Part shown: piece after piece, positions 1-64,000 of the stretch
Layout of the letters: each line of letters opens with the position of its first letter
How positions within the stretch are numbered: the first letter of the stretch is position 1
DNA from: Escherichia coli
Lineage (GTDB): Bacteria; Pseudomonadota; Gammaproteobacteria; Enterobacterales; Enterobacteriaceae
DNA length: 64,000 nucleotides
Assembly (NCBI RefSeq): GCF_022846255.1
Contig: NZ_AP025682.1
Strand: one strand, 5' to 3'
The notes under the pieces: model-generated
Seen by the model: the letters and a program-made list of their open reading frames with translations, nothing else
Told to the model about the DNA's origin: nothing
Databases searched by the model: none
Program-made: the position numbers and the translations under genes

Positions 1-10428: not shown

Positions 10429-11730
10429 TTATTTTAATGGACTAATATCACTATTATTATCGCTATCTGTGATTTTTTCCCCATTCACGGAGATCATTCC
10501 CTGGATATATGAATCCCATAGATGTACGTCACCTTTATGAAAAATAATGCATGACATTGCGATTTTTTGTACTTTATATATCTGTTTATAGTATTCTTCT
10601 GAGTTTAATGGTGTATCTTTCAAGCTTTCATTCCTTGCTGGAAGAATCTTGACGGGACAGATAAAATCTGTATCCCCGAGTGAAAAGACATTAACTCCGG
10701 TTATAAAAAAGATACCCGGAATGTCTTGATGCAATCTCGTATTCCAGACTTGAGGATTAAACAGTTTATATGAATATTTATTTACATCTATATAATATTG
10801 ATGAGGACGCCAATCACTGATACCCGACATACTCATCGTCATATTGATAATTATATCAGGAATAGGTTTGAATAATACACTTAGAATGAACAATATGGCA
10901 GGAGGGAGTATTGCGATAGATAGCAAAGAGTTCAACCCTTCTTCTTGTTTTTCTTCTTGCTCATTTATCACTATCACACCTGGCAACATTCCTAAAAAGA
11001 TAAAAGCTAATGCAATGCAAGAAAATGATAGAAACTGTGATAAGATATCTGCACTCTCTTCAAGTCTGATCTTATTTGTCAAAAATAGCAGGGGGATAAT
11101 CTGAACAAGCCCGGGTAGAATTAAACATAAAGGAAGAGTGTATCTTATCCTGTTCCTGGGACGATATTGTTCGTGATTCTCGTGATTCTCGTGATTCTCG
11201 TGATTCTCGTGATTCTCGTGATTCTCAATGTTCTGTTCCCGAGGGGTATTTTTAGTGAATATTAATTTTTCTGAGAGGAAATATGAGACGAAATAATTAA
11301 ATAATACTATTAGTATTACTTCTGATATGGATGGATATAGAGTATTTTCTTCTGAAAAGGTAGACAGAACTGACTTTAGCACTAATGAAAAATAGAAAAC
11401 AACACTGTTCATATAGCAAATTATAGCAATTCTGTGCGCGATTCCTTTGTGATTTTTATAATAGTCTTTATGCCATGTATATGTATACACCAATACATGA
11501 GAAGATATAAAAATCAGTGAGGTTAGAGCCATTAGAGATAAAAGGATAAATATAAAGATAACACTTAAATAAAACTTTATGTCTATTGAGTCGAAAAACA
11601 AATCAAGTCTACCGAGTCCTTGCAGATAGAACCATATTGCAGATATGGCGCATCCTGTACTAAATACAGAAGACGTTAACATGGCGAGAAAAGCTTTATT
11701 ATTTAAATGTGAAAAGATAGATCTATTCAT
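10429..11730 (-). CDS. hypothetical multi-pass membrane protein with internal (ENH)6 repeat and ~130-aa C-terminal soluble domain
   Basis: ~433-aa ORF (ATG 11730; track start GTG 11739); ~7-8 hydrophobic helices; His-rich loop NIENHENHENHENHENHENHEQ encoded by a 9-bp tandem repeat; AT-rich codon usage. Confidence 0.55.
   Translation of the reverse strand: MNRSIFSHLNNKAFLAMLTSSVFSTGCAISAIWFYLQGLGRLDLFFDSIDIKFYLSVIFIFILLSLMALTSLIFISSHVLVYTYTWHKDYYKNHKGIAHRIAIICYMNSVVFYFSLVLKSVLSTFSEENTLYPSISEVILIVLFNYFVSYFLSEKLIFTKNTPREQNIENHENHENHENHENHENHEQYRPRNRIRYTLPLCLILPGLVQIIPLLFLTNKIRLEESADILSQFLSFSCIALAFIFLGMLPGVIVINEQEEKQEEGLNSLLSIAILPPAILFILSVLFKPIPDIIINMTMSMSGISDWRPHQYYIDVNKYSYKLFNPQVWNTRLHQDIPGIFFITGVNVFSLGDTDFICPVKILPARNESLKDTPLNSEEYYKQIYKVQKIAMSCIIFHKGDVHLWDSYIQGMISVNGEKITDSDNNSDISPLK
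11171..11226. repeat. 9-bp tandem repeat (TCGTGATTC)x6 inside the membrane-protein CDS
   Basis: Six perfect tandem copies seen directly; unit is 3 codons, so copy-number change is frame-preserving. Confidence 0.9.
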
Positions 11731-11945
11731 TATAAGCACATCATATTCTGTTGAGTATATGTCGATTTTATAATGTCATGTTCATGCAGATAATATCATA
11801 AGTAACATTAGTTGAACAAGAACAGAGTTGTAACAGATAAAGATCTCGTTGTTAGTTACATGATCTGATAAATGTTAGCATGAAATAGTAACTATATGAA
11901 GGATATAAGAACCTGTATCATAATGTCATATGCGTTATATCTGAT

Positions 11946-12707
11946 TCAGATATATTTTAATTTTGCTGATAGTTCTCGACATGCTTCAAGAACCAAAGTG
12001 GAATAATATTCTACTTTTTCTTTTGGCATTTGAATTTCCACACCACTAATGCTGATAGCAGCAATTGCTTCTCGAGCCTGATTAAACACCGGGGCGGCAA
12101 TGCAATAAATTCCTGGTGAATCTTCTGCGTTATCAAAAGCCCATCCTCGCTCACGAATACGTGCAAACTCTAGTATTAGATCAGATTTCCGAGTGATTGT
12201 CGTTTGCGTAAATCGAGGCAATGCCTCCTCAGGTAGTAAAGTGTCAATGACGTCTTGAGGTAACCATGCGCATAACGCTTTCCCCACCCCTGAGCTATGG
12301 AGTGGCAGCTTCTTACCTACCCACGTTCTGATACCAATTGGTTGAGTGCTTTCGAGTTTTAAGATATAGATTGGAGCGACTTCCTCAAGAATGCCTAAAT
12401 GGCAGATAAGATCAGTACTATCTCTCAGTTTTTCCAGCACCGGTCTCGCTACCTTACTTATGTCAAACTGTTCTAGCGAGCGATTTCCCCATTCATATAA
12501 TTTCAGTCCAAGGAAAAAACGCCCCCTTTCCTGACGTAACAAATGGTGTTCGACCAGAGCATTCAGTAAAGATGATGTGCTGCTTTTAGGCAGAGCCAGA
12601 TCTTGCTGGATTTGACTGAATGTGGCACCAGGAGAGTTGAAAAGATAATTGCAGATTCTGACTGTTTTATCGAGTGCTGGTACTGGTGTTCTTGTTTGAT
12701 TATTCAT
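11946..12707 (-). CDS. IclR-family transcriptional regulator
   Basis: 253-aa ORF; N-terminal HTH and C-terminal IclR effector domain pattern (GxxxLxxxDxxxxxxGWAxDxEExxxGxxCxAAPVF); divergent from the DapA-like operon. Confidence 0.85.
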   Translation of the reverse strand: MNNQTRTPVPALDKTVRICNYLFNSPGATFSQIQQDLALPKSSTSSLLNALVEHHLLRQERGRFFLGLKLYEWGNRSLEQFDISKVARPVLEKLRDSTDLICHLGILEEVAPIYILKLESTQPIGIRTWVGKKLPLHSSGVGKALCAWLPQDVIDTLLPEEALPRFTQTTITRKSDLILEFARIRERGWAFDNAEDSPGIYCIAAPVFNQAREAIAAISISGVEIQMPKEKVEYYSTLVLEACRELSAKLKYI

Positions 12708-13204
12708 AAAAAAATAACATATGATTTCTTACCAATGCTAAATAGTATACCCCAATCTTTATTAATGCATAGTGATGCTTAATCATTATGTTGCAGTTGA
12801 TCGACACAGGGGGACAAGAGTAGTTGTGTCACTGCCACATCACCCGGCATGCGATTTCACATCGGGATGTTCGAGAAGCATCAATGCTGCGCCCAAGATC
12901 CACCGAAAAGAAACGTGGGAATCACCGGCGGTGGGATTCATTGTCTATGCCCGTGTAGATTAGTGTGGATTTGCTGCACAGATGGTTCCGGTCTGAGAAA
13001 TGGGTAAATTCGTCGTTTACGACGGGAAGCTGCCTACACATGTTATACATCGTCTTCGTGTATCAACATGCTCCTATAAACTCGACTCAACTCACATTTT
13101 TCATTTCACATTGTAAAAACCTTTGACATGCAGAACCTTATTCTGATTCATTATATTCAACATGAAGAACTTTTGTTCCATATACAGAACTTAGTGAGAG
13201 CGAT

Positions 13205-14104
13205 ATGTTGACAGCGTTTAGAGGTATTTTTCCGCCGGTTCCTACTATTGTTGACGCACAGGGGAAACTGGATAAGACGGGTATGGCCCGAATGATTGAC
13301 CATGTAATAGAGAATGGTGCAAACGGAATGCTGATCCTAGGCAGTGGGGGCGAATTCTCACAATTTTCTTCCCAACAACGAAAAGAGATAGCAGCATTTT
13401 GTTTAAATCATGTAGATGGAAGAGTGCCTGTACTGGTGGGGGTTGCTTGTGCCGGGACAGCAGAAACTATTGAGCTGGGACGCCATGCTTATGAGCACGG
13501 AGCTGATGGTGTGCTGGTTGTTAATCCGTATTATGCAAAACTCAGCGATGATGCCCGGTTTATGCATTATAAATCTATTGCTGATACACTTGAAATCCCG
13601 GTGTTTCTCTATAACTTTCCTGATTTAACCGGCCAGGATATTGGACTTGAAGTCATTACCCGGCTGGCCCGGGAAGTTCCTAATATCGTGGGTATCAAAG
13701 ATACAATCGATAACATCAGTCATACCCGAGAAATTATCAACCGTGTACATTCATTTCGTCCGGATTTCATTATATTCAGTGGTTATGACGAATATATGCT
13801 GGACACTCTGTTACTGGGTGGTCATGGCGGTATTCCGGCAACATTCAATTTTGCTCCGGAAATCACACGGGGTATTTATCAGGCTGTTATGGAAAATGAT
13901 CTTGATAAGGCGCGTTATTTCCAACAACAACTGGCAAAATTGTCTCCGTTGTATGCGCTTGAGCAACCTTTCTTTGGGGTGATAAAGACCGCCATCAAAC
14001 TGAGTGGACTGGACATATCTACTGCAGTTATGGCACCGGCTCTTCCGCTCAGTGATGAGAAAATATCCAGAGTAAAATCCATTCTGGAACAAATTCATCA
14101 GTAA
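13205..14104 (+). CDS. DapA/NAL-family class I aldolase/dehydratase (2-keto-3-deoxy sugar acid type)
   Basis: 299-aa ORF; GSGGEFSQ and NFPDLTGQD...VGIKDT motifs; ~50% identical by eye to the YjhH-like ORF at 29909-30814. Confidence 0.85.
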   Translation: MLTAFRGIFPPVPTIVDAQGKLDKTGMARMIDHVIENGANGMLILGSGGEFSQFSSQQRKEIAAFCLNHVDGRVPVLVGVACAGTAETIELGRHAYEHGADGVLVVNPYYAKLSDDARFMHYKSIADTLEIPVFLYNFPDLTGQDIGLEVITRLAREVPNIVGIKDTIDNISHTREIINRVHSFRPDFIIFSGYDEYMLDTLLLGGHGGIPATFNFAPEITRGIYQAVMENDLDKARYFQQQLAKLSPLYALEQPFFGVIKTAIKLSGLDISTAVMAPALPLSDEKISRVKSILEQIHQ

Positions 14105-14120
14105 TCACGAGGGACGCAGG

Positions 14121-15638
14121 ATGAATAACTCTCAGGTACTCAAACTCAATAATCTGGATGATGTTGTGATTGCCATAACAGAGCTTCCTGCCGGAAGCTG
14201 GTTGAAGGCAGAAAATATCGAAACGCGTGACCTTATTCCGGCCGGACACAAAATTGCTCTTCGTGATATTCCTGCTGGTAGTGCGGTTAAGCGCTATGGA
14301 CAAATTATCGGCTTTGCCACTCGTGATATCCGCCAGGGGGAACATATTCATGTTCATAATCTCGGTATGGGAAATTTTGAACGTGATTATGCCTGGGGAA
14401 TAGACAGCCATCTTCCTGAGCGGGATGTCCATCAGGATACTTTTATGGGGATCAGAAGAAAAGACGGGCGAGTGGCAACCCGTAATTTTATCGGTGTGCT
14501 GAGTTCGGTGAACTGTAGCGCAACCGTGGTCAGAGCCATTGAGGATCATTTCCGTACCCGAGGCCTGAGCGATTACCCGAATGTTGATGGTATTGTCGCA
14601 TTGCCTCAGAGCTTCGGCTGCGCCTTTGGCTCTAATACTGAAATGATGAAAGTCATGCGGAGAACGATAGCAGGCTATGCCACTCACGTAAACTTTGCCG
14701 GGATTGTGATAGTGGGACTGGGATGTGAATCATTCCAGATTAAGGACATGATGAATGCCCATGGACTACATGAAAACCCGATGTTTCATACACTGACAAT
14801 TCAGGAAAGTGGCGGAACACGCAACGCTATCGAAAAGGGTATTTCGTTTATTCTTGATATGCTGCCGGAAGCCAACAATGTTAAACGTGAACCTGTTCCA
14901 GTGTCAGAAATTATCCTGGCCCTTGAGTGTGGTGGCTCAGACAGTTACTCAGGAATTTCTGCCAACCCGGCACTCGGTTATGCAGTTGATCGTCTGGTCC
15001 GTCAGGGAGGGACGGCCATTCTGTCCGAAACATCAGAAATCTACGGAGCTGAGCATCTTCTGACACGCCGTGCTATTAATCGTGAAGTGGGAGAAAAGCT
15101 AATCCGCAGGATTAAGTGGTGGGAGGAGTACTGTAAACGTACGGGTAGTGAAATGAATAACAATCCCTCCGCAGGTAATAAAGCGGGAGGGCTGACTACT
15201 GTTCTGGAGAAATCACTGGGTGGAATCGCTAAAGCCGGGACAACCAGCTTAATGGATGTGTATGAATATGCTGAACCTGTAACAGCAAAAGGGCTTGTCT
15301 TTATGGATACCCCCGGGTACGACCCGATGGCGGTAACTGGGCAAATTGCCGGAGGCGCTAATCTACTGTGTTTTACCACGGGTAGGGGATCTGCCTTTGG
15401 AGCAAAACCCACGCCTTGTCTGAAACTGGCGACCAATAATGCATTATGGCAACGACAGCGTGATGACATGGATTTAAACTGTGGCACGATCGTTGATGGT
15501 GAAGAAACGATTGAACAGGTAGGGGAACGTATTTATCAGAGAATTATTGAGCTGGCTTCAGGTAACCGTAGCCGAAGTGAAGAACTTGGGTATGGGAGTC
15601 TGGAATTTGTTCCTTGGATAATGAACTCAATAATGTAA
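14121..15638 (+). CDS. UxaA/GarD-family sugar-acid dehydratase (altronate/galactarate dehydratase-like)
   Basis: 505-aa ORF; SD GAGGGA; N-terminal SAF-like region and C-terminal dehydratase region typical of this family (recalled). Confidence 0.75.
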   Translation: MNNSQVLKLNNLDDVVIAITELPAGSWLKAENIETRDLIPAGHKIALRDIPAGSAVKRYGQIIGFATRDIRQGEHIHVHNLGMGNFERDYAWGIDSHLPERDVHQDTFMGIRRKDGRVATRNFIGVLSSVNCSATVVRAIEDHFRTRGLSDYPNVDGIVALPQSFGCAFGSNTEMMKVMRRTIAGYATHVNFAGIVIVGLGCESFQIKDMMNAHGLHENPMFHTLTIQESGGTRNAIEKGISFILDMLPEANNVKREPVPVSEIILALECGGSDSYSGISANPALGYAVDRLVRQGGTAILSETSEIYGAEHLLTRRAINREVGEKLIRRIKWWEEYCKRTGSEMNNNPSAGNKAGGLTTVLEKSLGGIAKAGTTSLMDVYEYAEPVTAKGLVFMDTPGYDPMAVTGQIAGGANLLCFTTGRGSAFGAKPTPCLKLATNNALWQRQRDDMDLNCGTIVDGEETIEQVGERIYQRIIELASGNRSRSEELGYGSLEFVPWIMNSIM

Positions 15639-15705
15639 TAACACAGGGCAGAGTTTATCCTGCCCTGTTGAAGTAAACACCGTTTTAGATAATTAGAGGT
15701 GAATA

Positions 15706-16713
15706 ATGGAACAGAAACCTGTGTTGGGAATTTTTTTAGGTGAAGCTGCCGGTATCGGACCAGAATTGATTGCTAAGGTTGTTGCTGATGGTACTGTCTA
15801 TAAATATTGCAGACCCGTTCTGATTGGTGATGCCCGTGTTCTTGCTCTTGGACAAAAGATTGCGGGTGTTCATTTTCAATGGGATGTAATAAGTGACCCA
15901 TCAGAGGCAGACTGGAGCACAGGAAATGTACCATTACTTGATTTAAAAAATTTCAACCCCGAAAAACTAACTATGGGGACCATTGATACCGATTCAGGTT
16001 ATGCAACCGGGGAATCATTGGTAACCTGTATGTCATTACTCAAATCAGGAAAGATTGATGGTTTTGTTTTTGCTCCATTGAATAAAGAGGCGTTCAAGAA
16101 AGGGGGCTGGGATATTGAAGACGAACATTATCTGTTTGCAGAGCAGTTAGGATGCCTGGATAGACCTCGCGGCCTGTTGAATGTCCTGGATGATCTCTGG
16201 GTTTTCCGTGTGACCGGACATATTCCGTTCAAAGATATTGCCAGCCATATTACTCCAGAAAATGTTAGCCGTTCGATTCAGTTATGCTATGACACACTAC
16301 GTATGGCAGCTATTGAAAATCCGCGAATTGCAGTTGCTGCACTTAATCCCCACGCCGGGGATGGTGGAACCTGCGGCACCGAAGAAATAGACGTGCTCAT
16401 TCCAGTAATTGAAAGTTTTCGAAAGAAAGGAATGGACATGTATGGGCCAGTTCCAGGTGACACCATTTTTATTCATGCGTTTAATCATGAATATGATGCG
16501 GTTGTTACCCTGTTCCATGACCAGGGACAAATTGCTACTAAACTGCATTCCTTTGACGTGGGAATAACTGTTGCCGCAGGACTTCCGTTCGCTATTACAA
16601 CACCAGAACATGGCACTGCATTTGATATTGCAGGTAAGGGGATCGCAAAAACAATGGCTACAGAGAGGGCTATTGCCGTGGCGGCCAGAATGGCTTCTAC
16701 AACACATAAATAA
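15706..16713 (+). CDS. PdxA-family NAD-dependent dehydrogenase (PdxA2-like)
   Basis: 335-aa ORF; SD AGAGGTG; PdxA-type pattern (AALNPHAGDGG..., HDQGQIA). Confidence 0.75.
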   Translation: MEQKPVLGIFLGEAAGIGPELIAKVVADGTVYKYCRPVLIGDARVLALGQKIAGVHFQWDVISDPSEADWSTGNVPLLDLKNFNPEKLTMGTIDTDSGYATGESLVTCMSLLKSGKIDGFVFAPLNKEAFKKGGWDIEDEHYLFAEQLGCLDRPRGLLNVLDDLWVFRVTGHIPFKDIASHITPENVSRSIQLCYDTLRMAAIENPRIAVAALNPHAGDGGTCGTEEIDVLIPVIESFRKKGMDMYGPVPGDTIFIHAFNHEYDAVVTLFHDQGQIATKLHSFDVGITVAAGLPFAITTPEHGTAFDIAGKGIAKTMATERAIAVAARMASTTHK

Positions 16714-16983
16714 AAATTCATAATAGCAGATAATATAATGTCTAATCTATACAGATAGATGTGAATATTATCTGCGTTATAATAAACTGTATAAGGCTAT
16801 TATAAATAACAGTCGGTGTTTTGATAAGTTGCTGGTTGTTATATCTTTAAAACGAGTTGATGATATTTATTTACTAGATATTCAGTGCGATTATAGCAGT
16901 ACTGTATCGCAAGAAAATAGCAGTGCTGGGGAAGTAGAAAGAATAAATTGCGATTTGCATGCTCATAGATAAGGATAGATCTC

Positions 16984-18342
16984 ATGTATTCAGAATCATT
17001 TGTGATGATAAGTGGGCTTGTTGCAATAGTTATACTTATCATCTTGATCACCCGATTTAAGCTTCATCCTTTTTTTTCATTGCTTATATCGTCTGTATTT
17101 TTGGGAATTGTGAACAATATTGGAGTGGCGAAAAGTGTAGATATATTTACGCACGGGTTTGGTAGTCAACTGTCTGTCACGGGGGTAGTTATCGGCTTAG
17201 GCGCAATGTTGGGGGGGCTATTGGTACAGTCTGGAGGAGGGGACAAAATAGCCGATATTATTATTGGGTCTAGAAAAATTGTTTGGATGCCTCTGTGTAT
17301 TGGTATAGTTTCGTTAATCATCGGTCTACCTAACTTGTTTGAAGTTACTTTTGTACTGATGGTACCCCTTGTGTTCTCTATTACCAAACGTTTGGGGTTA
17401 CCTGTTCTCAGAGTTGCACTCCCAATGTCTGCAGGATTAATGACAGCTCATGCGTTATTACCGCCTGGTCCGGCAACTATTATCGCTGCTACGGCTTATG
17501 GTGCCAGCATCGGAGAAACTACGCTTTATGGGGTGATTATTAGTATACCTGTTCTACTCTCAGGAGCTTATCTTTTCCCAAAAATAATGCACAAACATCT
17601 TAACGTGGGAGAACCTTTGGCACTGAATGAAACTGAACATAGACGGGGAAATAACGAACGTCAATTATATCGCCAACCATCGCTGACTGTCGCTTTGATA
17701 ACAGTTATGATCGCCCCTTGTCTGATGATTGTTGGGACTATTGGACTTGACTTTTTGCCAAAAACAGGTGTGGTCACAGAGGTATTCCAGGCACTAGGCA
17801 ATCCAGTAATAACTCTTGGACTTGCTCTGGTTTATGCCATGATATTTCTGGGACGGGGAGTGGGTTTTAGTAATGAAGAAATCCTGTCTATCAGTAAGAA
17901 AAGTATTGTGCCTATTGTTGGTTTGTTGCTAATTATCGGTGGAGGCGGTGGATTAAAAAACATACTAACAGCAATTGGTCTAAGTGATATTATCAGTAAC
18001 TTTGCTACGGATTGGTCTATTCCTCCGCTATTATTTGCATGGCTGGTGGCAGCTATTTTCCGCATTGCGCTTGGCTCTGGAACGGTGGCGGTCTCAGCTT
18101 CAGGAGGAATCGTTGCCGCGTTACTTACAGCACATCCAGAAACTAACGCAGCTCTATTGGTACTTTCAACTACGACTGGGGCAATGATTTTTTCACATGT
18201 CAGTGATGGGGCATTTTGGTTATTCAAAGAATACTTTGGACTTAGCGTACCACAAACTATTCGCACATGGAGTTATTTAGTCACGATACAGTCCATTGTC
18301 GGGCTTATAGGTGTATTGGTTCTAGGCGCTATTCTCAGTTAG
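16984..18342 (+). CDS. GntP-family (gluconate:H+ symporter family) permease
   Basis: 452-aa polytopic ORF with GntP-type motifs (LPPGPATIIAA...; IIGGGGGLK). Confidence 0.85.
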   Translation: MYSESFVMISGLVAIVILIILITRFKLHPFFSLLISSVFLGIVNNIGVAKSVDIFTHGFGSQLSVTGVVIGLGAMLGGLLVQSGGGDKIADIIIGSRKIVWMPLCIGIVSLIIGLPNLFEVTFVLMVPLVFSITKRLGLPVLRVALPMSAGLMTAHALLPPGPATIIAATAYGASIGETTLYGVIISIPVLLSGAYLFPKIMHKHLNVGEPLALNETEHRRGNNERQLYRQPSLTVALITVMIAPCLMIVGTIGLDFLPKTGVVTEVFQALGNPVITLGLALVYAMIFLGRGVGFSNEEILSISKKSIVPIVGLLLIIGGGGGLKNILTAIGLSDIISNFATDWSIPPLLFAWLVAAIFRIALGSGTVAVSASGGIVAALLTAHPETNAALLVLSTTTGAMIFSHVSDGAFWLFKEYFGLSVPQTIRTWSYLVTIQSIVGLIGVLVLGAILS

Positions 18343-18427
18343 TGGTTCTGTATTCAATATATAAGAAAGCAATATCAAGTTTTAACATCTTTAATTTAAT
18401 AGATATAGTATTAAAGGAGAGTAATTT

Positions 18428-19693
18428 ATGTCCTCCAATGAGAAAGCAACAAATATAAGATGGAGAATATTTTTTGTACTTTTTCTTCTTGTTGTTGTCA
18501 GTATGATTGATCGAGCCTCAATATCTATAGCTATGCCTACTATCGCTAAAGATTTGGGATTAAGCGATACGATGCAGGGATTAATACTAAGCGGTTTTTT
18601 CTGGACTTATGCTTGTATGCAAATACCCGGTGGGTTTCTGGCCGATAAATTTGGGGCAAGAATTGTACTGACATGTTCTGCCATTATTTGGGGAACTGCA
18701 GAAGCCTTATTAGGATTATGCCCAACAGGTTTCGCTTTACTTGCTGCTAATCTATTGCTTGGTGCAAGTGAAGCACCTGTGTTTCCCTCAGGCGCTAGAC
18801 TTAATGCAATTTGGTTAAATAAAAATGAAAGAGCTCGTGGAGCAACATTAATGGATGCCGGAGGTCCATTTGGGGCTGCAATTGGTGGAATATTAGTAGC
18901 TGAAATGATGCTTTATTTTGCATCGTGGCGGGTTACATTCATTATCTGTGGTGTTGCGGCTATCACTCTGGGGTTAATAGCTTACTGGATTATTCGCGAC
19001 AAACCTGAAGATTCACCAAATGTAAATGATAAAGAATTAAGTATTATTAATCTCGATCGTGTTGAGCAACATATAGTAGCAGAAAACAATGAGCCATTAT
19101 TAAAGGTTATTCCTCTACGTTCTTTTATTGGTATGCTTTTAGGTCGTTGTTCATGGGCAATGTGTTTCTTTGGTTTATTAACCTGGGGACCAGGATATCT
19201 TACACGAGCATTAAATCTGGATTTAAAAGCTGTTGGTTTTGCCACAATGATTATATTTTGCGCAGGTGGTTGTGGTAGTCTTTGTGGCGGATGGCTGGCA
19301 GATAAACTCGCAAGTAAAGGATTTGGGCGAGCTAGAACGTGTAAATTTCTATTAACTGTATCAGGTATCTGTACACTAATATCATTTGCTTTATTACCAA
19401 GCATACCAGATGTAAAAACATCAATTATTCTGCTGTCCTGCGCCGCGTTTGTTTTGATGTGGGGTAGTATGTACTGGACGTTTCCTCCTTTATTAGCTCC
19501 CCGTTCCCGTGTAGCTACTGTCGGGGGCATGATGAATATGGCTGGAAGTGTTGGAGGTATTTGCATTCCACTATTGGTAGGACTTATTTTGGATGTGACG
19601 AACTCATTCAATCCTGTACTCTACTTTTTTGCTGGTTGTGCTGTAATATTTATTTTAATGACTAATATTATCGATTTACGACACGTGCGATAG
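18428..19693 (+). CDS. MFS transporter (anion:cation symporter-type, sugar-acid transporter-like)
   Basis: 421-aa ORF; SD AAGGAGAG; 12-TM MFS pattern with MIDRASISIAMPTIAKDLGLS N-terminal signature. Confidence 0.85.
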   Translation: MSSNEKATNIRWRIFFVLFLLVVVSMIDRASISIAMPTIAKDLGLSDTMQGLILSGFFWTYACMQIPGGFLADKFGARIVLTCSAIIWGTAEALLGLCPTGFALLAANLLLGASEAPVFPSGARLNAIWLNKNERARGATLMDAGGPFGAAIGGILVAEMMLYFASWRVTFIICGVAAITLGLIAYWIIRDKPEDSPNVNDKELSIINLDRVEQHIVAENNEPLLKVIPLRSFIGMLLGRCSWAMCFFGLLTWGPGYLTRALNLDLKAVGFATMIIFCAGGCGSLCGGWLADKLASKGFGRARTCKFLLTVSGICTLISFALLPSIPDVKTSIILLSCAAFVLMWGSMYWTFPPLLAPRSRVATVGGMMNMAGSVGGICIPLLVGLILDVTNSFNPVLYFFAGCAVIFILMTNIIDLRHVR

Positions 19694-19702
19694 GAGATAA
19701 AC

Positions 19703-20653
19703 ATGAACATCAAGCCACTAAATTTATATGATGGCCCTGTAATTGATGCGCATCATCACTTCTGGGATCCGATAGAAAATGATCATCCTTGGCTAAAGCC
19801 GGATGTTTTAATTCCTTTTAGATATGGTGATTATACGGCGATTAAGAAAAAATATTATCCTGAAGATTATTTTGCAGATGTAGGTGATATTAATGTCGTT
19901 GAAACCTGTTATATGGAGACTGAATGGAATCCAGCGGATCCATGTGGTGAAAGCGATTTCATTACATCAGTAGCAAAAATGACAGGTTATCCAAATGCTG
20001 TTGTCGGACAGGCTTGGTTAAATCATGATGATATAGATTCTGTGTTGAAGATGCAGAGTTCATATGAGTTGATGCGAAGCATCAGGCATAAGCCAGAGGG
20101 GCCTGATAAACCAGAGGATGTTGGATCGTATACAACTCTGATGAGTGATGAAAGATGGCGATATGGGTATTCATTACTTTCAAAATACAATCTAATGTTT
20201 GATCTGCAAACCCAGTGGTGGAATTTGCATGAAGCTGTAAAACTGGCAAATGATTTCCCAGACACAGTAATAATCCTTAATCATACAGGGCTCCCTGCAC
20301 AACGTTCTGTTGAAGGGTTGGCCGGGTGGCATTCAGCAATGGCTTCTTTGGCTGAATGTGAAAATGTGATGGTTAAAATATCGGGTATAGGTTTAAAAGG
20401 GATTCCATGGACAGTGGAGAATAATCTATGGATAATATCTGAAACGTTATCAATGTTTGGTCCTGACAGGGTCATGTTTGCAAGTAATTTCCCCGTGGAC
20501 AGTCTTTGTGGCAGTTTCAGTGATATATTTCATGGCTTTATGACTGTTTGCGAGATGAAAGGGTATTCACATGCGGCTCAGCGGAAAATGTTTCATGACA
20601 ATTGTAAGAGAATCTATCGAACAATCCCACCAAGTGAATTGAAGGAAGTATAG
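19703..20653 (+). CDS. Amidohydrolase_2-family metal-dependent hydrolase (lactonase/decarboxylase type)
   Basis: 316-aa ORF; SD AGGAG; N-terminal DAHHHFWDP metal-binding motif typical of this family. Confidence 0.7.
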   Translation: MNIKPLNLYDGPVIDAHHHFWDPIENDHPWLKPDVLIPFRYGDYTAIKKKYYPEDYFADVGDINVVETCYMETEWNPADPCGESDFITSVAKMTGYPNAVVGQAWLNHDDIDSVLKMQSSYELMRSIRHKPEGPDKPEDVGSYTTLMSDERWRYGYSLLSKYNLMFDLQTQWWNLHEAVKLANDFPDTVIILNHTGLPAQRSVEGLAGWHSAMASLAECENVMVKISGIGLKGIPWTVENNLWIISETLSMFGPDRVMFASNFPVDSLCGSFSDIFHGFMTVCEMKGYSHAAQRKMFHDNCKRIYRTIPPSELKEV

Positions 20654-20805
20654 CTGATAATCATATTTAATGATATCTGAGGTTTATTATTGTATAACTC
20701 ATGGAAATTCATGATTCGTAAATGTGAGTTATATCTATATGCTGTTGAATAGTGATACGCAAGAAGCACATAAAAATATAACATAATAATACTCCGTAAA
20801 CATTT

Positions 20806-20834
20806 CCCCCTTTTAAAAGAGGGGGAGTTTTTAT
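20806..20834 (+). terminator. rho-independent terminator after the acid-sugar operon
   Basis: GC stem CCCCCTTTT/AAAAGAGGGGG followed by AGTTTTTATT. Confidence 0.6.
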
Positions 20835-20972
20835 TGTCATTGCTATACCATAGCTTGGAGAGGATTATTGGAATGGTAGAAGAGTCATTATGAGATAATA
20901 TTATTATCTGAGCTGGCCCCCTGAAATACCAGACAGTAGATGTATCTTAAAATAAGAGATAGGCTTGGATAT

Positions 20973-21368
20973 ATGTCTAACACTAGTTCTAATTTTGAGA
21001 TGGCTGGCGTTTTGTTAGGAAAAGAGGTGCGTAAACGTAAAACACCTCAGGAAAAAATCGCAATTATTCAACAGACTATGGAGCCGGGCATGATGGTGTC
21101 CCACGTGGCGCGTTTGCATGGAATTCAGCCCAGTCTGTTGTTTAAGTGGAAGAAACAATACCAGGAAGGAAGCCTCACTGCTGTGGCTGCCGGTGAAGAC
21201 GTTGTTCCTGCTTCTGAACTGACCGCTGCAATAAAGCAGATTAATCAGCTTCAGCGTTTACTGGGTAAGAAAACCATGGAAGTTGAGATCCTCAAAGAAG
21301 CGGTGGAGTATGCACAATCGCGAAAATGGATAGCGCATGTGCCCTTGTTACCTTCGGACAAGGAATAG
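20973..21368 (+). CDS. IS2-group transposase OrfA
   Basis: HTH OrfA homolog of IS2 InsC ([24 protein letters not shown]...). Confidence 0.75.
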
Positions 21369-22207
21369 CCCCGGTAAGCCGTGTTCTGGGCGTGTCACGT
21401 GCGCAGTTAACATTACGGATGAAGGCATCTGATAACAAGCCAGATAAACGGCGCCAGAGGCGCGATGAGGCTGCGGATGCAGAAGTCTTATCGCGCATCC
21501 TGGATATCATTGGCGATATGCCAGCATACGGGTATCGCCGTGTCTGGGCGATACTCAGGCGGCAGTCCCGAAATGAAGGACTACCGTTCGTGAATGCAAA
21601 GCGTGTTTACCGGATAATGAGCGAAAATAGTCTGTTGTTGTTACATGACAAACCATCACGACGGCAGCGGGAACATAAAGGCCGAATATCGGTGAAGGAA
21701 AGCGACCAGCGTTGGTGTTCCGATGGCTTTGAGTTCGGTTGCGATGATGGCGAAAAACTGCGTGTTACGTTCGTCCTGGACTGTTGCGATCGTGAAGCCA
21801 TAGACTGGGTCGCAAGCACGGGAGGTTACGATAAAGCGACAGTGCAGGATGTGATGTTAGGAGCGATAGAAAAACGCTTTGGCGATAAAGTACCGGAACA
21901 GTCCATCCAGTGGCTGACAGATAACGGTTCAGCGTACAGAGCGCATGAAACACGGCAGTTCGCCAGAGAGCTGAATCTGAAGCCCTGCACAACAGCAATC
22001 AGTAGCCCTCAGAGTAATGGAATGGCAGAACGGTTCGTGAAAACGATGAAGGAAGACTACATCGCGTTCATGCCGAAACCGAATGTAAGAACGGCATTGC
22101 ATAACCTTGCAGTGGCGATCGAGCATTACAATGAAAACCATCCGCATAGTGCGTTGGGTTATCGCTCTCCGCGAGAATATCGACGTCAGCGGGTAATGTT
22201 AACTTAA
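21326..22207 (+). CDS. IS2-group transposase OrfB (DDE catalytic)
   Basis: 293-aa ORF homologous to IS2 InsD; overlaps orfA in the -1 frame. Confidence 0.75.
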
Positions 22208-22311
22208 GATACAACCCCTGTCTGGAAATAAGGGGGCAAGAACACCGTCTCAGATCTGTTTTCAATGAAAACAGATCATTCTGGAACTACTCGTCCCAGT
22301 TACTTGAAGCG

Positions 22312-23397
22312 ATGTCCATTCTTCGTCCGAACGAAAATCTTGCAGCAGCTCTCAGCGATGATTCAGAGTTCAGCAATAGCATGCAGTTCAGGTTAATCCT
22401 GGCAAAGACTGTTGATGCAGGAGCCCCGGTTCCAGCGGATCTGGCTCTGACGTGGGTGACAAACCATATTGAATACTCATTACGAACCCCCGCCCGCCGC
22501 TGTGCGAAAGAATTTGCTGCACTATTTAAACGGCGTTACACCCTTAAATACGGTGAAGGGATGGTAGTGAAGCCGAATAAAGCGCGTCTGCGTTTAGATT
22601 ACACGCCTGCAAGTCCCAGTTTGAGAGGTATTCGGCTTCCTGTTCCTGACTTGCCTGATCCAAGTGCATTGAAAGGCCCTGTTCAGAAGCTTATGACTCT
22701 TGCTGATATATGCACAGATGAACTGGATGCTTACAGTCGTTACCTTGGTAGAAAAGGCACTTCAGCAAATGATACCGCTGCAATTTTGTTGCTGCCTTCA
22801 GAAATCGTTAACGAAAGCGCAGATAAATTATTAAGTGCATTCAAACGCTGGGCTGATGACGCGATCCTCAGTAAGGGGGGAGTAGTTTCAGTTGCTGACT
22901 TCTGGTCACACATGAATGCTACCTGTCCGGCAAAGATCAACAAAAAAGAGGCCGACTTGATGCAGGCCTTTGCACAGAAAATGGGGTACTGCCTGGCTCC
23001 TGACCCCTATTACCACCACGTAAAAGCAAATGTCGATGGTGTTCTTGTTTTATTCCCTGCTGGTGAAAGTGGCCGCTTCTCTCCTTCTCCTGAATTTATC
23101 ACAGCTGTATTGACGCTCCGATTAGGTTCGGTAGTCGCCTTGATTGACAATTCTTTCGATCAAGCCGAACAGAAAGTGCTTGAGAATGCCATCAACAACA
23201 ATGTCAGCTTCAGCGATGATGAAAAGCGCTCTCTGCACGCATATTTAACGTGGCAGCTTCATACCCCGGCGAATATGACGGGAATGAAAAGCCGGATTGA
23301 ATTACTCGGTGCAGCGGAAAAATCAGCTGTGGGTAAGGTTATCGTTAGTGTCGCTTGCTCTGACGGCAGAATTACGCCTGCCGAAATCAAACTGTAG
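22312..23397 (+). pseudogene. TerB-domain protein gene remnant, 3'-truncated by the IS911-like element
   Basis: 361-aa ORF; C-terminal TerB-like repeats (VALIDNSFDQAEQKVL; VSVACSDGRITPAEI); TAG stop 23395-23397 overlaps the IS left end; frame stays open upstream into the preceding IS, so the 5' end may also be lost. Confidence 0.5.
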
Positions 23398-23464
23398 TGG
23401 CACACTGAATTTGGCCACCTGAACAGAGGTGATATGCTCACCTCAGAACAACACAGGTGCTCCA

Positions 23465-24633
<1,169 letters not shown>

Positions 24634-25056
24634 CCACTACAAATATCATTATATTGGAATAATTATAAAACTGAACAAAATGGTCAATGTAATCTGGTTA
24701 ATTTATAAATATTTACATTGCGTGATGATATTTAATTCCAGTGTTAAGTAATGTCACATGCCTATTATTGGTTACTACTTTGTAGGTGTTTTGGTTCGGC
24801 GTTAATATCATTGGTCATAATCACCTGTGAAAGTTTATTCTTGAAATGTTATAGGTATATTACTTGCAATTAAAAATGAGAAATTTATTATTATTGTGTT
24901 TTGCAAATATAATAATTAAAAATTTATTATAAATTATGATTAGAACTGACAATATAAAAGAATAATAAAACTCAATATGAAAATAATTATCATCTGGTAT
25001 GATACTTTTGCTGTTGATTACAGGAATAAAGTGTCAGAATAATATTGTTATTGGGT

Positions 25057-25084
25057 AAAAAAAGCCTCCACTATATGTGGAGGC
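25057..25084 (-). terminator. hairpin GCCTCCAC-TATAT-GTGGAGGC with flanking A/T run (terminator-like, minus strand)
   Basis: Perfect 8-bp stem, 5-nt loop; AAAAAAA on plus strand gives a U-run after the stem on the minus strand; ~700 bp downstream of int. Confidence 0.45.
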
Positions 25085-25758
25085 AAACCCTTAGATAGTT
25101 CTATTGAGGCAAGTATGTTATAAATCTGCCTTATCTTTTATAGCATATAAAGATATGTATGCTATATTGTTTTTTGAAGAAATTTTTCCAGAAATTACAG
25201 TAATACAAGAAATATTAACCGGTGTGATTTTTGGATGTTTAATAAGTACAGTGTAGTGTACTTATATTTTTGTAATAAAGATGAACGCGTCCTTTAGATA
25301 AACTGAAAAATATTAAGCATGTCTCATGTGGTTTTCTGAATCAAAACTCTTTTCAGTCTTTGGTTTTTTGTTAAAAACAGGTTTATTGCAAGGGTGTTGT
25401 TGTGAAATGTGTTTTGGTGTCGTTGTGATTTTATGGTGATAATGTGAATTTTTATCCTTTCAAGATGGCTCCCTGGACGTTAAATACAGTGGAAATTTAT
25501 ATTAAGATATAAATATAACTATTGCGTTATTTAAATTATTGTCTATTACAGCTCCAGTTAATAGAGCCTGAAGTAATTTCTTAGTATTTCATCATAAGCG
25601 TTTATCTATCGTCTCTTTCTAAATTAACCGGTCGTATTACAAGGTGCTGAATCTGATTAAGGAATGATACTTAGGGGATTATGGCTGACTTAATAATTAG
25701 ATAACTGATAAATGACTATCAGGGGGATATCGTTAAGTCAGCCTTTAAAATCAAGCGA

Positions 25759-26949
25759 TTATATAGCTGGTGACTCTTTTCGAAGAGCATCAAGGTAGTC
25801 AGCGTACCATTGCATCATTTCTCGTCTTCCTTCAAGGTAACGAGCATGGTTGTATGTACCACGAATGCTGTTTTTGTCCGTATGTGCAAGTTGCATTTCA
25901 ATCCATGCACTATTGAATCCTTGCTCGTGTAGAACAGTACTCATTGTATGACGAAATCCATGCCCGGTAGCTTTTTTGTCATAGCCAATCTTCTTCAAAA
26001 CCATATTGACGCTTGCATCGCTGATAGGCCTGTTAACATCATTTCTTCCGGCAAAGATGTATCTGTATCTTCCAGTCAGTTCTTTGAGGATTTGCAGAGA
26101 CTGGATTGCCTGATCTGACAGAGGGACGATATGCTCCTTCCTCATTTTCATCCGGGTCGGAGGAACTTCCCATATCTTTTGGGTAAAATCGATCTCACAC
26201 CATTCCCCCATACGTAATTCTACTGTTCTCAGCCCTGTGAGCATCAACAATTTTGTAGCTTCACGGGTTACAATACTGCCGGTGTAGTTTTCGAGTTTGT
26301 ATAAAAACTCTGGTAGTTCAGGAGGAAGCAGGAAAGGGTAATGTGTTCGCTTATAGCTTTTCATTGCTATAACCAGATCAGAAGCTGGATTGTATCGTGC
26401 CCGACCTGTAACAATGGCATACCGAAACACTTCACCACATCGTTGGCGAACTTTATTAGCTAGCTCGCAGGCTCCTCGGCTTTCGATACGCTGAAGAACT
26501 GCGAGAAGTTCAAGAGGTTCGATTTCACTAATGGGTCTGTTTCCAATGTAGGGAAACACATTATTTTTGAATGCTCTGTCGACATAATCAGCGTAGCTGG
26601 CAGACCAGCCTGAAACTTTTGCGTTGTACCACTCGGTGGCGATTGCGGCAAAAGTTCTTCCTTCGGAAAGGTTTTTCTCAAGATTTTCAGCTTTCTTGAC
26701 TTCACCGGGATCTTTACCATCGGCATGTATTTTCTTGGCTTCATCCCGACGTTTGCGAGCTTCAGCCAATGTAATAGTTGGATAGGTGCCAAATGATAGT
26801 TTCTTTTCCTTCCCCGCATAGTGGTACTTCATTCGCCAGTACTTTGAGCCGTTAGGATTGACCTGAAGGTAGAGCCCACCACCATCGGCAATCTTATAAA
26901 TTTTATCTTTGGGTTTGGCTGTTTCAACTTGTCGAGCTGTCAGTGGCAT
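25759..26949 (-). CDS. int: P4-type tyrosine integrase (internal copy)
   Basis: ORF 25759-26976; likely start ATG 26949 (MPLTARQVETAKPKDK...) with SD GAGG; P4-family N-terminal pattern and C-terminal catalytic R...HxxR...Y region. Confidence 0.85.
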   Translation of the reverse strand: MPLTARQVETAKPKDKIYKIADGGGLYLQVNPNGSKYWRMKYHYAGKEKKLSFGTYPTITLAEARKRRDEAKKIHADGKDPGEVKKAENLEKNLSEGRTFAAIATEWYNAKVSGWSASYADYVDRAFKNNVFPYIGNRPISEIEPLELLAVLQRIESRGACELANKVRQRCGEVFRYAIVTGRARYNPASDLVIAMKSYKRTHYPFLLPPELPEFLYKLENYTGSIVTREATKLLMLTGLRTVELRMGEWCEIDFTQKIWEVPPTRMKMRKEHIVPLSDQAIQSLQILKELTGRYRYIFAGRNDVNRPISDASVNMVLKKIGYDKKATGHGFRHTMSTVLHEQGFNSAWIEMQLAHTDKNSIRGTYNHARYLEGRREMMQWYADYLDALRKESPAI

Positions 26950-27076
26950 CTGGGGGCCTCGCAATAGATTGACCAAGATGTGCCCCTAAATAGGCCCCCA
27001 AATGTGACTTGATTTACGTTCCCCTGAGGAGAATTAAGGCGACTATTTGAGTAACATAAGTAAGGGTATGTGCTGA

Positions 27077-27640
27077 TTATAAAGGCTTTTTGTGGGGTAT
27101 GGTAGATTTCAGGAGAGGTGTGCATGGTGTCCCCTGCAGAATGATGTAAACACCTGCTGCGAAGGTAATAGATTGCATGATGGAGAACATGAACCAGTTT
27201 TTACCACCACTAAGCTCTTTCACCACATCTGCACGCGCAAACAGGCACGTCACCAGGAAAATTATGCTCATGGTAAAAGAGATAGCAACCGGCGTGTCGC
27301 GCAAGAACAGCAGACTTTTCGGCACATTCATGTCTTCAGTCGAGTGGTCTTTATTACCAAACTTGCTGCCGATGAAACCGGCCAATACATAATATAATGT
27401 TGAGAAGTGGCCGATGGCAACGTCATCAGAACCGGTCACTTTCTTCATGTACGGATGCGCAATAGCCGGGAAAAAGACCATTGCCACGCCAACAACCAAA
27501 GAGCCAACGGCTATAAGCGTAATGCCGGTCATGCCTGCTGTTGCCAGAATTACCGCTACCATCATCGACATAAACAACGTGTGATGACCGGTCAGGAAGA
27601 TAAATTTCCACGGTGTGAAACGGGCAATCAGAATGTTGAT
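27077..27640 (-). pseudogene. PTS EIIC internal fragment (ascorbate/galactitol-superfamily permease; possibly sgc-derived)
   Basis: Membrane ORF fragment resembling the UlaA/SgaT-type EIIC core; no native N- or C-terminus; abuts the rpe-like fragment in opposite orientation. Confidence 0.5.
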
Positions 27641-27642
27641 AA

Positions 27643-28014
27643 CCATCAGAACCGCTGGACTATCCCTCGGAAACGTTAGCTGAGATCCGCCATACCGGCG
27701 CACGAGCCGGGCTGGCATTTAATCCGGCGACCCCAATCGACGCCTGGCAATATCTAGCGTCTGAGCTGGACGGCGTGATGGTGATGACCTGTGAGCCCGA
27801 TGGGCACGGACAGCGGTTTATTCCCTCTATGTGCGAGAAAATCCAAAAAGTACGCACGGCTTTTCCTCAGACCGAGTGCTGGGCCGACGGTGGAATTACG
27901 CTGGCGGCAGCACAGCAACTGGCTGCAGCCGGGGGGCAGCATATGGTGATTGGGCGCGTCTTGTTCTTTTCATCTGACTATCGCGCGACCTTAGCTCAAT
28001 TCGCCACCCTGTAA
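27643..28014 (+). pseudogene. ribulose-phosphate 3-epimerase-like (sgcE-type) 3' fragment
   Basis: In-frame translation ...AGLAFNPATP...PDGHGQRFIPSMCEKIQKVR...ADGGITLAAAQQLAAAGG... matches the C-terminal ~120 aa of Rpe-family proteins; N-terminal two-thirds absent. Confidence 0.7.
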
Positions 28015-28030
28015 GAGGAGATTGTTTCTG

Positions 28031-28813
28031 ATGAGCCAACAGAGACCTGACCGTATCAAACAGATGCTGCACTACCTGTGGCAACATCGTCACCTCTCCA
28101 CACAGCAGGCCATGGAGCTTTTTGGCTATGCGGAGGCGACTGTCCGTCGTGATTTTCAGTATATTGCCAACCAGTACCCAGGAATGATCCGCGGTCACGG
28201 TTGTCTCGACTTCGACGACAGTACTGACGACAAAGAGTACGTTTTCGATGTGAAACGTACATTGCAATCTGTGGCGAAGAGAGAAATAGCCGCCCTTGCC
28301 CGAACGATGATCAAAGATGGCGACTGCTTTTTTCTCGACTCCGGCTCAACCTGCCTCGAACTGGCGAAATGCCTGGCCGATGCACGGGTGAAGGTCTCCT
28401 GCAACGACATTAAAATCGCCAATGAGCTGGGCTGTTTTCCCCATGTGGAAAGCTATATTATCGGTGGACTGATTCGCCCGGGTTATTTTTCGGTAGGAGA
28501 GAGTCTGGCGCTGGAGATGATCAATGCCTTTTCCGTAGAACGTGCGTTTATCTCCTGCGATGCGCTGTCGCTGGAGACGGGGATCACCAATGCCACCATG
28601 TTTGAGGTCCGGGTGAAAACACGGATTATTCAACGCTCGCGTGAAGTTATTCTCATGGCCGAACACTCAAAATTTGATGCCGTTGAGCCGCATGCTGTAG
28701 CAACACTCTCATGTATTAAAACGATCATTAGTGACAGCGGGTTACCTGAGACTATTGCACAGCGTTATCAGCGAGCCGGATGTCAGTTGTTTTTACCTCA
28801 TTCAATAAAGTGA
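28031..28813 (+). CDS. sgcR: DeoR-family transcriptional regulator SgcR-like
   Basis: ORF with SD AAGAGGAG 10 nt upstream of ATG 28031; DeoR-type HTH and sugar-phosphate-binding C-terminal domain; resembles K-12 SgcR as recalled. Confidence 0.8.
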   Translation: MSQQRPDRIKQMLHYLWQHRHLSTQQAMELFGYAEATVRRDFQYIANQYPGMIRGHGCLDFDDSTDDKEYVFDVKRTLQSVAKREIAALARTMIKDGDCFFLDSGSTCLELAKCLADARVKVSCNDIKIANELGCFPHVESYIIGGLIRPGYFSVGESLALEMINAFSVERAFISCDALSLETGITNATMFEVRVKTRIIQRSREVILMAEHSKFDAVEPHAVATLSCIKTIISDSGLPETIAQRYQRAGCQLFLPHSIK

Positions 28814-29115
28814 TAGGTAAGTTCGTTCGAGAGGGATTTCAAGCAAAAACAATCAATGGCACCCAATAGAAAATATTGGCGATGCGCTCGAACGAATAAA
28901 GAAGCCCTATGCGCAATCCACACGCTACGATGTTGCAACAACACTCCATCTACTTTTTATTCTCATTCACTAAATGTGGCTGTTCTGGATTCATTATTCA
29001 AAGTGTGTACAAGATCACATTTAATCACTTCATTACGGTTCAGCATGCTGAACAAAGCATATTTTCCACTATGTAATGCCGATACCATTTATTCCATGAG
29101 CAAGGAGGAGCCATT

Positions 29116-29904
29116 ATGGTTCGCAAAGGGTGTAATTCATTAGTCCGTGCTGAAAAAATATTAACCCACATTGCATGGGTTGGTATGGCAAGTTATATGG
29201 AGTTATTAAATAAATTTCAGTACCCAAAAAGCAGCCTGCTTAATTTATTGAATGTAATGGTGGAGTGTGGTTTCTTAATTAAAAACAAAAACGGCTACTA
29301 TTCACTGGGAATAAAAAACTACGAATTGGGTTGTCAGGCGTTACACCGCCAAAATATATTTGAGGTGACTAAGCGGCCAATGCAGGAGTTGTCGCTGAAA
29401 AGTGGACTGGTTTGTCATCTTGGGGCGATGGAGAGCATTTCGGCTATTTATCTCGACAAGATCGAAAGTCCGGACTCTGTACCGACGAGCAAAAGCTGGA
29501 TTGGCAAAAAACTTGAGTTGCATATTACCGCGTTGGGTAAGGCATTATTAGCCTGGAAGACACGAGAAGAATTAGATTATTTTTTAGAAGCACTCACGTT
29601 AACTCCGCATACGCGCAATACATTTACCGATAAAAAATCATTTCTGGAAGAATTACAAAAAACACGCCTTCGGGGATGGGCCATAGACAACGAAGAATCA
29701 ACCTATGGTGCGGTATGTTTAAGTATGCCGGTATTCAATATGTATAACAGAGTTAACTATGCAATCTCACTTTCTGGCGATCCGGTAATTTATTCAGGAA
29801 ATAAGATAGACAGCTATCTGGAGTTGCTCCGGAAATGCACAGGGCAAATATCATATGGGCTGGGATACAGAAACGAAAATGAGCATTTACGAAAAGGAAA
29901 CTGA
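29116..29904 (+). CDS. yjhI: IclR-family regulator (YjhI-like)
   Basis: 262-aa ORF; paralogous to the IclR at 11946-12707; stop overlaps SD of the next gene. Confidence 0.8.
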
Positions 29905-29908
29905 GGTA

Positions 29909-30814
29909 ATGAAAAAATTCAGCGGCATTATTCCACCGGTATCCAGCACGTTTCATCGTGACGGAACCCTTGATAAAAAGGCAATGCGCGAAGTTGCCGA
30001 CTTCCTGATTAATAAAGGGGTTGACGGGCTGTTTTATCTGGGTACCGGTGGTGAATTTAGCCAAATGAATACAGCCCAGCGCATGGCGCTCGCCGAAGAA
30101 GCTGTAACCATTGTCGACGGGCGAGTGCCGGTATTGATTGGCATCGGTTCCCCTTCCACTGACGAAGCGGTCAAACTGGCGCAGCATGCGCAAGCCTGCG
30201 GCGCTGATGGTATCGTCGCCATCAACCCCTACTACTGGAAAGTCGCCCCACGAAATCTTGACGACTATTACCAGCAGATCGCCCGTAGTGTCACCCTACC
30301 GGTGATCCTGTACAACTTTCCGGATCTGACGGGTCAGGACTTAACCCCGGAAATCGTGACGCGTCTGGCTCTGCAAAACGAGAATATCGTTGGCATCAAA
30401 GACACCATCGACAGCGTTGGTCACTTGCGTACGATGATCAACACAGTTAAGTCAGTACGCCCGTCGTTTTCGGTATTCTGCGGTTACGATGATCATTTGC
30501 TGAATACGATGCTGCTGGGCGGCGACGGTGCGATAACCGCCAGCGCTAATTTTGCTCCGGAACTCTCCGTCGGCATCTACCGCGCCTGGCGTGAAGGCGA
30601 TCTGGCGACTGCCGCGACGCTGAATAAAAAACTACTACAACTGCCCGCTATTTACGCCCTCGAAACACCGTTTGTCTCACTGATCAAATACAGCATGCAG
30701 TGTGTCGGGCTGCCTGTAGAGACATATTGCTTACCACCGATTCTTGAAGTTTCAGAAGAAGCCAAAGAAAAAGTCCGCGCACTGCTGTCCGCGCAAGGTA
30801 TTTTATCGGACTGA
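29909..30814 (+). CDS. yjhH: DapA-family 2-keto-3-deoxy-pentonate (xylonate-pathway) aldolase YjhH-like
   Basis: Start ATG 29909 (MKKFSGIIPPV...) with SD GAGG; GTGGEFSQ, NFPDLTGQD, GIKDT motifs. Confidence 0.85.
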   Translation: MKKFSGIIPPVSSTFHRDGTLDKKAMREVADFLINKGVDGLFYLGTGGEFSQMNTAQRMALAEEAVTIVDGRVPVLIGIGSPSTDEAVKLAQHAQACGADGIVAINPYYWKVAPRNLDDYYQQIARSVTLPVILYNFPDLTGQDLTPEIVTRLALQNENIVGIKDTIDSVGHLRTMINTVKSVRPSFSVFCGYDDHLLNTMLLGGDGAITASANFAPELSVGIYRAWREGDLATAATLNKKLLQLPAIYALETPFVSLIKYSMQCVGLPVETYCLPPILEVSEEAKEKVRALLSAQGILSD

Positions 30815-30824
30815 GGAGAGGATC

Positions 30825-32792
30825 ATGTCTGTTCGCCATATTTTTGCTGACGAAAGTCGCGATATCTACACCGTCAGAACCCACGCAGATGGCCCTGACG
30901 GAGAACTGCCTCTGACGGCGGAAATGCTCATCAACCGCCCGAGTGGGGATCTGTTCGGGATGACCATGAATGCCGGAATGGGCTGGTCTCCGGACGAGCT
31001 GGATCGGGACTGTATTCTACTGCTCAGCACACTGGGAGGGGTACGCGGGGCAGACGGTAAGCCCATCGCGCTGGCGTTGCATCAGGGCCACTACGAGCTG
31101 GATATCCAGATGAAAGCGGCTGCGGAGGTAATCAAAGCGAACCGTGTCCTGCCCTATGCCGTCTATGTTTCCGATCCGTGCGACGGACGAACTCAGGGTA
31201 CGACGGGTATGTTTGACTCGCTACCGTACCGTAATGACGCCGCCATGGTGATGCGTCGTCTTATCCGCTCTCTGCCCGATGCAAAAGCCGTCATAGGCGT
31301 GGCGAGCTGCGACAAGGGACTTCCGGCCACCATGATGGCGCTTGCCGCGCAGCATAACAAAGCGACGGTGCTGGTGCCCGGTGGCGCGACTCTACCCGCA
31401 GGGGATGGGGAAGATAACGGCAAGGTGCAGACCATCGGTGCCCGCTTCGCCAATGGCGAGTTATCACTACATGATGCCCGCCGTGCGGGTTGTAAAGCCT
31501 GTGCCTCCTCCGGCGGCGGCTGCCAATTTCTGGGCACCGCCGGGACATCACAGGTAGTAGCTGAAGGATTAGGACTGGCTATCCCGCACTCAGCACTGGC
31601 CCCATCCGGCGAACCGGTGTGGCAGGAGATAGCCAGAGCCTCCGCGAAGGCGGCGTTGAACTTATGTAAACAAGGCATCACCACCCGGGAAATACTTACC
31701 GATAAAGCGATTGAGAATGCGATGACGGTCCATGCGGCGTTCGGTGGTTCAACAAATCTGTTGCTGCATATTCCGGCGATTGCCCATCAGGCCGGCTGCC
31801 ATATTCCAACCGTTGACGACTGGATCCGCATCAACAAGCGGGTGCCCCGACTGGTAAGCGTACTCCCCAATGGTCCGGTTTATCACCCGACAGTGAATGC
31901 CTTCATGGCGGGAGGTGTGCCGGAGGTGATGCTGCATCTTCGTAGTCTGGGATTGCTGCATGAAGACGTGATGACGGTCACCGGCAGCACGCTGAAAGAA
32001 AACCTGGACTGGTGGGAGCATTCCGAACGGCGTCAGCGGTTCAAACAGCTTCTGCGCGAACAGGAGCAGATCGATGCCGACGAGGTGATCATGTCGCCAC
32101 AGCGGGCACGGGAGCGCGGCCTGACCTCAACGATCACTTTCCCGGTGGGCAATATTGCCCCGGAAGGGTCGGTTATCAAATCCACCGCCATCGATCCCTC
32201 GGTGATTGATGATCGGGGCATCTATTACCATAAAGGCGTGGCGAAGGTTTATCTGTCCGAGAAAAGCGCGATTTACGATATCAAGCACGAGAAGATTAAA
32301 GCGGGCGATATTCTGGTCATCATCGGCGTTGGCCCTTCCGGCACCGGGATGGAGGAAACCTACCAGGTCACCAGCGCCCTGAAACATCTGTCCTATGGCA
32401 AGCATGTTTCACTGATCACCGATGCGCGTTTCTCGGGTGTTTCCACGGGAGCCTGTATCGGCCACACAGGGCCAGAAGCACTGGCCGGAGGGCCAATCGG
32501 TAAATTACGCACCGGAGATATTATTGAAATTAAAATTGATTGTCGCGAGCTTCAGGGCGAAGTCAATTTCCTCGGAACCCGTAACGATGAAACATTACCC
32601 TCACGGGAGGAGGCCACCGCAATATTAAACGCCCGACCCAGTCATCAGGATTTACTTCCTGATCCTGAACTGCCAGATGATACCCGACTCTGGGCGATGC
32701 TCCAGGCGGTAAGCGGCGGGACATGGACGGGTTGTATTTATGATGTAAATAAAATCCGCACGGCCTTGCGCGATTATATGAATAAAAACTGA
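30825..32792 (+). CDS. yjhG: IlvD/EDD-family dehydratase (D-xylonate dehydratase YjhG-like)
   Basis: Start ATG 30825 (MSVRHIFADE...) with SD GAGGAGAG; ~655 aa; IlvD/EDD signature with Cys-rich cluster (CDGRTQG, SCDKGLPA). Confidence 0.85.
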   Translation: MSVRHIFADESRDIYTVRTHADGPDGELPLTAEMLINRPSGDLFGMTMNAGMGWSPDELDRDCILLLSTLGGVRGADGKPIALALHQGHYELDIQMKAAAEVIKANRVLPYAVYVSDPCDGRTQGTTGMFDSLPYRNDAAMVMRRLIRSLPDAKAVIGVASCDKGLPATMMALAAQHNKATVLVPGGATLPAGDGEDNGKVQTIGARFANGELSLHDARRAGCKACASSGGGCQFLGTAGTSQVVAEGLGLAIPHSALAPSGEPVWQEIARASAKAALNLCKQGITTREILTDKAIENAMTVHAAFGGSTNLLLHIPAIAHQAGCHIPTVDDWIRINKRVPRLVSVLPNGPVYHPTVNAFMAGGVPEVMLHLRSLGLLHEDVMTVTGSTLKENLDWWEHSERRQRFKQLLREQEQIDADEVIMSPQRARERGLTSTITFPVGNIAPEGSVIKSTAIDPSVIDDRGIYYHKGVAKVYLSEKSAIYDIKHEKIKAGDILVIIGVGPSGTGMEETYQVTSALKHLSYGKHVSLITDARFSGVSTGACIGHTGPEALAGGPIGKLRTGDIIEIKIDCRELQGEVNFLGTRNDETLPSREEATAILNARPSHQDLLPDPELPDDTRLWAMLQAVSGGTWTGCIYDVNKIRTALRDYMNKN

Positions 32793-32898
32793 AAGCAAAA
32801 ATAAAAATATCCAGACGCCTGAATTATCCGGTTACGCATTATTCATCCTGTGCGCAGCCGGATAATGACGGCTCGTTACCCTATAATGAGAGGACGTT

Positions 32899-34248
32899 AT
32901 GCCACTAATTATCGTTGTGGCAGGGATTGCTTTACTCCTGCTTTTAACCATAAAAATTAAGCTTAATACGTTTGTTTCGTTAATTATTGTCTCGATTGCT
33001 GTCGCCATCGCCAGTGGTATGGATTTGAGTAAAGTCGTCACCTCAGTCGAATCCGGACTTGGCGGTACGCTGGGCCATATTGGTTTGATATTTGGCTTCG
33101 GTGTTATGCTCGGTCGCTTGCTGGCCGATGCGGGGGGGGCGCAGCGAATAGCGCTGACCATGCTGAATTATTTCGGGAAAAATAAACTTGACTGGGCAGT
33201 GGTCTGTTCGGCGTTTATTGTCGGTATCGCACTTTTTTTCGAAGTCGGTTTAATTCTTCTGGTACCTATTTTATTCGCTATTGCCCGTGAAGCAAAAATA
33301 TCACCGATGTTTATGTGTGTGCCGATGCTTTCCGGTTTGCTGGTCGCACACGGTTTTTTGCCGCCGCACCCCGGCCCGACAGTAATCGCCAGAGAATATG
33401 GTGCTGATGTAGGATTGGTACTGATATACGGTATCATTGTCGGCATTCCAACCTTTATTCTTTGCGGCCCGGTATTGAATAAATTCTGCCAGCGCATTAT
33501 TCCGGAAGCCTTTAAAAAAGAGGGGAATATAGCCTCTCTCGGCGCGACCCGCCGGTTCAGCGAAAGCGAAATGCCTGGCTTTGGGATCAGTTTTCTCACG
33601 GCAATGCTGCCGGTGATCCTGATGGCGGTTGTCACCATCATCCAGATGACTCATGCCAAAAGTGCCGCGGATTCAGGCTTATTCTACAACGTGCTACTGT
33701 TCTTAGGTAATTCGACGATCGCCATGCTGATTTCACTGCTGTTCGCGATCTATACCATGGGCCTGGGGCGCGGGAAAACAATCCCTGACCTGATGGATTC
33801 TTGCGGAAAAGCTATCGCGGGTATTGCCGGTCTGCTGCTGATTATCGGTGGTGGTGGTGCATTCAAGCAAGTTCTCATCGACTCTGGCGTTGGTCAGTAT
33901 ATTTCCACCCTGGTTTCGGGTATGGATATTAACCCGATCCTGATGGCCTGGGGCGTGGCCGCATTCCTGCGTATTTGTCTGGGTTCAGCCACCGTCGCGG
34001 CGATCTCTACCGCCGGTCTGGTCATCCCATTGTTGGCAGTACATCCCAATACCAACCTGGCCTTGATTACGCTGGCTACCGGTGCCGGATCCTGTATTTG
34101 TTCTCACGTTAACGATGCCAGTTTCTGGATGATTAAAGACTTTTTTGGCCTGACCACCAAAGAAACGCTGTTATCCTGGACGCTGATGTCCACACTCTTA
34201 TCCATCAGTGGGCTGATTTTTATTCTGCTCACCAGCTTAGTTTTATAA
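32899..34248 (+). CDS. yjhF: GntP-family permease (YjhF-like)
   Basis: 449-aa polytopic ORF; SD GAGAGGA; GntP motifs ([20 protein letters not shown]). Confidence 0.85.
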
Positions 34249-34397
34249 TCGGGTTCTTGCCAGTGAGCCAACCTGTTGTTCACTGTCCCCCATAATTTAG
34301 TGAGTGACGGCAACCGTCTGCACGGTGACGAATCGCTGGCGATCAAAAAGGGGCGATATTGAACCGTCGATTATGCTTGTTGAGTGTACTCTCAGTA

Positions 34398-34436
34398 ATA
34401 CTGTAAAGCCGGAGCATGTCTCCGGCTTTACAGTAT
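34398..34436. repeat. perfect 16-17-bp inverted repeat TACTGTAAAGCCGGAG-CATGT-CTCCGGCTTTACAGTA
   Basis: Seen directly; no U-tract on either strand, so not a canonical terminator; lies between yjhF and the SorC regulator gene. Confidence 0.9.
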
Positions 34437-34594
34437 GGGGGAACAGCGGGCGATCGCTCAAATGGTATGCTGGTTTATTTCATGTAAAAGAATAAAATAT
34501 CTGTATAAAATCATGCCACTGGCAATCTGCATCAACTCTCCGGGTAAACAGGGTTAAGATGAGCATTTCCCCGGTTTAATACAGGTATACAAAA

Positions 34595-35581
34595 GTGGAT
34601 AGAGATCAAACAAACAGCAGCCTGTTCAATGATGATCCCGTGCTTCATGCAACATGGCTGTACTATCAGGAAGGCAAAAGCCAGACTGAAGTTGCAGCTA
34701 TCATGGGGGTGTCCCGCGTCACGGTTGTCAAATACCTGCAAACAGCCCGGGAAAATGGACTGGTTCATATCAACCTGGATGTGAATGTCTTTGGCTCTAT
34801 CGACGCTGCTTTGCAAATTCGCGATAAATTCAATCTCCTGAGAGTGATCATCGTGCCGGATGGCGAACATGCCGGAAAACGTGATGATACAAAGCTGATG
34901 CGGACTCGCCTTTCACGTGCCGGTGGCATGTATCTGAATCAGGTGATTGAGAATGGTGATGTGCTGGGGGTTGCCTGGGGAAGAACAATCCATCAGATGA
35001 GCAAAACCATGACGCCGAAGTCATGTAAAAATGTCACCGTTATACAGATGCTCGGTTCCATGCCATCTCAGCCAGACCTGACGATCATTGAATCCTCATC
35101 GCAAATCGCCTACAAGCTTTCAGGCCGTGTCGCTTCGCTGCACGTGCCCGCCGTGGTATCAAGCGCCAGACTGGCCATGGAGTTACAGGCAGAGCCTATT
35201 ATTCGATCGAATTTTGACGTTCTGACTCGCTGTACGAAAGCCTTTTTTGTCGTGGGTAACACGCTTGATGAAAATCCCCTGATTCGGGTGGGCGTGCTGA
35301 ATAAGAAGGAAATGCAGACGTATCGAGATTTAGGCGCAGTAGGTGTCATTTGTGGCCGCTTCTATGACAAGGAAGGGATGCCCGTCGTGGCTGATGTTGA
35401 CCAGCGTATTCTGGGAATCAGTCTGGCTCAGTTAAGGCAGATTGAACGGAAGATCTTTCTTGCTGGTGGCGAAAGAGGCTATGACGCAACGTTGGGTGCC
35501 CTGCTGGGAGGATATGTCACTGACCTGATTGTTGATGAAGGAACGGCAGAGTTTTTGCTGGCGTGTGAATTACCACACTAA
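34595..35581 (+). CDS. SorC/DeoR-family sugar-binding transcriptional regulator
   Basis: 328-aa ORF (GTG start per track); N-terminal HTH (LYYQEGKSQTEVAAIMGVSRVTVVKYL) plus sugar-phosphate-binding domain; convergent with the mtnK operon. Confidence 0.7.
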   Translation: MDRDQTNSSLFNDDPVLHATWLYYQEGKSQTEVAAIMGVSRVTVVKYLQTARENGLVHINLDVNVFGSIDAALQIRDKFNLLRVIIVPDGEHAGKRDDTKLMRTRLSRAGGMYLNQVIENGDVLGVAWGRTIHQMSKTMTPKSCKNVTVIQMLGSMPSQPDLTIIESSSQIAYKLSGRVASLHVPAVVSSARLAMELQAEPIIRSNFDVLTRCTKAFFVVGNTLDENPLIRVGVLNKKEMQTYRDLGAVGVICGRFYDKEGMPVVADVDQRILGISLAQLRQIERKIFLAGGERGYDATLGALLGGYVTDLIVDEGTAEFLLACELPH

Positions 35582-35593
35582 AAGAATGAACTA

Positions 35594-35625
35594 CTGCCCC
35601 ATGTGGATATGGGGCAGGATTTTAT
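35594..35625. terminator. bidirectional rho-independent terminator
   Basis: Stem CTGCCCCAT / ATGGGGCAG with 6-nt loop, followed by GATTTTATT; sits between convergent genes. Confidence 0.6.
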
Positions 35626-36626
35626 TGATTAGCGGCGATAATAAGAACAATACCCACAATGTATGAAATAAACATAGTCAGCAGCAGTTTATTGGTTCCG
35701 GCTGGCGCACTGGCAAATTCTCTCCAGATGAAGACTCCCCAGATCACGGCAATCATTGTGGCACCCTGTCCCAGACCGTAGGAAATGGCATAACCCGCCT
35801 GACCAGACGCAATCAAACTGAATGCCAGACCGACACACCAAATCATACCGCCCAGCCAGCCGCAAACATGATCCCGTAAACTCCCGGAAAAATACATTTT
35901 CCTGTTGACAGGTTCTCCTGAAATAGGCTTTTTCATGACCAGCGTGTTAAGGACAAAGTTCGACAAAAACAGCCCCACGGCAAACAGAACAAGTGCTGAG
36001 TACGGCGTCATCAGACCGCTGGCAGGCTGGCTGAAATTGTCAGACATGGAGTCCGCCAGGAAGCGGAAAAACCATCCCATGATGATACCCGCAAGAATGG
36101 CAGTGATGAGGCCTTTGTTACGGCGAGATTTATCCGCCTCCTGCGTGACACGGCCATAGGCTATCGCGGTAAAAATAATGGCGATCACAACGCAGGCGAC
36201 ACCGAGGAACAGAATGAGCGGATCGCCCTGCGGATTGCCGATATAGGTGGTGATCACACCCAGAGCCAGTGCCAGCCCCACCCCCACAGGAAAAGCTACC
36301 GCCATACCGGCAAGATTAATAGAAGCCACCAGAAGAATATTGGAAATATTGAAGATAATCCCTGCCAGTATTGCCGACATCAGACTACTGTTGCTCGCCT
36401 GCTGAATATCAGGTATAAAGCTGCGACCGGCTTCGCCCATAGAACCCAGAGTGAAGGCAAATAACAAAGAACACAGCAATAATCCAATTGAATAATCCCA
36501 ATAGAATAGAGGGAACTCCCATTTTTTATTACTGACAAGTTTAGTTGTATTCGCCCATGAACCCCAGCAAATCATAGTAATAAAACACATTATTATGGCG
36601 ACAGCATACGATTCCACGATAAACAT
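35622..36626 (-). CDS. sugar transporter (DMT/GRP-type, RhaT-like fold)
   Basis: 334-aa polytopic ORF; SD AAGGAG; last gene of the minus-strand mtnK operon. Confidence 0.55.
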   Translation of the reverse strand: MFIVESYAVAIIMCFITMICWGSWANTTKLVSNKKWEFPLFYWDYSIGLLLCSLLFAFTLGSMGEAGRSFIPDIQQASNSSLMSAILAGIIFNISNILLVASINLAGMAVAFPVGVGLALALGVITTYIGNPQGDPLILFLGVACVVIAIIFTAIAYGRVTQEADKSRRNKGLITAILAGIIMGWFFRFLADSMSDNFSQPASGLMTPYSALVLFAVGLFLSNFVLNTLVMKKPISGEPVNRKMYFSGSLRDHVCGWLGGMIWCVGLAFSLIASGQAGYAISYGLGQGATMIAVIWGVFIWREFASAPAGTNKLLLTMFISYIVGIVLIIAANQ

Positions 36627-36729
36627 AAATAACTCCTTGTGGTAGTTATAATCAATCGTTGTGGACAGAGGGCATAACAGCCATTCCTCGAATGGCTGTT
36701 ATATGTTATTAATTAAAATAAAGCTGTAA

Positions 36730-37371
36730 TTACGCTTTCAAACCATACGTTTTGAATTTTTCAAGAACGATGGTCATTTCGGCTTCAGACAGAACGGGAA
36801 CATCGTGATGTAATCCGCCACATTTGATGTATAAATCAGCCAGCGTCTCAGTTTCACCCGCCAGCCACAACGTCTTTTCCAGCGTGACGTCCATGGCCAG
36901 CATACCGTGGTGCTGCATCAGCAAGGACTTACTTTCTCTGATTCCTTGAGATACACTGTCGGCCAGTTCAGGGCTGCCAAAGGTATAATAGGGAATACAG
37001 GGAATATGATCCGTCCCCGATACCGCCACCATATAATGAATAGCCGGAATTGAATGATTATGTATTGCCACCGCCGTGGAATTCACCGCATGCGTATGTA
37101 TGACAGCATTCAATTCTGGTCTGGCTTTATAACACGCCAGATGAAATAGCCATTCACTTGATGGTATTTTACCCGCTTCAGGTATTCCCTTATCGTCTAC
37201 AAAGACAATCATGTCCGGCGTCATCTTTGAATAAGCGATCCCACTCGGTGTAATCAACATGCCACCGGTATATCTGGCACTCACATTACCTGATGTTCCT
37301 TGATTCAGACCTGACGCATTCATTTCCCGACAAATGGAAATGATATTTTCTGCTAACTTAATCCTTTCCAT
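36730..37371 (-). CDS. class II aldolase/adducin-family protein (MtnB-like; DHAP-shunt aldolase candidate)
   Basis: 213-aa ORF; SD AAGGAG; class II aldolase metal-binding His pattern (HTHAVNSTAVAIHNH...). Confidence 0.8.
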   Translation of the reverse strand: MERIKLAENIISICREMNASGLNQGTSGNVSARYTGGMLITPSGIAYSKMTPDMIVFVDDKGIPEAGKIPSSEWLFHLACYKARPELNAVIHTHAVNSTAVAIHNHSIPAIHYMVAVSGTDHIPCIPYYTFGSPELADSVSQGIRESKSLLMQHHGMLAMDVTLEKTLWLAGETETLADLYIKCGGLHHDVPVLSEAEMTIVLEKFKTYGLKA

Positions 37372-37401
37372 TACTGCTCCTTAACAGAAGTGATCGTCGT
37401 T

Positions 37402-38517
37402 TTAATGCAGCTCGTCCTGGAGTGCTTTACTCTTCAGGTCAGCAAACATATCCGCCAGAGCTGACTTACTGGCAGCACAGACTCCCCGTTCAGTAATGAG
37501 GCCGGTAATGTATCGGGCAGGCGTGACGTCGAAAGCGTAGTTCTCACAACGGGTTCCTTCAGGGGCGGTATTGACCCAGCTCAATTCTCCCTGAGTATTT
37601 ATCCCATAGACATGGGACTGCTCTTTTCCGTCACGTTGCTCAATCGGAATGGTTTTTCCGTCCTCGATAGTCCAGTCAATAGTGGGAGAAGGTAGCGCGA
37701 CGTAGAAGGGAACATGGTTATCATGGGCCGCCAGCGCCTTAAGATAGGTACCAATTTTATTACAGACATCCCCTCTGGCCGTGGTTCGATCGGTCCCCAC
37801 TATACAGAGATCAACGTCACCGTGTTGCATCAGGTGGCCACCCGCATTGTCGGCAATCAGGGTGTGAGGAATACCGTGTGAACCCAGTTCAAATGCCGTG
37901 AGTCCACCCTGATTACGTGGCCGCGTTTCATCCACCCAGACGTGAACAGGGATTCCGTTTTCATGCGCTTTATAGATGGGAGAAAGCGCGGTTCCCCAGT
38001 CTACGGTCGCCAGCCAGCCTGCGTTACAATGTGTCAGGATATTGACCACACTCCCGGCCGATTTTTTCTGGGCTATTTCGCGGATGACTTCTGCACCATG
38101 TAATCCAATTTGTTCGCACAACGCGACATCTTCCTCGGCAATTTCTGCCGCCAGCGCCCAGGCCACATCCTTGCGCTCTGATACACAGAGATCCTTCAGT
38201 GTGGCTATCATCCTGTCGAGAGCCCATTTGAGGTTAATTGCAGTTGGTCGGGTTTTGATAAGAAGGTCATAGTAACGCTGCAGACCTACGTCACTGGCAT
38301 TGTGGTTCATTCCCAGTGCGATACCATATGCCGCAACGACACCAATAAGCGGGGCGCCACGAACCCACATCTCCTGAATAGCCGCAGCGGCCATTTCCGC
38401 AGAGGTAAGCGCCACCACTTCAAACTTAAAAGGCAGCTTAGTCTGATCGATGATCTCTACCGCTTTTCCATCCCCGGAAACCCAGACCGTTCGGTAGTGT
38501 TTACCTTTAATATTCAT
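37402..38517 (-). CDS. mtnA: 5-methylthioribose-1-phosphate isomerase family (MtnA-like)
   Basis: 371-aa ORF; SD AAGAGG; eIF-2B alpha/beta/delta-type isomerase pattern. Confidence 0.85.
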
Positions 38518-38526
38518 AATGACCTC

Positions 38527-39786
38527 TTACTTAACCTTCGCAGACTGGATGACGGAGTCCATATTTTTAAACTGGCGGGCATTGACAATAAGATCGCGCG
38601 CCATGGTCAATGCACGTCGTTCACATTCTGCGCGAAGCTCTGTATTTTCAATCTGTTTCAGCTCGGCAACGCCAGCAAAACCAATGATCCGGCGATTCAT
38701 TTCCATGCCGGCATTCACCAGGGAATCTTCAAGCAGCGTGGCAAAAAACTGATCCTGTGCGTCCTCAAGAGCGGCCCTGTTCTGTTGATACATTTCTGTC
38801 GGCCACGCGTCACCCTGTGTTTTGTTGTCCCAGAGCTGGCGGAACTCCCGGGTGAAAACTGACCAGGTGTGGACAATCTGCTGAAGTAGCCATTCCTGAT
38901 AGTCAGCGCGACGTTGCTCATTTGCATCCCACCCAGGGCGTGAGAAGAACGCCAGCAGGAGGTTGCCAATATAGTTGCCGATATCAAACGCCATTGGTCC
39001 CATGAAACCGAACTCCGGATCAATCACTTTGGTATCCGTGTCGGTCACCATGATTGAGCCTGAATGAAGGTCACCATGTAACAATGCCTGCGCTTCTGTC
39101 ATAAATTTGTACTTATAACGCATGGCAACCTGGAGCATCTCTACATCAGCCCAGGCCTTATGGACGGCATCGTCCAGCTCAGGAGAAGTCCAGTTATTCC
39201 GTTCCGCGTTGTAATAGGGCTCTGTGAAGATCAGATCTTCCGTAATTTTGCACAGCTCATGATTCAACGCGAACTCAGCAGTAAGCGCTTTTTTCTGTTC
39301 TGCTGACATGCCAATGTCAGACGTATTAAAGAGAGTCTGTGCTAAAAATCTGCCGATATCTTCAGCTAGCTTAGGGAATTTTTTACCGTTAATCAGTCCC
39401 TTACGCAGAATTACGTGAGGCGTCAAATACTCCATGGCAAACAGTGCCATTTCCGGGTCATAAAAATAGACCTGGGGAATCAGTGTGTGACCCGCGTACT
39501 TGGCTTCCTGACATAAGACGTTGTACTCAAAGCCCGCACGGCTCAGAGATAAAGGCCATCCTTCGCCCCCTGCACGAAGCCAGGGCAGAGCTTGTTTTAC
39601 AATGATGGTTTTATGTGTCCCCTTAACGATAAACACCATGTTCAGGTTTCCGTCCCCCACTTCTGAAACTTTCCACTCTTCTGGTAACCCTCCCGGTTCG
39701 CATGAAGGGGTCAGTCTGGACGAGAGATAACCAGGCAGCGTGTCACATGTCAGCGGCTTGTAACCTGATGGAATTGAATCCGTCAT
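38527..39786 (-). CDS. mtnK: 5-methylthioribose kinase family (MtnK-like)
   Basis: 419-aa ORF; SD AAGGAG; aminoglycoside-phosphotransferase-like kinase with MtnK pattern (EVGDGNLNMVF...IVKQALPW...HGDLHSGSIMV...KVIDPEFGFMGP). Confidence 0.85.
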   Translation of the reverse strand: MTDSIPSGYKPLTCDTLPGYLSSRLTPSCEPGGLPEEWKVSEVGDGNLNMVFIVKGTHKTIIVKQALPWLRAGGEGWPLSLSRAGFEYNVLCQEAKYAGHTLIPQVYFYDPEMALFAMEYLTPHVILRKGLINGKKFPKLAEDIGRFLAQTLFNTSDIGMSAEQKKALTAEFALNHELCKITEDLIFTEPYYNAERNNWTSPELDDAVHKAWADVEMLQVAMRYKYKFMTEAQALLHGDLHSGSIMVTDTDTKVIDPEFGFMGPMAFDIGNYIGNLLLAFFSRPGWDANEQRRADYQEWLLQQIVHTWSVFTREFRQLWDNKTQGDAWPTEMYQQNRAALEDAQDQFFATLLEDSLVNAGMEMNRRIIGFAGVAELKQIENTELRAECERRALTMARDLIVNARQFKNMDSVIQSAKVK

Positions 39787-40300
39787 AACAGTTCTCCTTA
39801 TCTACACAGAATGATAACTGACTTATCATATGGCAACTATACTTTATCATGTGTAAAGTAATTTGTGATGCATGTAGATTTTTTGAACTGGAGAAAATTA
39901 AAAATAATGTTGTATGGAGTCATGATCTTTACAGGAATTAGTAGGGTGCATTCCTGTTATTTATATAAAATTCATTGTATTACATAAAAATGACGGTGCT
40001 GCGCGGGGAATTGTCTCGGGCAATCTTAGACGAAAGGAAGTATTGAAGTGACAGAATAATCTACATTTTTTATACATGTGTATTTTTCTGTTGTCTTTTG
40101 TTTTTAGCGTATGGTGTTTTTATGCCGATGTCTAATAGACAGATAGATTCGAGGGCCAACAGCCCCATTATCATGATGGAGCAACAGAGGTGAGTCTAAC
40201 GTTTCCGTACTTCTTATCGATCGGCACTAACAATCCTTTGTGATAACGGTATTCCCACACAGAGAAACCCACGTACCTGAATAAAAAAAAGATTACTGGT

Positions 40301-40700
40301 GTGGAAATGGGATTAACAGATTATGCCATCAAATCGGATGGTAATGAGGTCAATAATCCTCGTCATCTCATTAACGTCAACTGTAATCTGCGACGCAAAT
40401 TAGCCAGCATGATGAATAATAAACACAATCTGGCAAGAGCGTTAGGTGATGCTGATTGGCACGGCTTTATCAACAAACTGGAGTACAAGGCAGCCGAAAA
40501 AGGCGTTCATCTGGTAAAAATCGACCAGTAGTTTGTCTGTTCGAAAAGCTGCTATTGTTGTGGTTACAAAATGTTGCTTCAAAAACGGATCTGGCGATGC
40601 CCTGAATGCGGTGTTGAACATGACCGGGATATAAATGCGGCAATCAACATAAAACTTAAAGACATACAGGAATTAAAGGCGGCGGGCCCCGTCGTCTCTG
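40301..40700 (+). pseudogene. IS200/IS605-family TnpB (OrfB) remnant with internal deletion and frameshift
   Basis: Two frames encode TnpB-like pieces (...WHGFINKLEYKAAEKGVHLVKIDQ and ...RIWRCPECGVEHDRDINAAINIKLK...); no intact ORF; subterminal hairpins follow. Confidence 0.55.
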
Positions 40701-40984
40701 TCTATGGAGGAGCTGCGTAAACCCGTCGTACAGACGGTTGCAGCCTGAAAAGTGGGAAGGCCTTGCCCGATTGGGCGGGGAGTAGTCACCCTTGGAGTCA
40801 TTTTTATCCGGTGTATTAATATGCTCCTAATAGTTAATCTGGTTATAATATTTTTTTTTTGATTATGATCACGAAAATATCTCGGTTTTTATTTGCAAAA
40901 CTTGAAACGTGAATCCAAAAAAGATAAATATTTGTCCGCAGTGACTTCTTTTCTGTTGAAAAGTTCAATCTAAAGGGCAAAAAA

Positions 40985-42097
40985 ATGAAAAAAATTACAG
41001 TGGCACTTTCTGTGGTTGCGGCATCTGTTCTGATGGCAATGTCTGCACAAGCGGCAGAAATCTATAACAAAGACGGTAACAAACTGGATCTGTACGGCAA
41101 AGTTAATGCAGAGCATTACTTCTCTTCTTCAGCTAGTGATGACGGGGATAAAACTTATGCTCGTATGGGTTTCAAAGGTGAAACTCAGATTAATGACCAG
41201 TTAACCGGTTTTGGTCAGTGGGAGTACGAATTTAAAGGTAACCGTACTGAAACTGAAGGTTCTGATAAAGATAAAACTCGTCTTGCGTTTGCAGGGCTTC
41301 GCTTTGGCGATTATGGTTCGCTCGACTATGGTCGCAACTACGGTGTAGCTTATGATGTTGGCGCTTGGACTGACGTGCTGCCGGAGTTTGGTGGAGATAC
41401 CTGGACTCAGACTGATGTATTTATGACCCAGCGTGCTACTGGCGTAGCGACCTATCGTAACAATGATTTCTTCGGCTTGGTTGATGGTCTGAACTTTGCT
41501 TTGCAGTATCAAGGTAAAAATGATAGTGCTGCAAAAGTGAATAACTGGAAAGGCCGTGACGAAGTTGAATCTAATGGTGATGGCTTTGGTCTGTCAGCTA
41601 CTTACGATTATGAGGGATTTGGCGTTGCTGCAACCTATGCAAAATCTGACCGTACTGATGGGCAGGTATCCTATGCTAAAGACAGCCCTCTGAATGCCTC
41701 TGGTAAAACTGCTGAAGTATGGGCTACGGGCCTGAAATATGATGCAAACAACATTTACCTGGCTGCAACTTATTCTGAAACTCAGAATATGACAGTCTTC
41801 GGTGATGACCATATCGCAAACAAAGCGAAAAACTTTGAAGCTGTTGCTCAATACCAGTTTGATTTCGGCTTGCGTCCGTCCATCGCTTACCTACACTCTC
41901 GCGGTGAAAATATTGGTGCGTTCGGTAACCAGGATCTAGTTGAATACATCGACGTAGGTGCGACTTATTACTTCAACAAAAATATGTCCGCTTTCGTTGA
42001 CTACAAGATCAACCTGATTGATGAAAGTGAATTTACCAAAGCATCTGAGGTTGCAACCGACAACATCGTTGCTGTTGGTATGACCTACCAATTCTAA
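40985..42097 (+). CDS. nmpC: general porin, OmpC/OmpF family (NmpC/Lc-like)
   Basis: 370-aa ORF; signal peptide [23 protein letters not shown]; mature N-terminus [17 protein letters not shown] and C-terminal ...YQF typical of enterobacterial 16-strand porins; closest recalled match NmpC/Lc. Confidence 0.85.
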
Positions 42098-42172
42098 TTT
42101 TGGTAGGTAAGAATATGCGGGAAGGGAGTGATGTCACTGCCCGCATATAGGTGGCACCCTCATGCCACCTTT

Positions 42173-42205
42173 GAAGAGGCAATTTTATTGCCTCTTCTCA
42201 ATTTA
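42173..42205 (+). terminator. putative rho-independent terminator after porin
   Basis: 10-bp stem GAAGAGGCAA / TTGCCTCTTC, 5-nt loop, T-rich tail. Confidence 0.45.
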
Positions 42206-42252
42206 ACTTCATGTTATTTATTACCCTTTTATTGATTTGAAACTCTATTGTT

Positions 42253-42280
42253 GGGGCGCTTTGTTGCGCCCATTTTTTTA
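42253..42280 (+). terminator. rho-independent terminator
   Basis: Stem GGGCGC / GCGCCC followed by ATTTTTTTA. Confidence 0.6.
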
Positions 42281-42350
42281 CACCAATTAGGTAAAGTTAT
42301 TTTTAAGTAATCGAGTAACTTGATCCTACCCACGTAATGTGGACACGGCC

Positions 42351-43205
42351 CTAAGCGAGATTATGGTTTTCAAATTGTTCCGGGCTGAGACCGCCACAGG
42401 CACTGTGACGACGCCAGCGATTGTAATCACACTCGATATAATTAAACACCGTTGCCCGCATTATTTCCCGGCTGCTAAAGCGTTCCCCGTGGATACATTC
42501 CACCTTCAGCGAATGAAAGAAGCTTTCCACACAGGCATTGTCATAACAGTAGCCTTTCGCACTCATACTGCCACGCAGGTTGTGTCGCTTCAGCAGCGCC
42601 TGATAATCCCCTGAACAGTATTGACCACCACGGTCCGTATGAACAATGACGCTTTCCGGGCGTCTTCTCCGCCACAACGCCATTTGCAGTGCATCACAGG
42701 CCAGTTGTGCTGTCATTCGCGGTGACATCGACCAGCCAATGACGGCGCGTGACCACAGGTCGATGACTACTGCGAGATACAACCAGCCCTCATCGGTACG
42801 CAAGTACGTGATGTCACCCGCCCACTTCTGGTTCGGGCCACTGGCGCTGAAGTCCTGCTCCAGCAGATTCTCCAATACGGGCAGACCATGTGCACGGTAG
42901 CTGACCGGGCTGAACTTCCGGCTGGCTTTCGCCCGCAGCCCCTGACGACGCAGGCTGGCGGCAATGGTTTTAATATTGAACTCCGGCAGTTCGTCAGCAA
43001 GGCGGGGATCACCGTATCGCTGCTTTGCCTCAAAGAATGCCTTATGGACAGCGGCATCGCAGGTGAGCCGAAACTGTTGGCGCAGGCTCATCTGGTGACG
43101 ACGCCTGAGCCAGACATACCAGCCGCTGCGGGCAACCCGAAGTACACGACACATCGCTTTGATGCTGAACTCTGCCCGATGATTTTCGATGAAGACATAC
43201 TTCAT
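42351..43205 (-). CDS. IS3 transposase OrfB
   Basis: 284-aa DDE ORF ([26 protein letters not shown]...). Confidence 0.9.
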
Positions 43206-43501
43206 TTCAGGCGCTTCGCGAAGTATGTCGCGGCCTTTTGGAGGATGGCCAGTTCCTCAGCCTGCTCCGCCAGTTGTCGTTTAAGGCGGACATTTTCAGC
43301 GGCCAGTTCGCTTTCGCGCTCTGACGAACTCATTTGTTGCTGCTGTTTACTGCGCCAGGCATAAAGCTGAGATTCATACAGGCTGAGTTCACGGGCTGCG
43401 GCGGCCACACCGATGCGTTCAGCGAGTTTCAGGGCTTCGTTACGAAATTCAGGCGTATGTTGTTTACGGGGTTTCTTGCTGATTGATACTGGTTTTGTCA
43501 T
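43202..43501 (-). CDS. IS3 transposase OrfA
   Basis: 99-aa HTH OrfA; overlaps orfB (ATGA) for -1 frameshifting. Confidence 0.9.
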
Positions 43502-43833
43502 GAGTCACCTCTGGTTGAGAGTTTACTCACTTAGTCCTGTGTCCACTATTGGTGGGTAAGGTCACGGCGGGGTTAGGTGCGTGCGCTGAACAAAATGACG
43601 AAGGTAGGAATGCCAGAAAGCGTGCGTATTGCCTGACGGTAGCAACCAGCTGAAGGGATGCTTATCCCCAAACCTGATTTATTCAACAAAGCCGCTATAG
43701 CCTTACCGGAACAATCACCACCTCCCCTGGAGGTGGTCAAGAATACAGCTCTGGCGAGCCGCATACCTTTAATTACCTGCTCTGATTAGATAAATCAGAT
43801 GCAGGTACATAAGTATGCCAGCATTATATGCAA

Positions 43834-45024
43834 TTAACGTTTCCGTCCTGGAAATACAAATAGTGCAATAACGGGAGATATTACCATCAGAACAAAAACA
43901 TAGGTAAATCCAAGTGTAAATCCGCCTGTTAGATCGACCGACCAGCCAATTAACTGACTGTTTATCGTTGCCAAAATAAATGTACAAACCCAGAAGGTGG
44001 ACATTGAATAAGTAACAGTTTGAGTATTCGCATTTTTTTGTTCTTCTTTTGGAATGGAGAAGATGAATGCAAACCAGGTGGCAAAAATAGAACCCGTCAA
44101 AAACGAACAAACCAATATAACGATATCATTAGTGGCAAATAACATTGCAAAGGTTGTAATAGCCATAAAGATACTGGAAATAAATAGCCATGATTTATAA
44201 TTATACCCACGGTTTTTAAAGTACGGCCCCATCAATGCACCAAGTAAAATCCCCACCTGATTGACTGTGCCACTCAAGTGAGCACAGGAGTCAGGGGGAA
44301 GATTAGCATATTTTGCATAGTACAGAGGCAGAAATGTGAACATAAAAATCATCATGATCATTGCCCCAGCATACTGAATAATCATTCCCCAGACAATACG
44401 ATTAAACAATACATCCTTTAATACAGATATTCGCTGTTCATAACTTATAGATATATGGCTATTCTGTTGTTGCTCTTCATCCGTGAAACATATTATCCAG
44501 ACAACCCCCAATATTAACGTAATTATTCCATAGATAGCTAACAGATTACGCCACCCGTTGAACAGCAGTGATAAATAACCTGCCAATGTCAATGCAATAA
44601 TTGTACCGATAATATTTGAAGTGCAATTTATACTATTTAATGTTGACGCCATTTTGTTATCGAAAAAGCGAGCAACCGTGGGCACCAGTGATACAAGGCA
44701 AATAGCCCCCCCCAGCCCACCAAGAAAACGAATAATCAATAACAAAGTAAAGTTATTAATAAATGGAATGAGCAAGGAGCTCCCAATCATTATACATCCA
44801 AGAAAATAGGATTTTCGGGTGCCGAGCCGGGAAACAAAGACTGCAGTACAAACAGCTCCCACAATTTTAGCCCATAAAATTACATTTGACATCAATGCAG
44901 CATGTGATACATCAACATTAAAATCACTCATAATTTGTGGCATTACGGCCCCTGTCGTAGCCCAGGCGGCACCAAATACCATATAAACGGTGTAAAGAAT
45001 GAATTCAATGACCCATTTTTTCAT
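43834..45024 (-). CDS. MFS transporter
   Basis: 396-aa 12-TM ORF; SD GAGG; 4-nt overlap with upstream peptidase gene. Confidence 0.8.
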   Translation of the reverse strand: MKKWVIEFILYTVYMVFGAAWATTGAVMPQIMSDFNVDVSHAALMSNVILWAKIVGAVCTAVFVSRLGTRKSYFLGCIMIGSSLLIPFINNFTLLLIIRFLGGLGGAICLVSLVPTVARFFDNKMASTLNSINCTSNIIGTIIALTLAGYLSLLFNGWRNLLAIYGIITLILGVVWIICFTDEEQQQNSHISISYEQRISVLKDVLFNRIVWGMIIQYAGAMIMMIFMFTFLPLYYAKYANLPPDSCAHLSGTVNQVGILLGALMGPYFKNRGYNYKSWLFISSIFMAITTFAMLFATNDIVILVCSFLTGSIFATWFAFIFSIPKEEQKNANTQTVTYSMSTFWVCTFILATINSQLIGWSVDLTGGFTLGFTYVFVLMVISPVIALFVFPGRKR

Positions 45025-46274
45025 TTTTGTACCTCAGGGACACTTAGCTCAACCATTTCCAGCAGCATTTCACTGGCAAGACGCAGGGATTCCACAGGCA
45101 AAAACTCTCTGGTTGAGTGAAAATTGTGCGCCCCTGTAAATATATTAATAGTAGGCAGCCCTTTTGGGGTGATGACGCTACCATCATAACCACCGCGCAT
45201 AATCAGTGGTTTTGGTGTAATGCCAAGGTTACGCATTGCCTGTCTAACGTTATCTAAGATTGCAGGTGTTTTATCAAGCGCTGGTTTGACATTTTCATAT
45301 ATATCGGTTAACACTAATGTTATTCTTTCACTCTTCCAGCGCTGATTAATACTCTTAACAATGTTCTCGAGTACGGCTTTACGTTGTTTATATCCTGTTA
45401 ACTCAAAGTCCCGAATAGCAATATCAAGCGTGGCGCTGGCTGTATCACCATGGAGATTATGGACCCAATAATATCCTTCCCGTTTTTCAGTATGCTCAGG
45501 CCTTTCTTTTTCAGGTAATGCGGCGATAATTTCCGTTGCTATACACAACGCATTAACAAGCTTACCTTTAGCACTCATTGGATGTGCTGTAACACCACGA
45601 ACTGTAATTCGTGCACTACCTGCATACCAGTTTTCAACAACATATTCTCCAATCTCACAACAGTCGAGACAGATACCAAAATCAGAATTCAGTTCACCAA
45701 CATCAAGCGCTTTTGCCCCTCTGATACCGGTCTCCTCATCAGGCAAAAGAACAAGACGAATATCACCATGAGAAAAGGAGGGTGTATTAATCATATATTT
45801 GAGAGCTTCAACACCTGCTGCAATGGCAGCTTTGTCGTCAGCCCCCAGCAAGCTGGTGCCATCAGTTACAATAATATCCTGACCGATATAGTTGAGTAGT
45901 TCTGGATTATCCTGTGGGGATAGTTTTTCCACACTCCCTGCAAACGGTATAGCACCTCCGTTATACTTTTTCACTCGGAAAGCATGTGTATCTGTACTGT
46001 GGTCCGGAGCTGTATCAAGGTGTGCAAAGAATACGATAGAAGGTGCATCAGGAATATTAGCGGGTAAATGAATTGTGGCAATAGCATTTTCTTTTATGCT
46101 TGTTTGTACCTCTGGAACATCAGAAAATTGACTTACAACATATTCTGCCAGTTTATATTGATTTTTACAGCTTGGAAGCTCCTTGCTACCATCAACCGAT
46201 GTCGTATTTATTTTTGTGTAATATAAAAAAGTCTCAATTATTTTCTCTAAGTCAATGCGTTTTTTCATGATCAT
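45021..46274 (-). CDS. peptidase T-like M20-family metallopeptidase (tripeptidase-like)
   Basis: 417-aa ORF; M20 metal-ligand motifs (HLDTAP; GADDKAAIAAGVEAL; HGDIRLVLLPDEETGIRGA). Confidence 0.8.
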   Translation of the reverse strand: MIMKKRIDLEKIIETFLYYTKINTTSVDGSKELPSCKNQYKLAEYVVSQFSDVPEVQTSIKENAIATIHLPANIPDAPSIVFFAHLDTAPDHSTDTHAFRVKKYNGGAIPFAGSVEKLSPQDNPELLNYIGQDIIVTDGTSLLGADDKAAIAAGVEALKYMINTPSFSHGDIRLVLLPDEETGIRGAKALDVGELNSDFGICLDCCEIGEYVVENWYAGSARITVRGVTAHPMSAKGKLVNALCIATEIIAALPEKERPEHTEKREGYYWVHNLHGDTASATLDIAIRDFELTGYKQRKAVLENIVKSINQRWKSERITLVLTDIYENVKPALDKTPAILDNVRQAMRNLGITPKPLIMRGGYDGSVITPKGLPTINIFTGAHNFHSTREFLPVESLRLASEMLLEMVELSVPEVQK

Positions 46275-46294
46275 ATACCTAATTGTTTACTATC

Positions 46295-46329
46295 AATATC
46301 CTGACTATCTATATTTAGATAATATCCTG
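46295..46329. promoter_or_regulatory. two direct repeats AATATCCTG spaced 26 bp, just upstream of the peptidase start
   Basis: Seen directly at 46295-46303 and 46321-46329; a GTCAGTTCCTGAC palindrome lies ~60 bp further upstream. Confidence 0.3.
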
Positions 46330-46479
46330 CAAAAATTAGTGAGTATAGAAAAGGTCGTCAGTTCCTGACTGGTAAATGTCCCTTCGAGATTTATTAGAGT
46401 CATAATTTGCCTCATCCCAATACAAAAAACAATACGAAAGTATGAAAAAGTGTAGTGATCAACAAAATATTGCCACGTT

Positions 46480-46556
46480 TGTTTCGGTGTTATTGGAGAG
46501 GTTTTTGGTGTTTTGTCCTTACGAGCATCACGCAGTTGTTTGCCCCATCTTGTCAT
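46480..46556 (-). pseudogene. IS911-like OrfA fragment
   Basis: Encodes [26 protein letters not shown], matching an internal segment of IS911-type OrfA. Confidence 0.4.
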
Positions 46557-46719
46557 CGTGGAAAGACGACATCAATAGCTTGGTGTAACTCTGGTCAACA
46601 ACCAGTTGCACGGAGTTGCATATGAATTCAGGAGCTTTTCACTGGTGCACCTATATTGGCATATCTGAACCGCCCCGGAAATCCTGGAGACTAAACTCTC
46701 TGAGAAAGAGGCAAACAGG

Positions 46720-46785
46720 ATGACTAAAAAAACACGTTTTTCCCCCGAAGTCCGTCAACGGGCAGTTCAATGCTTTGTCGAATAA
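46720..46785 (+). pseudogene. IS3-family OrfA 5' fragment
   Basis: Encodes MTKKTRFSPEVRQRAVQ, the N-terminus of IS3-family OrfA proteins; stops after 21 codons. Confidence 0.4.
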
Positions 46786-46899
46786 ACATTTACCTGAACG
46801 ATTAACTGCAACGGCTATCCTTACCGACAATCAACGTCAATAAAAATCTGTACTGACTCGTCAGCACTGGGTTCGATCAGTAGGAACATGAATTCAAAG

Positions 46900-46990
46900 G
46901 CCACCTTGCTGAATCTCAAGACTCCTCCGATTCCAAAGATAAACCCCGTCTTAAGTTCGCTGGCCTGAAATTCGGTGACTATTGTCTATA
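46900..46990 (+). pseudogene. porin gene fragment
   Basis: Encodes EFKG...DKPRLKFAGLKFGDY, matching the conserved beta-strand 2-3 region of the intact porin (EYEFKG...[17 protein letters not shown]). Confidence 0.4.
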
Positions 46991-47191
46991 TCGGGATCAC
47001 CACGGTTGTGTGATTAATCATCGTCGATCATAAAGCGTCTATGGATGTACTGCGGCGTTCCTGCTACTGGTGATCACCCTGTGGTTGTGCAATTCCAAAC
47101 GGCTGAAGCGAGAGTAACAGACATCACGCCGCAATCGGGGGCGGCGTGTAGACGTGGTTAATTACTATCAAATATATTAATCAGGCCGATT

Positions 47192-48643
47192 CTATTTGCT
47201 TTCATTTATGGTTTCCATCATGAGCTGTTGCTGCTTTTCTTTGGACAGTCGAGCGATACCAAAGCCTGTGAACCCCCACAGCGTCGCAAAGAAAATGCCA
47301 CTCCAGCAGAGAATAGCCCACGGAAGATAGCTTAATGTAGCAACGCCAAGTGTACCTGCCATGTAGGCACCCGCGGCAGTCCAGGGCAGAATTGGTTCAA
47401 ATATGGTGGCAGAGTCTTCTACAGTCCTTGCCAGATTTTTTGGATGTAGGCCGCGCTCAATATAAGCACTTCGTAGCATTTCAATCGGAATCAGGATTGA
47501 TATCTGACCATTACAGGTCACGCTAATCATTGTTAAACCACAGGCAATAGTCGCAAGAATCATGGTTCCTGTGGAATGAACTAATTTGAGCAGATTATGG
47601 ACGATGACTTCTAAAGCGCCGCTCAAGGCTAATGTTCCTGCAAATGAAAGGGCGCAGAAACAAATAAGCAACGTACTCATCATCGAGTTCATGCCACCGC
47701 GGTTTAACAAATTACCTAATAGCGGATTAACATCTTTATCGGTAAGCATTGAAACGTTAAATCCGTCTACTGCACTTTTAACAATGTCGTGTAGTGCGAA
47801 CCCCTGAATAACGCTGGCGTTGATCATGGCTACCAGTGCCGAAACAAGCATAATTGGAATGGTTGGTTTCTTGGTAATCGAACCGTACAGGACAATGGCA
47901 ATGGGTAGCAATAACAATAAATTAAAATGATAAATTCCTTTTAATCCTTCAGTGATTAGCTGAATTTTTTCGGGAATGGTTGAGCCGCCGAGCTCGCCAT
48001 TCATCCCATAGAGCGTCATAACAAAGGCTGACAGTATCAATGAAGGAAGGGTTGTATAAAGTAAATGAGCGATGTGTTCATAGAGATCTATCTGGGCTGC
48101 CATTGCGGCTAAGTTAGTATCACCAGAAAGGGGAGACAGTTTGTCCCCGAAGTAAGCCCCTGCCACAATAGCGCCTGCAGTTGCTGCCAGATTAGCCTCC
48201 ATTCCGATAGCCACACCCATAAACGCAACACCGACGGTGCCTGCGGATCCCCAGGATGTCCCTGTGCATACAGAAACGACGGCAGTAACGAGCAGGGCCG
48301 TCACATAGATCATGGAAGGATTTATCAGAATAAGGCCGTAATAAATCATCAGCGGAATAGTACCGCCTATCATCCATGTCCCAATCAGGAGGCCCACGCT
48401 GATCAAAATTAGCAGAGCAGGCATTGTTTTAGCGATTTTCTGCGATATTGATTCAAGGATTGCATTGTAGCCATACCCCAACCGCTTAACTAACAGTGCA
48501 GCAATGACGGTTGAAAGAACCATTAATGGCTCAGGTGGCAGATCGAATGCCGCATAACCAAATCCCAGCAATAGTATCATCGCTAGTATTGGTAATAATG
48601 ATTCCACCAGAGTTGGGGATCTTGGAGTATTGTTATTATTCAT
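47192..48643 (-). CDS. NhaC-family transporter
   Basis: ~484-aa polytopic ORF (ATG 48643, SD AGGAG inside the upstream gene's 3' end); NhaC-type pattern. Confidence 0.75.
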   Translation of the reverse strand: MNNNNTPRSPTLVESLLPILAMILLLGFGYAAFDLPPEPLMVLSTVIAALLVKRLGYGYNAILESISQKIAKTMPALLILISVGLLIGTWMIGGTIPLMIYYGLILINPSMIYVTALLVTAVVSVCTGTSWGSAGTVGVAFMGVAIGMEANLAATAGAIVAGAYFGDKLSPLSGDTNLAAMAAQIDLYEHIAHLLYTTLPSLILSAFVMTLYGMNGELGGSTIPEKIQLITEGLKGIYHFNLLLLLPIAIVLYGSITKKPTIPIMLVSALVAMINASVIQGFALHDIVKSAVDGFNVSMLTDKDVNPLLGNLLNRGGMNSMMSTLLICFCALSFAGTLALSGALEVIVHNLLKLVHSTGTMILATIACGLTMISVTCNGQISILIPIEMLRSAYIERGLHPKNLARTVEDSATIFEPILPWTAAGAYMAGTLGVATLSYLPWAILCWSGIFFATLWGFTGFGIARLSKEKQQQLMMETINESK

Positions 48644-49814
48644 GAAGGGAAACTCCTGTAGTGAAGGGGATGCTCTGATAAATCCGTTCAAATGCTTGTG
48701 TAAGATTGCTTCTCGGCGTGGCTATGTTCACACGGAAAAAACCAAGTCCTTCATCGCCAAAATCTGATCCCCAGCTCATCTCAACACCTGCGAGCGAGAC
48801 AAACCAATGGCGTAGTTGCTCTTCGCTGATGTTCATTGCCCGGTAGTCGATCCACAACATGTAAGTTCCGCCACCAGAGGCGACAAACCAGTCTGGAAAA
48901 TGAGCTTGGCAGAATGATTGAACCCAGCTCCTGTTTTCGACCAAATAATCTTTTAATGCTGCTAACCAAGAATCGCCATGGCGGTAAGCACAGAGAAATG
49001 CAGGAACAGAGAAATAACCAGGATTATGGATACCTGCTGCAATAAGAGCTAATTTAAACTGTTCACGATATTTATCGTTAGCAATAACAATATTTGCGAT
49101 TTCAAGTCCGGCCATATTAAAAGTTTTTGCTGGAGATGTACAAATAAACGAGTTTTGTGCAACGTATGAGCTTATAGAAGAAATTGTTTGATGTTGTTTT
49201 TGGGTGAAGTTGAAGTCTGCATGAACATCATCAGAAATAATAAAAATATTATATTTTTCTGCTAATGAAGCTATTTTCCTTAGATTGTCTTCTGACCAGA
49301 TTGTTCCTGTTGGATTATGCGGCGATATTAGAATGAAACAACAAGCCATTTTAAACTTATCTTCGAGATCCGCAAAGTCTATTTCATAGTGGTGGTCACG
49401 ATAAAGTAACGCACTTTCCAGCAATACTCGATGGTTGACTTCAACTGCATGACTAATAGGATGATAGGCTGGTGTCAGGCTGACAATAGCATCTCCCGGT
49501 TGGGTAAAGTTCTGGATAAATAATGAGACGGCCTGTACTACCCGTGGGCAAAAAACAATGTGTTCAGGGTTGACCTTCCACGAGTAATGGCGTTGATACC
49601 ACTGTGCTGCCACTTGCTGCCAGTCATCACTTAATAATGTATAACCGTAGATACCTTTCTGATTTGCGACAGATAATTCAGAAACTATAAAATCAGCTAC
49701 AGGAATATCCATATCAGCTACAGACAGGGGAATGATGTCACGCCCCTTGTTATTATATTTAGCGCTATAGGTTCCGTCGCGTGAAATAACTTTATCAAAA
49801 TTATAAACTTTCAT
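48636..49814 (-). CDS. PLP-dependent C-S lyase (MalY/PatB cystathionine beta-lyase family)
   Basis: ~392-aa ORF from ATG 49814 (MKVYNFDKVISRDGTYSAKY...); aminotransferase class I/II fold pattern; 2-nt gap to NhaC start. Confidence 0.8.
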   Translation of the reverse strand: MKVYNFDKVISRDGTYSAKYNNKGRDIIPLSVADMDIPVADFIVSELSVANQKGIYGYTLLSDDWQQVAAQWYQRHYSWKVNPEHIVFCPRVVQAVSLFIQNFTQPGDAIVSLTPAYHPISHAVEVNHRVLLESALLYRDHHYEIDFADLEDKFKMACCFILISPHNPTGTIWSEDNLRKIASLAEKYNIFIISDDVHADFNFTQKQHQTISSISSYVAQNSFICTSPAKTFNMAGLEIANIVIANDKYREQFKLALIAAGIHNPGYFSVPAFLCAYRHGDSWLAALKDYLVENRSWVQSFCQAHFPDWFVASGGGTYMLWIDYRAMNISEEQLRHWFVSLAGVEMSWGSDFGDEGLGFFRVNIATPRSNLTQAFERIYQSIPFTTGVSLHE

Positions 49815-49913
49815 ATTTGTTACTCGCCCGGTTTTATCGTTAGGGTAATGTAATATTTCGAGGGAGGAAGTGTTATTCTGTATTTTGTTTTCGTTATTAT
49901 GAAAATTTGCATA

Positions 49914-49929
49914 TGTGATGTTTATCACA
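49914..49929. promoter_or_regulatory. consensus CRP site TGTGA-N6-TCACA
   Basis: TGTGATGTTTATCACA seen directly, ~100 bp upstream of the C-S lyase start on the minus strand (class I position). Confidence 0.5.
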
Positions 49930-50285
49930 AAGATGTTAACTATCTGTCAATAAAAAGACTCCAGCAAATGTAAACGTTTTACATCGCTTAAGCCTATGGA
50001 ATTTACATAAAAAAAGGGCGTGCCGAGTCTTTCGACCCAATCATTATCTCGGTAACTCCATTCACAAGAGCAGGAAATAACCTCTTCAACAAATAACAGA
50101 CTGATGCCTGCGAGCGCGCTCCCCAGGTTTCTGGGCTGAAAGTACCGCCGCACTCGTTTAACGCGGAACAGTCTGTGTTGGCGGTTTAATGGTGGATGTT
50201 GCTGTAGACCACAACTGATGAGGCAACGGAGTTTACCGTGATGATTCCTATTTATCATTTTCTGGTCAGTGCCGCGATTCTGGTA

Positions 50286-51515
<1,230 letters not shown>

Positions 51516-52049
51516 TCAGGTGGCCAAACTTACTGTGCCACTACAAATGTATACGAATTGTCATATTCAGACATTTGGGACTTAGATTAGTTGATAGGCA
51601 AAGTATTATAAATCATATTATACTTGTCTGCTTATACGTTGTTGTAAGTATAACATTACTCTATAAGGCGTTCTGACGCTAGGCGCGTTTTTTTATGTTT
51701 ACCCATATTTGGGTAAGAATTATTGTCGATAATTTTATTTTCCCATTTATATAATACTGTACGGCCGACGCCAATGCTCCAGGTGATGTCACTGGCTGAT
51801 CTCGTCGTGTACAAGCACCATGACAGCCCGATGTATCGTTTCTGGTTCAAAGAGAGCATCACGCTTGGTCTTACTGTTAAATATACGCTGTTTGTCGGAA
51901 TAAGGTTCATTAATTCAGCATGTGAGTGCATTATTATAAGGATAATCCAGAGTTCTGCTGGTAAATACCAAGCAGTTGCGATGGTTAAAATAATGCTCAA
52001 CTCTACACTATTTGCAAAGCAGATAGTGTGCTAAGCAAAATAAAAAACA

Positions 52050-53270
52050 TTAATCCATTCTGCCTCTTTCTTTTCCTGATAATGCAATAATAGAAGTCAG
52101 ACCTGACAAAATAATGATAAAAGATATTAATGCTAAAAGGATCCATGATTGAGACCAATTGCGAAAATACTCATAAATATATCCCATAAAGATAGGTCCA
52201 AGAGAAGCTAATGTATAACCAATACCCTGAACAATAACAGATATTCGCTTGTTATCGTCCAGGTTTGTGGATAATTTCATTATTAGAGTGAAAATTACAA
52301 CAAATCCGCCTCCTTGTGCTATCCCACCAGTAAAGCTCCAAATTATCCAAAAAGTGGGAAAAATTAATATCAGAGAAATAGAGACTATCCAACATCCACC
52401 CATAACAACCAGCAGATATTCATATTTAATATAACGTCCTAGTGCTGGGATAATCAGTGCTCCAGACAGGGCCAACCCCTGAAATATTGAGGCAATGACA
52501 CCAGCGCCTGAAGCGCTGATACCACTTACTGACATTAAATATGCTGGTAACCATGCAGTAATTCCGTAGTAAATGAATAAATGAGCAGCAAATCCAGCAC
52601 TCAGAGATGCAATGACGATTTTTTGCTGCACCGAAAAAAAATGCGAATATTTCTGCCGTGTTAAGGCATATCCTGGTGAGATACTGGTTACTTCTTTATT
52701 CTGTGATTGTGATATCTGCCATAGTAACAATGCCAGTACTGGTAACCATACCCAGCTAGCCAATGCAAATTGCCATCCCATTATGTGTGCAATTGGTGCT
52801 GTCATTGAACTGGTAATCATAGTTCCGATATTAAGAGAGGATGTATATATGCCCGTTACTACCCCCATTCGATGACGAAAATCGCGCCCGATGATCATTA
52901 AACTCACAATATTTCCTGTTGCCAGAGCAGCACCAAGTATAAATGTCCCAGCTAATATACCGATTTCACCAGTGTAGGGGCGCAATAAAATCCCAATACT
53001 GGCACCAATTAGCGTGATCCACATACTTTTGTTGATTCCGATTTTCGATATGACCACAGAAATGATCGGAGTTAGGGTTCCAAAACATAAGACAGGTATA
53101 CTGGTCAGCAGTCCAGTTAACGTAGCATTTAGCTTCAAATCATGCAGTAGTGGCTGTAGGACTGGAGGAACAGCTGTAAGTGGACTTCTTAGATTCATCC
53201 CCAGAACAATCAGGGCAAGCAAAAGCATTAATGTTTTGTTAACCTTAGTCAATAATTTCACGGGATTCAT
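52050..53270 (-). CDS. MFS transporter (CynX/NimT-like)
   Basis: 406-aa 12-TM ORF; divergent from a TetR gene. Confidence 0.75.
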   Translation of the reverse strand: MNPVKLLTKVNKTLMLLLALIVLGMNLRSPLTAVPPVLQPLLHDLKLNATLTGLLTSIPVLCFGTLTPIISVVISKIGINKSMWITLIGASIGILLRPYTGEIGILAGTFILGAALATGNIVSLMIIGRDFRHRMGVVTGIYTSSLNIGTMITSSMTAPIAHIMGWQFALASWVWLPVLALLLWQISQSQNKEVTSISPGYALTRQKYSHFFSVQQKIVIASLSAGFAAHLFIYYGITAWLPAYLMSVSGISASGAGVIASIFQGLALSGALIIPALGRYIKYEYLLVVMGGCWIVSISLILIFPTFWIIWSFTGGIAQGGGFVVIFTLIMKLSTNLDDNKRISVIVQGIGYTLASLGPIFMGYIYEYFRNWSQSWILLALISFIIILSGLTSIIALSGKERGRMD

Positions 53271-53307
53271 CTCACGCAGATACGATGGATAATAAGCATC
53301 CTGTTAC

Positions 53308-53331
53308 ATCAAGCTGTATACAATACTTGAT
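53308..53331. promoter_or_regulatory. palindromic candidate TetR operator (ATCAAG-C-TGTATACA-ATA-CTTGAT)
   Basis: Seen directly in the 115-bp divergent intergenic region between the MFS and TetR genes. Confidence 0.3.
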
Positions 53332-53385
53332 CAAAAATGACCCGTCAGTCAACTTTATTGTGATGAACATGAAGAAGAGGAAAGT

Positions 53386-54036
53386 ATGAGCAACCAAGAC
53401 AATGTAATGCCGGCAAGAAAAAAGCGCAGTCCTAGCCTGATGAAAACCAAAAAAACACGCGAGTCAATCATCAAAGCAGGGATGGAGGTGTTTATTGAGC
53501 ATGGCTTTGCTGACGCAAAAGTAAGCGAAATCAGCAAAAAAGCAGGAGTCGCTAAAGGGACTGTCTATAACTACTTTCAGACCAAAGAAAGCCTTTTTGA
53601 AAGTGTTTTACGAGAATTTATTGTTGCTGCACCAATGGAACTAAGATCTGAGCCTCGAAAGCATGGGGAAAGTATAAAGCAATATCTGCAGCGCGTGCTT
53701 TTACCTGTAATAAAAACTCTTGAATCATCAGGTCGTGCTCAGATTGCCAGATTAGTAATAACTGAAAGTGCCCGTTTTCCAGTATTGGCTAAAGCATATC
53801 TACAGGAAGTCCACCAGCCTCTCATTGATAGTTTGAAAATTTTATTAGAGGCTGCCTTTAAGGAAGGCGAACTCAAAAATAATAAACTAGCCCTTTATCC
53901 ACATATATTATTGTCCCCGAACTGGCTAGGTATTGTCCACAACGGAATGCTTGACCCATCAAATCCACTTAATATAGGGGAGTTATTTGAGGTTGGACTG
54001 GATCTCTTTTTTGATTCAGTTAATGAACAATTGTAG
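53386..54036 (+). CDS. TetR/AcrR-family transcriptional regulator
   Basis: 216-aa ORF; SD AGAGGA; N-terminal TetR HTH (...FADAKVSEISKKAGVAKGTVYNYFQTKESL). Confidence 0.8.
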   Translation: MSNQDNVMPARKKRSPSLMKTKKTRESIIKAGMEVFIEHGFADAKVSEISKKAGVAKGTVYNYFQTKESLFESVLREFIVAAPMELRSEPRKHGESIKQYLQRVLLPVIKTLESSGRAQIARLVITESARFPVLAKAYLQEVHQPLIDSLKILLEAAFKEGELKNNKLALYPHILLSPNWLGIVHNGMLDPSNPLNIGELFEVGLDLFFDSVNEQL

Positions 54037-54609
54037 AGAGAATGGGTATTGTATTCAATTAGTTTAGGAGCTTAAGCTATCGGGGGTAATGCTGATTTAT
54101 TGGCAGTTGTGTACGTATTAGCGCTGCTTTTGCCGTAATACCCAGTAGTTCTTTCCAGCATAACTACAACTGAATGATACCAAAAATACATCTCAAGCTT
54201 TTTATCTTAGTCTTTCTATGATGACAATATTGAAAACTTCAGGATAATTAAAAGGTTAGTATTAATGAAAGTCCTTACATTTAAGCATCTTCTCTCTAAA
54301 CATATTTTCCTTAGAATCGGGGGCCTCAGTATTTAAAATCTTCCAGAGGTGTAATATTCAGCTTTGCTGTGACAACATCGAGAATGGTAAAAATTGATAA
54401 TATATCCTCTGAATATCAGGATGACTACGTTATAATGTATATGAGTTGGATTTGATTAGTTTCAAGGAAAGTGAAATGTGTGAAATAAGTACCAGACCAG
54501 TAGAACAGTAATTAAATACCGGAAAGCAAAGGGGGGAGGGGCGTGCTGACTGCATCTAAAATGAGACTATTACGCCCAGACATAGAGGGAAATAGCCAGT
54601 AGAGTACTT

Positions 54610-55386
54610 TTATTTGTTGGGGGGGGCCTGCTGATCCGTTTCACCAGTTGAGTTTGCAGCTGGAAGTTCTTTTGTCTTTGCTGTATCAATTGATTTGATT
54701 TGTTCGATGGCAGTTATATTACCTGACATTGCTTCATTGAGCACTTCTACTGCCCTACGGGCATCACGATCCTTGATCGACATGTAGACCTTGATATGAG
54801 CTTCCACACTCTCTAGGGTGATACCTAGCGCACGGTTAAGCTCTTCAAGATAGTAGTAATAGATGTCTTTAATCGAGTTCATCACGTTATAGAACACGCT
54901 GTTGTGTGATGCTCTGACTATTGCCAGATGGAACTCGTAATCCGCTTCCGAATACTTTTTGTAGTCCCCCTTATTGATCAACATATTATTCAGAGCTTCT
55001 TCGAGCTGGCGAATGTCGTCGTCGGTGGCGTGAGTGACAGCGAGTTCCACGCATTTGAACTCCACGGTCTGACGGAAAATCATCATATCGTGAAACTCTT
55101 CGCGGCTAAGGTGCATGATAGGACGTGGATCGTTACTCAACATTTGCGGGGTGAAGTTTGTGCTCACGTAGCTGCCACAGCCCTGACGTGTCACAACAAT
55201 CCCCAAGGTGCGAAAGCGCTGAACCGCACTACGTACACTGACCCGGCTTACATTAAATGAGTTGGCCAGCTCTAATTCTGAGGGCAAACGGCTACCTGGT
55301 GGCCAGCTGCCGTCCAGCAGTTTTCCACTTATTTGATCATAAACTTCATTTACAACATTCTGTTTCTGAATGGATTTTATGCTCAA
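54610..55386 (-). CDS. GntR/FadR-family transcriptional regulator
   Basis: 258-aa ORF (TTG start per track; exact start uncertain); wHTH pattern (PPGSRLPSELELANSFNVSRVSVRSAVQ) plus FCD-type C-terminal domain. Confidence 0.75.
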   Translation of the reverse strand: MSIKSIQKQNVVNEVYDQISGKLLDGSWPPGSRLPSELELANSFNVSRVSVRSAVQRFRTLGIVVTRQGCGSYVSTNFTPQMLSNDPRPIMHLSREEFHDMMIFRQTVEFKCVELAVTHATDDDIRQLEEALNNMLINKGDYKKYSEADYEFHLAIVRASHNSVFYNVMNSIKDIYYYYLEELNRALGITLESVEAHIKVYMSIKDRDARRAVEVLNEAMSGNITAIEQIKSIDTAKTKELPAANSTGETDQQAPPNK

Positions 55387-55464
55387 GATGGGGTCCGAAG
55401 TCAGTTTAGATAAGCCAATAATATATCATCTTTAAAATCAAAGCGCCCAAGTGGGCGCCCTATA

Positions 55465-56751
55465 TTAACAAGTTTGTGCTTTTGCTTCAGTGGATTTTTT
55501 AGTGCTAAACGAGGTGAGTGAGGTGAGCAACACTGCCACAACCAGCGAAGCACTCATAAAGACATAAGAAGCACCTGGATCGCCCGTTAATCCATTCAGA
55601 TAACCGACAATCCATGAACCAACGAATGAGCCCAGAGCACCGAAACTTACGATAAATGCCATCGCACCAGCCATCACATTACGAGGGATAATTTCTGGTA
55701 TTGCGGCAAAGAATGGTCCGTAAGGTGTATACATCGCGCCACCTGCAACCATCAACAGGATATACGAGAGCCAAAAGTTGGATTCTCCAACGGTAAACGA
55801 ACCAATAAAGCAGAACGCACCCAATCCTAAAAACAGAAGAACAATGATTTTACGGTTCATAAATTTATCTGAATACCAAGACGCGCCGAGCATAAGTGAT
55901 ACAGCTAATAAGTAGGGTGCTGCTGATAGCCAACCTATTGCTACGATGCTTAATTCAGATGCTGATTTCAAAATAGACGGTAGCCACATAATAAATCCAT
56001 ACATCCCAATATTCCAGAAGAAGTGGATAAATGAGAGTGATAAGACTTTGCCTGAACGAAATGCTTCGCTGTAGTTTTTAATTTCTTTAATATTGGTTTG
56101 CTCTGCCGCAAGTGCCGCTTCTATATCTTTTTTTTCGTGCTCTGTTAACCAGGTTGCATCTGTGGGGCGATCAACAAAGACAAACCACCAGATAACTGCC
56201 CAAATGATGGCAGGGATGCCTTCGATAATAAACATACCACGCCAGCCAAAGGAGTCCACGAGATAGCCTGATAGCACTGACATCCAGAGTACTGTTATGG
56301 GGTTGCCAAGAAAAAGGAAGGTGTTAGCTTTCGACCTTTCTTTCTTAGTGAACCAATGGCTCAGGAAAACAAGCATGGCAGGCATCACAACGCTTTCAGC
56401 CACGCCGAGTAAGAAGCGAATGACCGCTAGGACCTTAACGTCGTGGACCATGCCGGTCGCTGTCGCTAGTATTCCCCACAGAATTAAGCTCCAAAAAATA
56501 AGCTTCTTGGCACTTCTTTTTTCAGCATAAATCCCTCCAGGTACCTGAAAGAAAAAATATCCAAGGAAGAACAGTGCACCCAGTAGTGAGGAAATCCCTG
56601 GTGTAATATTGAGATCCTCAGCCAGACCGGAGGCAGCACCAAAGCCATAATTAGCGCGATCAAGATAGGCAAGGCTATACGTAATAAATGCCAGCGGGAT
56701 CAACTTACGCCAGCGAATCGGCGCTAATTTTTTATGTATATTCTGAACCAT
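55465..56751 (-). CDS. MFS transporter (ACS/hexuronate-aldonate type)
   Basis: 428-aa ORF with LDRANYGFGA N-terminal MFS signature. Confidence 0.85.
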   Translation of the reverse strand: MVQNIHKKLAPIRWRKLIPLAFITYSLAYLDRANYGFGAASGLAEDLNITPGISSLLGALFFLGYFFFQVPGGIYAEKRSAKKLIFWSLILWGILATATGMVHDVKVLAVIRFLLGVAESVVMPAMLVFLSHWFTKKERSKANTFLFLGNPITVLWMSVLSGYLVDSFGWRGMFIIEGIPAIIWAVIWWFVFVDRPTDATWLTEHEKKDIEAALAAEQTNIKEIKNYSEAFRSGKVLSLSFIHFFWNIGMYGFIMWLPSILKSASELSIVAIGWLSAAPYLLAVSLMLGASWYSDKFMNRKIIVLLFLGLGAFCFIGSFTVGESNFWLSYILLMVAGGAMYTPYGPFFAAIPEIIPRNVMAGAMAFIVSFGALGSFVGSWIVGYLNGLTGDPGASYVFMSASLVVAVLLTSLTSFSTKKSTEAKAQTC

Positions 56752-56806
56752 GATGTTTTCCCATTTAATTACTGCAGTTCGTATAACGAATGTCAGTAGA
56801 TGTTAA

Positions 56807-57574
56807 TTACAGCACCGCGAGCCACCCACCATCAACGTAAATAATTTGTCCATTGATATAATCTGATGCTTTGGATGATAAGAAGATGGCAGTTCCGATG
56901 AGTTCCTCTGGATGTCCCCAACGTTGGGACGGGTTGCTGTTTTTCACCCAAGAATCGAAGTGTTTGTCTTCGATAAGCGCAGTGTTCATGTCGGTGAGAA
57001 TGTAGCCCGGTCCAATGGCATTGGTCTGAATATTAAACTGTGCCCATTCTGCGGCCATTGAACAGGTAAGCATTTTGATGCCGCCTTTTGCTGCCGTGTA
57101 TGGAGCAACTGTTGGACGTGCGGCCTGGCTAGTGAGTGAACCGATATTAATGATTTTGCCACCGCGTTTATGGTCAATCATCCGCTTTGCCGCCGCGCGG
57201 GACACGAGAAATGCACTAGTTAAGTTCGTGTCGATCACCTTCTGCCAGTTTTCCAACTCCAGTTCAACCATCGGTTTGCGGTACTGAATACCAGCGTTAT
57301 TAATCAGGATATCAATACTGATCCCTTGCGCATCAAGTTGACTAAAAGCTGATTCAATCGCTTGTTCATTGGTGACGTCAAAAGCCACACCGTGCGCATC
57401 GTAACCCTTGCTTGTCAGAGACTTTACTGCTTCTGCCAGCAACGTGTCGCGAATATCATTCAGGATGACTCGAGCACCCGCAACGGCAAGTCCCTCTGCA
57501 TAGGCAAGGCCCAGTCCACGTGCTGCACCTGTTACCAACGCCGTTTTCCCCGTTAAATCAAATAAAGCGTTCAT
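56807..57574 (-). CDS. SDR-family oxidoreductase (gluconate 5-dehydrogenase / KduD-like)
   Basis: 255-aa ORF; SD GAGGA; TGAARGLG cofactor motif and YxxxK catalytic motif (YTAAK). Confidence 0.85.
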   Translation of the reverse strand: MNALFDLTGKTALVTGAARGLGLAYAEGLAVAGARVILNDIRDTLLAEAVKSLTSKGYDAHGVAFDVTNEQAIESAFSQLDAQGISIDILINNAGIQYRKPMVELELENWQKVIDTNLTSAFLVSRAAAKRMIDHKRGGKIINIGSLTSQAARPTVAPYTAAKGGIKMLTCSMAAEWAQFNIQTNAIGPGYILTDMNTALIEDKHFDSWVKNSNPSQRWGHPEELIGTAIFLSSKASDYINGQIIYVDGGWLAVL

Positions 57575-57595
57575 ATTGTTTCCTCATGCATTTGT

Positions 57596-57625
57596 GTTGT
57601 ATGACAACTACCTTTTAAAAGGTAG
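57596..57625. promoter_or_regulatory. GTTGT-N3-ACAAC palindrome plus adjacent 18-bp perfect palindrome CTACCTTTTAAAAGGTAG (candidate GntR operator)
   Basis: Seen directly 22-50 bp upstream of the SDR start; second copy of the GTTGTAnGACAAC motif at 57829-57841. Confidence 0.35.
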
Positions 57626-57828
57626 GGGGTTCGCTACGACAAAAGCAACAATGTGCCCATGAATTTGCAACATGGATCACAAATAGCTTTGTGCAATGAT
57701 TGATGGTCTTATTTAATTTATTGAATTATATGGTGTAATATTTATATTGATGAGCATGGTTTGATCACTGTCACAGAATGGCGTTCGCAACGATCACTTG
57801 CAAATGAAGCGTGATATAACAATGTTGG

Positions 57829-57841
57829 TTGTAGGACAACC
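57829..57841. promoter_or_regulatory. second GTTGT-N3-ACAAC palindrome (candidate GntR operator)
   Basis: GTTGTAGGACAAC ~70 bp upstream of the ManD-like start; overlapping TGTAGG/CCTACA palindrome. Confidence 0.35.
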
Positions 57842-57909
57842 TACATGTTGTGTTGTTCATAACGATATGGATATGGCATACGAGAAAATTACTGAGCTGA
57901 GGTGTAAAA

Positions 57910-59163
57910 GTGAGTAGCCTGAAAATAACTAACGTGAAGACGATTCTGACGGCACCAGGCGGCATTGATTTAGCGGTCGTGAAAGTCGAGACCAACGAGC
58001 CAGGACTATACGGGTTGGGATGTGCAACATTTACTCAGCGTATCTTTGCAGTAAAAAGCGCAATCGATGAATACATGGCACCTTTCCTGATTGGGAAAGA
58101 TCCTACTCGTATTGAAGATATCTGGCAGTCGGGTGCGGTGAGTGGCTACTGGCGTAGTGGTCCCATTATGAACAATGCGTTGTCTGGTGTGGACATGGCA
58201 CTGTGGGATATCAAAGGTAAACTGGCGGGGATGCCGGTTTATGACTTGCTGGGTGGCAAATGCCGTGATGGTATCCCACTATACTGTCATACCGACGGTA
58301 GCGATGAAGTTGAAGTAGAAGATAACATCCGTGCCAGAATGGAAGAGGGTTACCAGTATGTTCGCTGCCAGATGGGCATGTACGGCGGCGCGGGGACTGA
58401 TGACCTTAAACTGATCGCTACGCAGTTGGCGCGAGCGAAGAACATTCAGCCGAAGCGTTCGCCCCGCAGCAAAACGCCCGGTATCTACTTTGATCCGGAT
58501 GCCTACGCCAAAAGCGTTCCACGTTTGTTTGATCACCTGCGTAACAAGCTGGGATTTGGCATTGAATTTATTCATGATGTGCACGAGCGTGTCACCCCTG
58601 TGACCGCTGTTAACCTGGCTAAAACGCTCGAACAATATCAGCTGTTTTATCTTGAAGATCCGGTGGCACCTGAAAACATCGACTGGTTGAAAATGCTGCG
58701 TCAGCAGTCTTCCACTCCGATATCCATGGGTGAACTGTTTGTAAATGTGAATGAGTGGAAACCGCTCATCGACAATAAACTCATCGACTACATTCGCTGC
58801 CACGTGAGTACTATTGGTGGCATTACACCGGCGAAAAAACTTGCGGTCTACAGCGAGTTGAACGGTGTGCGAACCGCATGGCATGGGCCGGGCGATATTT
58901 CTCCGGTCGGGGTCTGCGCTAATATGCATCTGGACTTGAGTTCACCGAACTTTGGTATTCAGGAATACACGCCAATGAACGACGCGCTGCGTGATGTATT
59001 TCCGGGCTGCCCTGAGATTGACCGCGGTTATGCCTATCTGAACGAGAAGCCGGGTCTGGGGATTGAGATTGATGAAGCTAAAGCGGCAAAATACCCGTGT
59101 GAGGGTGGGATACCGTCGTGGACGATGGCGCGTACACCTGACGGTACTGCCTCAAGACCATAA
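57910..59163 (+). CDS. enolase-superfamily dehydratase, mannonate dehydratase (ManD)-like
   Basis: 417-aa ORF (GTG start, SD GAGGTG); ManD-subgroup pattern (DMALWDIKGKLAGMPVYDLLGG...YLEDP...GPGD). Confidence 0.8.
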   Translation: MSSLKITNVKTILTAPGGIDLAVVKVETNEPGLYGLGCATFTQRIFAVKSAIDEYMAPFLIGKDPTRIEDIWQSGAVSGYWRSGPIMNNALSGVDMALWDIKGKLAGMPVYDLLGGKCRDGIPLYCHTDGSDEVEVEDNIRARMEEGYQYVRCQMGMYGGAGTDDLKLIATQLARAKNIQPKRSPRSKTPGIYFDPDAYAKSVPRLFDHLRNKLGFGIEFIHDVHERVTPVTAVNLAKTLEQYQLFYLEDPVAPENIDWLKMLRQQSSTPISMGELFVNVNEWKPLIDNKLIDYIRCHVSTIGGITPAKKLAVYSELNGVRTAWHGPGDISPVGVCANMHLDLSSPNFGIQEYTPMNDALRDVFPGCPEIDRGYAYLNEKPGLGIEIDEAKAAKYPCEGGIPSWTMARTPDGTASRP

Positions 59164-59537
59164 GTAATGAAGGGCCCGGTTTGCAGTTGCCGGGTCTGTC
59201 TCCTGTTCCCAGAGTTTTATTTATCTTCATCACTTACAGAGAATGCTCAACATTTGCTAGTCTTTTCCTGTCCAGGTATCCAAAGTCTCCTCCCAAATAT
59301 CCTGGATACTGGCTTAGACAAAATGAGATTATATTTTATAGTAAATTATATCATAACAGCTTTTGTTAAGGATGCTGTGTAAGATAAGATATATGGGTTA
59401 GAGGCATATTCTTTTGCAATCAGGAAGAAGATAATCACTGATGTTATCGGATATGTAGTAGTATTCGGTATAGCTATTTAGAGAAATTTGTGCCACAATT
59501 TATTATAGAGTTTAAAGAAAAATATATTGAAAATAAA

Positions 59538-59560
59538 ATCCGGGCTATTGCCCGGATTTT
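59538..59560. terminator. bidirectional rho-independent terminator
   Basis: Stem ATCCGGGC / GCCCGGAT, loop TATT, A/T runs on both sides; immediately 3' of the integrase stop. Confidence 0.65.
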
Positions 59561-59561
59561 A

Positions 59562-60824
59562 TTATTTTAATGGATTATTAATCTTTGCATATTCAAATGG
59601 ACTGATAAATCTTTCTCTATTTGCATCCAGAAAATCGGCCCACCATTGTAGCATCAGTCGACGTTCTTCCAGATGTTCTGCTTTATGAATGTAAGCAGCA
59701 CGTACACCATTACGCTCCTGATGGCTCATCTGACGTTCCACAGCATCGCGGGACCACAAACCTGATTCAATCAATGCACTGCACGCCATCGCCCGGAATC
59801 CATGGCCACAGACTTCCTGGGTTGTGTCATATCCCATAACCCTCAGGGCTTTATTTACGGTATTTTCGCTGATTGGTTTACGTGGGTCATGTGCCCCCGT
59901 AAAGATCAGACCATTTTCACCAGCCCATGTCTGAAGTTCTGTCAGTATGGCTACAGCCTGTTTGCTGAGTGGCACAAGATGTGGTGTTCGCATCTTGGAG
60001 CCTCGGTGTGAGAATTTTACGCCTGGCAGAGGTTCGCGTTCGGCTGGAATAGTCCACATGGCATTGTCAATATCAATTTCAGACCAGCGGGCATATCTGA
60101 GTTCACTGGAACGAATAAAAACCAGTAAATTCAGCATAACTGCCCGTCGGGTGACAGGCTGGCCTTTATAACCGCCAATACGCGACAGAAGTTCAGGCAG
60201 ACGTGAAAGATCCAGAGCTGGGCGATGCTGGCGTTTTACCGTAGTCAATGCACCAGCCATATCCAGAGCCGGGTTATATCTGATGATGCCAGACTGTACG
60301 GCATAACGCATTACAGCAGATATTCTTTGCTGCAGACGACTGGCGATTTCATAAATTTGTTTAGCTTCTGCAGCACGAACAGGGATAAGCAGGTCCGGGG
60401 TACTGAGTGTTGTGATATCCCGGTTGCCGATAAAGGGGAATACGTGTGTCTCGAGGCTTTTGAGTACTTTATCGCTGTGTGATTGTGCCCATTGTTTATT
60501 ACTGGCATGCCAGCGTCGTGCAATATGTTCAAAAGAGAGCTGTAAATCAGGGACTACTTTTTTAGCTCTTTTCTGTTCGCAAGGGTCAATCCCCTCCGAA
60601 ATCAGTTTTCGGGCCTCATCCCGTTTTGTACGAGCTTCGGAGAGAGAAACTTCTGGATACACACCAAGTGCCAGAGTCTTCTCCTTACCCAGAATACGAT
60701 AACGGAGACGCCAGTAACGGGAACCATTAGGATGAACCAGCAGGAACATGCCGGCCCCGTCAGTGAGTTTATAAGCCTTGTCAGTGGGCTTTGCAGCCCG
60801 GATTTTTGCGTCAGTCAGCGCCAT
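59562..60824 (-). CDS. int: P4-type tyrosine integrase adjacent to tRNA-Phe
   Basis: 420-aa ORF; SD AAGG; P4-family N-terminus (MALTDAKIRAAKPTDKAYKLTDGAGMFLLVHPNGSRYWRLRY) and C-terminal catalytic region; tRNA upstream on the same strand. Confidence 0.9.
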   Translation of the reverse strand: MALTDAKIRAAKPTDKAYKLTDGAGMFLLVHPNGSRYWRLRYRILGKEKTLALGVYPEVSLSEARTKRDEARKLISEGIDPCEQKRAKKVVPDLQLSFEHIARRWHASNKQWAQSHSDKVLKSLETHVFPFIGNRDITTLSTPDLLIPVRAAEAKQIYEIASRLQQRISAVMRYAVQSGIIRYNPALDMAGALTTVKRQHRPALDLSRLPELLSRIGGYKGQPVTRRAVMLNLLVFIRSSELRYARWSEIDIDNAMWTIPAEREPLPGVKFSHRGSKMRTPHLVPLSKQAVAILTELQTWAGENGLIFTGAHDPRKPISENTVNKALRVMGYDTTQEVCGHGFRAMACSALIESGLWSRDAVERQMSHQERNGVRAAYIHKAEHLEERRLMLQWWADFLDANRERFISPFEYAKINNPLK

Positions 60825-60978
60825 AGTTCAGCCTTCTGAATGCGTTAAAGAGGGTACAAATTCTGTCGAACTGGGGTATACCCGCAATTATACCCACACA
60901 ATGGGGTTGATGTGGGGGGAATCTGGTTGAGTTCGGTAGAATTGATTTGTAGGTAGAACGCTTAAATTGTGGCGTTCT

Positions 60979-61010
60979 GAAACGAAAAACGGACCTCCGT
61001 GGAGGTCCGT
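60979..61010 (-). terminator. rho-independent terminator 3' of tRNA-Phe
   Basis: Minus strand: stem CGGACCT / AGGTCCG followed by TTTTTCGTTTC, 11 nt after the tRNA 3' end. Confidence 0.6.
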
Positions 61011-61021
61011 TGATATGAATT

Positions 61022-61097
61022 TGGTGCCCGGACTCGGAATCGAACCAAGGACACGGGGATTTTCAATCCCCTGCTCTACCGACTGAGCTATCCGGGC
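61022..61097 (-). tRNA. pheV: tRNA-Phe (anticodon GAA)
   Basis: Reverse complement reads GCCCGGATAGCTCAGTCGGTAGAGCAGGGGATTGAAAATCCCCGTGTCCTTGGTTCGATTCCGAGTCCGGGCACCA, the E. coli tRNA-Phe sequence incl. CCA; pheV copy inferred from flanking yqgA-speC. Confidence 0.95.
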
Positions 61098-61202
61098 AAC
61101 GGGGCGCATTAAACCTGATTCGCCTCGTCTCGTCAATCAAATTTCTTCAATTTAGTGCAGACTGCACAATCTATCATCACTTTGCCGCTATTGCACGCAT
61201 TG

Positions 61203-61910
61203 TCAGGCAAACCAGGCGGTCCAGGCGGCGGAAAGCGGCATTGCCAGAAGGAGTGCTGGAAGCATGTTGACCACCGGGAACATTTTAATGCCACAGATGC
61301 GTAATCCGGTTGCCAGCAGCAATAAACCGCCTACGGCGCTGAAGTCTGCCATCATCGACGGTGTGGTCAGCGGTAATATCAGCGCGGCAGCCCACGCCAG
61401 TGTTAACTGGATGATCAGTAATGGAATGCTAATCACCGACACCGCAATACCCAGCGAGCAGGCGAAGATCATCGCCGTAAAGAAATCAAGAAATGACTTG
61501 GCGATTAAAATACTTGGATCGCCGGTCATCCCTTCGTTCATCGCCCCGAAGATTCCGGTGCCGCTGGCGCAAAACAGGACAATAATCGCGACAAAATTCT
61601 GAATAAAAGATTCATGCGCTGGCTTCTTACGCGAGTGGTGAAACAGATTATGCGCTTTGGCGACCACTGTATTGACGCCTTTTTCCAGCAGACAAATTTC
61701 GCCGATTAATGCTCCGAGTAAGGTTGCTAAAACCATCGCCGGAAGGTTGGCGCATTTCACCACCAGTAAAATACCAATCCCCAGCGATGCCAGACCAAAA
61801 ATTGATGTCATGGAGACGCGGATACGTTCCGGTAAGCGTTGGCTAAGGAGTGCGCCGAAAACGCCACCCAGTAAGACTGCACTTGCGTTGATAAAAGGGC
61901 CGATGACCAC
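61203..61910 (-). CDS. yqgA: DUF554-family inner membrane protein YqgA
   Basis: 235-aa polytopic ORF matching E. coli YqgA as recalled. Confidence 0.85.
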
Positions 61911-62308
61911 AAGAGTTCCTGTTAGCTGTATTGTTTGATTTTCTTATTATGAACTTTTGGCGCCGTCGATGGCTTGTTTGTTCGCAAAGTCCTGGCTTGC
62001 ACGCTTTAGCGAAAGGTGCCATGATTGCGCGAATTTTCTCCTCTCTGTACGGAGTTTGCCCGATGCACGCCACCTCCTTACATTCTCTCGCTTATCGCCG
62101 TTTCGCGCGAAACTCTTCTCTTTTTATGCTACTGCTCATGCGGTGAAGTTAACGCACGCTCACTGCAGGACAACAGTAAAATCAGAGCGTTTCTGCTTTT
62201 ACTGATGTCTGGCGGTCGGAGCTGGTGACCAGTTTGACCCATATCTCATGGGGCAGGGTTTTCCACCTTGTCCGGTATTCTTACTTCCCCTAAACGGGTT
62301 TTGCGCTT

Positions 62309-64000
62309 ATGAAATCAATGAATATTGCCGCCAGTAGTGAACTGGTATCCCGACTTTCTACTCATCGCCGCGTGGTGGCGTTGGGAGATACTGATTTTAC
62401 GGACGTCGCGGCAGTCGTCATTACCGCTGCGGATAGTCGCAGTGGCATTCTTGCGTTGCTTAAGCGCACCGGTTTTCATCTACCGGTGTTTTTGTATTCC
62501 GAACATGCTGTTGAATTACCTGCGGGCGTTACGGCGGTAATCAACGGCAACGAGCAGCAGTGGCTGGAGCTGGAATCCGCAGCCTGTCAGTATGAAGAGA
62601 ATTTGCTGCCACCGTTTTATGACACGCTGACGCAGTACGTTGAGATGGGTAATAGCACCTTTGCTTGCCCTGGACATCAACATGGTGCGTTCTTTAAAAA
62701 GCATCCTGCCGGACGCCATTTTTACGATTTCTTTGGCGAGAACATCTTTCGCGCCGATATGTGTAACGCTGACGTAAAATTGGGCGATCTGCTTATTCAT
62801 GAAGGATCGGCGAAAGATGCGCAGAAATTTGCAGCCAAAGTCTTTCATGCCGATAAAACCTATTTTGTGCTGAACGGCACATCGGCAGCGAATAAAGTGG
62901 TGACGAATGCGCTGTTAACGCGTGGCGATCTGGTGCTCTTCGACCGTAACAACCATAAGTCGAATCATCATGGCGCGTTGATTCAGGCGGGGGCGACGCC
63001 GGTCTATCTGGAAGCTTCACGTAACCCGTTTGGTTTCATTGGCGGTATTGATGCGCACTGTTTTAATGAAGAGTATCTGCGCCAGCAAATTCGCGACGTT
63101 GCGCCAGAAAAAGCCGACCTGCCGCGCCCGTTTCGCCTGGCGATTATTCAGCTGGGAACCTATGACGGCACTGTCTATAACGCCCGTCAGGTGATCGATA
63201 CCGTTGGGCATCTGTGTGATTACATTCTGTTTGATTCCGCGTGGGTCGGTTACGAACAGTTTATCCCGATGATGGCGGATAGCTCGCCGCTGCTGTTAGA
63301 ACTTAACGAAAACGATCCGGGGATCTTTGTGACTCAGTCGGTGCACAAACAGCAGGCGGGATTCTCACAGACGTCGCAGATCCATAAAAAAGATAACCAT
63401 ATCCGTGGACAGGCGCGTTTTTGCCCGCATAAGCGGTTGAATAATGCCTTTATGCTCCATGCTTCTACCAGCCCGTTCTATCCGCTGTTCGCCGCCCTGG
63501 ACGTTAACGCCAAAATTCATGAAGGGGAGAGTGGGCGTCGGCTGTGGGCTGAGTGCGTTGAGTTGGGTATTGAGTCGCGCAAGGCTATTCTTGCGCGCTG
63601 TAAGCTGTTCCGCCCGTTTATCCCGCCCGTTGTTGATGGCAAATTGTGGCAGGATTATCCGACGTCAGTGTTAGCCAGCGACCGCCGTTTTTTCAGTTTT
63701 GAGCCGGGGGCGAAGTGGCACGGCTTTGAAGGATATGCCGCGGATCAGTATTTTGTTGATCCGTGCAAGCTGTTACTCACCACGCCGGGTATCGATGCCG
63801 AAACCGGCGAATATAGCGATTTTGGCGTTCCAGCGACGATTCTGGCGCACTATCTGCGTGAGAACGGCATTGTGCCGGAGAAGTGCGATCTCAACTCCAT
63901 TCTGTTCTTATTAACTCCGGCGGAAAGCCACGAGAAGCTGGCACAACTGGTGGCGATGCTGGCGCAGTTTGAACAGCATATTGAGGATGATTCGCCGCTG
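62309..64000 (+). CDS. speC: ornithine decarboxylase SpeC (3'-partial; runs off window end)
   Basis: ATG 62309 opens an uninterrupted frame to position 64000 (564 codons, no stop; absent from the ORF track because unterminated); translation MKSMNIAASSELVSRL... with fold-III PLP decarboxylase pattern. Confidence 0.9.
   Translation, partial: MKSMNIAASSELVSRLSTHRRVVALGDTDFTDVAAVVITAADSRSGILALLKRTGFHLPVFLYSEHAVELPAGVTAVINGNEQQWLELESAACQYEENLLPPFYDTLTQYVEMGNSTFACPGHQHGAFFKKHPAGRHFYDFFGENIFRADMCNADVKLGDLLIHEGSAKDAQKFAAKVFHADKTYFVLNGTSAANKVVTNALLTRGDLVLFDRNNHKSNHHGALIQAGATPVYLEASRNPFGFIGGIDAHCFNEEYLRQQIRDVAPEKADLPRPFRLAIIQLGTYDGTVYNARQVIDTVGHLCDYILFDSAWVGYEQFIPMMADSSPLLLELNENDPGIFVTQSVHKQQAGFSQTSQIHKKDNHIRGQARFCPHKRLNNAFMLHASTSPFYPLFAALDVNAKIHEGESGRRLWAECVELGIESRKAILARCKLFRPFIPPVVDGKLWQDYPTSVLASDRRFFSFEPGAKWHGFEGYAADQYFVDPCKLLLTTPGIDAETGEYSDFGVPATILAHYLRENGIVPEKCDLNSILFLLTPAESHEKLAQLVAMLAQFEQHIEDDSPL

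Follow-up and report, generated by a model that had tools for sequence, protein, structure and literature searches.

The window, a stretch of 64,000 nucleotides of Escherichia coli DNA, holds two truncated genes that abut each other on opposite strands, next to an intact regulator gene and an intact D-xylonate module. The following features were located in it:

25762 to 26952, minus strand: P4-like tyrosine integrase of an argW-type island, 396 aa (Pfam domains Arm-DNA-bind_3, Phage_int_M and Phage_integrase)
27077 to 27718, minus strand: chimeric 213-aa ORF running through both junctions (from the ORF list)
27125 to 27139, minus strand: last 15 nt of tRNA-Arg(CCU) argW, TGGTGTCCCCTGCAG, remnant of a 19-bp att repeat (exact single match in the window)
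27132 to 27139: junction A, an 8-bp block, CCCTGCAG, common to the argW att core and the EIIC gene (four-way alignment)
27140 to 27646, minus strand: internal fragment of a PTS EIIC gene of the ascorbate (UlaA/SgaT) family, a pseudogene remnant without either terminus (translation, Pfam, alignment)
27647: junction B, where the deletion joined EIIC' to 'sgcE over 1 nt (C) of microhomology (alignment; both BLAST alignments include this base)
27649 to 28014, plus strand: 3' fragment of sgcE, codons 90-210 and the stop, a pseudogene without the N-terminal 89 codons (translation, Pfam, K-12 alignment)
28031 to 28813, plus strand: sgcR, intact regulator of the DeoR family, 260 aa (HTH_DeoR and DeoRC domains; colinear with K-12 sgcR)
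29116 to 34248, plus strand: yjhI, yjhH (29909-30814), yjhG (30825-32792) and yjhF (32899-34248), the intact D-xylonate module (full-length ORFs)
61022 to 61097, minus strand: tRNA-Phe (pheV), the chromosomal anchor of the island (ARAGORN)

ARAGORN detected the tRNA-Phe as the sole tRNA in the window. Next to it lie yqgA, speC and an integrase. The same neighbourhood exists in strain 3CM, which was colinear with the window at 27132-50287 and 59540-64000. The tRNA-Phe and the yqgA/speC flank thus place the whole locus in a pheV island. In K-12, sgcXBCQAE, sgcR, yjhIHGF and yjhU are located at leuX in the KpLE2 phage-like element (PMC3032704, PMC13279387). The tRNA-Leu leuX and the KpLE2 integrase, which characterize that element, do not accompany the genes in the window.

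The region 27649-28011 on the plus strand translated into 121 amino acids, with the stop codon following up to 28014. The product matched the Pfam profile PF00834 (Ribul_P_3_epim) with E=1e-36 over profile positions 90-198 of 198 and was 93% identical to residues 90-210 of SgcE of K-12. The match and the position directly upstream of sgcR, as in K-12, assign the fragment to SgcE of the ribulose-phosphate 3-epimerases. A complete (beta/alpha)8 barrel of about 210 aa is not encoded, as profile positions 1-89 are missing, and in related genomes PGAP labels the fragment 'epimerase, incomplete, missing N-terminus'. The window between 27647 and 35679 was one colinear match to the K-12 sgc/yjh region with 94.7% nucleotide identity in BLAST, leading from the sgcE fragment (codons 90-210) through sgcR, yjhI, yjhH, yjhG and yjhF to yjhU. 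This was the sole BLAST match of the window to K-12 sgc/yjh; no other sgc sequence was found in the window, which lacks sgcX, B, C, Q and A and the first 89 codons of sgcE. The yjhIHGF module was colinear with that of SCEC020001 and 98.9% identical. The window therefore agrees with the sequence-only reading in several parts: the last ~120 codons of sgcE lie on the plus strand, sgcR is intact with both DeoR domains, and the deletion that removed the rest of the sgc operon spared sgcR and left yjhIHGF as full-length ORFs downstream. The homology to K-12 stops at window position 35679 (K-12 4519240) exactly at the edge of an IS1F element, downstream of yjhU in K-12. Hence, the sgcE-yjhU block acts as a module, delimited on its other side in K-12 by an insertion sequence. 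In two genomes, AH25 (segment L012 22768) and Z1323MEC0001 (segment L011 16769), yjhH is cut at the same base, corresponding to window position 30416, and joined to a zinc-ribbon gene module. This cut is another common deletion or recombination scar of the island family; yjhH is intact in the window.

On the minus strand, 27140-27646 is a stop-free frame of 169 aa. It matched the profile PF03611 (EIIC-GAT) with E=8e-54 over positions 98-264 of 394 only, thus it is an internal piece of a PTS permease, as had been read from the letters. The closest intact protein, WP_000345347 of SK1144, has 418 aa and the annotation 'PTS ascorbate transporter subunit IIC'; the fragment corresponds to its residues 105-273 with 164 of 169 positions identical (97%), and the DNA was 97.9% identical to the intact SK1144 gene. 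The parent operon consists of IIA-IIB-IIC with a divergent regulator of the LacI family and resides on accessory islands; besides SK1144, AH25 carries it (WP_001767857). In contrast to this operon, the window keeps only the middle 169 codons of EIIC: BLAST found neither the rest of the EIIC gene nor IIB, IIA or the LacI regulator in the 64 kb, so that a full-length permease of ~418 aa with cognate IIB and IIA is missing. The sgcC gene was considered as source of the EIIC piece and rejected, since BLASTP against K-12 SgcC (b4304) yielded no detectable similarity (best E=3.7 over 14 residues). Judged by this comparison the fragment is not the galactitol-type EIIC of the sgc operon, while the profile match and the intact annotated member assign it to the ascorbate (UlaA/SgaT) type. 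Hence, the EIIC piece comes from a PTS other than that of the neighbouring sgc genes, of ascorbate type and unrelated to sgcC. A 1.2-kb query, which comprised the fragments of EIIC and sgcE together with the start of sgcR, gave matches in 2541 of 5426 complete E. coli genomes, and among the matches listed most span the EIIC part only. The ascorbate-type EIIC gene is widespread in E. coli.

Neither fragment is predicted to give a working protein. Across both junctions extends, however, the open frame of 213 codons at 27077-27718, which has an ATG start and several predicted transmembrane stretches, matches PF03611 strongly and is called by gene callers. That the fusions have created a new functional membrane protein is nevertheless very improbable. 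The ORF passes from antisense sgcE through the EIIC fragment into antisense DNA of the att/integrase flank, hence its first 24 and last 21 codons are read-through of unrelated DNA, and only the middle 40% of the EIIC fold is present in between. The window offers no IIA or IIB partner, the parent ORF is a pseudogene in the PGAP annotation, and just 3 public assemblies have the exact product on record, each with DNA 100% identical to the window. The chimeric ORF is a by-product of the joints and not a gene family. Position 27077, taken before as the start of the decayed locus, is only the stop codon of this frame; EIIC-derived DNA ends at about 27132-27139. The same assemblies bear on the quality of the sequence. 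Mosaic regions rich in insertion sequences are prone to misassembly, but an assembly chimera is hardly conceivable as the origin of the joints: junction B was present in 11 finished genomes, and both junctions occurred together in three independent assemblies at 100% identity. The joints are thus real.

Both remnants at junction B lack the 5' end and face outward from the joint, the pattern left by one deletion between divergently oriented genes. Such an arrangement was found in AH25. This genome carries an ascorbate-type PTS operon and the sgc operon, both intact, on one leuX island, colinear with the window, in the order transposase remnant, EIIC, IIB and IIA on the minus strand, a LacI-family regulator on the plus strand, about 16 kb of cargo, and then sgcX', sgcB, C, Q, A, E, sgcR and yjhI on the plus strand. 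The window aligned plus/plus to AH25 on both sides of the joint, with 97.7% identity of 27132-27647 to the EIIC gene (segment L013 8223-8738) and 97.4% identity of 27647-30416 to the sgcE-yjhH region (segment L012 20000-22768); thus both flanks show a similar divergence from AH25. The AH25 DNA between the two alignments has a length of 22,151 bp. A second version of the linkage of ascorbate PTS and sgc, with a shorter spacer, is provided by SK1144 and Z1323MEC0001 jointly. The ancestral deletion would have been somewhere around 13-22 kb long, a length that depends on the model because the AH25 arrangement is at leuX and not at pheV, is about 2.5% diverged and may not be that of the true ancestor.

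One deletion without an inversion would suffice to account for the EIIC'/'sgcE joint, given the orientation of the genes in AH25. The parental sequences share one base at junction B, or CAT(G)C if a gap of 1 nt is allowed, and the alignment of the joint revealed no IS element. From the 1-nt overlap and the lack of an insertion sequence we infer a plain illegitimate recombination. The inversion that had been read into the opposite strands of the two fragments was rejected: the AH25 operons are natively divergent and colinear with the window, and a single deletion of the 22,151 bp reproduces the joint. With it falls the view that a K-12-like sgc operon decayed in place, its sgcC having been inverted and then partly deleted together with sgcE. 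The colinearity of the sgcE fragment, sgcR and yjhIHGF with K-12 fits that course of events, and both types of EIIC belong to the broad Pfam family PF03611. Yet it is extremely improbable, as the fragment has no similarity to K-12 SgcC and is 97% identical to a different, ascorbate-type EIIC, as AH25 has the needed orientation without an inversion, and as the locus lies at pheV and not at leuX. Of the sequence-only reading, which had described the pieces as joined at ~27640 and both derived from a decayed sgc locus, the direct abutment of real gene remnants and the origin of the epimerase piece from sgcE hold. The position has to be shifted to 27647, the EIIC piece is not from sgc, and the scar was inherited within a pheV island rather than formed by local decay of a K-12-like leuX/KpLE2 locus. 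The alignment to the intact K-12 operon, which had been proposed for mapping the breakpoints, gave one of them, 27647. For the EIIC half of the locus the outcome is the one named beforehand as a refutation, since this fragment is not sgc-derived.

Junction B was found in identical form in 11 of 5426 complete E. coli genomes, with 99.6% identity of the DNA. The carriers include SCEC020001, O157:H16 Santai and the mink strains 3CM and 4FM, and the joint resides in the same pheV-island context as in the window. In the 11 complete genomes PGAP annotates both pieces as incomplete pseudogenes. Ten further assemblies with the same gene order were obtained by a look-up of the small neighbouring transposase-remnant ORF, which is indexed in 246 blocks of the searched collection and returns only the uninterrupted arrangement. 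The scar is inherited and occurs in many draft assemblies as well as in the 11 complete genomes. Alleles of the sgcE fragment and sgcR with at least 99% identity to the window were present only together with the scar, whereas all intact sgcE copies were at most 97.3% identical; in this divergence, and in its location at pheV instead of leuX, the window differs from the K-12 sgc locus. The search for this allele reported a single place in each scar-carrying genome, thus a second sgcR appears to be absent there. In the 11 genomes, the top-listed match at the best place of each showed an EIIC remnant of 951 bp, which kept the C-terminus and the downstream transposase remnant. In the window, in contrast, EIIC is cut again by the argW att/integrase end. 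The C-terminus kept in these best-place matches indicates that the second cut came later than the deletion. In the mink strains, an IS1A has also inserted into yjhI of the same island (segment L005 17394-18316 of 3CM), so the decay of the module is ongoing in related genomes.

The second breakpoint of the EIIC piece, at the argW att core and its integrase, makes the fragment 'internal' and had gone unnoticed in the sequence-only reading. The integrase was 99.6-100% identical to integrases adjoining tRNA-Arg argW in 239 E. coli genomes. It is a tyrosine integrase with an arm-binding domain beside the 3' end of its target tRNA, of which 15 nt were found 150 bp from the integrase start. An insertion in an intact tRNA-Arg gene is not present, however: ARAGORN detected no tRNA gene at 27.1 kb, where 15 of the 75 nt of argW are followed by EIIC DNA, and a tRNA-Arg(cct) at the homologous place of 14EC033. 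The window from 24642 to 27139 was 99.4-100% identical to the integrase end of argW islands, and the integrase flank, including bases 27077-27131, was 100% identical to the argW islands of 14EC033 and AHB24 up to base 27139. The homology to argW islands stops at 27139-27142, that to EIIC begins at 27132, and the alignment places the crossover of junction A within the shared 8-bp CCCTGCAG. The 68-kb argW island of AHB24 ends distally in the direct repeat TGGTGTCCCCTGCAGGAAT, which defines an att identity block of 19 bp. In the EIIC gene the break reads ...GCGCACA-CCCTGCAG-AATGATG, and the site CCCTGCAG-AATGA agrees with the attP sequence CCCTGCAGGAATGA in 13 of 14 positions. The two sites compared are:

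attP of the argW-type integrase: GCATGGTGTCCCCTGCAGGAATGAAATT
candidate pseudo-att site in EIIC: CATGCGCACACCCTGCAGAATGATGTAAAC

The left 27 kb of the window share blocks with the AHB24 argW island at 162-5056, 22245-23392 and 24642-27142, are interrupted by IS3-family elements and continue beyond the left window edge. No second copy of the argW att core was found in the window within 2 mismatches, and the nested island extends past the left edge. In complete E. coli genomes, the outer 25 kb on either side of the window had only piecewise matches, and none of the 5426 spanned junction A. So far it was seen only in the window and in three public assemblies.

For a break inside the 19-bp core, 150 bp from an intact integrase gene, action of the integrase at a pseudo-att site is the best explanation. 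Random breakage would not be expected to hit such a core in an island of at least 27 kb. We give even odds to the proposal that the argW-specific P4-like integrase used a pseudo-att site in the dead PTS gene and so nested a tRNA-type island inside the pheV island. We know of no described secondary site for an argW-type P4-like integrase. Rejected as origin of junction A was a simple rearrangement, deletion or inversion, between argW and pheV at their native loci: the remnants of both tRNA genes share one orientation, and with this orientation and with a joint in the order of an insertion or a circle, neither event at the native loci should yield the junction. The other course to be weighed is a microhomology-mediated joining at CCCTGCAG independent of the integrase, as part of a larger rearrangement or of the horizontal acquisition of a mosaic segment. 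The identity at the joint comprises only 8 bp, which would equally serve such end joining, and the surrounding 27 kb are heavily rearranged by IS3-family elements. The missing reciprocal junction speaks in its favour, too. An integration at the pseudo-att site would leave a far joint ...CACCATGCGCACA-CCCTGCAG-GAAT..., followed by the 3' 430 bp of EIIC and the transposase remnant. This joint of the EIIC 3' part, CCCTGCAGGAAT and the far end of the island was not present in the window, off whose left edge the nested island runs; two predicted C-terminal EIIC ORFs had no exact-protein match, where alleles may differ, and species-representative genomes contained neither the predicted reciprocal joint nor junction A itself, so that their silence on the former carries no weight. 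Against joining without the integrase stand the position of the break, exactly within the att core used by this integrase family, the intact integrase gene close by and the resemblance of the EIIC site to attP beyond the 8 bp. We regard joining without the integrase as rather unlikely, though a serious alternative to recombination by the integrase at the pseudo-att site. The latter has precedents in secondary-site integration of SGI1 (PMC2297512) and in a composite genomic island of Shewanella (PMC8978831). Like these, the window presents an integrase-proximal att end joined to a target that is not a tRNA gene, a short identity block with the att core and one island inside another; it differs from them in that the reciprocal junction was not seen and the event is proposed from the DNA sequence.

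Taken together, the region is very probably a non-functional scar, left in a mosaic, tRNA-linked genomic island when DNA was joined twice in succession. The ancestor island would have carried an ascorbate-type PTS operon, IIA-IIB-IIC on one strand with its LacI regulator, as still present in AH25, and some 13-22 kb away, on the other strand, sgcX-B-C-Q-A-E, sgcR, yjhIHGF and yjhU. In a first step, an illegitimate deletion may have taken out both promoters, the 5' parts of both genes and all DNA between them in one event; it would have extended from codon ~104 of EIIC to codon ~89 of sgcE and involved about 1 nt of microhomology. The joint is read from the alignments, the mechanism we infer. 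This would have left EIIC' tail-to-tail with 'sgcE next to intact sgcR and xylonate genes, and junction B would then have been inherited in the pheV island of the 11 complete genomes and many drafts. In a second step, confined to the lineage of the window, the integrase-proximal att end of an argW-type P4-like island would have been joined to the middle of EIIC', displacing or removing the 3' third of the gene. Here, too, the junction is an observed one, and its most likely mechanism would be an integrase-catalysed recombination at the pseudo-att site, either by integration of the island or by an Int-mediated deletion from a nearby insertion.

The consequence is the loss of two PTS uptake systems and an epimerase, while SgcR is kept as an orphan regulator. 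The feature is ordinary island decay and not a new system, and the scar is already annotated in finished genomes. Its significance is small. It corrects an inference of the annotation style, as the EIIC remnant comes from a different PTS than the adjacent sgc genes and one deletion suffices, and the EIIC'/'sgcE joint is a clean marker for a lineage of pheV islands common to 11 finished genomes. Mildly new is only the end of an argW-type island that probably became nested at a look-alike att site, and events of this sort are known already. The second joint illustrates, as a small case from nature, the assembly of composite islands, probably via the integrase at the look-alike site. If the use of a pseudo-att site is true, it would represent a natural, datable case in which capture at a secondary site built a composite island in E. 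coli.

Other parts of the window also deviate from the related islands. About 9 kb beside the pheV integrase (50287-59540) were not colinear with 3CM; genomes matching this part have annotations for a second integrase, an enolase-like protein, a GntR regulator and an SDR oxidoreductase. This part could represent another element at pheV, either nested or in tandem. The region 11946-20653 holds a cluster for sugar-acid catabolism with an IclR-type regulator, an aldolase of the DHDPS family, an enzyme resembling UxaA/galactarate dehydratase, a PdxA-family dehydrogenase, GntP and MFS transporters and a lactonase-like amidohydrolase. With about 87% identity to the nearest copies in complete E. coli genomes, this cluster is a diverged allele or a foreign import. 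Of the 2.3-kb gene of AHB24, a TerB-family fragment (22312-23397) covers only 1.1 kb; it is flanked by an IS3-family transposase ORF (21326-22207) on one side and an IS911/IS600-like element (23429-24633) on the other. The region 21326-24640 looks like an IS-mediated erosion of the TerB-ATPase-helicase module that is intact in AHB24. Near the left edge, 2143-2803 is an inverted copy, with 81% identity, of the sequence just left of the EIIC remnant in SCEC020001 (segment L001 10415-11078), probably a paralogous backbone module of CP4-type islands rather than the displaced flank.

Follow-up and report, generated by a model that had tools for sequence, protein, structure and literature searches.

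Evidence for an intact DHAP shunt operon with a diverged leader in a pheV island of Escherichia coli

Some strains of E. coli grow on the 5-deoxyribose and methylthioribose left by SAM-dependent reactions, and they do so by means of an operon studied in the ExPEC strain ATCC 25922 (PMC10986504; PMC12632272). The question raised here is whether a cluster of kinase, isomerase, aldolase and transporter genes in a 64-kb stretch of E. coli DNA (the window, analysed in its whole length) is an intact copy of that operon, and whether it would be controlled in the same way. The initial annotation had described this gene order on the minus strand, with AAGGAG-class Shine-Dalgarno (SD) sequences and a convergent SorC regulator. 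The order, the strands and the convergent regulator were all recovered, with five ORFs placed as follows.

34595–35581, plus strand: yjhU (= mtnR), SorC-type regulator, 328 aa, GTG start, convergent on the transporter gene
35594–35617, no strand assigned: bidirectional terminator-like hairpin separating the transporter gene from yjhU
35622–36626, minus strand: transporter, probably of the DMT superfamily, 334 aa, fourth gene of the operon
36674–36702, minus strand: hairpin in the fold of the 103-bp ald2-transporter spacer
36730–37371, minus strand: ald2, class II (Zn) aldolase, FucA-like, 213 aa
37402–38517, minus strand: mtnA, 5-methylthioribose-1-P/5-deoxyribose-1-P isomerase, 371 aa
38527–39786, minus strand: mtnK, first gene of the operon, SD at 39793–39798
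39787–40235, minus strand: 5´ regulatory region, homologous to nt 348–799 of the 799-bp ATCC 25922 leader
59562–60824: integrase gene, beside pheV and followed by yqgA and speC
61022–61097: tRNA-Phe gene pheV, the island anchor

The genes mtnK, mtnA and ald2 are clustered and co-oriented with the permease gene downstream, the successive intergenic gaps being 9, 30 and 103 bp. Read from the DNA, the SD matches AAGGAG exactly upstream of three of the four genes, namely those for MtnK, Ald2 and the transporter; that of mtnA is AAGAGG. On the operon strand, a T-tailed terminator is first encountered at 35594–35617, and in ATCC 25922 the transporter is co-transcribed with mtnK-mtnA-ald2 (PMC12632272).

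Published work on ATCC 25922 describes its mtnK-mtnA-ald2-permease operon as the “DHAP shunt” (Huening 2024, PMC10986504; Huening 2025, PMC12632272; and, as cited in those papers, North et al. 2020, Mol Microbiol 113:923). The window has the same five genes in the same order and on the same strands, with the same intergenic spacings and gene lengths, and the left-hand neighbours are yjhF-yjhG-yjhH-yjhI-sgcR in both. Compared with the characterised proteins of ATCC 25922, a check proposed by the initial annotation, the five products are 96.8–99.4% identical (MtnK, reference WP_000132325, 98.6%; MtnA 96.8%; Ald2 98.1%; transporter 99.1%; YjhU/MtnR 99.4%), and its suggestion of a DHAP shunt as described in extraintestinal E. 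coli is borne out by the published operon. All five ORFs are intact, and the codon differences from ATCC 25922 comprise 89 synonymous and 27 non-synonymous changes, which argues for purifying selection. We therefore conclude, with a probability of roughly 0.93, that the window carries the E. coli DHAP shunt operon in intact form. The system is already characterised, and the window adds no new one.

The steps of the mechanism are experimental for the ~97% identical ATCC 25922 operon and are carried over here on the strength of near-identity. Pfs, a housekeeping nucleosidase encoded elsewhere, would release 5-deoxyribose and 5-methylthioribose from 5´-deoxyadenosine and 5´-methylthioadenosine. 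MtnK would then phosphorylate the sugar at C1, MtnA would convert the product into the 1-phospho-ribulose, and Ald2, as a FucA-like Zn aldolase, would split the latter into DHAP, destined for glycolysis, and acetaldehyde or 2-methylthioacetaldehyde. Both ATCC 25922 and K-12 supplied with mtnK-mtnA-ald2 have been shown to turn 5dR or MTR enzymatically into DHAP and an aldehyde, and to grow on 5dR, 5dAdo or MTA (PMC10986504). Sulfur from MTA accumulates as 2-methylthioethanol in ATCC 25922 and is not recycled to methionine (PMC10986504). The role in E. coli is the use of SAM by-products as a source of carbon and energy rather than the salvage of methionine or sulfur, and the pathway enables ExPEC-type strains to grow on such by-products in urine, as has already been published. 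YjhU/MtnR would keep the main promoter repressed in the absence of a shunt substrate, its effector likely being a phosphorylated intermediate, and deletion of yjhU in ATCC 25922 derepresses the operon about 5 log2-fold (PMC12632272). Activation would need cAMP-CRP, such that expression would fall under catabolite repression.

The operon is found in 1078 of 5426 complete E. coli genomes (about 20%), and the five genes carry the same PGAP annotations in over 1000 complete genomes of the species. The window allele is rare, occurring in 13 of the 5426 at an identity of at least 99%, and genomes with this allele are already listed in a supplementary table (PMC12632272). K-12 had been said to lack the operon, and this agrees with MG1655, where yjhU adjoins IS1F, and with K-12-type genomes, which keep just 58 bp of the 3´ end of the transporter gene. 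The ATCC 25922 papers state that the module is invariably located at leuX, and in ATCC 25922 itself the operon lies 54 kb inside the leuX island, counted from the tRNA-Leu gene and its integrase. The window copy instead lies about 21 kb from pheV and its integrase, in a pheV island; this is a departure in location and not in pathway. The pheV site is a second chromosomal address for the module, and the sgc-yjh-mtn segment may have moved between tRNA-anchored islands at leuX and pheV.

Upstream of mtnK, identity to ATCC 25922 falls to about 84–85% in the leader, compared to 96–99% in the coding genes; for the same allele, Dataset S2 of the published work gives 84.1% promoter-region identity (PMC12632272). 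Differences amount to 47 of 255 positions in the alignment, which is gapped in the P2 region, and to 19 of 126 positions in the proximal segment (39787–39912), the counterpart of the ATCC 25922 segment that contains P1, the regulated promoter, and confers dependence on CRP. P1 has been described as highly conserved, MtnR/CRP-regulated and located within 126 bp of mtnK (PMC12632272). The semi-palindrome proposed for MtnR, CAAAT-N8-ATTTG, reads CAAAT-N8-ACATG in the window and lacks its right arm, and in our reading the candidate -10 hexamers are changed from GATAAT to GATAAA and from TACATT to TACACA. Both leaders keep the SD, a TCACA half-site, a TCTACA block and a 27-nt block further upstream. 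Homology ends at about -450, where the window continues with a TnpB pseudogene and an ompC-like porin gene in place of the GT2 fragment (WP_000788354) of ATCC 25922.

Because the promoter has diverged, the operon could be intact and yet poorly expressed or differently regulated in this lineage, be it weakly, constitutively or independently of MtnR. The drop in identity from genes to leader, the proposed operator without its right arm and the altered -10 candidates are all consistent with such a change. We nevertheless consider it unlikely, given that the five intact ORFs with mostly synonymous changes argue for continued selection for function, that the SD and the three shared blocks are conserved, that the repressor is 99.4% identical to its ATCC 25922 counterpart, and that the published assignment of the operator was a visual guess (PMC12632272). 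The preferred reading remains an intact shunt operon, whose enzymology we regard as secure and whose regulation, for this allele, we only infer. One tentative extension, which we hold to be possible but on the doubtful side, combines two elements. First, the pheV allele would either reveal the true MtnR operator in the blocks common to both alleles, and not in CAAAT-N8-ATTTG, or reflect lineage-specific regulation of the shunt. Second, the sgc-yjh-mtn segment would have been transferred between the leuX and pheV islands. A natural promoter variant of this kind could help to locate the MtnR operator and the CRP site.

By domain content, E. coli DeoR, GlpR and FucR belong to a different family from the SorC type. 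YjhU/MtnR is of the SorC type by the same measure, as the initial annotation had it: residues 64–323 match the Pfam Sugar-bind domain (PF04198, E = 1e-78), and helix-turn-helix matches fall at residues 21–57. The best curated models are Bacillus-type DeoR (209 bits) and LsrR (106 bits), with scores under the equivalog cut-offs of all named SorC-family members. An N-terminal HTH combined with PF04198 is shared with the SorC-family repressors B. subtilis DeoR, CggR, LsrR and SorC, and so is the role of repressing a neighbouring operon for sugar catabolism (PMC12632272). The regulator has been termed DeoR-family and grouped with E. coli DeoR, GlpR and FucR (PMC12632272); the domain content corrects this to the SorC type, as opposed to the E. 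coli DeoR/GlpR type.

Family calls for the enzymes were judged by the cut-offs of curated models. MtnK scores 521 bits against the TIGR01767 equivalog (cut-off 275) and has structural relatives in 2PYW and 2OLC, and MtnA, with 1T9K as a relative, reaches 412 bits for TIGR00512 (cut-off 279). For Ald2, the initial annotation had asked whether the protein groups with aldolases or with MtnB dehydratases. By profile score it is grouped with FucA-type aldolases and not with MtnB: the FucA subfamily model PRK08087 gives 361 bits (cut-off 264) and the MtnB model TIGR03328 gives 66 bits, under the cut-off of 137, while its 314.7 bits against the curated FucA equivalog are under the cut-off of 400.25. 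Ald2 is a paralogue of E. coli FucA (1FUA) with 58% identity, and comparison of the two reveals that the Zn ligands H92, H94 and H155 are retained together with E73 and Y113. Judging from 97–99% identity, Ald2 would cleave 5-deoxyribulose-1-P or 5-methylthioribulose-1-P to DHAP and an aldehyde. Nothing in the analysis contradicts the enzymatic assignment.

The chemistry is that of FucA and of the fucose/rhamnose 6-deoxyhexose pathways, in which a deoxy-sugar-1-phosphate is split into DHAP and an aldehyde. Ald2 differs from FucA in its linkage to MtnK and MtnA rather than to FucI and FucK and, according to the literature, in its substrates, which are 5-deoxy or 5-methylthio pentulose-1-phosphates. 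A kinase (or phosphorylase), an isomerase and a class II aldolase also make up the shunt of Rhodospirillum rubrum and Rhodopseudomonas palustris and the DrdK-DrdI-DrdA system of B. thuringiensis (PMC10986504). Their purpose is sulfur salvage or detoxification, some of them using MtnP in place of Pfs and MtnK, whereas the E. coli version is a CRP-controlled carbon-source pathway. In B. thuringiensis, in the account cited in PMC10986504, the same three-enzyme chemistry is used for disposal, and Ald2 is detectably related to the B. thuringiensis-type aldolase 6BTD (118 bits), although far closer to the FucA structure (270 bits). It is nonetheless very improbable that the window operon disposes of inhibitory 5-deoxyribose and 5´-deoxyadenosine rather than supporting growth, since catabolic operons are typically controlled in this manner, by CRP together with a repressor that responds to the substrate (PMC12632272). 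Still less credible is a front end of canonical methionine salvage with the “aldolase” acting as an MtnB dehydratase, even though MtnK and MtnA also serve that universal pathway and MtnB, of the same class II aldolase/adducin superfamily, matches Ald2 weakly, since Ald2 falls far short of the MtnB cut-off, well exceeds that of the FucA subfamily and has a complete set of aldolase catalytic residues, the 64-kb window holds no mtnB-, mtnC-, mtnD- or mtnW-like gene by profile scores or by the annotations of near-identical genomes, in line with the earlier claim that the rest of the salvage pathway is missing, and MTA sulfur in ATCC 25922 ends outside methionine (PMC10986504).

The transporter likely belongs to the DMT superfamily, and its subfamily is uncertain: Pfam matches are weak (PF07168 Ureide_permease, E = 2e-10 and 1e-9; PF06800 Sugar_transport, E = 2e-6), as is the match to RhaT (28 bits), and PGAP labels it a “GRP family sugar transporter”. 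It is presumed to import 5-deoxypentoses, and it is dispensable for growth of K-12 on 5dR (PMC10986504).

Two hairpins flank the transporter gene. The 40-bp spacer between it and yjhU, with one substitution compared to ATCC 25922, contains the hairpin at 35594–35617, which has a 10-bp stem with 6 G-C pairs and T-runs on both strands and is, by its features, bidirectional intrinsic-terminator-like. The 103-bp ald2-transporter spacer is predicted to fold at -25.1 kcal/mol (z = -4.3) with a strong hairpin at 36674–36702, which is also present in ATCC 25922, where the spacer differs by 5 substitutions. Because the operon strand has no U-tract there, this element is more likely to affect RNA stability or to act as an attenuator than to be a terminator.

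The ORF table reproduces the minus-strand array of kinase, isomerase, aldolase and transporter genes, with its convergent regulator gene, exactly as the initial annotation had described it:

38527-39786, minus strand: mtnK, a 419-aa ORF
37402-38517, minus strand: mtnA, a 371-aa ORF
36730-37371, minus strand: ald2, the aldolase gene, a 213-aa ORF
35622-36626, minus strand: transporter gene, a 334-aa ORF
34595-35581, plus strand: yjhU (mtnR), the regulator gene, a 328-aa ORF with a GTG start, converging on the transporter gene
35594-35617: hairpin between the convergent transporter gene and yjhU, a 10-bp G+C-rich stem with T-runs on both strands, in a 40-bp spacer

Within the minus-strand array the ORF coordinates leave gaps of 9, 30 and 103 bp, and the ribosome-binding sites read in the sequence are AAGGAG for mtnK, ald2 and the transporter gene and AAGAGG for mtnA. 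The hairpin at 35594-35617 is a plausible bidirectional terminator. Another, perfect hairpin of 13-14 bp without a U-tract (36674-36702) lies in the ald2-transporter spacer, and is present in the reference strain ATCC 25922 too. The fold of this spacer has an energy of -25 kcal/mol (z = -4.3), and the hairpin could act as an intra-operon RNA stabiliser or attenuator.

The mtnK and mtnA products match NCBIfam models at the equivalog level, TIGR01767 (S-methyl-5-thioribose kinase; 521 bits, cut-off 275) and TIGR00512 (S-methyl-5-thioribose-1-phosphate isomerase; 412 bits, cut-off 279), respectively. The initial annotation had left to be checked whether the third enzyme groups with aldolases or with MtnB dehydratases, and the scores and alignment identify a protein of the aldolase type. 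The ald2 product falls in the FucA subfamily (PRK08087; 361 bits, cut-off 264), under the strict FucA equivalog cut-off (314.7 vs 400.25) and far under that for the MtnB dehydratase (66 vs 137 bits). Among solved structures, its alignment with E. coli L-fuculose-1-phosphate aldolase (1FUA; 270 bits, 58% identity) is gap-free and shows E73, H92, H94, H155 and Y113 retained, as well as the phosphate-site residues G28, N29, G44, S71 and S72, with T43 replaced by Ser. The transporter matches Ureide_permease, Sugar_transport and RhaT only weakly, which fits a DMT-superfamily permease; PGAP names it “GRP family sugar transporter”. Since the yjhU product combines an N-terminal HTH with a PF04198 sugar-binding domain (Pfam, E = 1e-78), and its best curated relatives are the Bacillus-type DeoR and LsrR, MtnR is classed, by its domain content, as a SorC-family regulator. 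E. coli DeoR, GlpR and FucR belong to a different family from SorC-type MtnR. These three serve as analogies for MtnR in the text of PMC12632272, and the term “SorC regulator” used in the initial annotation is the more precise label.

The published description to which the initial annotation referred does exist. The DHAP shunt of E. coli ATCC 25922 has been published (Huening et al., 2024, PMC10986504; Huening et al., 2025, PMC12632272), and both papers cite as groundwork North et al., 2020 (Mol Microbiol 113:923), whose in-vitro enzyme data are cited here through them. MtnK, MtnA and Ald2, with the housekeeping nucleosidase Pfs, convert 5'-deoxyadenosine or 5-deoxyribose to DHAP and acetaldehyde, and MTA or MTR to DHAP and 2-methylthioacetaldehyde, and ATCC 25922 grows via this pathway on shunt compounds as sole carbon source (PMC10986504, PMC12632272). 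K-12 gains growth on 5-deoxyribose from mtnK-mtnA-ald2 alone (PMC10986504). According to PMC12632272, YjhU, renamed MtnR, is a repressor of the proximal promoter P1, CRP binds the promoter fragment, and growth on 5dR needs CRP.

For the comparison with these characterised proteins, which the initial annotation had proposed, the ATCC 25922 locus was taken by coordinates from the authors' Dataset S2. Gene lengths are the same in both, and protein identities are 98.6% (MtnK), 96.8% (MtnA), 98.1% (Ald2), 99.1% (transporter) and 99.4% (YjhU). Of the codon differences, 89 are synonymous and 27 non-synonymous, and no ORF is disrupted. This near-identity makes the mechanism transferable, and we have high confidence that the ATCC 25922 enzymology would apply to the operon in the window. 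The initial observation is confirmed and its interpretation supported, and the system had been described and characterised before in this very species. Homology to ATCC 25922 covers 12.6 kb (27647-40235), from sgcE to ~450 bp upstream of mtnK, at 97-99% identity except for two patches of ~85%, yjhG and the mtnK leader. The xylonate dehydratase gene yjhG (30650-32650) is ~85% identical to both the ATCC 25922 and K-12 alleles, whereas its neighbours reach 98-99%, and the local G+C is high (0.57-0.59), which together suggest a recombined or converted segment; that the partner was a paralogue such as yagF is a guess.

The leader patch bears on the one alternative that carries some weight, namely that a diverged promoter alters the expression or regulation of this allele. 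Compared with ATCC 25922, 19 of the 126 bp with regulated P1 activity differ, as do 47 of the 255 proximal bp. The MtnR site, proposed by eye in the text of PMC12632272, is a semi-palindrome in the ATCC 25922 leader that reads CAAAT-AATTTTAC-ATTTG there and CAAAT-TACTTTAC-ACATG in the window; a search of the window for CAAAT-N9-ATTTG returned only chance-level matches, none in the promoter. The two alleles share no perfect palindrome in the P1 core, and the inverted repeats specific to each (TACATT-N4-AATGTA in ATCC 25922, TACTTTA-N7-TAAAGTA in the window) may be chance in AT-rich DNA. A consensus promoter scan gave no enrichment over shuffles (8 found, 11.1 expected), and an Rfam search of the long 5' region found no riboswitch or leader RNA. 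The published P1 has its TSS 72 bp upstream of mtnK and CRP sites at -35.5 and -17.5 (PMC12632272, text); these numbers, like the published -10 and -35 elements, could not, without Fig. 5A, be brought into line with any obvious TGTGA/TCACA site or canonical -10 in the sequence. Silencing of the allele is argued against by the ORFs, which are intact and show purifying selection, and by conservation of the SD and of the upstream blocks. Seven genomes with this allele appear in Dataset S2 (leader nt 348-799, 84.1% identity; operon, 97.17%), so the allele is already catalogued, and the available text of the paper holds no discussion of it.

Past about -450 the window sequence runs into what is left of a TnpB pseudogene, followed by an ompC-like porin gene, whereas ATCC 25922 has a GT2 fragment. 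The decayed TnpB (InsQ-type) pseudogene, at 40230-40748, marks the end of homology with the ATCC 25922 leader; the extra porin gene (40985-42097, 370 aa) is intact, and an IS3-family element (orfA and orfB) lies at 42351-43501, likewise upstream of the leader.

Within the limits of the window, a canonical methionine-salvage role for the operon can be excluded. No mtnB, mtnC, mtnD or mtnW gene was found within the 64 kb, consistent with the earlier remark that MtnC/D/W are absent, and the published physiology speaks against it, the role of the shunt in ATCC 25922 being neither sulfur salvage nor detoxification (PMC10986504, PMC12632272). The published growth data, like the CRP control, contradict the idea that the operon serves detoxification alone.

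The literature places the DHAP-shunt locus “invariably” in the leuX island, and in ATCC 25922 a tRNA-Leu and integrase 54 kb upstream of the cluster confirm this placement. In the window, the cluster is located ~21 kb from a tRNA-Phe (61022-61097) flanked by the following genes:

59562-60824: P4-type integrase
61203-61910: yqgA
from ~62309: speC

Comparison identifies this tRNA-Phe, with yqgA and speC, as K-12's pheV site. Everything up to ~61 kb belongs to a genomic island that has inserted there, so the DHAP-shunt/yjh/sgc module is in this case part of a pheV island. The arrangement from mtnK leader to integrase is common to at least eight of the complete genomes that carry this allele (3CM, 4FM, GTEN_97, SM107, FXCREC004, FXCREC035, CDE2901 and O157:H16 Santai); 3CM is a mink strain, and SCEC020001 is another carrier of the allele. 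Among the genomes listed in the annotation search, the locus, yjhU included, is single-copy in the record. No complete E. coli genome in the collection is collinear with the whole window, which makes the island a mosaic. Its location at pheV and the divergence of its promoter provide leads that are minor yet usable.

By megablast, the four-gene operon is present at >=80% coverage in 1078 of 5426 complete E. coli genomes (~20%); the window's allele (>=99% identity) occurs in only 13, the remaining carriers being at ~97%. K-12 lacks the operon, as had been stated, and retains traces of it. In MG1655 (4518472-4520324) yjhU directly adjoins IS1F, and in K-12-type genomes the transporter gene is reduced to its last 58 bp, abutting IS1F. 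The orphan repressor gene yjhU and the stump show that the operon had once been acquired and that an IS1-associated deletion removed it.

Other island contents include a minus-strand cluster at 43834-49928 (MFS transporter, peptidase T, NhaC-type antiporter, PatB/MalY-type C-S lyase), between the IS3 element and a variable segment, with no apparent connection to the shunt. At 51355-51477 (minus strand) Rfam gives a full-length match to isrC, an Hfq-binding sRNA encoded on islands (135 bits, gathering score 39). A 9.2-kb segment missing from the closest genome, 3CM (50288-59539), looks like a sugar-acid catabolic module, with CynX/NimT-type and galactonate-type MFS transporters, TetR-type and GntR-type regulators, an SDR (gluconate 5-dehydrogenase-like) and a ManD-like D-mannonate/galactonate-family dehydratase. 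A second sugar-acid-type cluster (11946-20653), for which complete E. coli genomes offer nothing closer than ~87% identity, encodes an IclR-type regulator, a DapA/KDG-aldolase-like lyase, a UxaA/galactarate-dehydratase-like protein, a PdxA-family dehydrogenase, GntP and MFS transporters and a lactonase-like amidohydrolase.

Follow-up and report, generated by a model that had tools for sequence, protein, structure and literature searches.

An intact NmpC/Lc-type accessory porin unit of the P7/P1 phage-plasmid kind between insertion sequences in a tRNA-Phe island of Escherichia coli

An intact gene for a general porin lies among insertion sequences (IS) and pseudogene fragments in a stretch of 64,000 nucleotides from Escherichia coli (assembly GCF_022846255.1, contig NZ_AP025682.1), which we refer to as the window. 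This raises the question whether the gene is the core ompC of the strain, around which IS elements have inserted, or an accessory porin, and in the latter case from which source and in which form it was acquired. The RefSeq/PGAP name of the gene is “porin OmpC”. A sequence-only reading had instead taken it for an NmpC/Lc-like accessory porin of prophage origin, with its own terminators, and had taken the locus as a sign of repeated IS-mediated acquisition or decay of such porins. The features of the locus are collected in Table 1.

Table 1 Features of the porin locus in the window.
Feature	Coordinates	Strand	Basis
IS200/IS605-family remnant: C-terminal part of tnpB, frameshifted and with an internal stop, plus the right end of the element	40233..40796	+	Partial HMM hits; RefSeq pseudogene in Santai
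Porin cassette, the block common to P7 and P1-like phage-plasmids: upstream regulatory region, CDS, 3'UTR, terminator	40797..42320	+	Megablast blocks; blastn to P7
CRP-like palindrome TTTGA-N6-TCACG, degenerate	40858..40873	+	Upstream-region comparison; putative function
Putative promoter: -35 TTGAAA, 17-bp spacer, -10 TAAATA	40902..40930	+	Block conserved in DLP12 nmpC (alignments)
NmpC/Lc-type general porin gene, intact, 370 aa	40985..42097	+	ORF list, profile searches, homologue comparison
Structured 3'UTR with three hairpins, a conserved single-stranded motif, and an intrinsic terminator; homologue of the ipeX region (3'UTR) of DLP12 nmpC	42098..42279	+	Alignment, covariation
Complete IS3-family ISEc16: orfA 43202-43501, orfB (rve) 42351-43205	42321..43564	-	ORFs, profiles, inverted repeats, RefSeq annotation
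IS5-family element fragment, directly right of ISEc16	43576..43696		~80% matches to IS5-family transposase regions
IS3-family (IS1203/IS629-like) left end and first 21 orfA codons, truncated	46652..46785	+	Blast matches, translation
116-bp remnant of another nmpC porin gene, DLP12-type (gene positions 220-329)	46866..46981	+	Blast against eight porin genes
Fragment of a psiE pseudogene, adjoining the porin relic	46984..47117	+	RefSeq annotation of colinear Santai and ST131 sequence

The product of the uninterrupted reading frame matches the Pfam Porin_1 profile (PF00267) from position 1 to 337 of 337 with 493 bits, far above the cut-off of 23.7. As read from the translation and the alignment, it begins with the NmpC/Lc-type signal peptide MKK(L/I)TVA…MAMSAQA, which is followed by AEIYNK, the point at which alignment to mature porin chains of known structure sets in, and it contains both the loop-3 constriction motif PEFGG and the C-terminal YQF. 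OmpK37, OmpC, and OmpK36 are matched end-to-end among the solved structures (445-454 bits), OmpK37 being the closest, and to judge from the sequence a trimeric 16-stranded β-barrel fold is very likely. The amino acid identity is 97.6% to NmpC of phage P7 and 95-96% to the porins of other P1-like phages and plasmids, 88% to a chromosomal gene of E. fergusonii, 81% to both DLP12 NmpC and Lc, and 79% to Salmonella OmpD, compared with 61% to K-12 OmpC, 58% to OmpF, and 61.5% to OmpN. In a neighbor-joining tree the porin falls inside the NmpC/Lc/OmpD clade, of which it is the P7/P1 phage-plasmid variant. The NmpC/Lc-like character proposed earlier is thus borne out, and the closest relatives are indeed phage-borne, but the source lineage nearest to it is that of the P1/P7 phage-plasmids and not that of lambdoid DLP12 and PA-2.

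That the gene is nevertheless the core ompC (or ompF or phoE) orthologue, with later IS insertions around it, would agree with the RefSeq name and with the NCBIfam “porin OmpC” subfamily model, which is matched with 532 bits and a cut-off of 484 bits. The gene belongs to the same Pfam/GBP family as OmpC, and OmpC and OmpK36 are among its best matches with solved structures (~445-452 bits). However, the porin is far less similar to K-12 OmpC than to the NmpC-type porins (81-98%), and it falls below the NCBIfam equivalog cut-offs for both OmpF and PhoE. The core gene in K-12 is found in the order apbE(ftp)-ompC-micF-rcsD, whereas the window gene is located beside mtnK, between a tnpB remnant and ISEc16, and has no adjacent micF. 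In strain Santai, which is 99.9% identical over the module, an intact ompC is found as a separate gene at the apbE-ompC-rcsD locus. Moreover, the cassette is present at ≥99% identity in just 12 of 5426 complete E. coli genomes, and in any copy in 172 of them. Synteny and distribution have therefore already refuted the core orthologue, to which we assign a negligible probability, and the accessory status of the porin that the sequence-only reading had claimed is upheld.

The accessory porin resides on a mosaic chromosomal island, where IS and pseudogene fragments surround the cassette. The island is anchored at a tRNA-Phe gene on the pheV side, beside yqgA and speC; the tRNA was located at 61025-61097 by Rfam and ARAGORN, with an integrase gene and yqgA/speC adjoining. 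These same features rule out a leuX/KpLE2-type island, which had been considered with regard to yjh and sgc genes. The window diverges from the Santai sequence past ~51 kb.

The limits of the cassette could be drawn sharply. Whether in plasmids or in genomes, megablast blocks consistently covered window positions 40797-42321, and blastn to P7 gave 95.2% nucleotide identity over 1527 bp (window 40800-42321), non-coding flanks included. The homology to P1-like sequences ends exactly at both IS ends, as tnpB homology extends to ~40794 and 42321 is the first position of the IS inverted repeat. The resulting 1.52-kb block has a GC content of 41%. In P7 the corresponding sequence is part of a 1.87-kb P7-specific segment (5483-7349) that stands in place of the isaA-IS1-isaB region of P1, and of this segment positions 5814-7340 are kept in the window, while the first ~330 bp are missing. 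Cassette copies at 90-99% identity are mostly found on P1-like phage-plasmids, and the closest porin alleles are carried by P7, JL22, phi456, and P1-like plasmids, many of them 90-160 kb in size. Literature searches for the porin of P1-like plasmids yielded no specific description. P7 NmpC (AF503408, AAQ07495) and the porins of JL22 and phi456 belong to the same length class (370/371 aa) and have the same signal peptide as the window porin, from which P7 NmpC differs slightly in one predicted surface loop (residues 233-235). The P7 copy sits in the P1 backbone (odaA/hxr side, ssb), whereas the window copy lies in the chromosome with IS ends as its limits.

These boundaries are formed by two different IS elements, in agreement with the earlier description of an IS605-family TnpB remnant on one side and a complete IS3 element, with its end coordinate given exactly, on the other. 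On the left side the ORF at 40301-40531 gave weak partial matches to the guided_TnpB and IS200_TnpB profiles (approximately profile positions 271-341), all below the cut-offs, and the identical stretch in Santai (window 40230-40748) is annotated as an InsQ/TnpB pseudogene that is frameshifted, stop-containing, and N-terminally truncated. Homology to full tnpB copies (~79%) stops at ~40789-40794, and homology to the common mtnK island stops at ~40235. On the right side the IS3-family element has orfA (HTH) and orfB (DDE/rve) with a frameshift overlap, as well as terminal inverted repeats of the TG…CA type (39 nt, 74% complementarity). Its RefSeq annotation is ISEc16, including a programmed frameshift, and a match to the ALIL frameshift pseudoknot at 43129-43229 was sub-threshold. 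The target-site duplication of 3-4 bp expected for a simple insertion is absent from ISEc16, which is flanked by TAACT on the left and CGGCG on the right, and we therefore place the element at a rearrangement junction.

With IS-derived sequence on either side of the porin, and with the three-part arrangement of tnpB remnant, porin, and ISEc16 recurring in 12 genomes, the whole could be regarded as a composite transposon moving as a unit. The two IS elements, however, come from the unrelated IS200/IS605 and IS3 families, which speaks against a composite transposon, and one of them is a truncated pseudogene. Furthermore, there is no target duplication around the whole unit or around ISEc16, all 12 copies have the same flank with mtnK on one side, the nine closest genomes have MFS-pepT on the other, and the IS junctions are absent from every sampled plasmid. 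A composite transposon is consequently a highly improbable explanation. A porin-IS3 unit shared with those P1-like plasmids that carry an IS3 element near the porin was also rejected, since the plasmid IS3 element is found 1.7 kb away, past ssb, lyz, and a holin gene, and is 81.6% identical to ISEc16.

Returning to the accessory unit between the IS elements, its upstream region contains a CRP-like palindrome that the family conserves but in which one base per half-site is changed here relative to four relatives: P7, an O111 chromosomal allele, E. fergusonii, and P0073 all have a perfect TGTGA-N6-TCACA at the same relative position. Expression of Lc and OmpD is catabolite-sensitive and dependent on cAMP-CRP. 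The adjacent promoter block was not called by a consensus promoter scan, and we infer the promoter from the alignment blocks that are conserved. From the promoter block and the Shine-Dalgarno region through the ORF to the 3'UTR hairpins and the terminator, every part is intact, and the cassette is a self-contained 1.5-kb accessory porin unit.

Downstream of the gene, where several terminators had been proposed, a single site fits an intrinsic terminator (42254-42271 followed by a T-run, to 42279), and the hairpins ahead of it turned out to be part of a conserved, ipeX-like structured 3'UTR. IpeX has been described as a 3'UTR RNA of the DLP12 nmpC gene (PMC12197685, PMC5069750), an RNA of this type being defined as the nmpC 3'UTR from the stop codon to the rho-independent terminator on the porin transcript (PMC12197685), and the window region occupies the matching position. 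Local alignment to the K-12 nmpC 3'UTR gave z=15 relative to shuffled sequences at 61% identity. Compensatory changes were found in 9 of 30 pairs, with 96% of the cells paired compared to 40-53% in slid controls, and the three hairpins and the terminator are conserved across the 3'UTRs of the family. Since the window 3'UTR is just 61% identical to the characterised DLP12 ipeX, an IpeX function is something that we infer by analogy. The Rfam search reported no IpeX family for this region, and it gave a sub-threshold match to GcvB (28.4 bits, gathering threshold 42, E 0.003; 23.7 bits for the E. fergusonii homologue). A GcvB identity was rejected, as other relatives gave no match and five family 3'UTRs compared with K-12 gcvB had z of about 0 against dinucleotide shuffles; the resemblance is a generic likeness between hairpins followed by a terminator.

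The window unit thus resembles DLP12 NmpC and PA-2 Lc in clade, signal-peptide type, promoter block, porin, and terminator, and in having a homologous structured 3'UTR of ~165-185 nt whose hairpins are kept through compensatory changes. It differs in belonging to another allele lineage (79-82% nucleotide identity), in a 3'UTR that is ~20 nt longer, and in not being located between Q and the lysis genes as in the lambdoid prophages. The K-12 nmpC gene is broken by IS5, while the window copy is intact. Salmonella OmpD has a nearly identical L3 constriction segment, but its signal peptide is different, it has only a short terminator instead of an ipeX-like 3'UTR, and its locus is non-mobile and chromosomal, beside a gene for an EamA-family transporter.

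How the unit came to the island can be described in conditional terms. It would have been derived from a P1-like phage-plasmid or from a donor pool common to both, and an IS-mediated rearrangement would have trimmed or joined it, with the right end of the IS605-family element abutting its left edge and the left end of ISEc16 its right edge, so that the transcription unit alone was left behind. The direction and route of transfer have to be worded in this way because the sampled plasmids lack the IS junctions and their best alleles are ~95% identical to the cassette at the DNA level. Alternatively, the cassette could stem from a chromosomal Escherichia porin locus of the E. fergusonii type, by yedS and rseX, through homologous or IS-mediated recombination, with the P1-like plasmids having acquired theirs independently. 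The 88% identical gene of E. fergusonii also encodes 370 aa, has the same promoter block, the perfect CRP site, and an ipeX-like 3'UTR, and its neighbours are yedS, preceded by rseX, on one side and housekeeping-type genes on the other. Nevertheless, the P1-like alleles are closer (95-97.6% amino acid and 95% nucleotide identity, against 88% and 82.6%), and the plasmid homology spans the whole 1.52 kb including the non-coding flanks, whereas that of E. fergusonii covers only 40922-42098 in plain blastn. We consider such a direct chromosomal source quite unlikely. The ultimate origin of the porin may still be chromosomal, because this relative in E. fergusonii has a core-like chromosomal context.

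The last question concerns the present role of the unit. Weak expression or silencing of the gene is possible, because each CRP-like half-site is changed and the GC content is low, and AT-rich DNA is typical of silenced horizontally acquired DNA. It might then be an intact but quiescent relic, comparable to ompN or the IS5-disrupted nmpC of K-12, that is passive, unexpressed, and without a current role. The decayed IS and pseudogene fragments all around it would fit such a relic, as would the fact that the closest solved relative, OmpK37, is a quiescent porin. On the other hand, all elements of the transcription unit are intact and, in the nine nearest genomes, which come from ducks, mink, chickens, and humans, conserved at 99.6-99.9%, the cassette is at ≥99% in all 12, and the flanks have been cut to almost exactly the transcription unit, which fits selection for retention but could also have arisen by chance. 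A quiescent relic appears rather unlikely to us. We regard as very probable the account as a whole, in which an accessory P7/P1-type porin unit in a tRNA-Phe island was trimmed by IS elements and has the following proposed function. When transcribed, probably aided by cAMP-CRP as in its relatives, the unit would supply an extra trimeric 16-stranded porin, and the ipeX-like 3' region of the transcript would lower OmpC and OmpF, so that the set of surface porins would be swapped, along with phage and colicin receptors and permeability.

About 5 kb away, the porin fragment that the sequence-only reading had placed at 46900-46990 is real, although slightly larger and shifted (Table 1), and as that reading held it lies beside an orfA fragment of an IS. 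The 116-bp relic, with the translation EFKGHLAESQDSSDSKDKPRLKFAGLKFGDY, is 83.6% identical to nt 220-329 of DLP12 nmpC (E 7e-32 in a set of eight porin genes) and 69% identical to the intact porin gene of the window. The nearby orfA stub at 46720-46785 encodes MTKKTRFSPEVRQRAVQCFVE followed by a stop codon, and window positions 46652-46775 are 92-97% identical to the left ends of IS3-family elements (IS1203/IS629-like). The junction of the relic is common to 329 genomes at 99% identity, ST131 included. To judge from these matches the relic is of a different, DLP12-type porin lineage, older than and unrelated to the intact cassette, and it would have been left by an earlier IS3-mediated decay and then inherited in many lineages. 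“Repeated” was consequently the right word for the IS-mediated events at this locus, with the amendment that the two events differ in age and occurred independently of each other.

An intact accessory porin among IS pieces represents mobile cargo of a familiar, ordinary kind and involves no new mechanism, and the locus offers a modest illustration of how a phage accessory (“moron”) gene is domesticated through IS activity. It shows that a porin unit of the P7/P1 type can remain in the chromosome without the phage-plasmid and with the ipeX-like 3' region kept. The label “porin OmpC” conceals both this origin and the linked RNA element, and a correction of the annotation would be useful. Accessory NmpC-type porins alter a surface receptor and a diffusion channel, and thereby phage and colicin sensitivity, antibody recognition, and the entry of β-lactams and carbapenems. 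Two of the 12 genomes with the module have “CREC” in their strain names (FXCREC004 and FXCREC035), which we presume may stand for carbapenem-resistant E. coli. More tentatively, and as a possibility that we consider less likely than not, the unit may be a free-standing “porin-swap” module, in which a CRP-responsive porin is combined with an ipeX-like RNA that shuts off the OmpC and OmpF of the host, which moves among P1-like phage-plasmids, lambdoid prophages, and islands, and which was selectively retained here after IS-mediated deletion of the other phage-plasmid DNA. If this is true, a lineage without prophages would gain a heritable shift in its phage and colicin receptors and in its permeability to antibiotics.

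The intact porin gene of the window encodes 370 aa and matches Pfam Porin_1 end to end; it reaches 532 bits with the NCBIfam subfamily model 'porin OmpC', whose cut-off is 484, and the equivalog cut-offs of PhoE and OmpF are not attained. In a multiple alignment the protein shows 97.6% amino acid identity to NmpC of the phage-plasmid P7, 95.1% to an allele from a P1-like plasmid, 88.1% to a chromosomal gene of E. fergusonii, 81-84% to the NmpC/Lc alleles of lambdoid phages and the K-12 cryptic prophage DLP12, and 78.7% to Salmonella OmpD, with K-12 OmpN, OmpC and OmpF at 61.5%, 61.1% and 58.3%, respectively. In a neighbour-joining tree it falls within the NmpC/Lc/OmpD clade and forms a subclade together with P7 and E. 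fergusonii, and its signal peptide is of the NmpC/Lc type. The NmpC/Lc-type identity proposed in the sequence-only reading is borne out by this tree placement and by identities of 81-97.6% to NmpC/Lc alleles versus 61.1% to OmpC, and the protein is a member of the clade with P7 NmpC as its closest named relative. It departs from its relatives mostly at residues 181-196, 226-248, 273-282, 300-322 and 345-357, blocks that correspond to gap-rich stretches in alignments to the solved OmpK37 and Omp36 structures and are probably surface loops. The segment with the PEFGG constriction motif does not vary among the Escherichia NmpC/Lc sequences and differs in Salmonella OmpD at two residues only.

Coordinates of features in the porin region and the surrounding island
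Feature	Position	Strand	Remarks
GRP-family sugar transporter, class II (fuculose-phosphate-type) aldolase, mtnA, mtnK	35622-39786	-	
CRP-like palindrome	40858-40873		TTTGA-N6-TCACG
TTGAAA-17 bp-T(A/G)AATA	40902-40930		conserved block downstream of palindrome
GCAGTGAC	40939-40946		5'UTR; conserved in NmpC family
Intact porin gene	40985-42097	+	ORF listing and family scans
ACAGTGGCA	40997-41005		codons 5-7; conserved in NmpC family
Putative ipeX-like element	42098-42279		
Intrinsic terminator	42254-42271		followed by T-run
ISEc16, complete IS3-family element	42321-43564		right of porin; 39-nt inverted repeats; orfA/orfB frameshift arrangement
ALIL pseudoknot, sub-threshold	43129-43229	-	21 bits (gathering score 50)
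IS5-family end fragment	43576-43696		directly right of ISEc16
MFS transporter-peptidase T pair	43834-46274		
IS3-family left end and first 21 orfA codons	46652-46785		before relic
DLP12-type porin relic, 116 bp	46866-46981		83.6% to DLP12 nmpC nt 220-329
isrC, Hfq-binding sRNA	51355-51477	-	full-length; 135 bits (gathering score 39)
P4-type integrase	59562-60824		beside tRNA-Phe
tRNA-Phe, island attachment end	61025-61097	-	Rfam 68 bits

That the gene is the core ompC of the strain can be ruled out, since the near-identical sister strain Santai (99.9% identical to the window across the porin module) has a separate intact ompC at apbE-ompC-rcsD, with the K-12 locus as reference. When the 1524-bp porin unit was searched in 5426 complete E. 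coli genomes it was found in 172. Twelve carry it at 99% identity or more, all in the same tnpB'-porin-IS3 context and on the chromosome in 10 of the 10 copies listed. About 100 carry it at 90-99%, overwhelmingly on 90-160 kb replicons and with the P1 gene order porin-ssb-lyz in those copies whose flanks were inspected, and 58 at about 72-80%, the near-full-length matches at ~79% being other chromosomal alleles, likewise amid IS debris. In several P1-like plasmids (hits H191, H204 and H205) the porin copy is interrupted by ISVsa5 or by an element of the IS3 family, so the plasmid-borne porin is also open to IS inactivation.

The porin region belongs to the E. coli chromosome and lies within a mosaic island with the order sgcR and yjhIHGFU, the mtnK-mtnA-aldolase-transporter cluster, the porin module, MFS-pepT, IS debris and nhaC; core yqgA and speC follow beyond the tRNA-Phe gene (region 59562-61910). 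None of the complete genomes in the collection covers at least 80% of 50-64 kb, and the arrangement is thus unrepresented there. The mtnK cluster, which we take for a 'DHAP shunt' that salvages SAM by-products, was found in 1088 of the 5426 genomes. The window allele shares no more than about 93% identity with the common form, homology to which ends at about 40235; past that point other strains carry unrelated genes. The MFS-pepT pair is rare in E. coli (at least 99% identity in nine genomes) and is found about 87% identical on ~62 kb plasmids. The interval 40.2-47.2 kb is thus a patchwork of small modules with IS ends between them. The island also has an isrC match. In Santai (locus L024, 46626-47984) an internal stop has led to glpT being labelled a pseudogene, which has no relation to the porin.

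Both elements said to flank the porin, a TnpB remnant and a complete IS3, are seen in the window. On the left, ORF 40301-40531 gave only partial and sub-threshold TnpB matches, and the Santai equivalent of 40230-40748 carries the annotation of an InsQ/TnpB pseudogene that lacks its N-terminus and has a frameshift and a stop. On the right, ISEc16 has no direct repeat at its ends (outer bases TAACT and CGGCG) and thus marks a rearrangement junction, not a simple insertion. A composite transposon was rejected because the flanking elements come from unrelated families. The sub-threshold match to the ALIL pseudoknot, the frameshift-stimulating structure of the IS3 family, falls on the orfA/orfB overlap of ISEc16.

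All plasmid and phage matches share precisely 40797/40800-42321, the left edge being where homology to full IS605-family tnpB copies stops (about 40794) and the right edge the point where the inverted repeat of ISEc16 starts. In P7 (AF503408) the porin lies within a 1.87-kb P7-specific segment (5483-7349 of locus L001) in place of the P1 isaA-IS1-isaB region; of this, 5814-7340 is kept in the window and about 330 bp is absent on the left, placing the right edge at most 10 bp from the P1 backbone. Neither IS junction was found in any PLSDB plasmid. On the simplest reading, the donor of the unit would have been a P1-like element or a shared source, and joining or deletion mediated by IS elements would have left the transcription unit alone. 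Transfer may have run in either direction, and the ultimate source may have been a chromosomal locus of the E. fergusonii type. In E. fergusonii CP058057.1 (locus L010, 3956-7113) rseX is followed by a 351-aa porin, apparently the yedS orthologue, and an 88% identical NmpC-type porin of 370 aa whose CRP site is perfect and whose 3'UTR is ipeX-like; this context looks chromosomal and non-mobile, so the P7-type porin may descend from such a locus.

The CRP-like palindrome upstream of the gene has counterparts in the corresponding place in P7, the O111 allele, E. fergusonii and P0073, a 73% allele, all four being a perfect TGTGA-N6-TCACA. Lc and OmpD porins are under catabolite control, with which the site is in keeping, and the degenerate window copy may give weaker activation. 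The conserved ACAGTGGCA and GCAGTGAC could pair almost completely with the 5' end of RybB, an sRNA for which nmpC is a reported target (PMC3333887).

Downstream, the sequence-only reading had given the gene its own terminators, of which one intrinsic terminator stands and no other site fits. The 182 nt from the stop codon to the end of the T-run can be aligned with the 3'UTRs of DLP12 nmpC, lambdoid phage ev099, the O111 chromosomal allele, P7, a P1-like plasmid and E. fergusonii. Identity to the K-12 nmpC 3'UTR is 61%, and the local alignment score of 54 compares with 17.5 ± 2.4 after dinucleotide shuffling (z = 15). RNAalifold predicts three hairpins and the terminator, with compensatory double changes in 9 of 30 pairs, 96% of cells paired (40-53% once the partners are shifted by 1-3 columns), and a covariation score reached by 0 of 500 shuffles. 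This support is moderate, since it comes from only seven sequences of two main lineages. The hairpin 2 loop CCCUCA and the single-stranded UGUUAU(U/A)UAUUACC are invariant or nearly so, the latter followed by CUUU in most sequences. Since the RNA IpeX was defined in the DLP12 nmpC 3'UTR (PMC12197685), this homology leads us to read 42098-42279 as an ipeX-like element, which Salmonella ompD, unlike the window gene, does not have. Sub-threshold Rfam GcvB matches (28.4 bits on 42093-42279; 23.7 bits on 7106-7277 of the E. fergusonii locus L010) look like chance, as comparison with K-12 gcvB was no better than shuffles.

As far as we could check, the chromosomal P7-type unit, the ipeX-like region in that lineage and the conserved CRP-like site were previously unannotated. 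None of them involves a new mechanism, and the unit would work like the known Lc/NmpC system with IpeX.

The second porin fragment, noted beside an IS orfA piece, is real. It shares only 69% identity with the intact gene, which lies 5 kb away and to which it is unrelated, and a psiE fragment follows directly. The junction, which runs from the IS3 stub through the relics of porin and psiE to nhaC (46668-47200), is shared at about 99% by 329 genomes, O25b:H4-ST131 among them, and the relic is therefore older than the lineage of the window strain. Collectively, the observation on the porin cassette is confirmed and its interpretation, with these refinements, supported. Repeated acquisition and decay holds as well: porin DNA of the NmpC family has entered the island on at least two occasions and from different lineages, with one copy decayed to 116 bp.

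Follow-up and report, generated by a model that had tools for sequence, protein, structure and literature searches.

On the minus strand of the 64,000-nucleotide stretch of Escherichia coli DNA analyzed here (the window), a gene for a PepT-like M20B metallopeptidase (45021..46268; 415 aa; NCBIfam and Pfam) is followed by a gene for an MFS transporter (43834..45024; 396 aa, 12 transmembrane helices; Pfam MFS_1). The two overlap by 4 nt in an ATGA, read directly in the sequence, that contains the stop codon of the first and the start codon of the second (45021..45024). An earlier note on this DNA had recorded both this overlap and the two protein families, and profile searches confirm the latter. 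The MFS gene has a GAGG Shine-Dalgarno motif (45032..45035, minus strand) 7 nt before its ATG, still within the 3' part of the peptidase gene, and a junction comparison finds GAGG, GGAG or AAGG at the matching position in orthologues. Since the permease start overlaps the peptidase stop and the ribosome-binding site of the permease falls within the peptidase coding sequence, joint translation is proposed, and we infer that the pair is co-transcribed and translationally coupled. The open reading frame of the peptidase (45021-46274, minus strand) includes an in-frame alternative ATG at 46274 that adds 2 residues. The start codon is likely the ATG at 46268, because an AGGT Shine-Dalgarno motif (46277..46280, minus strand) lies 8 nt upstream of it and because the 415-aa form is the one annotated by PGAP and shared by all orthologues; the AGGT is kept both in a 97%-identical relative (L020) and in an 87% plasmid allele (L002).

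The best model for the peptidase is NCBIfam NF009920/PRK13381 (455.6 bits; cut-off 293). It also exceeds the cut-off of NF003976 (431.1; cut-off 255) and the equivalog cut-off of TIGR01882 (peptidase T, EC 3.4.11.4; 318.8, cut-off 285.75). Pfam places PF01546 (M20) at residues 145-409 and PF07687 (M20_dimer) at 219-313, so that the catalytic domain and the inserted dimerization (lid) domain are both present, and the protein can be aligned end to end with the PepT structures 1FNO and 1VIX. Residues H83, D85, D144, E178, E179, D202 and H384 correspond to PepT H78, D80, D140, E173, E174, D196 and H379, which in the Salmonella reference are the metal ligands (His78, Asp140, Glu174, Asp196, His379) and catalytic residues (Asp80, Glu173); all seven are identical in the peptidase and 25 aligned relatives. 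Clade-specific invariant residues are few and conservative (S->A, F->L, Y->I, S->T), and none of them points to obvious remodeling of the pocket in the alignment. No hydrophobic signal-like stretch was read at the N-terminus (MKKRIDLEK...). Identity to Salmonella PepT (1FNO) is 37% and the gene is accessory, occurring with its partner in 24 of 5426 complete E. coli genomes, which rules out a canonical housekeeping pepT orthologue and disposes of one of the two objections that the earlier note had raised against its own reading. The GC content computed for the same question is 38-41%. That note had also held that peptidase T normally stands alone, which is true of canonical pepT but not of PRK13381-type genes joined to DcuC-family carriers; because other members pair with DcuC-type carriers, transporter-joined PepT-type genes are not unusual in this subfamily.

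The transporter matches Pfam PF07690 (MFS_1) at 124 bits (cut-off 33.4). Membership of the POT/PTR2 family was rejected, there being no match to the PTR2/POT profile (PF00854) at E<=0.001, as was membership of the DHA-type drug/H+ antiporters: a regular-expression search found no antiporter motif C (G-x3-GP-x2-G, TM5), and the sole GP lies at residue 266. Its best NCBIfam MFS match is an anion:cation symporter group, with a score far below that model's cut-off, and a search of PDB sequences returned no match. An AlphaFold model is all-helical (pLDDT 81.8, pTM 0.78), and its top Foldseek matches are all MFS proteins with TM-scores of ~0.8. These are generic folds only (FLVCR, DgoT, G6PT and sialin, at 13-17% identity) and therefore give no clue to the substrate; no POT structure is among the best 50 matches listed. 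The protein has no characterized close relative, and its family is small and uncharacterized: a search of 1.84 billion representative proteins gives 31 cluster representatives at E<=1e-30, or about 31 clusters when grouped at 50% identity, and 22 loci occur among 100,044 species genomes. NgtA, the glutathione MFS importer of Francisella, belongs to the Pht family and is a precedent for MFS peptide uptake only.

Upstream of the operon lie two copies of AATATCCTG (46295-46303 and 46321-46329, plus strand); the earlier note had reported them as direct repeats, correctly apart from an end coordinate of 46330, one base too far. In gene-strand orientation their sequence is CAGGATATT, and a TTGCAG motif (46332-46327) abuts the distal copy. 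Both copies are mutated in L020 and L002. In the window, about 16 distinct exact repeats of at least 9 nt have their copies close together (<=40 nt), as against about 9 expected under a first-order Markov model, and about 5% of simulated local regions hold one such close 9-nt repeat. A role as operator was rejected on the grounds that the copies are unconserved in L020 and L002 and within chance expectation; the repeats lend the pair no support, and any function for them is unproven. TTGCAGGATATTA is present upstream of the Buttiauxella noackiae orthologue too. The candidate promoter TTGCAG-17-GATAGT agrees with consensus at 7/12 positions, and a sigma-70 scan of the region returned 13 sites against 10.5 expected, none suitably placed. 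FNR/CRP control, as in canonical pepT, was also rejected: TTGATAGTAAACAA lies only ~12-25 nt before the start codon, nearer than a site for an activator should be. When orthologue upstream regions were inspected by eye, a perfect CRP-like TGTGATCAATATCACA was seen in the Vibrio orthologue only, and no motif was common to all genera.

A predicted hairpin lies on either side of the operon. On its upstream side, a terminator-like hairpin with a T-rich tail (46357..46369, minus strand), found as a pattern match in a consensus scan, likely insulates it from upstream transcription. On the other side, RNA folding predicts a strong hairpin (43761..43818, minus strand; -31.1 kcal/mol, z = -5.9) that none of 200 shuffles equals; it follows directly on the MFS stop codon and marks the 3' edge of the conserved module. 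It is kept in the plasmid allele and in L020, and plasmid homology stops just beyond it; having no U-tract, it is a putative rather than an evident terminator.

The arrangement of the two genes recurs in homologous loci, where the PepT-like gene directly precedes a co-oriented MFS gene and usually overlaps it by the same 4 nt. Coupled loci were found on E. coli plasmids and in Kluyvera, Citrobacter braakii, Buttiauxella (5 spp.), Scandinavium and an E. albertii-like Escherichia, and further in Psychromonas, two Vibrio species and an Arcobacter MAG, with spacings of -4, -1 or -8 nt. Identity falls in step for the two proteins, from 100/100 to 49/54%. The ATGA overlap is far beyond chance; it recurs in the great majority of independent loci. 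The pair is thus adjacent, co-oriented and conserved across taxa, as a transporter plus M20 hydrolase operon should be, and the second objection foreseen in the earlier note, that homologous loci might lack the coupling, falls away. The search for a conserved regulator that it had proposed gave none: no conserved neighbor, accessory gene or regulator was found near the homologous loci, whose neighbors differ in every genus.

The association with M20 hydrolases extends to the whole MFS family. Wherever the family member is intact, an M20 gene accompanies it on the same strand, mostly with a -4 nt gap; an intact pair is missing only from a truncated locus (L027) and two decayed ones (L020 and L030). 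Family members at 27-49% identity adjoin M20D amidohydrolases (TIGR01891) in Campylobacter, Helicobacter, Photobacterium and V. sinensis, and one metagenome relative adjoins a 47%-identical PepT-like gene. Among these distant relatives, a PepT-like or HipO-type (M20D) hydrolase is found beside each locus examined, bar one truncated copy. The Photobacterium pair is set among genes for a D-serine ammonia-lyase, a GntP-family permease and a LysR regulator, and that of V. sinensis is accompanied by a glycerate kinase gene.

Within the window, the two genes form a module of ~2.57 kb in a mosaic tRNA-Phe genomic island, between IS elements and pseudogene fragments. An ISEc16 (IS3-family) transposase gene abuts the module, outside the operon (42351..43501, minus strand; from the RefSeq annotation of a 99.8% identical locus). 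Two alleles occur in E. coli, one chromosomal and the other mostly on ~62-kb plasmids, and homology between chromosome and plasmid is confined to about 43768-46333. The module moves alone, given that homology is limited to it, IS elements flank it and its neighbors differ in each genus; the pair is mobile as one unit, moves horizontally and is rare in E. coli. Between the window and plasmid alleles, dN/dS is 0.11 for the peptidase and 0.09 for the MFS gene, with dS of 0.56 and 0.55, and both genes are under purifying selection. The plasmid copy adjoins a sugar-utilization cluster that encodes, besides another MFS transporter, a GH32 glycoside hydrolase and a kinase, together with a carbohydrate porin and a regulator of the LacI family. 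In the window, a functional link to the neighboring nhaC-patB is not supported, since a psiE fragment lies between and nhaC-patB is absent from the plasmid and native contexts. Cassette-bearing E. coli isolates come from gut, urine and livestock.

A mosaic island, here with IS elements and pseudogene fragments on either side of the locus, is a setting in which two unrelated genes may come to lie side by side by chance, or a mere housekeeping copy of pepT may be carried along, with no functional link in either case. We consider this extremely improbable. Order, strand and the 4-nt overlap are kept in >10 genera, divergence and dS run parallel in the two genes, and 37% identity to canonical PepT is far from that of a housekeeping copy; together these refute the accidental or housekeeping-copy reading.

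The constant placement of this MFS family beside an M20 hydrolase suggests that the pair is probably an ordinary import-and-cleave nutrient cassette. Our preferred reading, to which we give a probability of roughly 60%, is a self-contained, horizontally mobile two-gene catabolic operon for the import and cleavage of a small peptide-like compound. The comparisons thereby support the earlier note's view that coupling to an MFS permease points to a dedicated role in import and cleavage. A single mRNA would encode a cytoplasmic di-zinc PepT-type aminopeptidase and then the 12-helix permease. The permease, most likely a proton symporter, would take up a small peptide-like amide, most likely a tripeptide; the peptidase would remove its N-terminal residue, and general dipeptidases would complete the breakdown to amino acids for growth. 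Canonical PepT of E. coli and Salmonella is reported to cleave nothing but tripeptides (PMC10394242), in keeping with such a substrate. We infer both the inward direction of transport and the identity of the substrate. Points against this reading are that the MFS protein is no POT/PTR2 carrier and lacks a characterized close relative, and that the upstream scan found no convincing sigma-70 promoter.

The substrate class could differ from plain tripeptides, as the M20D partners of distant MFS relatives usually act on N-acyl amino acids. E. coli is already equipped with the Opp, Dpp and Dtp carriers and canonical PepT, and this general capacity for tripeptide uptake and cleavage leaves the gain from importing plain tripeptides in doubt. 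The operon might instead import and cleave a specialized, non-standard amide, such as a small peptide that is N-blocked, contains a D-residue or is modified in some other way, or else an N-acyl amino acid, with the specificity of the peptidase shifted. Consistent with this are the M20D aminoacylase/hippuricase-type partners of the distant relatives, the neighbors of the Photobacterium pair (D-serine ammonia-lyase, GntP permease, LysR) and of that in V. sinensis (glycerate kinase), and the sub-threshold match to the anion:cation symporters. Little of the biochemistry of M20B enzymes other than canonical ones has been worked out (PMC10394242), which also speaks for this variant. The peptidase nevertheless passes the peptidase-T equivalog cut-off, its clade-specific changes are conservative, and no accessory catabolic genes accompany the pair, so that we regard a non-standard substrate as the less likely variant, at perhaps one chance in four.

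The direction of transport by an MFS protein is not readable from its sequence. There are MFS proteins that export dipeptides, and doubts have been raised as to whether AbgT-family proteins act as importers. The permease could be an exporter, in which case the pair would detoxify a harmful peptide by cleavage and expel the product or the peptide itself, or would balance intracellular peptide and amino-acid pools. Against this, it has no TM5 motif C of the drug/H+ antiporters, its family occurs in catabolic contexts (dsdA, glycerate kinase, hipO-type amidohydrolases), and the E. coli plasmid copy lies beside a sugar-utilization cluster; export is in our judgment improbable, well behind an import of non-standard amides.

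If the permease imports peptides or N-acyl amino acids, it would define a class of substrates new to an MFS clade outside the POT family and would provide the missing transporter for the hipO-type hydrolases of Campylobacter and relatives. More broadly, and with somewhat less than even confidence, we suggest a small, unrecognized MFS subfamily with obligate M20 (PepT- or HipO-type) partners, which would give Proteobacteria and Campylobacterota a non-POT, non-ABC route for taking up tripeptides or N-acyl amino acids. Its E. coli representative would then be a nutritional fitness cassette that spreads by way of islands and plasmids. In E. coli, this small cassette may add a niche nutrient. The pair changes no major concept; it is a simple case of a transporter and an enzyme co-evolving and moving as one unit. 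A search of the literature on peptidase T or hippurate hydrolase (hipO) with MFS found no description of it.

Several known systems resemble the pair in part. PepT itself (MEROPS M20.003; PDB 1FNO, 1VIX) shares with the peptidase the M20B family, length, two-domain layout, metal ligands and catalytic Asp/Glu, whereas core PepT (PRK05469) is standalone and the peptidase, with the PRK13381 subgroup as its best model, is accessory, mobile and joined to a transporter gene. DtpA/TppB with PepT follow the logic proposed here, proton-driven tripeptide uptake and then cytoplasmic hydrolysis, but these POT/PTR2 permeases have the PTR2 domain that the MFS protein does not match, and POT genes are not known to be linked to pepT. 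PepT-like genes paired with DcuC-family carriers (the P0227 locus and P0225 in Pasteurellaceae) likewise overlap a secondary transporter gene by 4 nt. Their peptidases form the closest paralogous subgroup (49% identity, with the same 'LDCC' segment after the Asp ligand), and these pairs are likewise uncharacterized, yet their carrier is DcuC/PF03606 rather than MFS.

The MFS proteins of the hipO-like loci in Campylobacter (a gene we take to be hipO from the Cj0985c-Cj0987c locus) and Helicobacter are true homologues of the window protein, at 37% identity over the full length. In such MFS-hipO operons the hydrolase is an M20D enzyme acting on N-acyl amino acids, and not PepT-type as here. In P. 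putida, too, an MFS gene lies directly upstream of hipO (PP_2703-PP_2704; bioRxiv 10.64898/2025.12.09.693157), so that transporter and M20 hydrolase genes are adjacent and co-oriented in a similar arrangement; this locus and abgABT are precedents for the proposed design. The E. coli abgABT genes differ from the pair in that AbgT is not an MFS protein. AbgA and AbgB are M20D-type rather than PepT-type amidohydrolases, and the abg operon has a LysR regulator, unlike the pair, which has no conserved one. As proposed for the pair, a secondary transporter is encoded with M20-family hydrolases and a small amide is cleaved inside the cell, AbgT importing p-aminobenzoyl-glutamate that AbgAB then cleave (PMC5082436).

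The peptidase and MFS genes lie on the minus strand of the window and share the tetranucleotide ATGA at 45021-45024, so that the 4-nt overlap claimed in an earlier note can be read directly from the ORF list and the raw sequence. The MFS ORF occupies 43834-45024 (-) and the peptidase ORF 45021-46274 (-); the ATG at 46268, giving a 415-aa product, is a more likely start than 46274 because AGGT lies 8 nt upstream and because the RefSeq annotation and all orthologues use this form. In RefSeq the two genes are named “peptidase T” and “MFS transporter”, and the 3' edge of the module carries a strong hairpin (-31.1 kcal/mol, z = -5.9).

By every sequence criterion applied, the first product is a predicted peptidase-T-family M20B enzyme: it contains the Pfam domains M20 and M20_dimer, passes all curated cut-offs (455.6 bits for the PepT subgroup model NF009920/PRK13381, 431.1 for NF003976, 318.8 against a cut-off of 285.75 for TIGR01882), and can be aligned over its whole length with the PepT structures solved for Salmonella and E. 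coli. The window peptidase and 25 relatives keep all five metal ligands, as well as the catalytic Asp and Glu, unchanged. Canonical PepT shares this family, these catalytic residues and the full-length alignment; however, the Salmonella enzyme is only 37% identical, and the gene is therefore not the housekeeping pepT orthologue, a reading that is excluded. The second product matches the MFS_1 profile, with no PTR2/POT signature in a Pfam search and no sequence relatives found in the PDB. Its AlphaFold model (pLDDT 81.8) has the standard 12-helix MFS architecture, for which Foldseek returned generic MFS neighbours only (13-17% identity). The transporter is an MFS protein, neither a POT carrier nor a DHA-type exporter; a role of the pair in export or detoxification is less likely, given the absence of motif C, the TM5 antiporter signature of drug exporters.

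Whichever product served as query, protein searches hit one narrow group of genera, and matches to the two proteins often shared a contig. From context look-ups and a single scan across 100,044 species genomes, 22 loci were collected; at every one whose MFS protein reaches 54% identity or more, the MFS gene is directly preceded, on its own strand, by a PepT-like gene (Kluyvera, Citrobacter braakii, five Buttiauxella species, Scandinavium, Psychromonas, two Vibrio species and an Arcobacter MAG). The coupling is thus kept in homologous loci, with a spacing of -4 nt in most and -1, -8 or +1 in the rest, and with a GAGG-like ribosome-binding site within the peptidase 3' end in all of them; a few copies of the pair (L020, a 97%-identical relative, and L030) are decaying. 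The conserved regulator that the earlier note proposed to seek did not emerge: no regulator is common to the compared loci, where neighboring genes vary with every genus.

Among 5426 complete E. coli genomes, 24 carry the pair, as the window allele on nine chromosomes (99.8% identity) or as an 87%-identical allele in fifteen records, mostly ~62-kb plasmids of human isolates (urine wherever the source is recorded). Low dN/dS between these alleles (0.11 for the peptidase, 0.09 for the MFS gene) and nearly equal dS (0.56 and 0.55) indicate purifying selection on both genes and one common history. Accidental juxtaposition is excluded by this matching dS together with the same-strand coupling across genera. 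Homology between the alleles is limited to ~43768-46333, comprising both genes, ~65 nt upstream and the 3' hairpin, and IS elements flank the module in chromosomal and plasmid settings alike. The pair sits ~15 kb into an island delimited by tRNA-Phe (61022-61097, -) and an adjoining tyrosine integrase (59562-60824, -), which identifies the window as a pheV/pheU-type genomic island. The GC content of the pair (38-41%; GC3 31-36%) is unlike that of Kluyvera orthologues (~54.5%), so the pair came to E. coli from an organism of lower GC. Among the complete E. coli genomes of the collection, none is collinear with the entire window; the best match, strain Santai, is collinear over 27132-50287 only.

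The two direct repeats noted upstream of the peptidase do exist, as copies of AATATCCTG at 46295-46303 and 46321-46329, but we judge them meaningless because such repeats are near chance frequency (distinct exact repeats of at least 9 nt at close range number about 16 in the window, where a first-order Markov model predicts about 9) and both copies are changed in L020 and in the 87% plasmid allele. Between them, at 46304-46320 (-), lies a 16-nt palindrome, TATCTAAATATAGATA, kept in L020. In Buttiauxella orthologues a shared TTGCA motif precedes another palindrome, ATAAC-N3-GTTAT, similarly placed, and both palindromes could be candidate operators. A promoter scan found no well-placed sigma-70 promoter for the pair.

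Other features of the island were also recorded. Directly downstream of the MFS gene are an ISEc16 (IS3-family) element (42351-43501, -) and an extra OmpC-type porin gene (40985-42097, +). A second transporter and enzyme pair, 0.9 kb upstream beyond a psiE pseudogene fragment (47192-49928, -), consists of overlapping genes for an NhaC-family transporter (47192-48691, -) and a PatB/MalY-type C-S lyase (48636-49928, -), and could be a cassette for uptake and cleavage of cysteine conjugates or cystathionine. At the matching Santai locus, mtnK, mtnA, an aldolase gene and one for a GRP sugar transporter are found farther upstream, and a part of the Santai island unlike the window (L036, 20142-23789) holds amidohydrolase, DcuC and LysR regulator genes between IS66 fragments. 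Islands of this type seem to gather transporter-enzyme cassettes. Elsewhere, ~5.5 tandem copies of the 9-bp unit TCGTGATTC (11171-11218), within the ORF at 10429-11739 (-), encode an (NHE)n stretch of a 436-aa predicted membrane protein and may be a length-variable repeat.

The MFS family comprises 31 cluster representatives at E<=1e-30 among 1.84 billion. In the loci examined, members at 27-49% identity always adjoin an M20 gene, often of another subfamily: M20D partners (TIGR01891, aminoacylase/hippuricase type) occur in Campylobacter, Helicobacter, Photobacterium and V. sinensis. Two further, likewise distant, representatives have, respectively, a PepT-like gene upstream (47% identity) and an overlapping downstream M20D gene. 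M20 hydrolases appear to have a dedicated partner in this small family, an additional point of modest interest. The M20D pairs of Photobacterium proteolyticum (L023, L029) lie among a LysR regulator and one or two dsdA-like D-serine ammonia-lyases, with a GntP permease in L023, and that of Vibrio sinensis (L024) neighbors a CdaR-type regulator and glycerate kinase; these settings hint at a serine-containing amide as substrate.

Peptidase T had been described as normally standalone, which holds for canonical pepT only; in the PRK13381 subgroup transporter-fused genes are not unusual. One Campylobacter PepT lacks direct coupling. A 418-aa paralogue widespread in enterobacteria (49% identity) shows the same 4-nt overlap as the window pair, with a DcuC-family carrier in place of the MFS protein, and a Pasteurellaceae PepT-like gene has a DcuC-like carrier and another M20 gene alongside. 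In the stretches concerned (L032, 6001-8615; L037, 6258-8269), ansB-, dcuA- and aspA-like genes (Pfam Asparaginase, DcuA_DcuB and Lyase_1) lie near the enterobacterial pair, and in Campylobacter an S51 (PepE-like) peptidase partners a DcuC-type carrier. Carriers of the DcuC family may also be peptide-linked.

The evidence best supports a translationally coupled import-and-cleave cassette: the MFS protein would import a small peptide-like amide, which the PepT-like enzyme would then hydrolyze in the cytoplasm. Conserved coupling in many genera supports the dedicated function proposed earlier; the transport direction, substrate and promoter of the pair are inferred. Since tripeptides are the sole substrates of canonical PepT (PMC10394242), a tripeptide is the default; the main rival, a modified peptide or N-acyl amino acid, is suggested by the M20D partners of MFS relatives. 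Literature searches found no published description of the pair, which belongs to a known design, the transporter-plus-hydrolase nutrient operon. MFS-hipO operons (e.g. P. putida PP_2703-PP_2704) provide a precedent for that design, as does abgABT, in which p-aminobenzoyl-glutamate is imported by AbgT and cleaved by AbgAB (PMC5082436), likewise joining a transporter to a hydrolase for a small amide.

Follow-up and report, generated by a model that had tools for sequence, protein, structure and literature searches.

A mobile PatB-type lyase and NhaC-family transporter pair of Escherichia coli, probably belonging to the xylose regulon

Which compound is handled, and under which control, by a gene pair that public records name 'MalY/PatB family protein' and 'Na+/H+ antiporter NhaC', and to which a plasmid record gives GO terms for methionine biosynthesis and sodium/proton transport? 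The pair lies in the 64-kb stretch of Escherichia coli DNA analysed here (the window), where a sequence-only reading had regarded it as a catabolite-controlled module for the uptake and cleavage of an S-substituted amino acid. Comparative evidence moves it from this generic annotation into the XylR/CRP xylose regulon: with a probability of about 60%, the pair would be a mobile two-gene operon of that regulon encoding uptake-and-cleavage proteins. Rather than a generic sulfur-amino-acid module, it is probably a mobile and as yet uncharacterised branch of xylose metabolism.

The lyase, the transporter and their junction

The transcription unit comprises the following features:

48636..49814, minus strand: lyase gene, MalY/PatB-family PLP-dependent beta-lyase, 392 aa, matching TIGR04350
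47192..48643, minus strand: NhaC-family (PF03553) membrane transporter gene, 483 aa, matching TIGR00931
47125..47148, minus strand: GC-rich hairpin, weak and terminator-like, 44 nt past the nhaC stop

The lyase open reading frame extends from an upstream GTG (49928..48636), and its real start is assigned to ATG 49814 because M1 is unchanged in the alignment of 27 homologs and the RefSeq lyase measures 1179 nt. With TIGR04350, the model for PatB C-S lyases (cut-off 340), the protein reaches 370.5 bits, and it also matches the class I/II aminotransferase family, while the transporter reaches 593.3 bits against TIGR00931 NhaC (cut-off 370), with PF03553 matches found on its orthologs; both family assignments of the sequence-only reading are thus upheld. 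Against the model of the arginine/ornithine antiporter ArcD the transporter scores 286 bits, under the 650-bit cut-off of that model. NhaC of Bacillus, MleN and predicted amino-acid transporters (TC 2.A.35) share its Pfam and TIGRFAM family, for which a structure search found no solved structures. The name Na+/H+ antiporter is a homology transfer only, and the genomic context argues for an organic substrate over Na+/H+ exchange.

Both genes are on the minus strand and meet at the junction cATGAATAA, in which the nhaC ATG (48643-48641) stands 2 nt ahead of the lyase TAA (48638-48636). The genes consequently overlap by 8 nt (48636-48643), in agreement with the RefSeq annotation, and are not separated by the 2-nt gap formerly reported. 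AGGAG is located 9 nt upstream of the nhaC ATG, and the tight coupling of an operon, as earlier proposed, holds despite the corrected junction. The hairpin downstream probably marks the end of the unit, tentatively so because its tail is not strongly T-rich.

Regarding the active site of the lyase, K230 (in the SPAKTFN motif) and R361, corresponding to the PLP-binding lysine and the alpha-carboxylate-binding arginine of fold-type I enzymes, are invariant in the 27 homologs and coincide in the alignment with their counterparts in 4dgt, BsPatB and 9k71, the PDB relatives being 4dgt, BsPatB, cystalysin and MalY. Besides these shared residues, the lyases linked to NhaC carry the signature C89-P-R91-x-x-Q94 (here C89-P-R91-V-V-Q94) in 62/62 cases, in place of the [ST]-P-G-x-x-P loop, which is typical of the aligned PDB enzymes and outgroup homologs without being formally defining; the latter have T/S, G and P at those positions. 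Altogether, five positions (C89, R91, Q94, F201 and E331) never vary among the 62 NhaC-linked lyases, whereas the 21 outgroup and PDB enzymes seldom or never have these residues; three of the five fall in the CPRxxQ segment, where R91 takes the place of the glycine. By these residues the NhaC-linked lyases form a distinct subfamily of PatB/MalY lyases, and the signature argues for a specialised active site of different specificity. In ShPatB, a hydrophobic pocket that includes Val108 accommodates aliphatic thiols, compared to Arg91 and Gln94 (approximate numbering) in the corresponding loop of the subfamily. As the Val108 loop was placed by motif alone, Arg91 and Gln94 are putative pocket residues.

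Promoter region

Upstream of the lyase ATG, three further features were recognised:

49914..49929, no strand assigned: CRP site TGTGATAAACATCACA (minus-strand reading), both half-sites perfect
49872..49913, minus strand: XylR-type operator of two direct repeats with a 21-nt period, from alignment, PWM and ortholog register
49847..49857, minus strand: candidate -10 region with the overlapping hexamers AATATT / TATTAC / TACATT

The CRP site (49929-49914), centred 107.5 nt ahead of the lyase ATG, is the sole perfect TGTGA-N6-TCACA within the window, confirming the perfect site at about 100 bp noted before. By count alone a single perfect match is not beyond chance and not significant, as 0.14 are expected in the window and at least one occurs in 14/100 shuffles. 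Its position is another matter: a CRP site with 0-1 mismatch precedes the lyase ATG in 27/27 gammaproteobacterial loci in which the lyase heads the unit, at 102.5-127.5 nt and in all but one at 102.5-114.5 nt, and likewise in two further free-standing cassettes; the conservation includes the free-standing cassettes of K. oxytoca, Pluralibacter and two metagenomic contigs. Within these loci, sites with 0-1 mismatch have a background rate of 1.1e-4 per bp. The site is significant because its position is conserved among orthologs with a variable spacer; it is genuine and conserved in evolution, and catabolite control is therefore likely. A chance palindrome devoid of any regulatory role, which the shuffled windows alone would allow, is effectively refuted by (near-)perfect half-sites kept at the same position while the N6 spacer and flanks diverge among orthologous loci, from E. 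coli to Pasteurellaceae.

The XylR-type operator begins at the base next to the CRP 16-mer and fills the following 42 nt, with the core hexamers CATAAT (49901-49896) and CAGAAT (49880-49875). It aligns with the K-12 sites IA (CTCAAT..CATAAT), IF (CGTAAT..TGTAAT) and xylE (CGTAAA..GATAAT), and the described XylR operator consensus is about 37 bp long, consisting of two direct repeats adjoining the -35 element (PMC3561964). A PWM trained on 27 xylA/xylF sites only, run over 128 kb of sequence, gives the operator as the single match in the window that exceeds 5 bits; the operator's score of 6.2 bits is attained somewhere in 11% of random 64-kb windows (P ~0.11 per window). The score by itself was rejected as proof of a site, being not significant window-wide. 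Since it is low and common in random windows, the weight of the site rests on register and conservation, the operator standing at offset 0 from the CRP site in 27/27 orthologous promoters. The repeats were missed in the sequence-only reading.

At the K-12 xylE promoter, where the order of CRP, tandem XylR and RNA polymerase was shown experimentally (PMC6003448), the gap of 12 nt between the CRP site and the first repeat and the repeat period of 21 nt are the same as here, with the difference that both CRP half-sites are perfect in the cassette and the left half is weak at xylE. Where the xylE, xylAB and xylFGHR promoters of K-12 serve xylose transport or catabolism, that of the cassette drives genes for a PLP lyase and an NhaC-family permease, and its place in E. 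coli is a mobile island or plasmid remote from xylR. The activator is nonetheless available in trans, as xylR is present in 5422/5426 E. coli genomes.

Hexamers resembling a -10 element (nATTAC, TAGTAT, CATTAT) follow the second XylR hexamer by 17-22 nt in orthologs, as in K-12 xylF, placing the predicted transcription start at about 49848-49838 and the CRP site at about -75 to -82 relative to it. Another assignment considered the conserved C[AG]TAAT hexamer 12 nt past the CRP site as the -10 (TAAACA-17-CATAAT), which puts CRP at -32.5, or the second hexamer, with CRP then at about -53.5. The CRP geometry would be unworkable either way, and this assignment was dropped because the hexamers were recognised as XylR repeats. 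A class I promoter has CRP as sole activator at -61.5, -71.5, -82.5 or -92.5, with no second activator before RNA polymerase. The classic class I distance previously claimed had been taken to the start codon instead of a transcription start, and the promoter is not simple class I because XylR-type repeats take up the 42 nt between CRP and the -35. The predicted layout is CRP - XylR - XylR - RNA polymerase, which would be co-activated, as at xylE or araBAD.

Distribution of the pair and its neighbours

The cassette is present in 378/5426 complete E. coli genomes (~7%), located on chromosomal islands and IncF conjugative plasmids. In E. coli, K. oxytoca and Pluralibacter it is a two-gene unit with IS elements and pseudogene fragments on its flanks. 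Between the cassette and a neighbouring pepT-MFS pair lie a psiE fragment and IS debris. A functional tie to this pair was rejected, as it is linked to the cassette in no other genus; no CRP or XylR site was found at the pepT-MFS pair.

In about 55 loci, ranging from Enterobacterales to Firmicutes, nhaC lies directly 3' of the lyase gene (51-87% identity), the transporter being always co-inherited and more conserved than the lyase. Genes for xylA, xylB, xylR or xylFGH are found within 8 kb of the pair in all loci of Morganellaceae, Serratia, Zophobihabitans, strain B14 and Pasteurellaceae, as well as in most loci of Lachnoanaerobaculum (oral Lachnospiraceae) and both of Anaerococcus. This xyl linkage recurs in two phyla under unrelated regulators, namely XylR of the AraC type in Proteobacteria and, in Anaerococcus, a protein of the ROK family. 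In many bacteria associated with animals, the pair is a conserved and integral component of the xylose locus.

The operon of Proteus and Serratia reads lyase-nhaC-xylA-xylB, the pair coming first, with gaps of 10-12 nt and divergent from xylR; a PWM scan found no XylR site before its xylA gene. Both this operon and the xyl loci of Pasteurellaceae carry a CRP and XylR promoter orthologous to that of the cassette, with lyase identities to the cassette of 57-66% in Enterobacterales and 45-51% in Pasteurellaceae, and of 62-87% for NhaC. They adjoin xyl genes, in contrast to the cassettes of E. coli, K. oxytoca and Pluralibacter, which appear to have lost, or never to have had, adjacent xylAB and xylR.

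Two variants bear on the substrate. Klebsiella indica has the same promoter and lyase, and downstream of them NhaC is replaced by an M20 amidohydrolase together with a YagG-like GPH glycoside symporter, a hint of a sugar moiety in the substrate. The module of Paenibacillus and other Bacillales is accompanied by a YheO-like regulator of its own and shows no link to xylose, so that xylose need not be part of the substrate; in Paenibacillus its fourth gene encodes RidA, an enamine/imine deaminase. Upstream of Firmicute orthologs, an Rfam gathering scan of 8 loci found no riboswitch or T-box leader, just an unrelated TPP riboswitch. CcpA cre sites with one mismatch occur in 5/19 Paenibacillus loci, and control through the cre-like TGAAARCGNTTTA overlapping the -35 was set aside as suggestive but weak.

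Proposed role and competing readings

If the pair belongs to the xylose regulon, its promoter would fire only with active cAMP-CRP, that is, without glucose, and with the chromosomal XylR loaded with D-xylose. The NhaC-family permease would then bring in an amino-acid-like compound, from which the PatB-subfamily PLP enzyme would strip the beta-substituent by beta-elimination, yielding pyruvate, ammonia and the leaving group. This logic of uptake and beta-elimination, already present in the sequence-only reading, is reasonable because the catalytic Lys230 and Arg361 do not vary and RidA accompanies the pair in Paenibacillus; what that reading left unexplained is the embedding in xyl loci across two phyla, so that its interpretation is partly supported overall. 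The same order of conjugate import followed by PatB-type beta-elimination is known from the thioalcohol pathway of Staphylococcus hominis (DtpT, PepA, ShPatB; PMC7385124), whose regulation and transporter family are unrelated to those of the cassette. The peptidase-like amidohydrolase added in K. indica can be compared with the PepA dipeptidase of that pathway.

As to the substrate, the leading guess is an amino acid that bears xylose, in the first place O-beta-D-xylosyl-L-serine, the remnant of the proteoglycan linkage. Xylosylserine is the stub left after the breakdown of animal proteoglycans and is present in human urine. Its cleavage would release xylose, serving at once as inducer and carbon source. 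That the permease imports this compound or a close glycosyl-amino acid, and that the CPRxxQ lyase converts it to xylose, pyruvate and ammonia, is a speculative and rather unlikely proposal. To our knowledge, the characterised relatives of the lyase are all C-S lyases, none of which cleaves an O-glycosyl serine, and we know of no characterised NhaC-family member that carries a sugar-bearing substrate, nor of any member (TC 2.A.35) in a xylose regulon. In the searchable library, no literature was found that links these genes (including HI1107/HI1108) to xylose or xylosylserine, and nothing relevant on the bacterial catabolism of xylosylserine or of the linkage region.

The assignment to the xylose regulon defines a testable gap in a textbook pathway, namely, which amino-acid-like compound is taken up and cleaved alongside xylose catabolism. 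A xylosylated amino acid as substrate would mean new PLP chemistry, a previously unknown deglycosylation of amino acids. It would also point to the host as a source of xylose, of relevance for colonisation of the urinary tract and mucosa, explaining why xylose genes are kept by animal-restricted Pasteurellaceae, Proteus, oral Lachnospiraceae and Anaerococcus, and extraintestinal E. coli would have a mobile niche trait in the cassette.

Among the competing readings, the one closest to the original interpretation holds that the pair takes up a generic cysteine conjugate or S-substituted amino acid (cystathionine, S-methylcysteine, cystine or lanthionine) for C-S cleavage, its link to xylose being only regulatory hitch-hiking on a catabolite-sensitive promoter. 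The lyase passes the PatB C-S lyase model, the solved or characterised relatives BsPatB, ShPatB, cystalysin, MalY and FnaPatB1 are all C-S lyases (PMC7385124), and the Bacillales version dispenses with xyl genes while keeping its own regulator and RidA. Hitch-hiking, however, does not sit well with a xyl linkage under AraC-type XylR in one phylum and a ROK protein in another, nor with a pair that precedes xylAB in one operon in both Proteus and Serratia; in addition, the five signature positions argue for another specificity, and the variant of K. indica with its glycoside symporter likewise counts against this reading. This explanation is possible, although on balance unlikely.

It is quite improbable that the pair merely assists pentose fermentation, with NhaC keeping pH or sodium balanced as a true Na+/H+ antiporter and the PLP enzyme working as an aminotransferase or a serine/cysteine deaminase that gives pyruvate, without any special substrate. 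Such a role is consistent with the TIGR00931 and class I/II aminotransferase matches and with the antiporter name in all public records, names which are homology transfers only. The sub-threshold ArcD score counts against it, as does the NhaC family itself, which also holds the organic-anion exchanger MleN and several transporters predicted for amino acids. Moreover, the swap of NhaC for a glycoside symporter and an amidohydrolase in K. indica misfits ion balance, and the signature residues indicate a specialised active site of the lyase.

The last reading takes MalY of E. coli as its model: the lyase would bind and damp the xylose activator as negative feedback, and NhaC would be an ordinary Na+/H+ antiporter, as its pass of the NhaC 'equivalog' model would allow. 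It is well established that MalY is a PatB-family lyase whose gene adjoins malX, a sugar transporter gene, within a sugar regulon under CRP control, and the cassette resembles MalX-MalY in the co-transcription of such a lyase with a transporter, differing in that the partner there is a PTS permease and the gene order is reversed. The cellular role of MalY is the inhibition of MalT; no such role is indicated for the cassette lyase, and MalY, by our reading of the family pattern, presumably lacks the CPRxxQ signature. Retention of the pair beside xyl genes under unrelated regulators is hard to square with one protein-protein contact, and the catalytic residues of the lyase are invariant, making this reading very improbable. 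The transporter, always co-inherited, is conserved more than the lyase that would make such a contact, and the RidA linkage points to a real aminoacrylate flux.

The lyase-transporter pair and its neighbours

The lyase scores 370.5 bits against TIGR04350 'PatB family C-S lyase' (cut-off 340) and the 483-aa protein encoded 3' of it 593 bits against TIGR00931 'NhaC' (cut-off 370), in agreement with the family calls of the sequence-only reading, and both belong to known families. That reading also placed a 2-nt gap between the genes, which in fact overlap by 8 nt: the junction reads cATGAATAA, with the nhaC ATG (48643) ahead of the lyase stop (48638-48636). The ATG at 49814 is taken as the lyase start because M1 is an invariant column in 27 aligned homologs and the RefSeq annotation gives 392 aa; the GTG-started ORF 49928..48636 was rejected as over-extended.

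Features of the cassette
49929-49914, minus strand: CRP site TGTGATAAACATCACA, both half-sites perfect (TGTGA-N6-TCACA)
49857-49847, minus strand: candidate -10 elements, by analogy with xylF and orthologs
49814-48636, minus strand: lyase gene, 392 aa
48643-47192, minus strand: nhaC-family transporter gene

Scanning one genome per species for homologs gave 80 loci. The lyase gene is followed directly, in the same orientation, by nhaC in Morganellaceae, Serratia, Zophobihabitans, Enterobacteriaceae isolate B14 and Pasteurellaceae, as well as in Paenibacillus, Lederbergia, Lachnoanaerobaculum and Anaerococcus. Across these loci the transporter is more conserved (51-87% identity) than the lyase (41-74%), and homologs sharing 36% or less with the lyase were found without an adjoining NhaC partner. 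The pair is ancient and conserved. Among its neighbours, xylose isomerase, xylulokinase, XylF and XylG were recognised above NCBIfam cut-offs, together with an AraC-type XylR (PF22177) and a XylH-like ABC permease whose best model stays below its cut-off.

Gene order around the pair
Proteus, Serratia: xylR <> lyase-nhaC-xylA-xylB, gaps of 10-12 nt
Zophobihabitans: xylR-xylB-xylA <> lyase-nhaC
Isolate B14: xylHGF <> lyase-nhaC-xylA-xylB
Most Pasteurellaceae: xylB-xylA <> lyase-nhaC, then xylFGH
Aggregatibacter, Mesocricetibacter, P. atlantica: xylFGH-lyase-nhaC
Lachnoanaerobaculum: xylA-ABC-lyase-nhaC
Anaerococcus: ROK regulator <> lyase-nhaC-ABC-xylA-xylB
Paenibacillus: yheO-like regulator - lyase - nhaC - ridA, no xyl genes
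E. coli, K. oxytoca, Pluralibacter, two metagenomic contigs: pair alone
Klebsiella indica (locus L012, 8001-11732): same CRP and XylR promoter, then lyase, CpsA-like M20 amidohydrolase and, replacing NhaC, a GPH glycoside symporter with YagG as closest match

The xyl locus of H. influenzae presumably holds the same two genes. In Paenibacillus (loci L024-L064), two elements precede the four-gene unit, some 60-110 nt before the yheO-like gene: a conserved palindrome-like TTATCAAGATAATAAATTATTATC, probably bound by the regulator that the module itself encodes, and a cre-like TGAAARCGNTTTA that overlaps the -35 region. Directly upstream of the Anaerococcus provencensis cluster (locus L056, 2489-6679), genes resembling those of amino-sugar or tagatose-phosphate catabolism encode, as judged by N-terminal sequences only, a SIS-domain protein, a deacetylase-like protein, a PfkB kinase and a tagatose-bisphosphate-type aldolase, a set which would fit host-glycan use. 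In the window, a pepT-like tripeptidase gene and an MFS transporter gene (43834-46274, 4-nt overlap) lie some 0.9 kb beyond the nhaC stop; neither a CRP nor a XylR site was found at them, and they were not found beside the lyase in any other genus among the neighbourhoods of its homologs, and their tie to a peptide conjugate is a tempting but unsupported thought.

A probable CRP-XylR promoter of the xylE design

The perfect CRP consensus, noticed from the sequence alone ~100 bp before the lyase, is present, with its centre 107.5 nt from the ATG, and is conserved in orthologs. It is the sole perfect TGTGA-N6-TCACA in the window; since 14% of shuffled windows also contain at least one, the count alone is no proof. 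However, a site with 0-1 mismatch occurs in 27/27 unit-heading gammaproteobacterial lyase loci, 102.5-127.5 nt before the ATG (102.5-114.5 nt in all but one), against a background of 1.1e-4 per bp in the same loci, and its N6 spacer and flanks differ among them. The four exceptions are loci with the lyase internal to xylFGH-lyase-nhaC. The E. coli cassette also has, ~45 nt before the CRP site, a near-palindrome ATGTAAAACGTTTACAT (49968-49984) similar to a LacI-family or like operator; it is absent from the upstream regions of the other genera compared.

Two hexamers follow the CRP 16-mer: C[AG]TAAT after 12 nt and, a further 15 nt on, nnnAAT. These hexamers are read as putative XylR direct repeats because their layout matches the K-12 operators IF (xylF, CGTAAT-N15-TGTAAT) and IA (xylA, CTCAAT-N15-CATAAT), the published consensus, a stretch of about 37 bp adjoining the -35 region in which both repeats end in AAT (PMC3561964), and the spacing at xylE. 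At the K-12 xylE promoter, Sort-Seq and affinity purification showed tandem XylR sites between a CRP site and RNA polymerase (PMC6003448), and the spacing there is identical: CACAATTAAGATCACA - 12 nt - CGTAAA - 15 nt - GATAAT.

A 42-nt PWM was trained on 27 xylA/xylF promoter sites, leaving out the lyase promoters. Over both strands of the window its single match above 5 bits is 49872-49913, abutting the CRP site, and each orthologous promoter has its best match starting at offset 0 relative to the CRP site. The E. coli site scores 6.2 bits, a value that 11% of random windows also attain at some position, and the training set is dominated by Pasteurellaceae sites; the case for a XylR site lies in the register and its conservation, not in the score. 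The PWM found no XylR site before xylA in Proteus/Serratia, so the lyase promoter would there be the xylAB promoter. Nearly all E. coli genomes (5422/5426) carry xylR; its product and Proteus XylR share 68% identity, and the C-terminal region is well conserved. Counted from the candidate -10 region, CRP would lie at roughly -75 to -82. On this evidence, all of it from sequence, it is likely that CRP-cAMP and xylose-bound XylR jointly activate the operon, with the regulatory design of xylE. What seems to be new is the membership of the pair in the xylose regulon; no literature linking these genes to xylose was found in the library searched.

Lyase subfamily and candidate substrate

The lyase keeps K230, the PLP lysine, and R361, the arginine that binds the carboxylate, and would therefore be expected to use a free alpha-amino acid as substrate. 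Among solved structures, its relatives are C-S lyases (4dgt, BsPatB, cystalysin, FnaPatB1 and MalY). Five residues (C89, R91, Q94, F201 and E331) are invariant in 62/62 NhaC-linked lyases and seldom or never found among 21 sequences from the outgroup and the PDB, pointing to a distinct and apparently new subfamily, co-evolving with one transporter across phyla. Three of them form the loop C-P-R-x-x-Q, compared to [ST]-P-G-x-x-P in the outgroup and PDB sequences. By motif position only, this loop would hold the equivalent of Val108, part of the ShPatB substrate pocket (PMC7385124). The replacement of Gly and Pro by Arg and Gln suggests a polar leaving group. The fourth gene of the Paenibacillus module is ridA, and RidA quenches the aminoacrylate released by beta-eliminating PLP enzymes.

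The NhaC-family permease would bring in an amino-acid-like compound, from which the lyase would split off the beta-substituent, yielding pyruvate, ammonia and the leaving group. This compound could be O-xylosyl-L-serine or a related glycosyl-amino acid, a doubtful proposal to which roughly one chance in five is given. It would explain why the pair belongs to the xylose regulon under regulators of two unrelated kinds, why an alpha-amino acid is required, why the signature residues are polar, why one variant has a glycoside symporter and why most hosts are animal-associated. The proteoglycan linkage is Xyl-O-Ser, and in the 1960s O-xylosylserine was obtained from human urine. Two points speak against the proposal: we know of no characterised PatB enzyme that cleaves an O-glycoside, and the Bacillales module has no xylose link.

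A mobile cassette on a genomic island

The DNA of the window is a genomic island of E. coli. Of 5426 complete genomes of this species, 378 have the 2.7-kb cassette, with identity never below 99%, in 362 chromosomal and 41 plasmid places, including conjugative IncF plasmids such as pAA-ST131; no lyase more than 74% identical was found in any other organism in the protein database. Chromosomal copies are flanked by a psiE fragment downstream, a phosphoethanolamine-transferase fragment upstream and IS elements. Here the cassette is framed by mobile-element debris: downstream (within 46275-47191), an IS3-family orfA fragment (MTKKTRFSPEVRQRAV...) and a psiE pseudogene fragment; upstream, an IS3-family element (50296-51509; orfA 51162-51509, orfB 50296-51063) ending ~360 nt from the CRP site. 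The promoter is intact and identical to that of strains without this element. Another new point is the mobility of the pair within E. coli, as a cassette that keeps its XylR/CRP promoter.

Other genes of the island
25759-26976 and 59562-60824: two integrase genes
35622-36626: GRP-family sugar transporter
36730-37371: fuculose-phosphate-type aldolase
37402-38517: mtnA
38527-39786: mtnK

The set at 35622-39786 is similar to the 5'-deoxynucleoside/methylthioribose 'DHAP shunt' known from extraintestinal E. coli. The yjhI-yjhH-yjhG (xylonate dehydratase) cluster starts at 29116, about 100 nt downstream of a one-mismatch CRP-like site TGTGTACAAGATCACA (29004-29019), and may be a second catabolite-controlled, xylose-related unit. 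Regions 11946-20653 and 55465-59163 are a mosaic of sugar-acid utilisation genes (IclR regulator, DapA-like aldolase, galactarate-dehydratase-like protein, PdxA-like dehydrogenase, GntP and MFS permeases, SDR, ManD-like dehydratase). On the same island in E. coli O157:H16 Santai, outside the window (locus L093, 12403-17064), a second pair of transporter and MalY/PatB genes (malX and a MalY/PatB family protein gene) lies beside an 'enterotoxin' gene; transporter and PatB pairs recur in sugar contexts.

Follow-up and report, generated by a model that had tools for sequence, protein, structure and literature searches.

Predicted operators of a FadR-subfamily regulator in an island-borne sugar-acid module of Escherichia coli

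Introduction

A close described relative of the gene module considered here is the SEN1432-SEN1436 cluster of Salmonella Enteritidis, in which Wichelecki et al. (2014, in Biochemistry 53:5692) reportedly recognized a cryptic pathway for L-idonate whose D-gluconate dehydratase has low efficiency. The Salmonella cluster is island-borne (ROD13; PMC3282883); SEN1436 is a putative D-gluconate dehydratase (PMC6458216), and SEN1435, orthologous to the SDR oxidoreductase discussed below, is annotated as gluconate 5-dehydrogenase (PMC5428311). In Salmonella Enteritidis both arms, SEN1433-5 and the divergent SEN1436, are induced together, by 5- to 33-fold, and induction of the cluster was seen in egg white, which is rich in glucose (PMC5428311). 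The literature searched yielded neither an operator or regulator analysis of SEN1432-6 nor a description of the operator of this regulator family.

Operators of the FadR subfamily consist of inverted TKGT/ACMA boxes in which 3 nt separate GT from AC, and weaker adjacent half-sites have been described 7-12 nt from the centre (PMC4494728). Two kinds of host sugar-acid operator invite comparison: the experimentally characterized IR1 of DgoR, ATTGTAGTACAAC (PMC11705089), and the ExuR site predicted for E. coli exuT, AAAGTTGTATGACAAGTTA (PMC4494728 supplement; RegPrecise predictions).

Results

The "window" here is the whole 64-kb stretch of E. coli DNA that was analyzed. An earlier note on it had placed genes for a regulator, an MFS transporter and an SDR enzyme divergent from one for a ManD-like dehydratase, with an integrase nearby, and the ORFs are where it put them (Table 1). 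The module's carrier is a 7.1-kb integrase cassette at tRNA-Phe, in a yqgA-speC flank with 99.9% identity to E. coli chromosomes. Gene set and divergent layout are orthologous to SEN1432-6, and 3TW9 is the nearest solved-structure relative of the dehydratase (961 bits over the full length against PDB 3TW9/3TWA/3TWB); the window variant differs in having another ACS-family MFS transporter and in lacking IdnD, no homologue of which is present among the window genes. IdnD-containing variants are carried by six E. coli plasmids (86% identity; IdnD of plasmid variant L002 scores 577 bits against a cutoff of 469), and IdnD is found in about 45 related loci. As read from its genes, the cargo is a short hexonate module of the SEN1432-6 type minus IdnD, with putative substrates; modules of this L-idonate/5-ketogluconate type have an analogue in idnDOTR of E. 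coli.

Table 1. Features of the module and its surroundings (window coordinates).
Feature	Position	Strand	Remarks
GntR + FCD regulator gene	54610-55386	-	TTG start, 258 aa; Pfam domain matches
Extended -10-like element TGATATATT	55420-55428	-	Upstream of regulator gene; kept in relatives with same gene order
Terminator-like hairpin GCGCCC-ACTT-GGGCGC, then TTTGATTTT	55434-55458	-	Gap between MFS and regulator genes
MFS transporter gene	55465-56751	-	Pfam MFS_1; anion:cation symporter type, D-galactonate transporter subfamily
SDR oxidoreductase gene	56807-57574	-	Resembles gluconate 5-dehydrogenase / 5-keto-D-gluconate reductase
Predicted operator O1, GTTGTATGACAAC	57596-57608	+	SDR-operon proximal; core TGTATGACA at 57598-57606
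18-bp perfect palindrome CTACCTTTTAAAAGGTAG	57608-57625		Lineage-specific
CRP-like site 1, TGCAACATGGATCACA	57666-57681		SDR promoter side; 8/10 consensus positions
CRP-like site 2, TTTGATCACTGTCACA	57760-57775		ManD promoter side; 9/10 consensus positions
Extended -10-like element TGATATAAC	57812-57820	+	Putative ManD promoter; conserved block in alignment
Predicted operator O2, GTTGTAGGACAAC	57828-57840	+	ManD-proximal; core TGTAGGACA at 57830-57838
Extra TACA half-site beside O2	57842-57845	+	O2 feature with it spans 57828-57845
ManD-subgroup enolase-superfamily (MR_MLE) dehydratase gene	57910-59163	+	GTG start; orthologue of Salmonella SEN1436
P4-type tyrosine integrase gene of island	59562-60824	-	Arm-DNA-bind_3, Phage_int_M, Phage_integrase domains
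tRNA-Phe (pheV locus), island insertion site	61022-61097	-	ARAGORN

The pathway would run from uptake by the MFS transporter, through reduction of 5-keto-D-gluconate to D-gluconate by the SDR, to formation of 2-keto-3-deoxygluconate by the ManD-family dehydratase. Dehydratase and SDR substrates are uncertain, since both enzymes fall below their NCBIfam equivalog cutoffs (406 against 550 for the ManD model; 300 bits against 408 for the top SDR model, gluconate 5-dehydrogenase NF005983). The transporter is likewise under the cutoff of NCBIfam TIGR00893 (241 bits); its orthologue in Serratia, Rahnella and Hafnia forms a separate unit with two operator cores of its own.

The regulator combines a GntR winged helix-turn-helix (wHTH; residues 13-74, PF00392, 57 bits against a cutoff of 27) with an FCD domain, an all-helical effector/oligomerization domain (residues 101-219, PF07729, 80 bits against 24). 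At 52-98 bits it passes none of the NCBIfam equivalog cutoffs (189-442) for NanR, LldR, PdhR, UxuR, ExuR, GlcC or FadR, the best models being NanR/LldR/PdhR at about 97 bits, and it therefore belongs to an unnamed orthologous group. Its R105 and D149/H153/H197 align with effector and metal residues of DgoR, the latter three, invariant in 25 orthologues, with the metal triad D146/H150/H195 (PMC7674646). Also invariant in the 25 orthologues (58-91% identity) are wHTH residues V46, S47, R48, S50, R52, A54, Q56 and R59; their constancy parallels that of the DNA core (below), which counts in favor of a cognate operator.

Two copies of a palindrome had been noted in the shared intergenic region, one for each arm. 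The pattern GTTGT-N3-ACAAC (GTTGTNNNACAAC) indeed has exactly two matches in the 64-kb window, O1 and O2; shuffled sequence gives a mean of 0.05, none of 100 shuffles reaches two, and allowing one mismatch adds just one more, unrelated match. Both sites lie inside the 335-bp SDR-ManD intergenic region, O1 ending 21 nt from the SDR ATG and O2 69 nt from the ManD GTG. Both read TTGT-N3-ACAA, the FadR-subfamily geometry, and the GntR-family pattern proposed for them is borne out.

What is conserved is less symmetrical than the palindromic 13-mer first described: the motif persists across relatives, but the conserved unit is an asymmetric 9-mer, TGTA(G/T)GACA, plus an extra TACA half-site. Full two-fold symmetry is absent: A4 and G6 of the core are invariant yet not complementary, and C predominates at both outer positions, -1 and 11. 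Perfect 5+5 arms are found at site 1 in 2 of the 32 aligned loci and at site 2 in 13. TACA is enriched at +13..+16 in the operator matrix, in agreement with the adjacent half-sites reported for the subfamily (PMC4494728). So asymmetric a core is not what is usually seen where a simple dimer binds a palindrome.

The 18-bp perfect palindrome that had been pointed out does exist, but it is unremarkable against shuffles: the window has two perfect 18-bp palindromes (shuffle mean 0.3), and one or more turn up in 28% of shuffles. All nine pairs form only in the window and one further locus (L001), with a mean of 3.9 of 9 across 32 loci; the palindrome and the perfect 5+5 symmetry of O1 are confined to two SDR-ManD regions, those of the window and of a 99%-identical E. 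coli twin. It is probably a lineage-specific rather than a conserved element, and irrelevant here.

The earlier note had proposed looking for the motifs in homologous intergenic regions, and they are there. The comparison set comprised 76 loci encoding relatives of the regulator, in about 60 of which it is accompanied by ManD, SDR, usually IdnD, and a transporter, in three gene orders; the trio of regulator, ManD and SDR is found together in about 60 loci. Across the 32 SDR-ManD regions that were aligned, the two sites are the most conserved blocks, TGTATGAC at site 1 being invariant (32/32) and TGTA[G/T]GAC at site 2 conserved throughout (TGTAGGAC in 30/32). Spacing between O1 and O2 is nearly constant (230-234 bp) at intergenic lengths of 319-414 bp.

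The TGTA(G/T)GACA core also stays with the module genes through rearrangements of gene order: over three arrangements it precedes the gene for the ManD-like dehydratase, the SDR operon, the regulator gene and that for a second transporter, in hosts from Enterobacterales to Pseudomonas, Gilliamella and Paenibacillus. Sites with at most two mismatches have a density of 3.7 per kb in the intergenic DNA of the module; elsewhere it is 0.44 per kb. When 8-mers were counted unsupervised, GTCCTACA/GTAGGACA/GTCATACA ranked first upstream of ManD, SDR and the regulator gene (GTCCTACA in 53 and GTAGGACA in 41 of 65 loci upstream of ManD). None of the 130 exact cores in module spans falls in recognized coding sequence, and nearly all precede a module gene by no more than about 130 nt: those closest to ManD and SDR (41 and 24) at medians of 38-53 nt from the start, and another 34 at a median of 19 nt from the regulator gene, which points to autoregulation in other arrangements. 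Paenibacillus and Peribacillus, too, have the motif upstream of both the regulator gene and ManD, as expected if it goes with the regulator encoded alongside it and not with a factor peculiar to the host. Because relatives in many bacteria keep them, O1 and O2 look like real, if predicted, regulator-binding sites.

Their positions relative to promoter-like elements are suggestive as well. Immediately 5' of O2 the 32-locus alignment has the conserved block GTGATATAAC, and TGATATAA ranks with the top shared 8-mers; from the extended -10 of the putative ManD promoter, transcription is predicted to begin near 57827-57829, on the left edge of O2. The -10 on the SDR side is weak and could not be placed with confidence. 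Each promoter is accompanied by a CRP-like site (at least 7/10 positions of TGTGA-N6-TCACA): matches start 66-68 nt from the O1 core in 32/32 loci (chance 0.09 per locus) and 69-79 nt before the O2 core in 30/32. Operators just downstream of promoter-like elements, with a CRP-like site about 70 bp off, fit a pair of back-to-back promoters under one repressor. Other gene orders have the site either between the ManD start and a preceding terminator or 3' of a TTGCAT-17-TG-n-TTATTT promoter, and all these placements are of the repressor type.

The regulator had been counted as part of the SDR arm. It does share that strand, but the gene is probably served by a separate promoter that follows a terminator-like hairpin: in the gap between the MFS and regulator genes, a conserved hairpin together with an extended -10 suggests that the regulator gene is partly a transcription unit by itself. 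The stem is kept, with variable loops, in seven loci of the same gene order; the consensus terminator scan did not flag the window's hairpin. Two relatives (L003 and L015) have an operator core, TGTATGACG, immediately beside the extended -10 of the regulator gene; in the window this core is degraded.

Discussion

We consider it highly probable that O1 and O2 are operators of the module's own FadR-subfamily regulator, through which it would repress both divergent promoters. A regulator dimer would bind each TTGT-N3-ACAA element with its TGTA(G/T)GACA core: O2 would overlap the predicted start of the ManD promoter, just 3' of the extended -10, and O1 would sit 3' of the SDR-MFS promoter but ahead of the SDR start codon, positions from which we infer that occupancy represses transcription in both directions. 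Joint induction of the two orthologous arms in Salmonella Enteritidis is in keeping with this. Release would follow binding of a sugar acid at the Asp/His/His metal site of the FCD domain, the likeliest effector being a pathway substrate or intermediate such as 5-keto-D-gluconate, D-gluconate or L-idonate. Given a conserved CRP-like site at each promoter, expression would need cAMP-CRP in addition to inducer; induction of the Salmonella cluster in glucose-rich egg white argues against a strong CRP dependence.

The DgoR system offers several likenesses. DgoR and the island regulator have the same wHTH+FCD architecture and Asp/His/His metal triad; dgo and the island cargo both include an ACS-type MFS transporter and an enolase-superfamily aldonate dehydratase; and in both cases operators lie over a sugar-acid-inducible promoter (predicted, for the island). 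IR1 and O2 have half-site and spacing in common and differ at 2 of 13 positions. The proteins, however, are only distantly similar (58 bits, E 8e-15), the core centre is A-G-T in DgoR and an asymmetric A-K-G in the island sites, and dgoR is first in its operon whereas the island regulator gene is last. DgoR has two close inverted repeats at a single promoter; the island has two sites 232 bp apart serving two divergent promoters. ExuR/UxuR show resemblances too: the 11-bp core TTGTATGACAA of the predicted exuT site is identical to O1, with the same asymmetric ATG centre, and the recognition helices are similar (NVSRVSVRSA here, NVSRTVVREA in ExuR), as is the context of hexonate conversion to 2-keto-3-deoxygluconate. 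With the NCBIfam models for ExuR/UxuR (cutoffs about 400), the island regulator nevertheless reaches no more than 53-60 bits, and the 19-bp ExuR motif, with AAA/TTT flanks and tolerated TGGT/ACCA boxes, differs from the near-invariant island 9-mer and its other flanks.

These similarities give rise to the first alternative, that host ExuR/UxuR, possibly DgoR, are the main or additional binders of O1 and O2, wiring the module into the hexuronate/galactonate regulon. When the 64-kb window is scored with a matrix from 48 predicted ExuR sites, O1 is its best match (13.8 bits, above one third of the training sites) and O2 the fourth (10.9 bits), and with ExuR, UxuR and DgoR recognizing near-identical sequence, the island regulator may not be the sole binder. 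The ExuR sites compared are themselves predictions, though, and O1 matches only 2 of 8 positions of their A/T-rich flanks (AAA...TTT). The island core is also far less variable than the degenerate ExuR motif, and it follows the co-encoded regulator across phyla, standing directly upstream of the regulator gene in 45 cases. We regard this alternative as improbable.

Some FadR-family proteins, FadR included, activate certain promoters, and the module's regulator could be an activator or a dual regulator at one or both of its promoters. Room for this is left by the weak SDR-side -10 and by transcription starts that are predicted rather than mapped. Against it, O2 is downstream of a conserved extended -10, sites in other arrangements precede start codons by 14-40 nt or fall within or 3' of the core promoter, and sugar-acid members of the family such as DgoR are repressors released by substrate (PMC11705089, PMC7674646); an activating or dual role seems very unlikely. 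That the palindromes act in RNA, as a leader hairpin or attenuator (TGTAGGACAACCTACA) in the ManD 5' UTR, or are chance repeats in AT-rich DNA, is hardly credible: a terminator scan flags 57830-57845 (a 6-bp hairpin, then a T-rich stretch) and the 16-mer keeps at least 5/6 pairs in 21/32 loci, but in Rahnella, Serratia and Hafnia the hairpin is lost (1-3/6 pairs) with the 9-mer core still invariant, the motif may point either way with respect to the gene that follows and is present upstream of other genes' promoters as well, and chance is excluded by the shuffle control, the intergenic density in the module versus elsewhere and the 8-mer ranking.

The likeness of the island operators to those of ExuR/UxuR and DgoR would allow cross-regulation both ways: the host regulators could act on the module, and its regulator could reach exuT, uxa and dgo. 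In a second reading, the nearly constant O1-O2 spacing despite varying intergenic length may reflect a repression loop joining the two promoters. Both ideas are speculative, and we give them an outside chance. The switch itself would be of a known and ordinary kind; the operator pair is a new, well-supported predicted example of it.

Gene content and island setting

The four-gene layout proposed in the earlier note, a GntR regulator, MFS transporter and SDR dehydrogenase divergent from a ManD-like dehydratase, is borne out by ORF listing and domain searches; these genes and the signals around them are collected in the table. Past the tRNA lies yqgA-speC, 99.9% identical to the E. coli flank, which identifies the window as E. 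coli DNA carrying an island at pheV. The identical module occurs in one of 5,426 complete E. coli genomes (strain CH4784, 99.5% identity), with the same integrase adjoining, at the other tRNA-Phe locus, pheU (next to yjdC/dicD-dsbD-cutA). The block common to the window (54022-61145) and this E. coli twin (L001, 7622-14746) is 7.1 kb long at 98.8% identity, a cassette made up of the tRNA-Phe end, the integrase, ManD, SDR-MFS-regulator and about 590 nt of non-coding DNA; no att direct repeat of the tRNA-Phe 3' end of at least 12 nt was found at its left boundary. Six E. coli plasmids have an 86%-identical version of the module with idnD (L-idonate 5-dehydrogenase) and a different ACS-family transporter; the window module lacks IdnD.

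Features of the module and its surroundings (window coordinates)
Feature	Position	Strand	Basis or remark
Regulator, GntR wHTH + FCD, FadR-subfamily	54610-55386	-	ORF listing and domain searches
Extended -10 TGATATATT, past the hairpin	55420-55428	-	Upstream of regulator gene
GC-rich terminator-like hairpin, then T-tract TTTGATTTT	55443-55458	-	Between MFS and regulator genes
MFS transporter, anion:cation symporter type	55465-56751	-	ORF listing and domain searches
SDR	56807-57574	-	Top model gluconate 5-dehydrogenase, 300 bits, below the 408-bit cutoff
CRP-like site TGCAACATGGATCACA	57666-57681		8/10 consensus positions, 32/32 loci
CRP-like site TTTGATCACTGTCACA	57760-57775		9/10 consensus positions, 30/32 loci
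Extended -10 GTGATATAAC, ManD side, conserved	57812-57820		Directly upstream of O2
ManD-group enolase-superfamily dehydratase, divergent	57910-59163	+	ORF listing and domain searches
P4-type integrase	59562-60824	-	
tRNA-Phe	61022-61097	-	

Other cargo of the island has no relation to the sugar-acid module: two overlapping ORFs resembling orfA/orfB of an IS3-family transposase (50296-51509, -) have, immediately to their right, a CynX/NimT-type MFS gene (52050-53270, -) and the TetR regulator divergent from it (53386-54036, +).

The window dehydratase matches, at 961 bits, the protein of PDB entries 3TW9, 3TWA and 3TWB, which is SEN1436 of Salmonella Enteritidis. The SEN cluster was reportedly described by Wichelecki et al. 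in 2014 (Biochemistry 53:5692) as a cryptic pathway for L-idonate whose D-gluconate dehydratase is of low efficiency. SEN1436 has been termed a putative D-gluconate dehydratase (PMC6458216), and SEN1432-1435 form the ROD13 island (PMC3282883). Since the window module has no IdnD, its most economical reading would be hexonate uptake, reduction of 5-keto-D-gluconate to D-gluconate, and dehydration of the latter to 2-keto-3-deoxygluconate.

Distribution among relatives

Twenty-five regulator orthologues were aligned, and the alignment was used to fetch 76 loci from species-representative genomes. A tblastn map of these shows that ManD, SDR, a transporter and usually IdnD accompany the regulator. 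The genes are arranged in three different orders, and the hosts are Enterobacterales, Orbaceae (Gilliamella), Pseudomonas and Paenibacillus/Peribacillus.

Two forms of the module can be distinguished (the IdnD-bearing plasmid variant L002, 3812-6233; L005-L008, L011, L013, L046 and others). The short form, with SDR, window-type MFS and regulator and no IdnD, is found in Pectobacterium, Raoultella, Symbiopectobacterium and Silvania; in the long form, IdnD is present and the MFS is a different ACS-family member. Superficieibacter (L013) has both the window-type MFS and IdnD, and the window-type MFS of Serratia, Rahnella and Hafnia stands apart as a unit under its own operator control. Some Enterobacterales (L025, L026, L028, L030, L031) have a paralogous regulator, 69-71% identical, divergent from a lone SDR or other genes; the shared intergenic regions of these loci carry the same TGTATGACA and TGTAGGACA cores, so the motif appears to serve a sister regulon as well.

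Putative operator motifs and their conservation

Two palindrome copies had been reported between SDR and ManD, and both are there: GTTGTNNNACAAC has two exact matches in the 64 kb, at 57596-57608 (O1, or site 1, on the SDR side) and 57828-57840 (O2, or site 2, on the ManD side), against a chance expectation of 0.05, and both fall within the 335-bp SDR-ManD intergenic region. Nor are the motifs missing from homologous intergenic regions: they are kept in the 32 aligned SDR-ManD regions, and the motif thus has the behavior expected of an operator serving a small regulon. The strongest conserved blocks of this alignment are TGTATGAC at site 1 and TGTA[G/T]GAC at site 2 (TGTAGGAC in 30 of 32). Sites within two mismatches of the 13-mer number 3.7 per kb in the intergenic gaps of the module versus 0.44 per kb elsewhere in the loci, and of the 130 exact TGTA(G/T)GACA cores within the module spans, not one falls inside a recognized coding region. 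Pattern-free 8-mer counts upstream of ManD, SDR and the regulator gene point the same way, the most widely shared being pieces of TGTAGGACA or TGTATGACA; one 8-mer, GTCCTACA, occurs in 53 of 65 ManD upstream regions. The median distance from core to start codon is 38 nt for the ManD-proximal TGTAGGACA, 53 nt for SDR and 19 nt for the regulator gene, and further sites precede the separately transcribed window-type MFS gene of Serratia, Rahnella and Hafnia.

A matrix built from 117 distinct sites reads AAC(T/A)-TGTA(G/T)GACA-(A/T)C(A/T)TACA. Within the 9-mer core, the inner A4 and G6 are invariant but not symmetric. Perfect 5+5 arms are present in 2 of 32 loci at site 1 and 13 of 32 at site 2, and the outer G...C symmetry is not general: the perfect 13-mer is ruled out as the unit of conservation, which is instead the 9-mer core plus flanks. 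Many sites have an extra TACA half-site, its distance from the center being about 9-10 nt; that of the window O2 is at 57842-57845. It corresponds to a feature already known from GntR-family motifs, a weaker half-site beside the main one at 7-12 nt (PMC4494728).

Some 25-45 nt upstream of the start codon, the ManD leader of many relatives has a further sequence, GGTATGACAT, which matches 8 of 9 core positions and may be a weak third site; its window counterpart (57869-57879) is GGATATGGCAT. A third exact TGTATGACA core in the window, at 37097-37105 inside an ORF (36730-37371, -) and without supporting context, is probably due to chance; three cores in the window, against 0.9 expected, are not in themselves significant.

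The 18-bp palindrome CTACCTTTTAAAAGGTAG of the earlier note is present, at 57608-57625, but does not hold up as a conserved functional element. All its pairs form in the window and the E. coli twin alone, the average over the 32 loci is 3.9 of 9 pairs, and its chance expectation is not small (two perfect 18-bp palindromes in 64 kb against 0.3 expected, which is weak evidence); on these grounds it is taken as lineage-specific and probably non-functional. The sole other perfect 18-bp palindrome in the window is CTCTGGATATATCCAGAG, at 9084-9101. A leader hairpin or attenuator at O2 is also rejected: its stem is not kept where the core is.

Predicted promoters, spacing and expression

On the ManD side, the extended -10 predicts a transcription start at about 57827-57829 (+), on the edge of O2. 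Two further starts are predicted on the - strand, at about 57608-57612 and about 55413. A sigma-70 consensus scan of the intergenic region gave nothing useful beyond one non-conserved AT-rich match, the total count being at shuffle level. In loci with the other gene orders, the site nearest ManD has a terminator on one side and the start codon on the other, or else immediately follows a TTGCAT-N17-TGnTTATTT promoter; in every gene order, the operator is placed as a repressor site would be.

The O1-O2 core distance (57598-57838 in the window) is 230-234 bp in 24 of the 32 loci, although the intergenic length varies between 319 and 414 bp, the additional length falling in the ManD leader. This near-constant spacing could come from either a fixed cassette of back-to-back promoters or DNA looping; helical phasing of the distance is not significant with duplicate distances collapsed (Rayleigh p ~0.1). 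Between the operators, at fixed distances from them, lie the two CRP-like sites, which the earlier note did not mention (per-locus chance in the searched interval, 0.09). The two orthologous arms of S. Enteritidis, SEN1433-5 and SEN1436, are induced together, by 5- to 33-fold, which fits coordinated control; their induction takes place in glucose-rich medium, which tempers the suggestion of CRP involvement (PMC5428311).

The gene positions originally given hold, but the transcription units probably need correcting as to the regulator gene, which has an extended -10 of its own past a conserved hairpin. The hairpin stem is kept, with differing loops, in all seven loci with this gene order; an operator core, TGTATGACG, sits right against the extended -10 in L003 and L015, and the window core there is degraded. 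Given the conserved hairpin, the -10 and the degraded core, the window regulator gene probably has its own promoter, with read-through adding to its expression, and direct autoregulation seems to have been lost here; in most other arrangements, it is predicted to be directly autoregulated.

Identity of the regulator and possible cross-talk

O1 and O2 have the textbook FadR-subfamily geometry of TKGT/ACMA boxes with GT and AC 3 nt apart, as in DgoR, ExuR, FadR, LldR and PdhR (PMC4494728). Judged by its scores, the regulator is nevertheless none of these: NCBIfam scores are far below every equivalog cutoff, and the match to DgoR is only about 58 bits. The experimentally studied DgoR IR1, ATTGTAGTACAAC (PMC11705089), is identical to O2 at 11 of 13 positions, the 11-bp core of the predicted E. 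coli exuT site of ExuR, AAAGTTGTATGACAAGTTA, equals that of O1, and an ExuR matrix ranks O1 first and O2 fourth in the window. Cross-recognition of O1/O2 by host ExuR, UxuR or DgoR is therefore possible, as a rival or an addition to control by the module's own regulator. The motif and the co-encoded regulator are strictly linked, in Firmicutes too and at the position immediately before the gene of the regulator itself, which makes the cognate regulator the primary candidate.

The DgoR-type metal triad is present in this regulator (D149/H153/H197, equivalent to D146/H150/H195 of DgoR) and invariant among its orthologues, as is R105. With the triad conserved, the natural model would be one in which a metal-bound sugar acid releases the regulator from DNA. 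A literature search by operator sequences, SEN locus tags and ROD13 found no publications on the operator or regulator, and the available portion of the Suvorova 2015 site table does not contain the regulator HTH.

Significance

Sequence comparison gives good support to the view that the regulator and its operators are an uncharacterized addition to the class of FadR-subfamily repressors and operators, and that they control a mobile hexonate module. The finding is of an ordinary kind, its architecture textbook beyond the interest of cross-talk; a modest interest attaches to the invariant asymmetric core, the near-constant 230-234 bp spacing, and the possible cross-talk with ExuR, UxuR or DgoR. 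Because its operators nearly match those of ExuR and DgoR, the module is well suited to studying how mobile metabolic genes escape cross-talk with resident regulators, or make use of it. A widespread, uncharacterized FadR-type regulator, one that accompanies "low-efficiency" ManD-family dehydratases, gains a concrete predicted regulon: a 9-bp core operator, target promoters and candidate inducers. With the operator and the likely sugar-acid effector known, cryptic clusters in gut E. coli, Salmonella Enteritidis (the egg-white-induced ROD13 island) and plant-associated Enterobacterales could be switched on and their substrates found.
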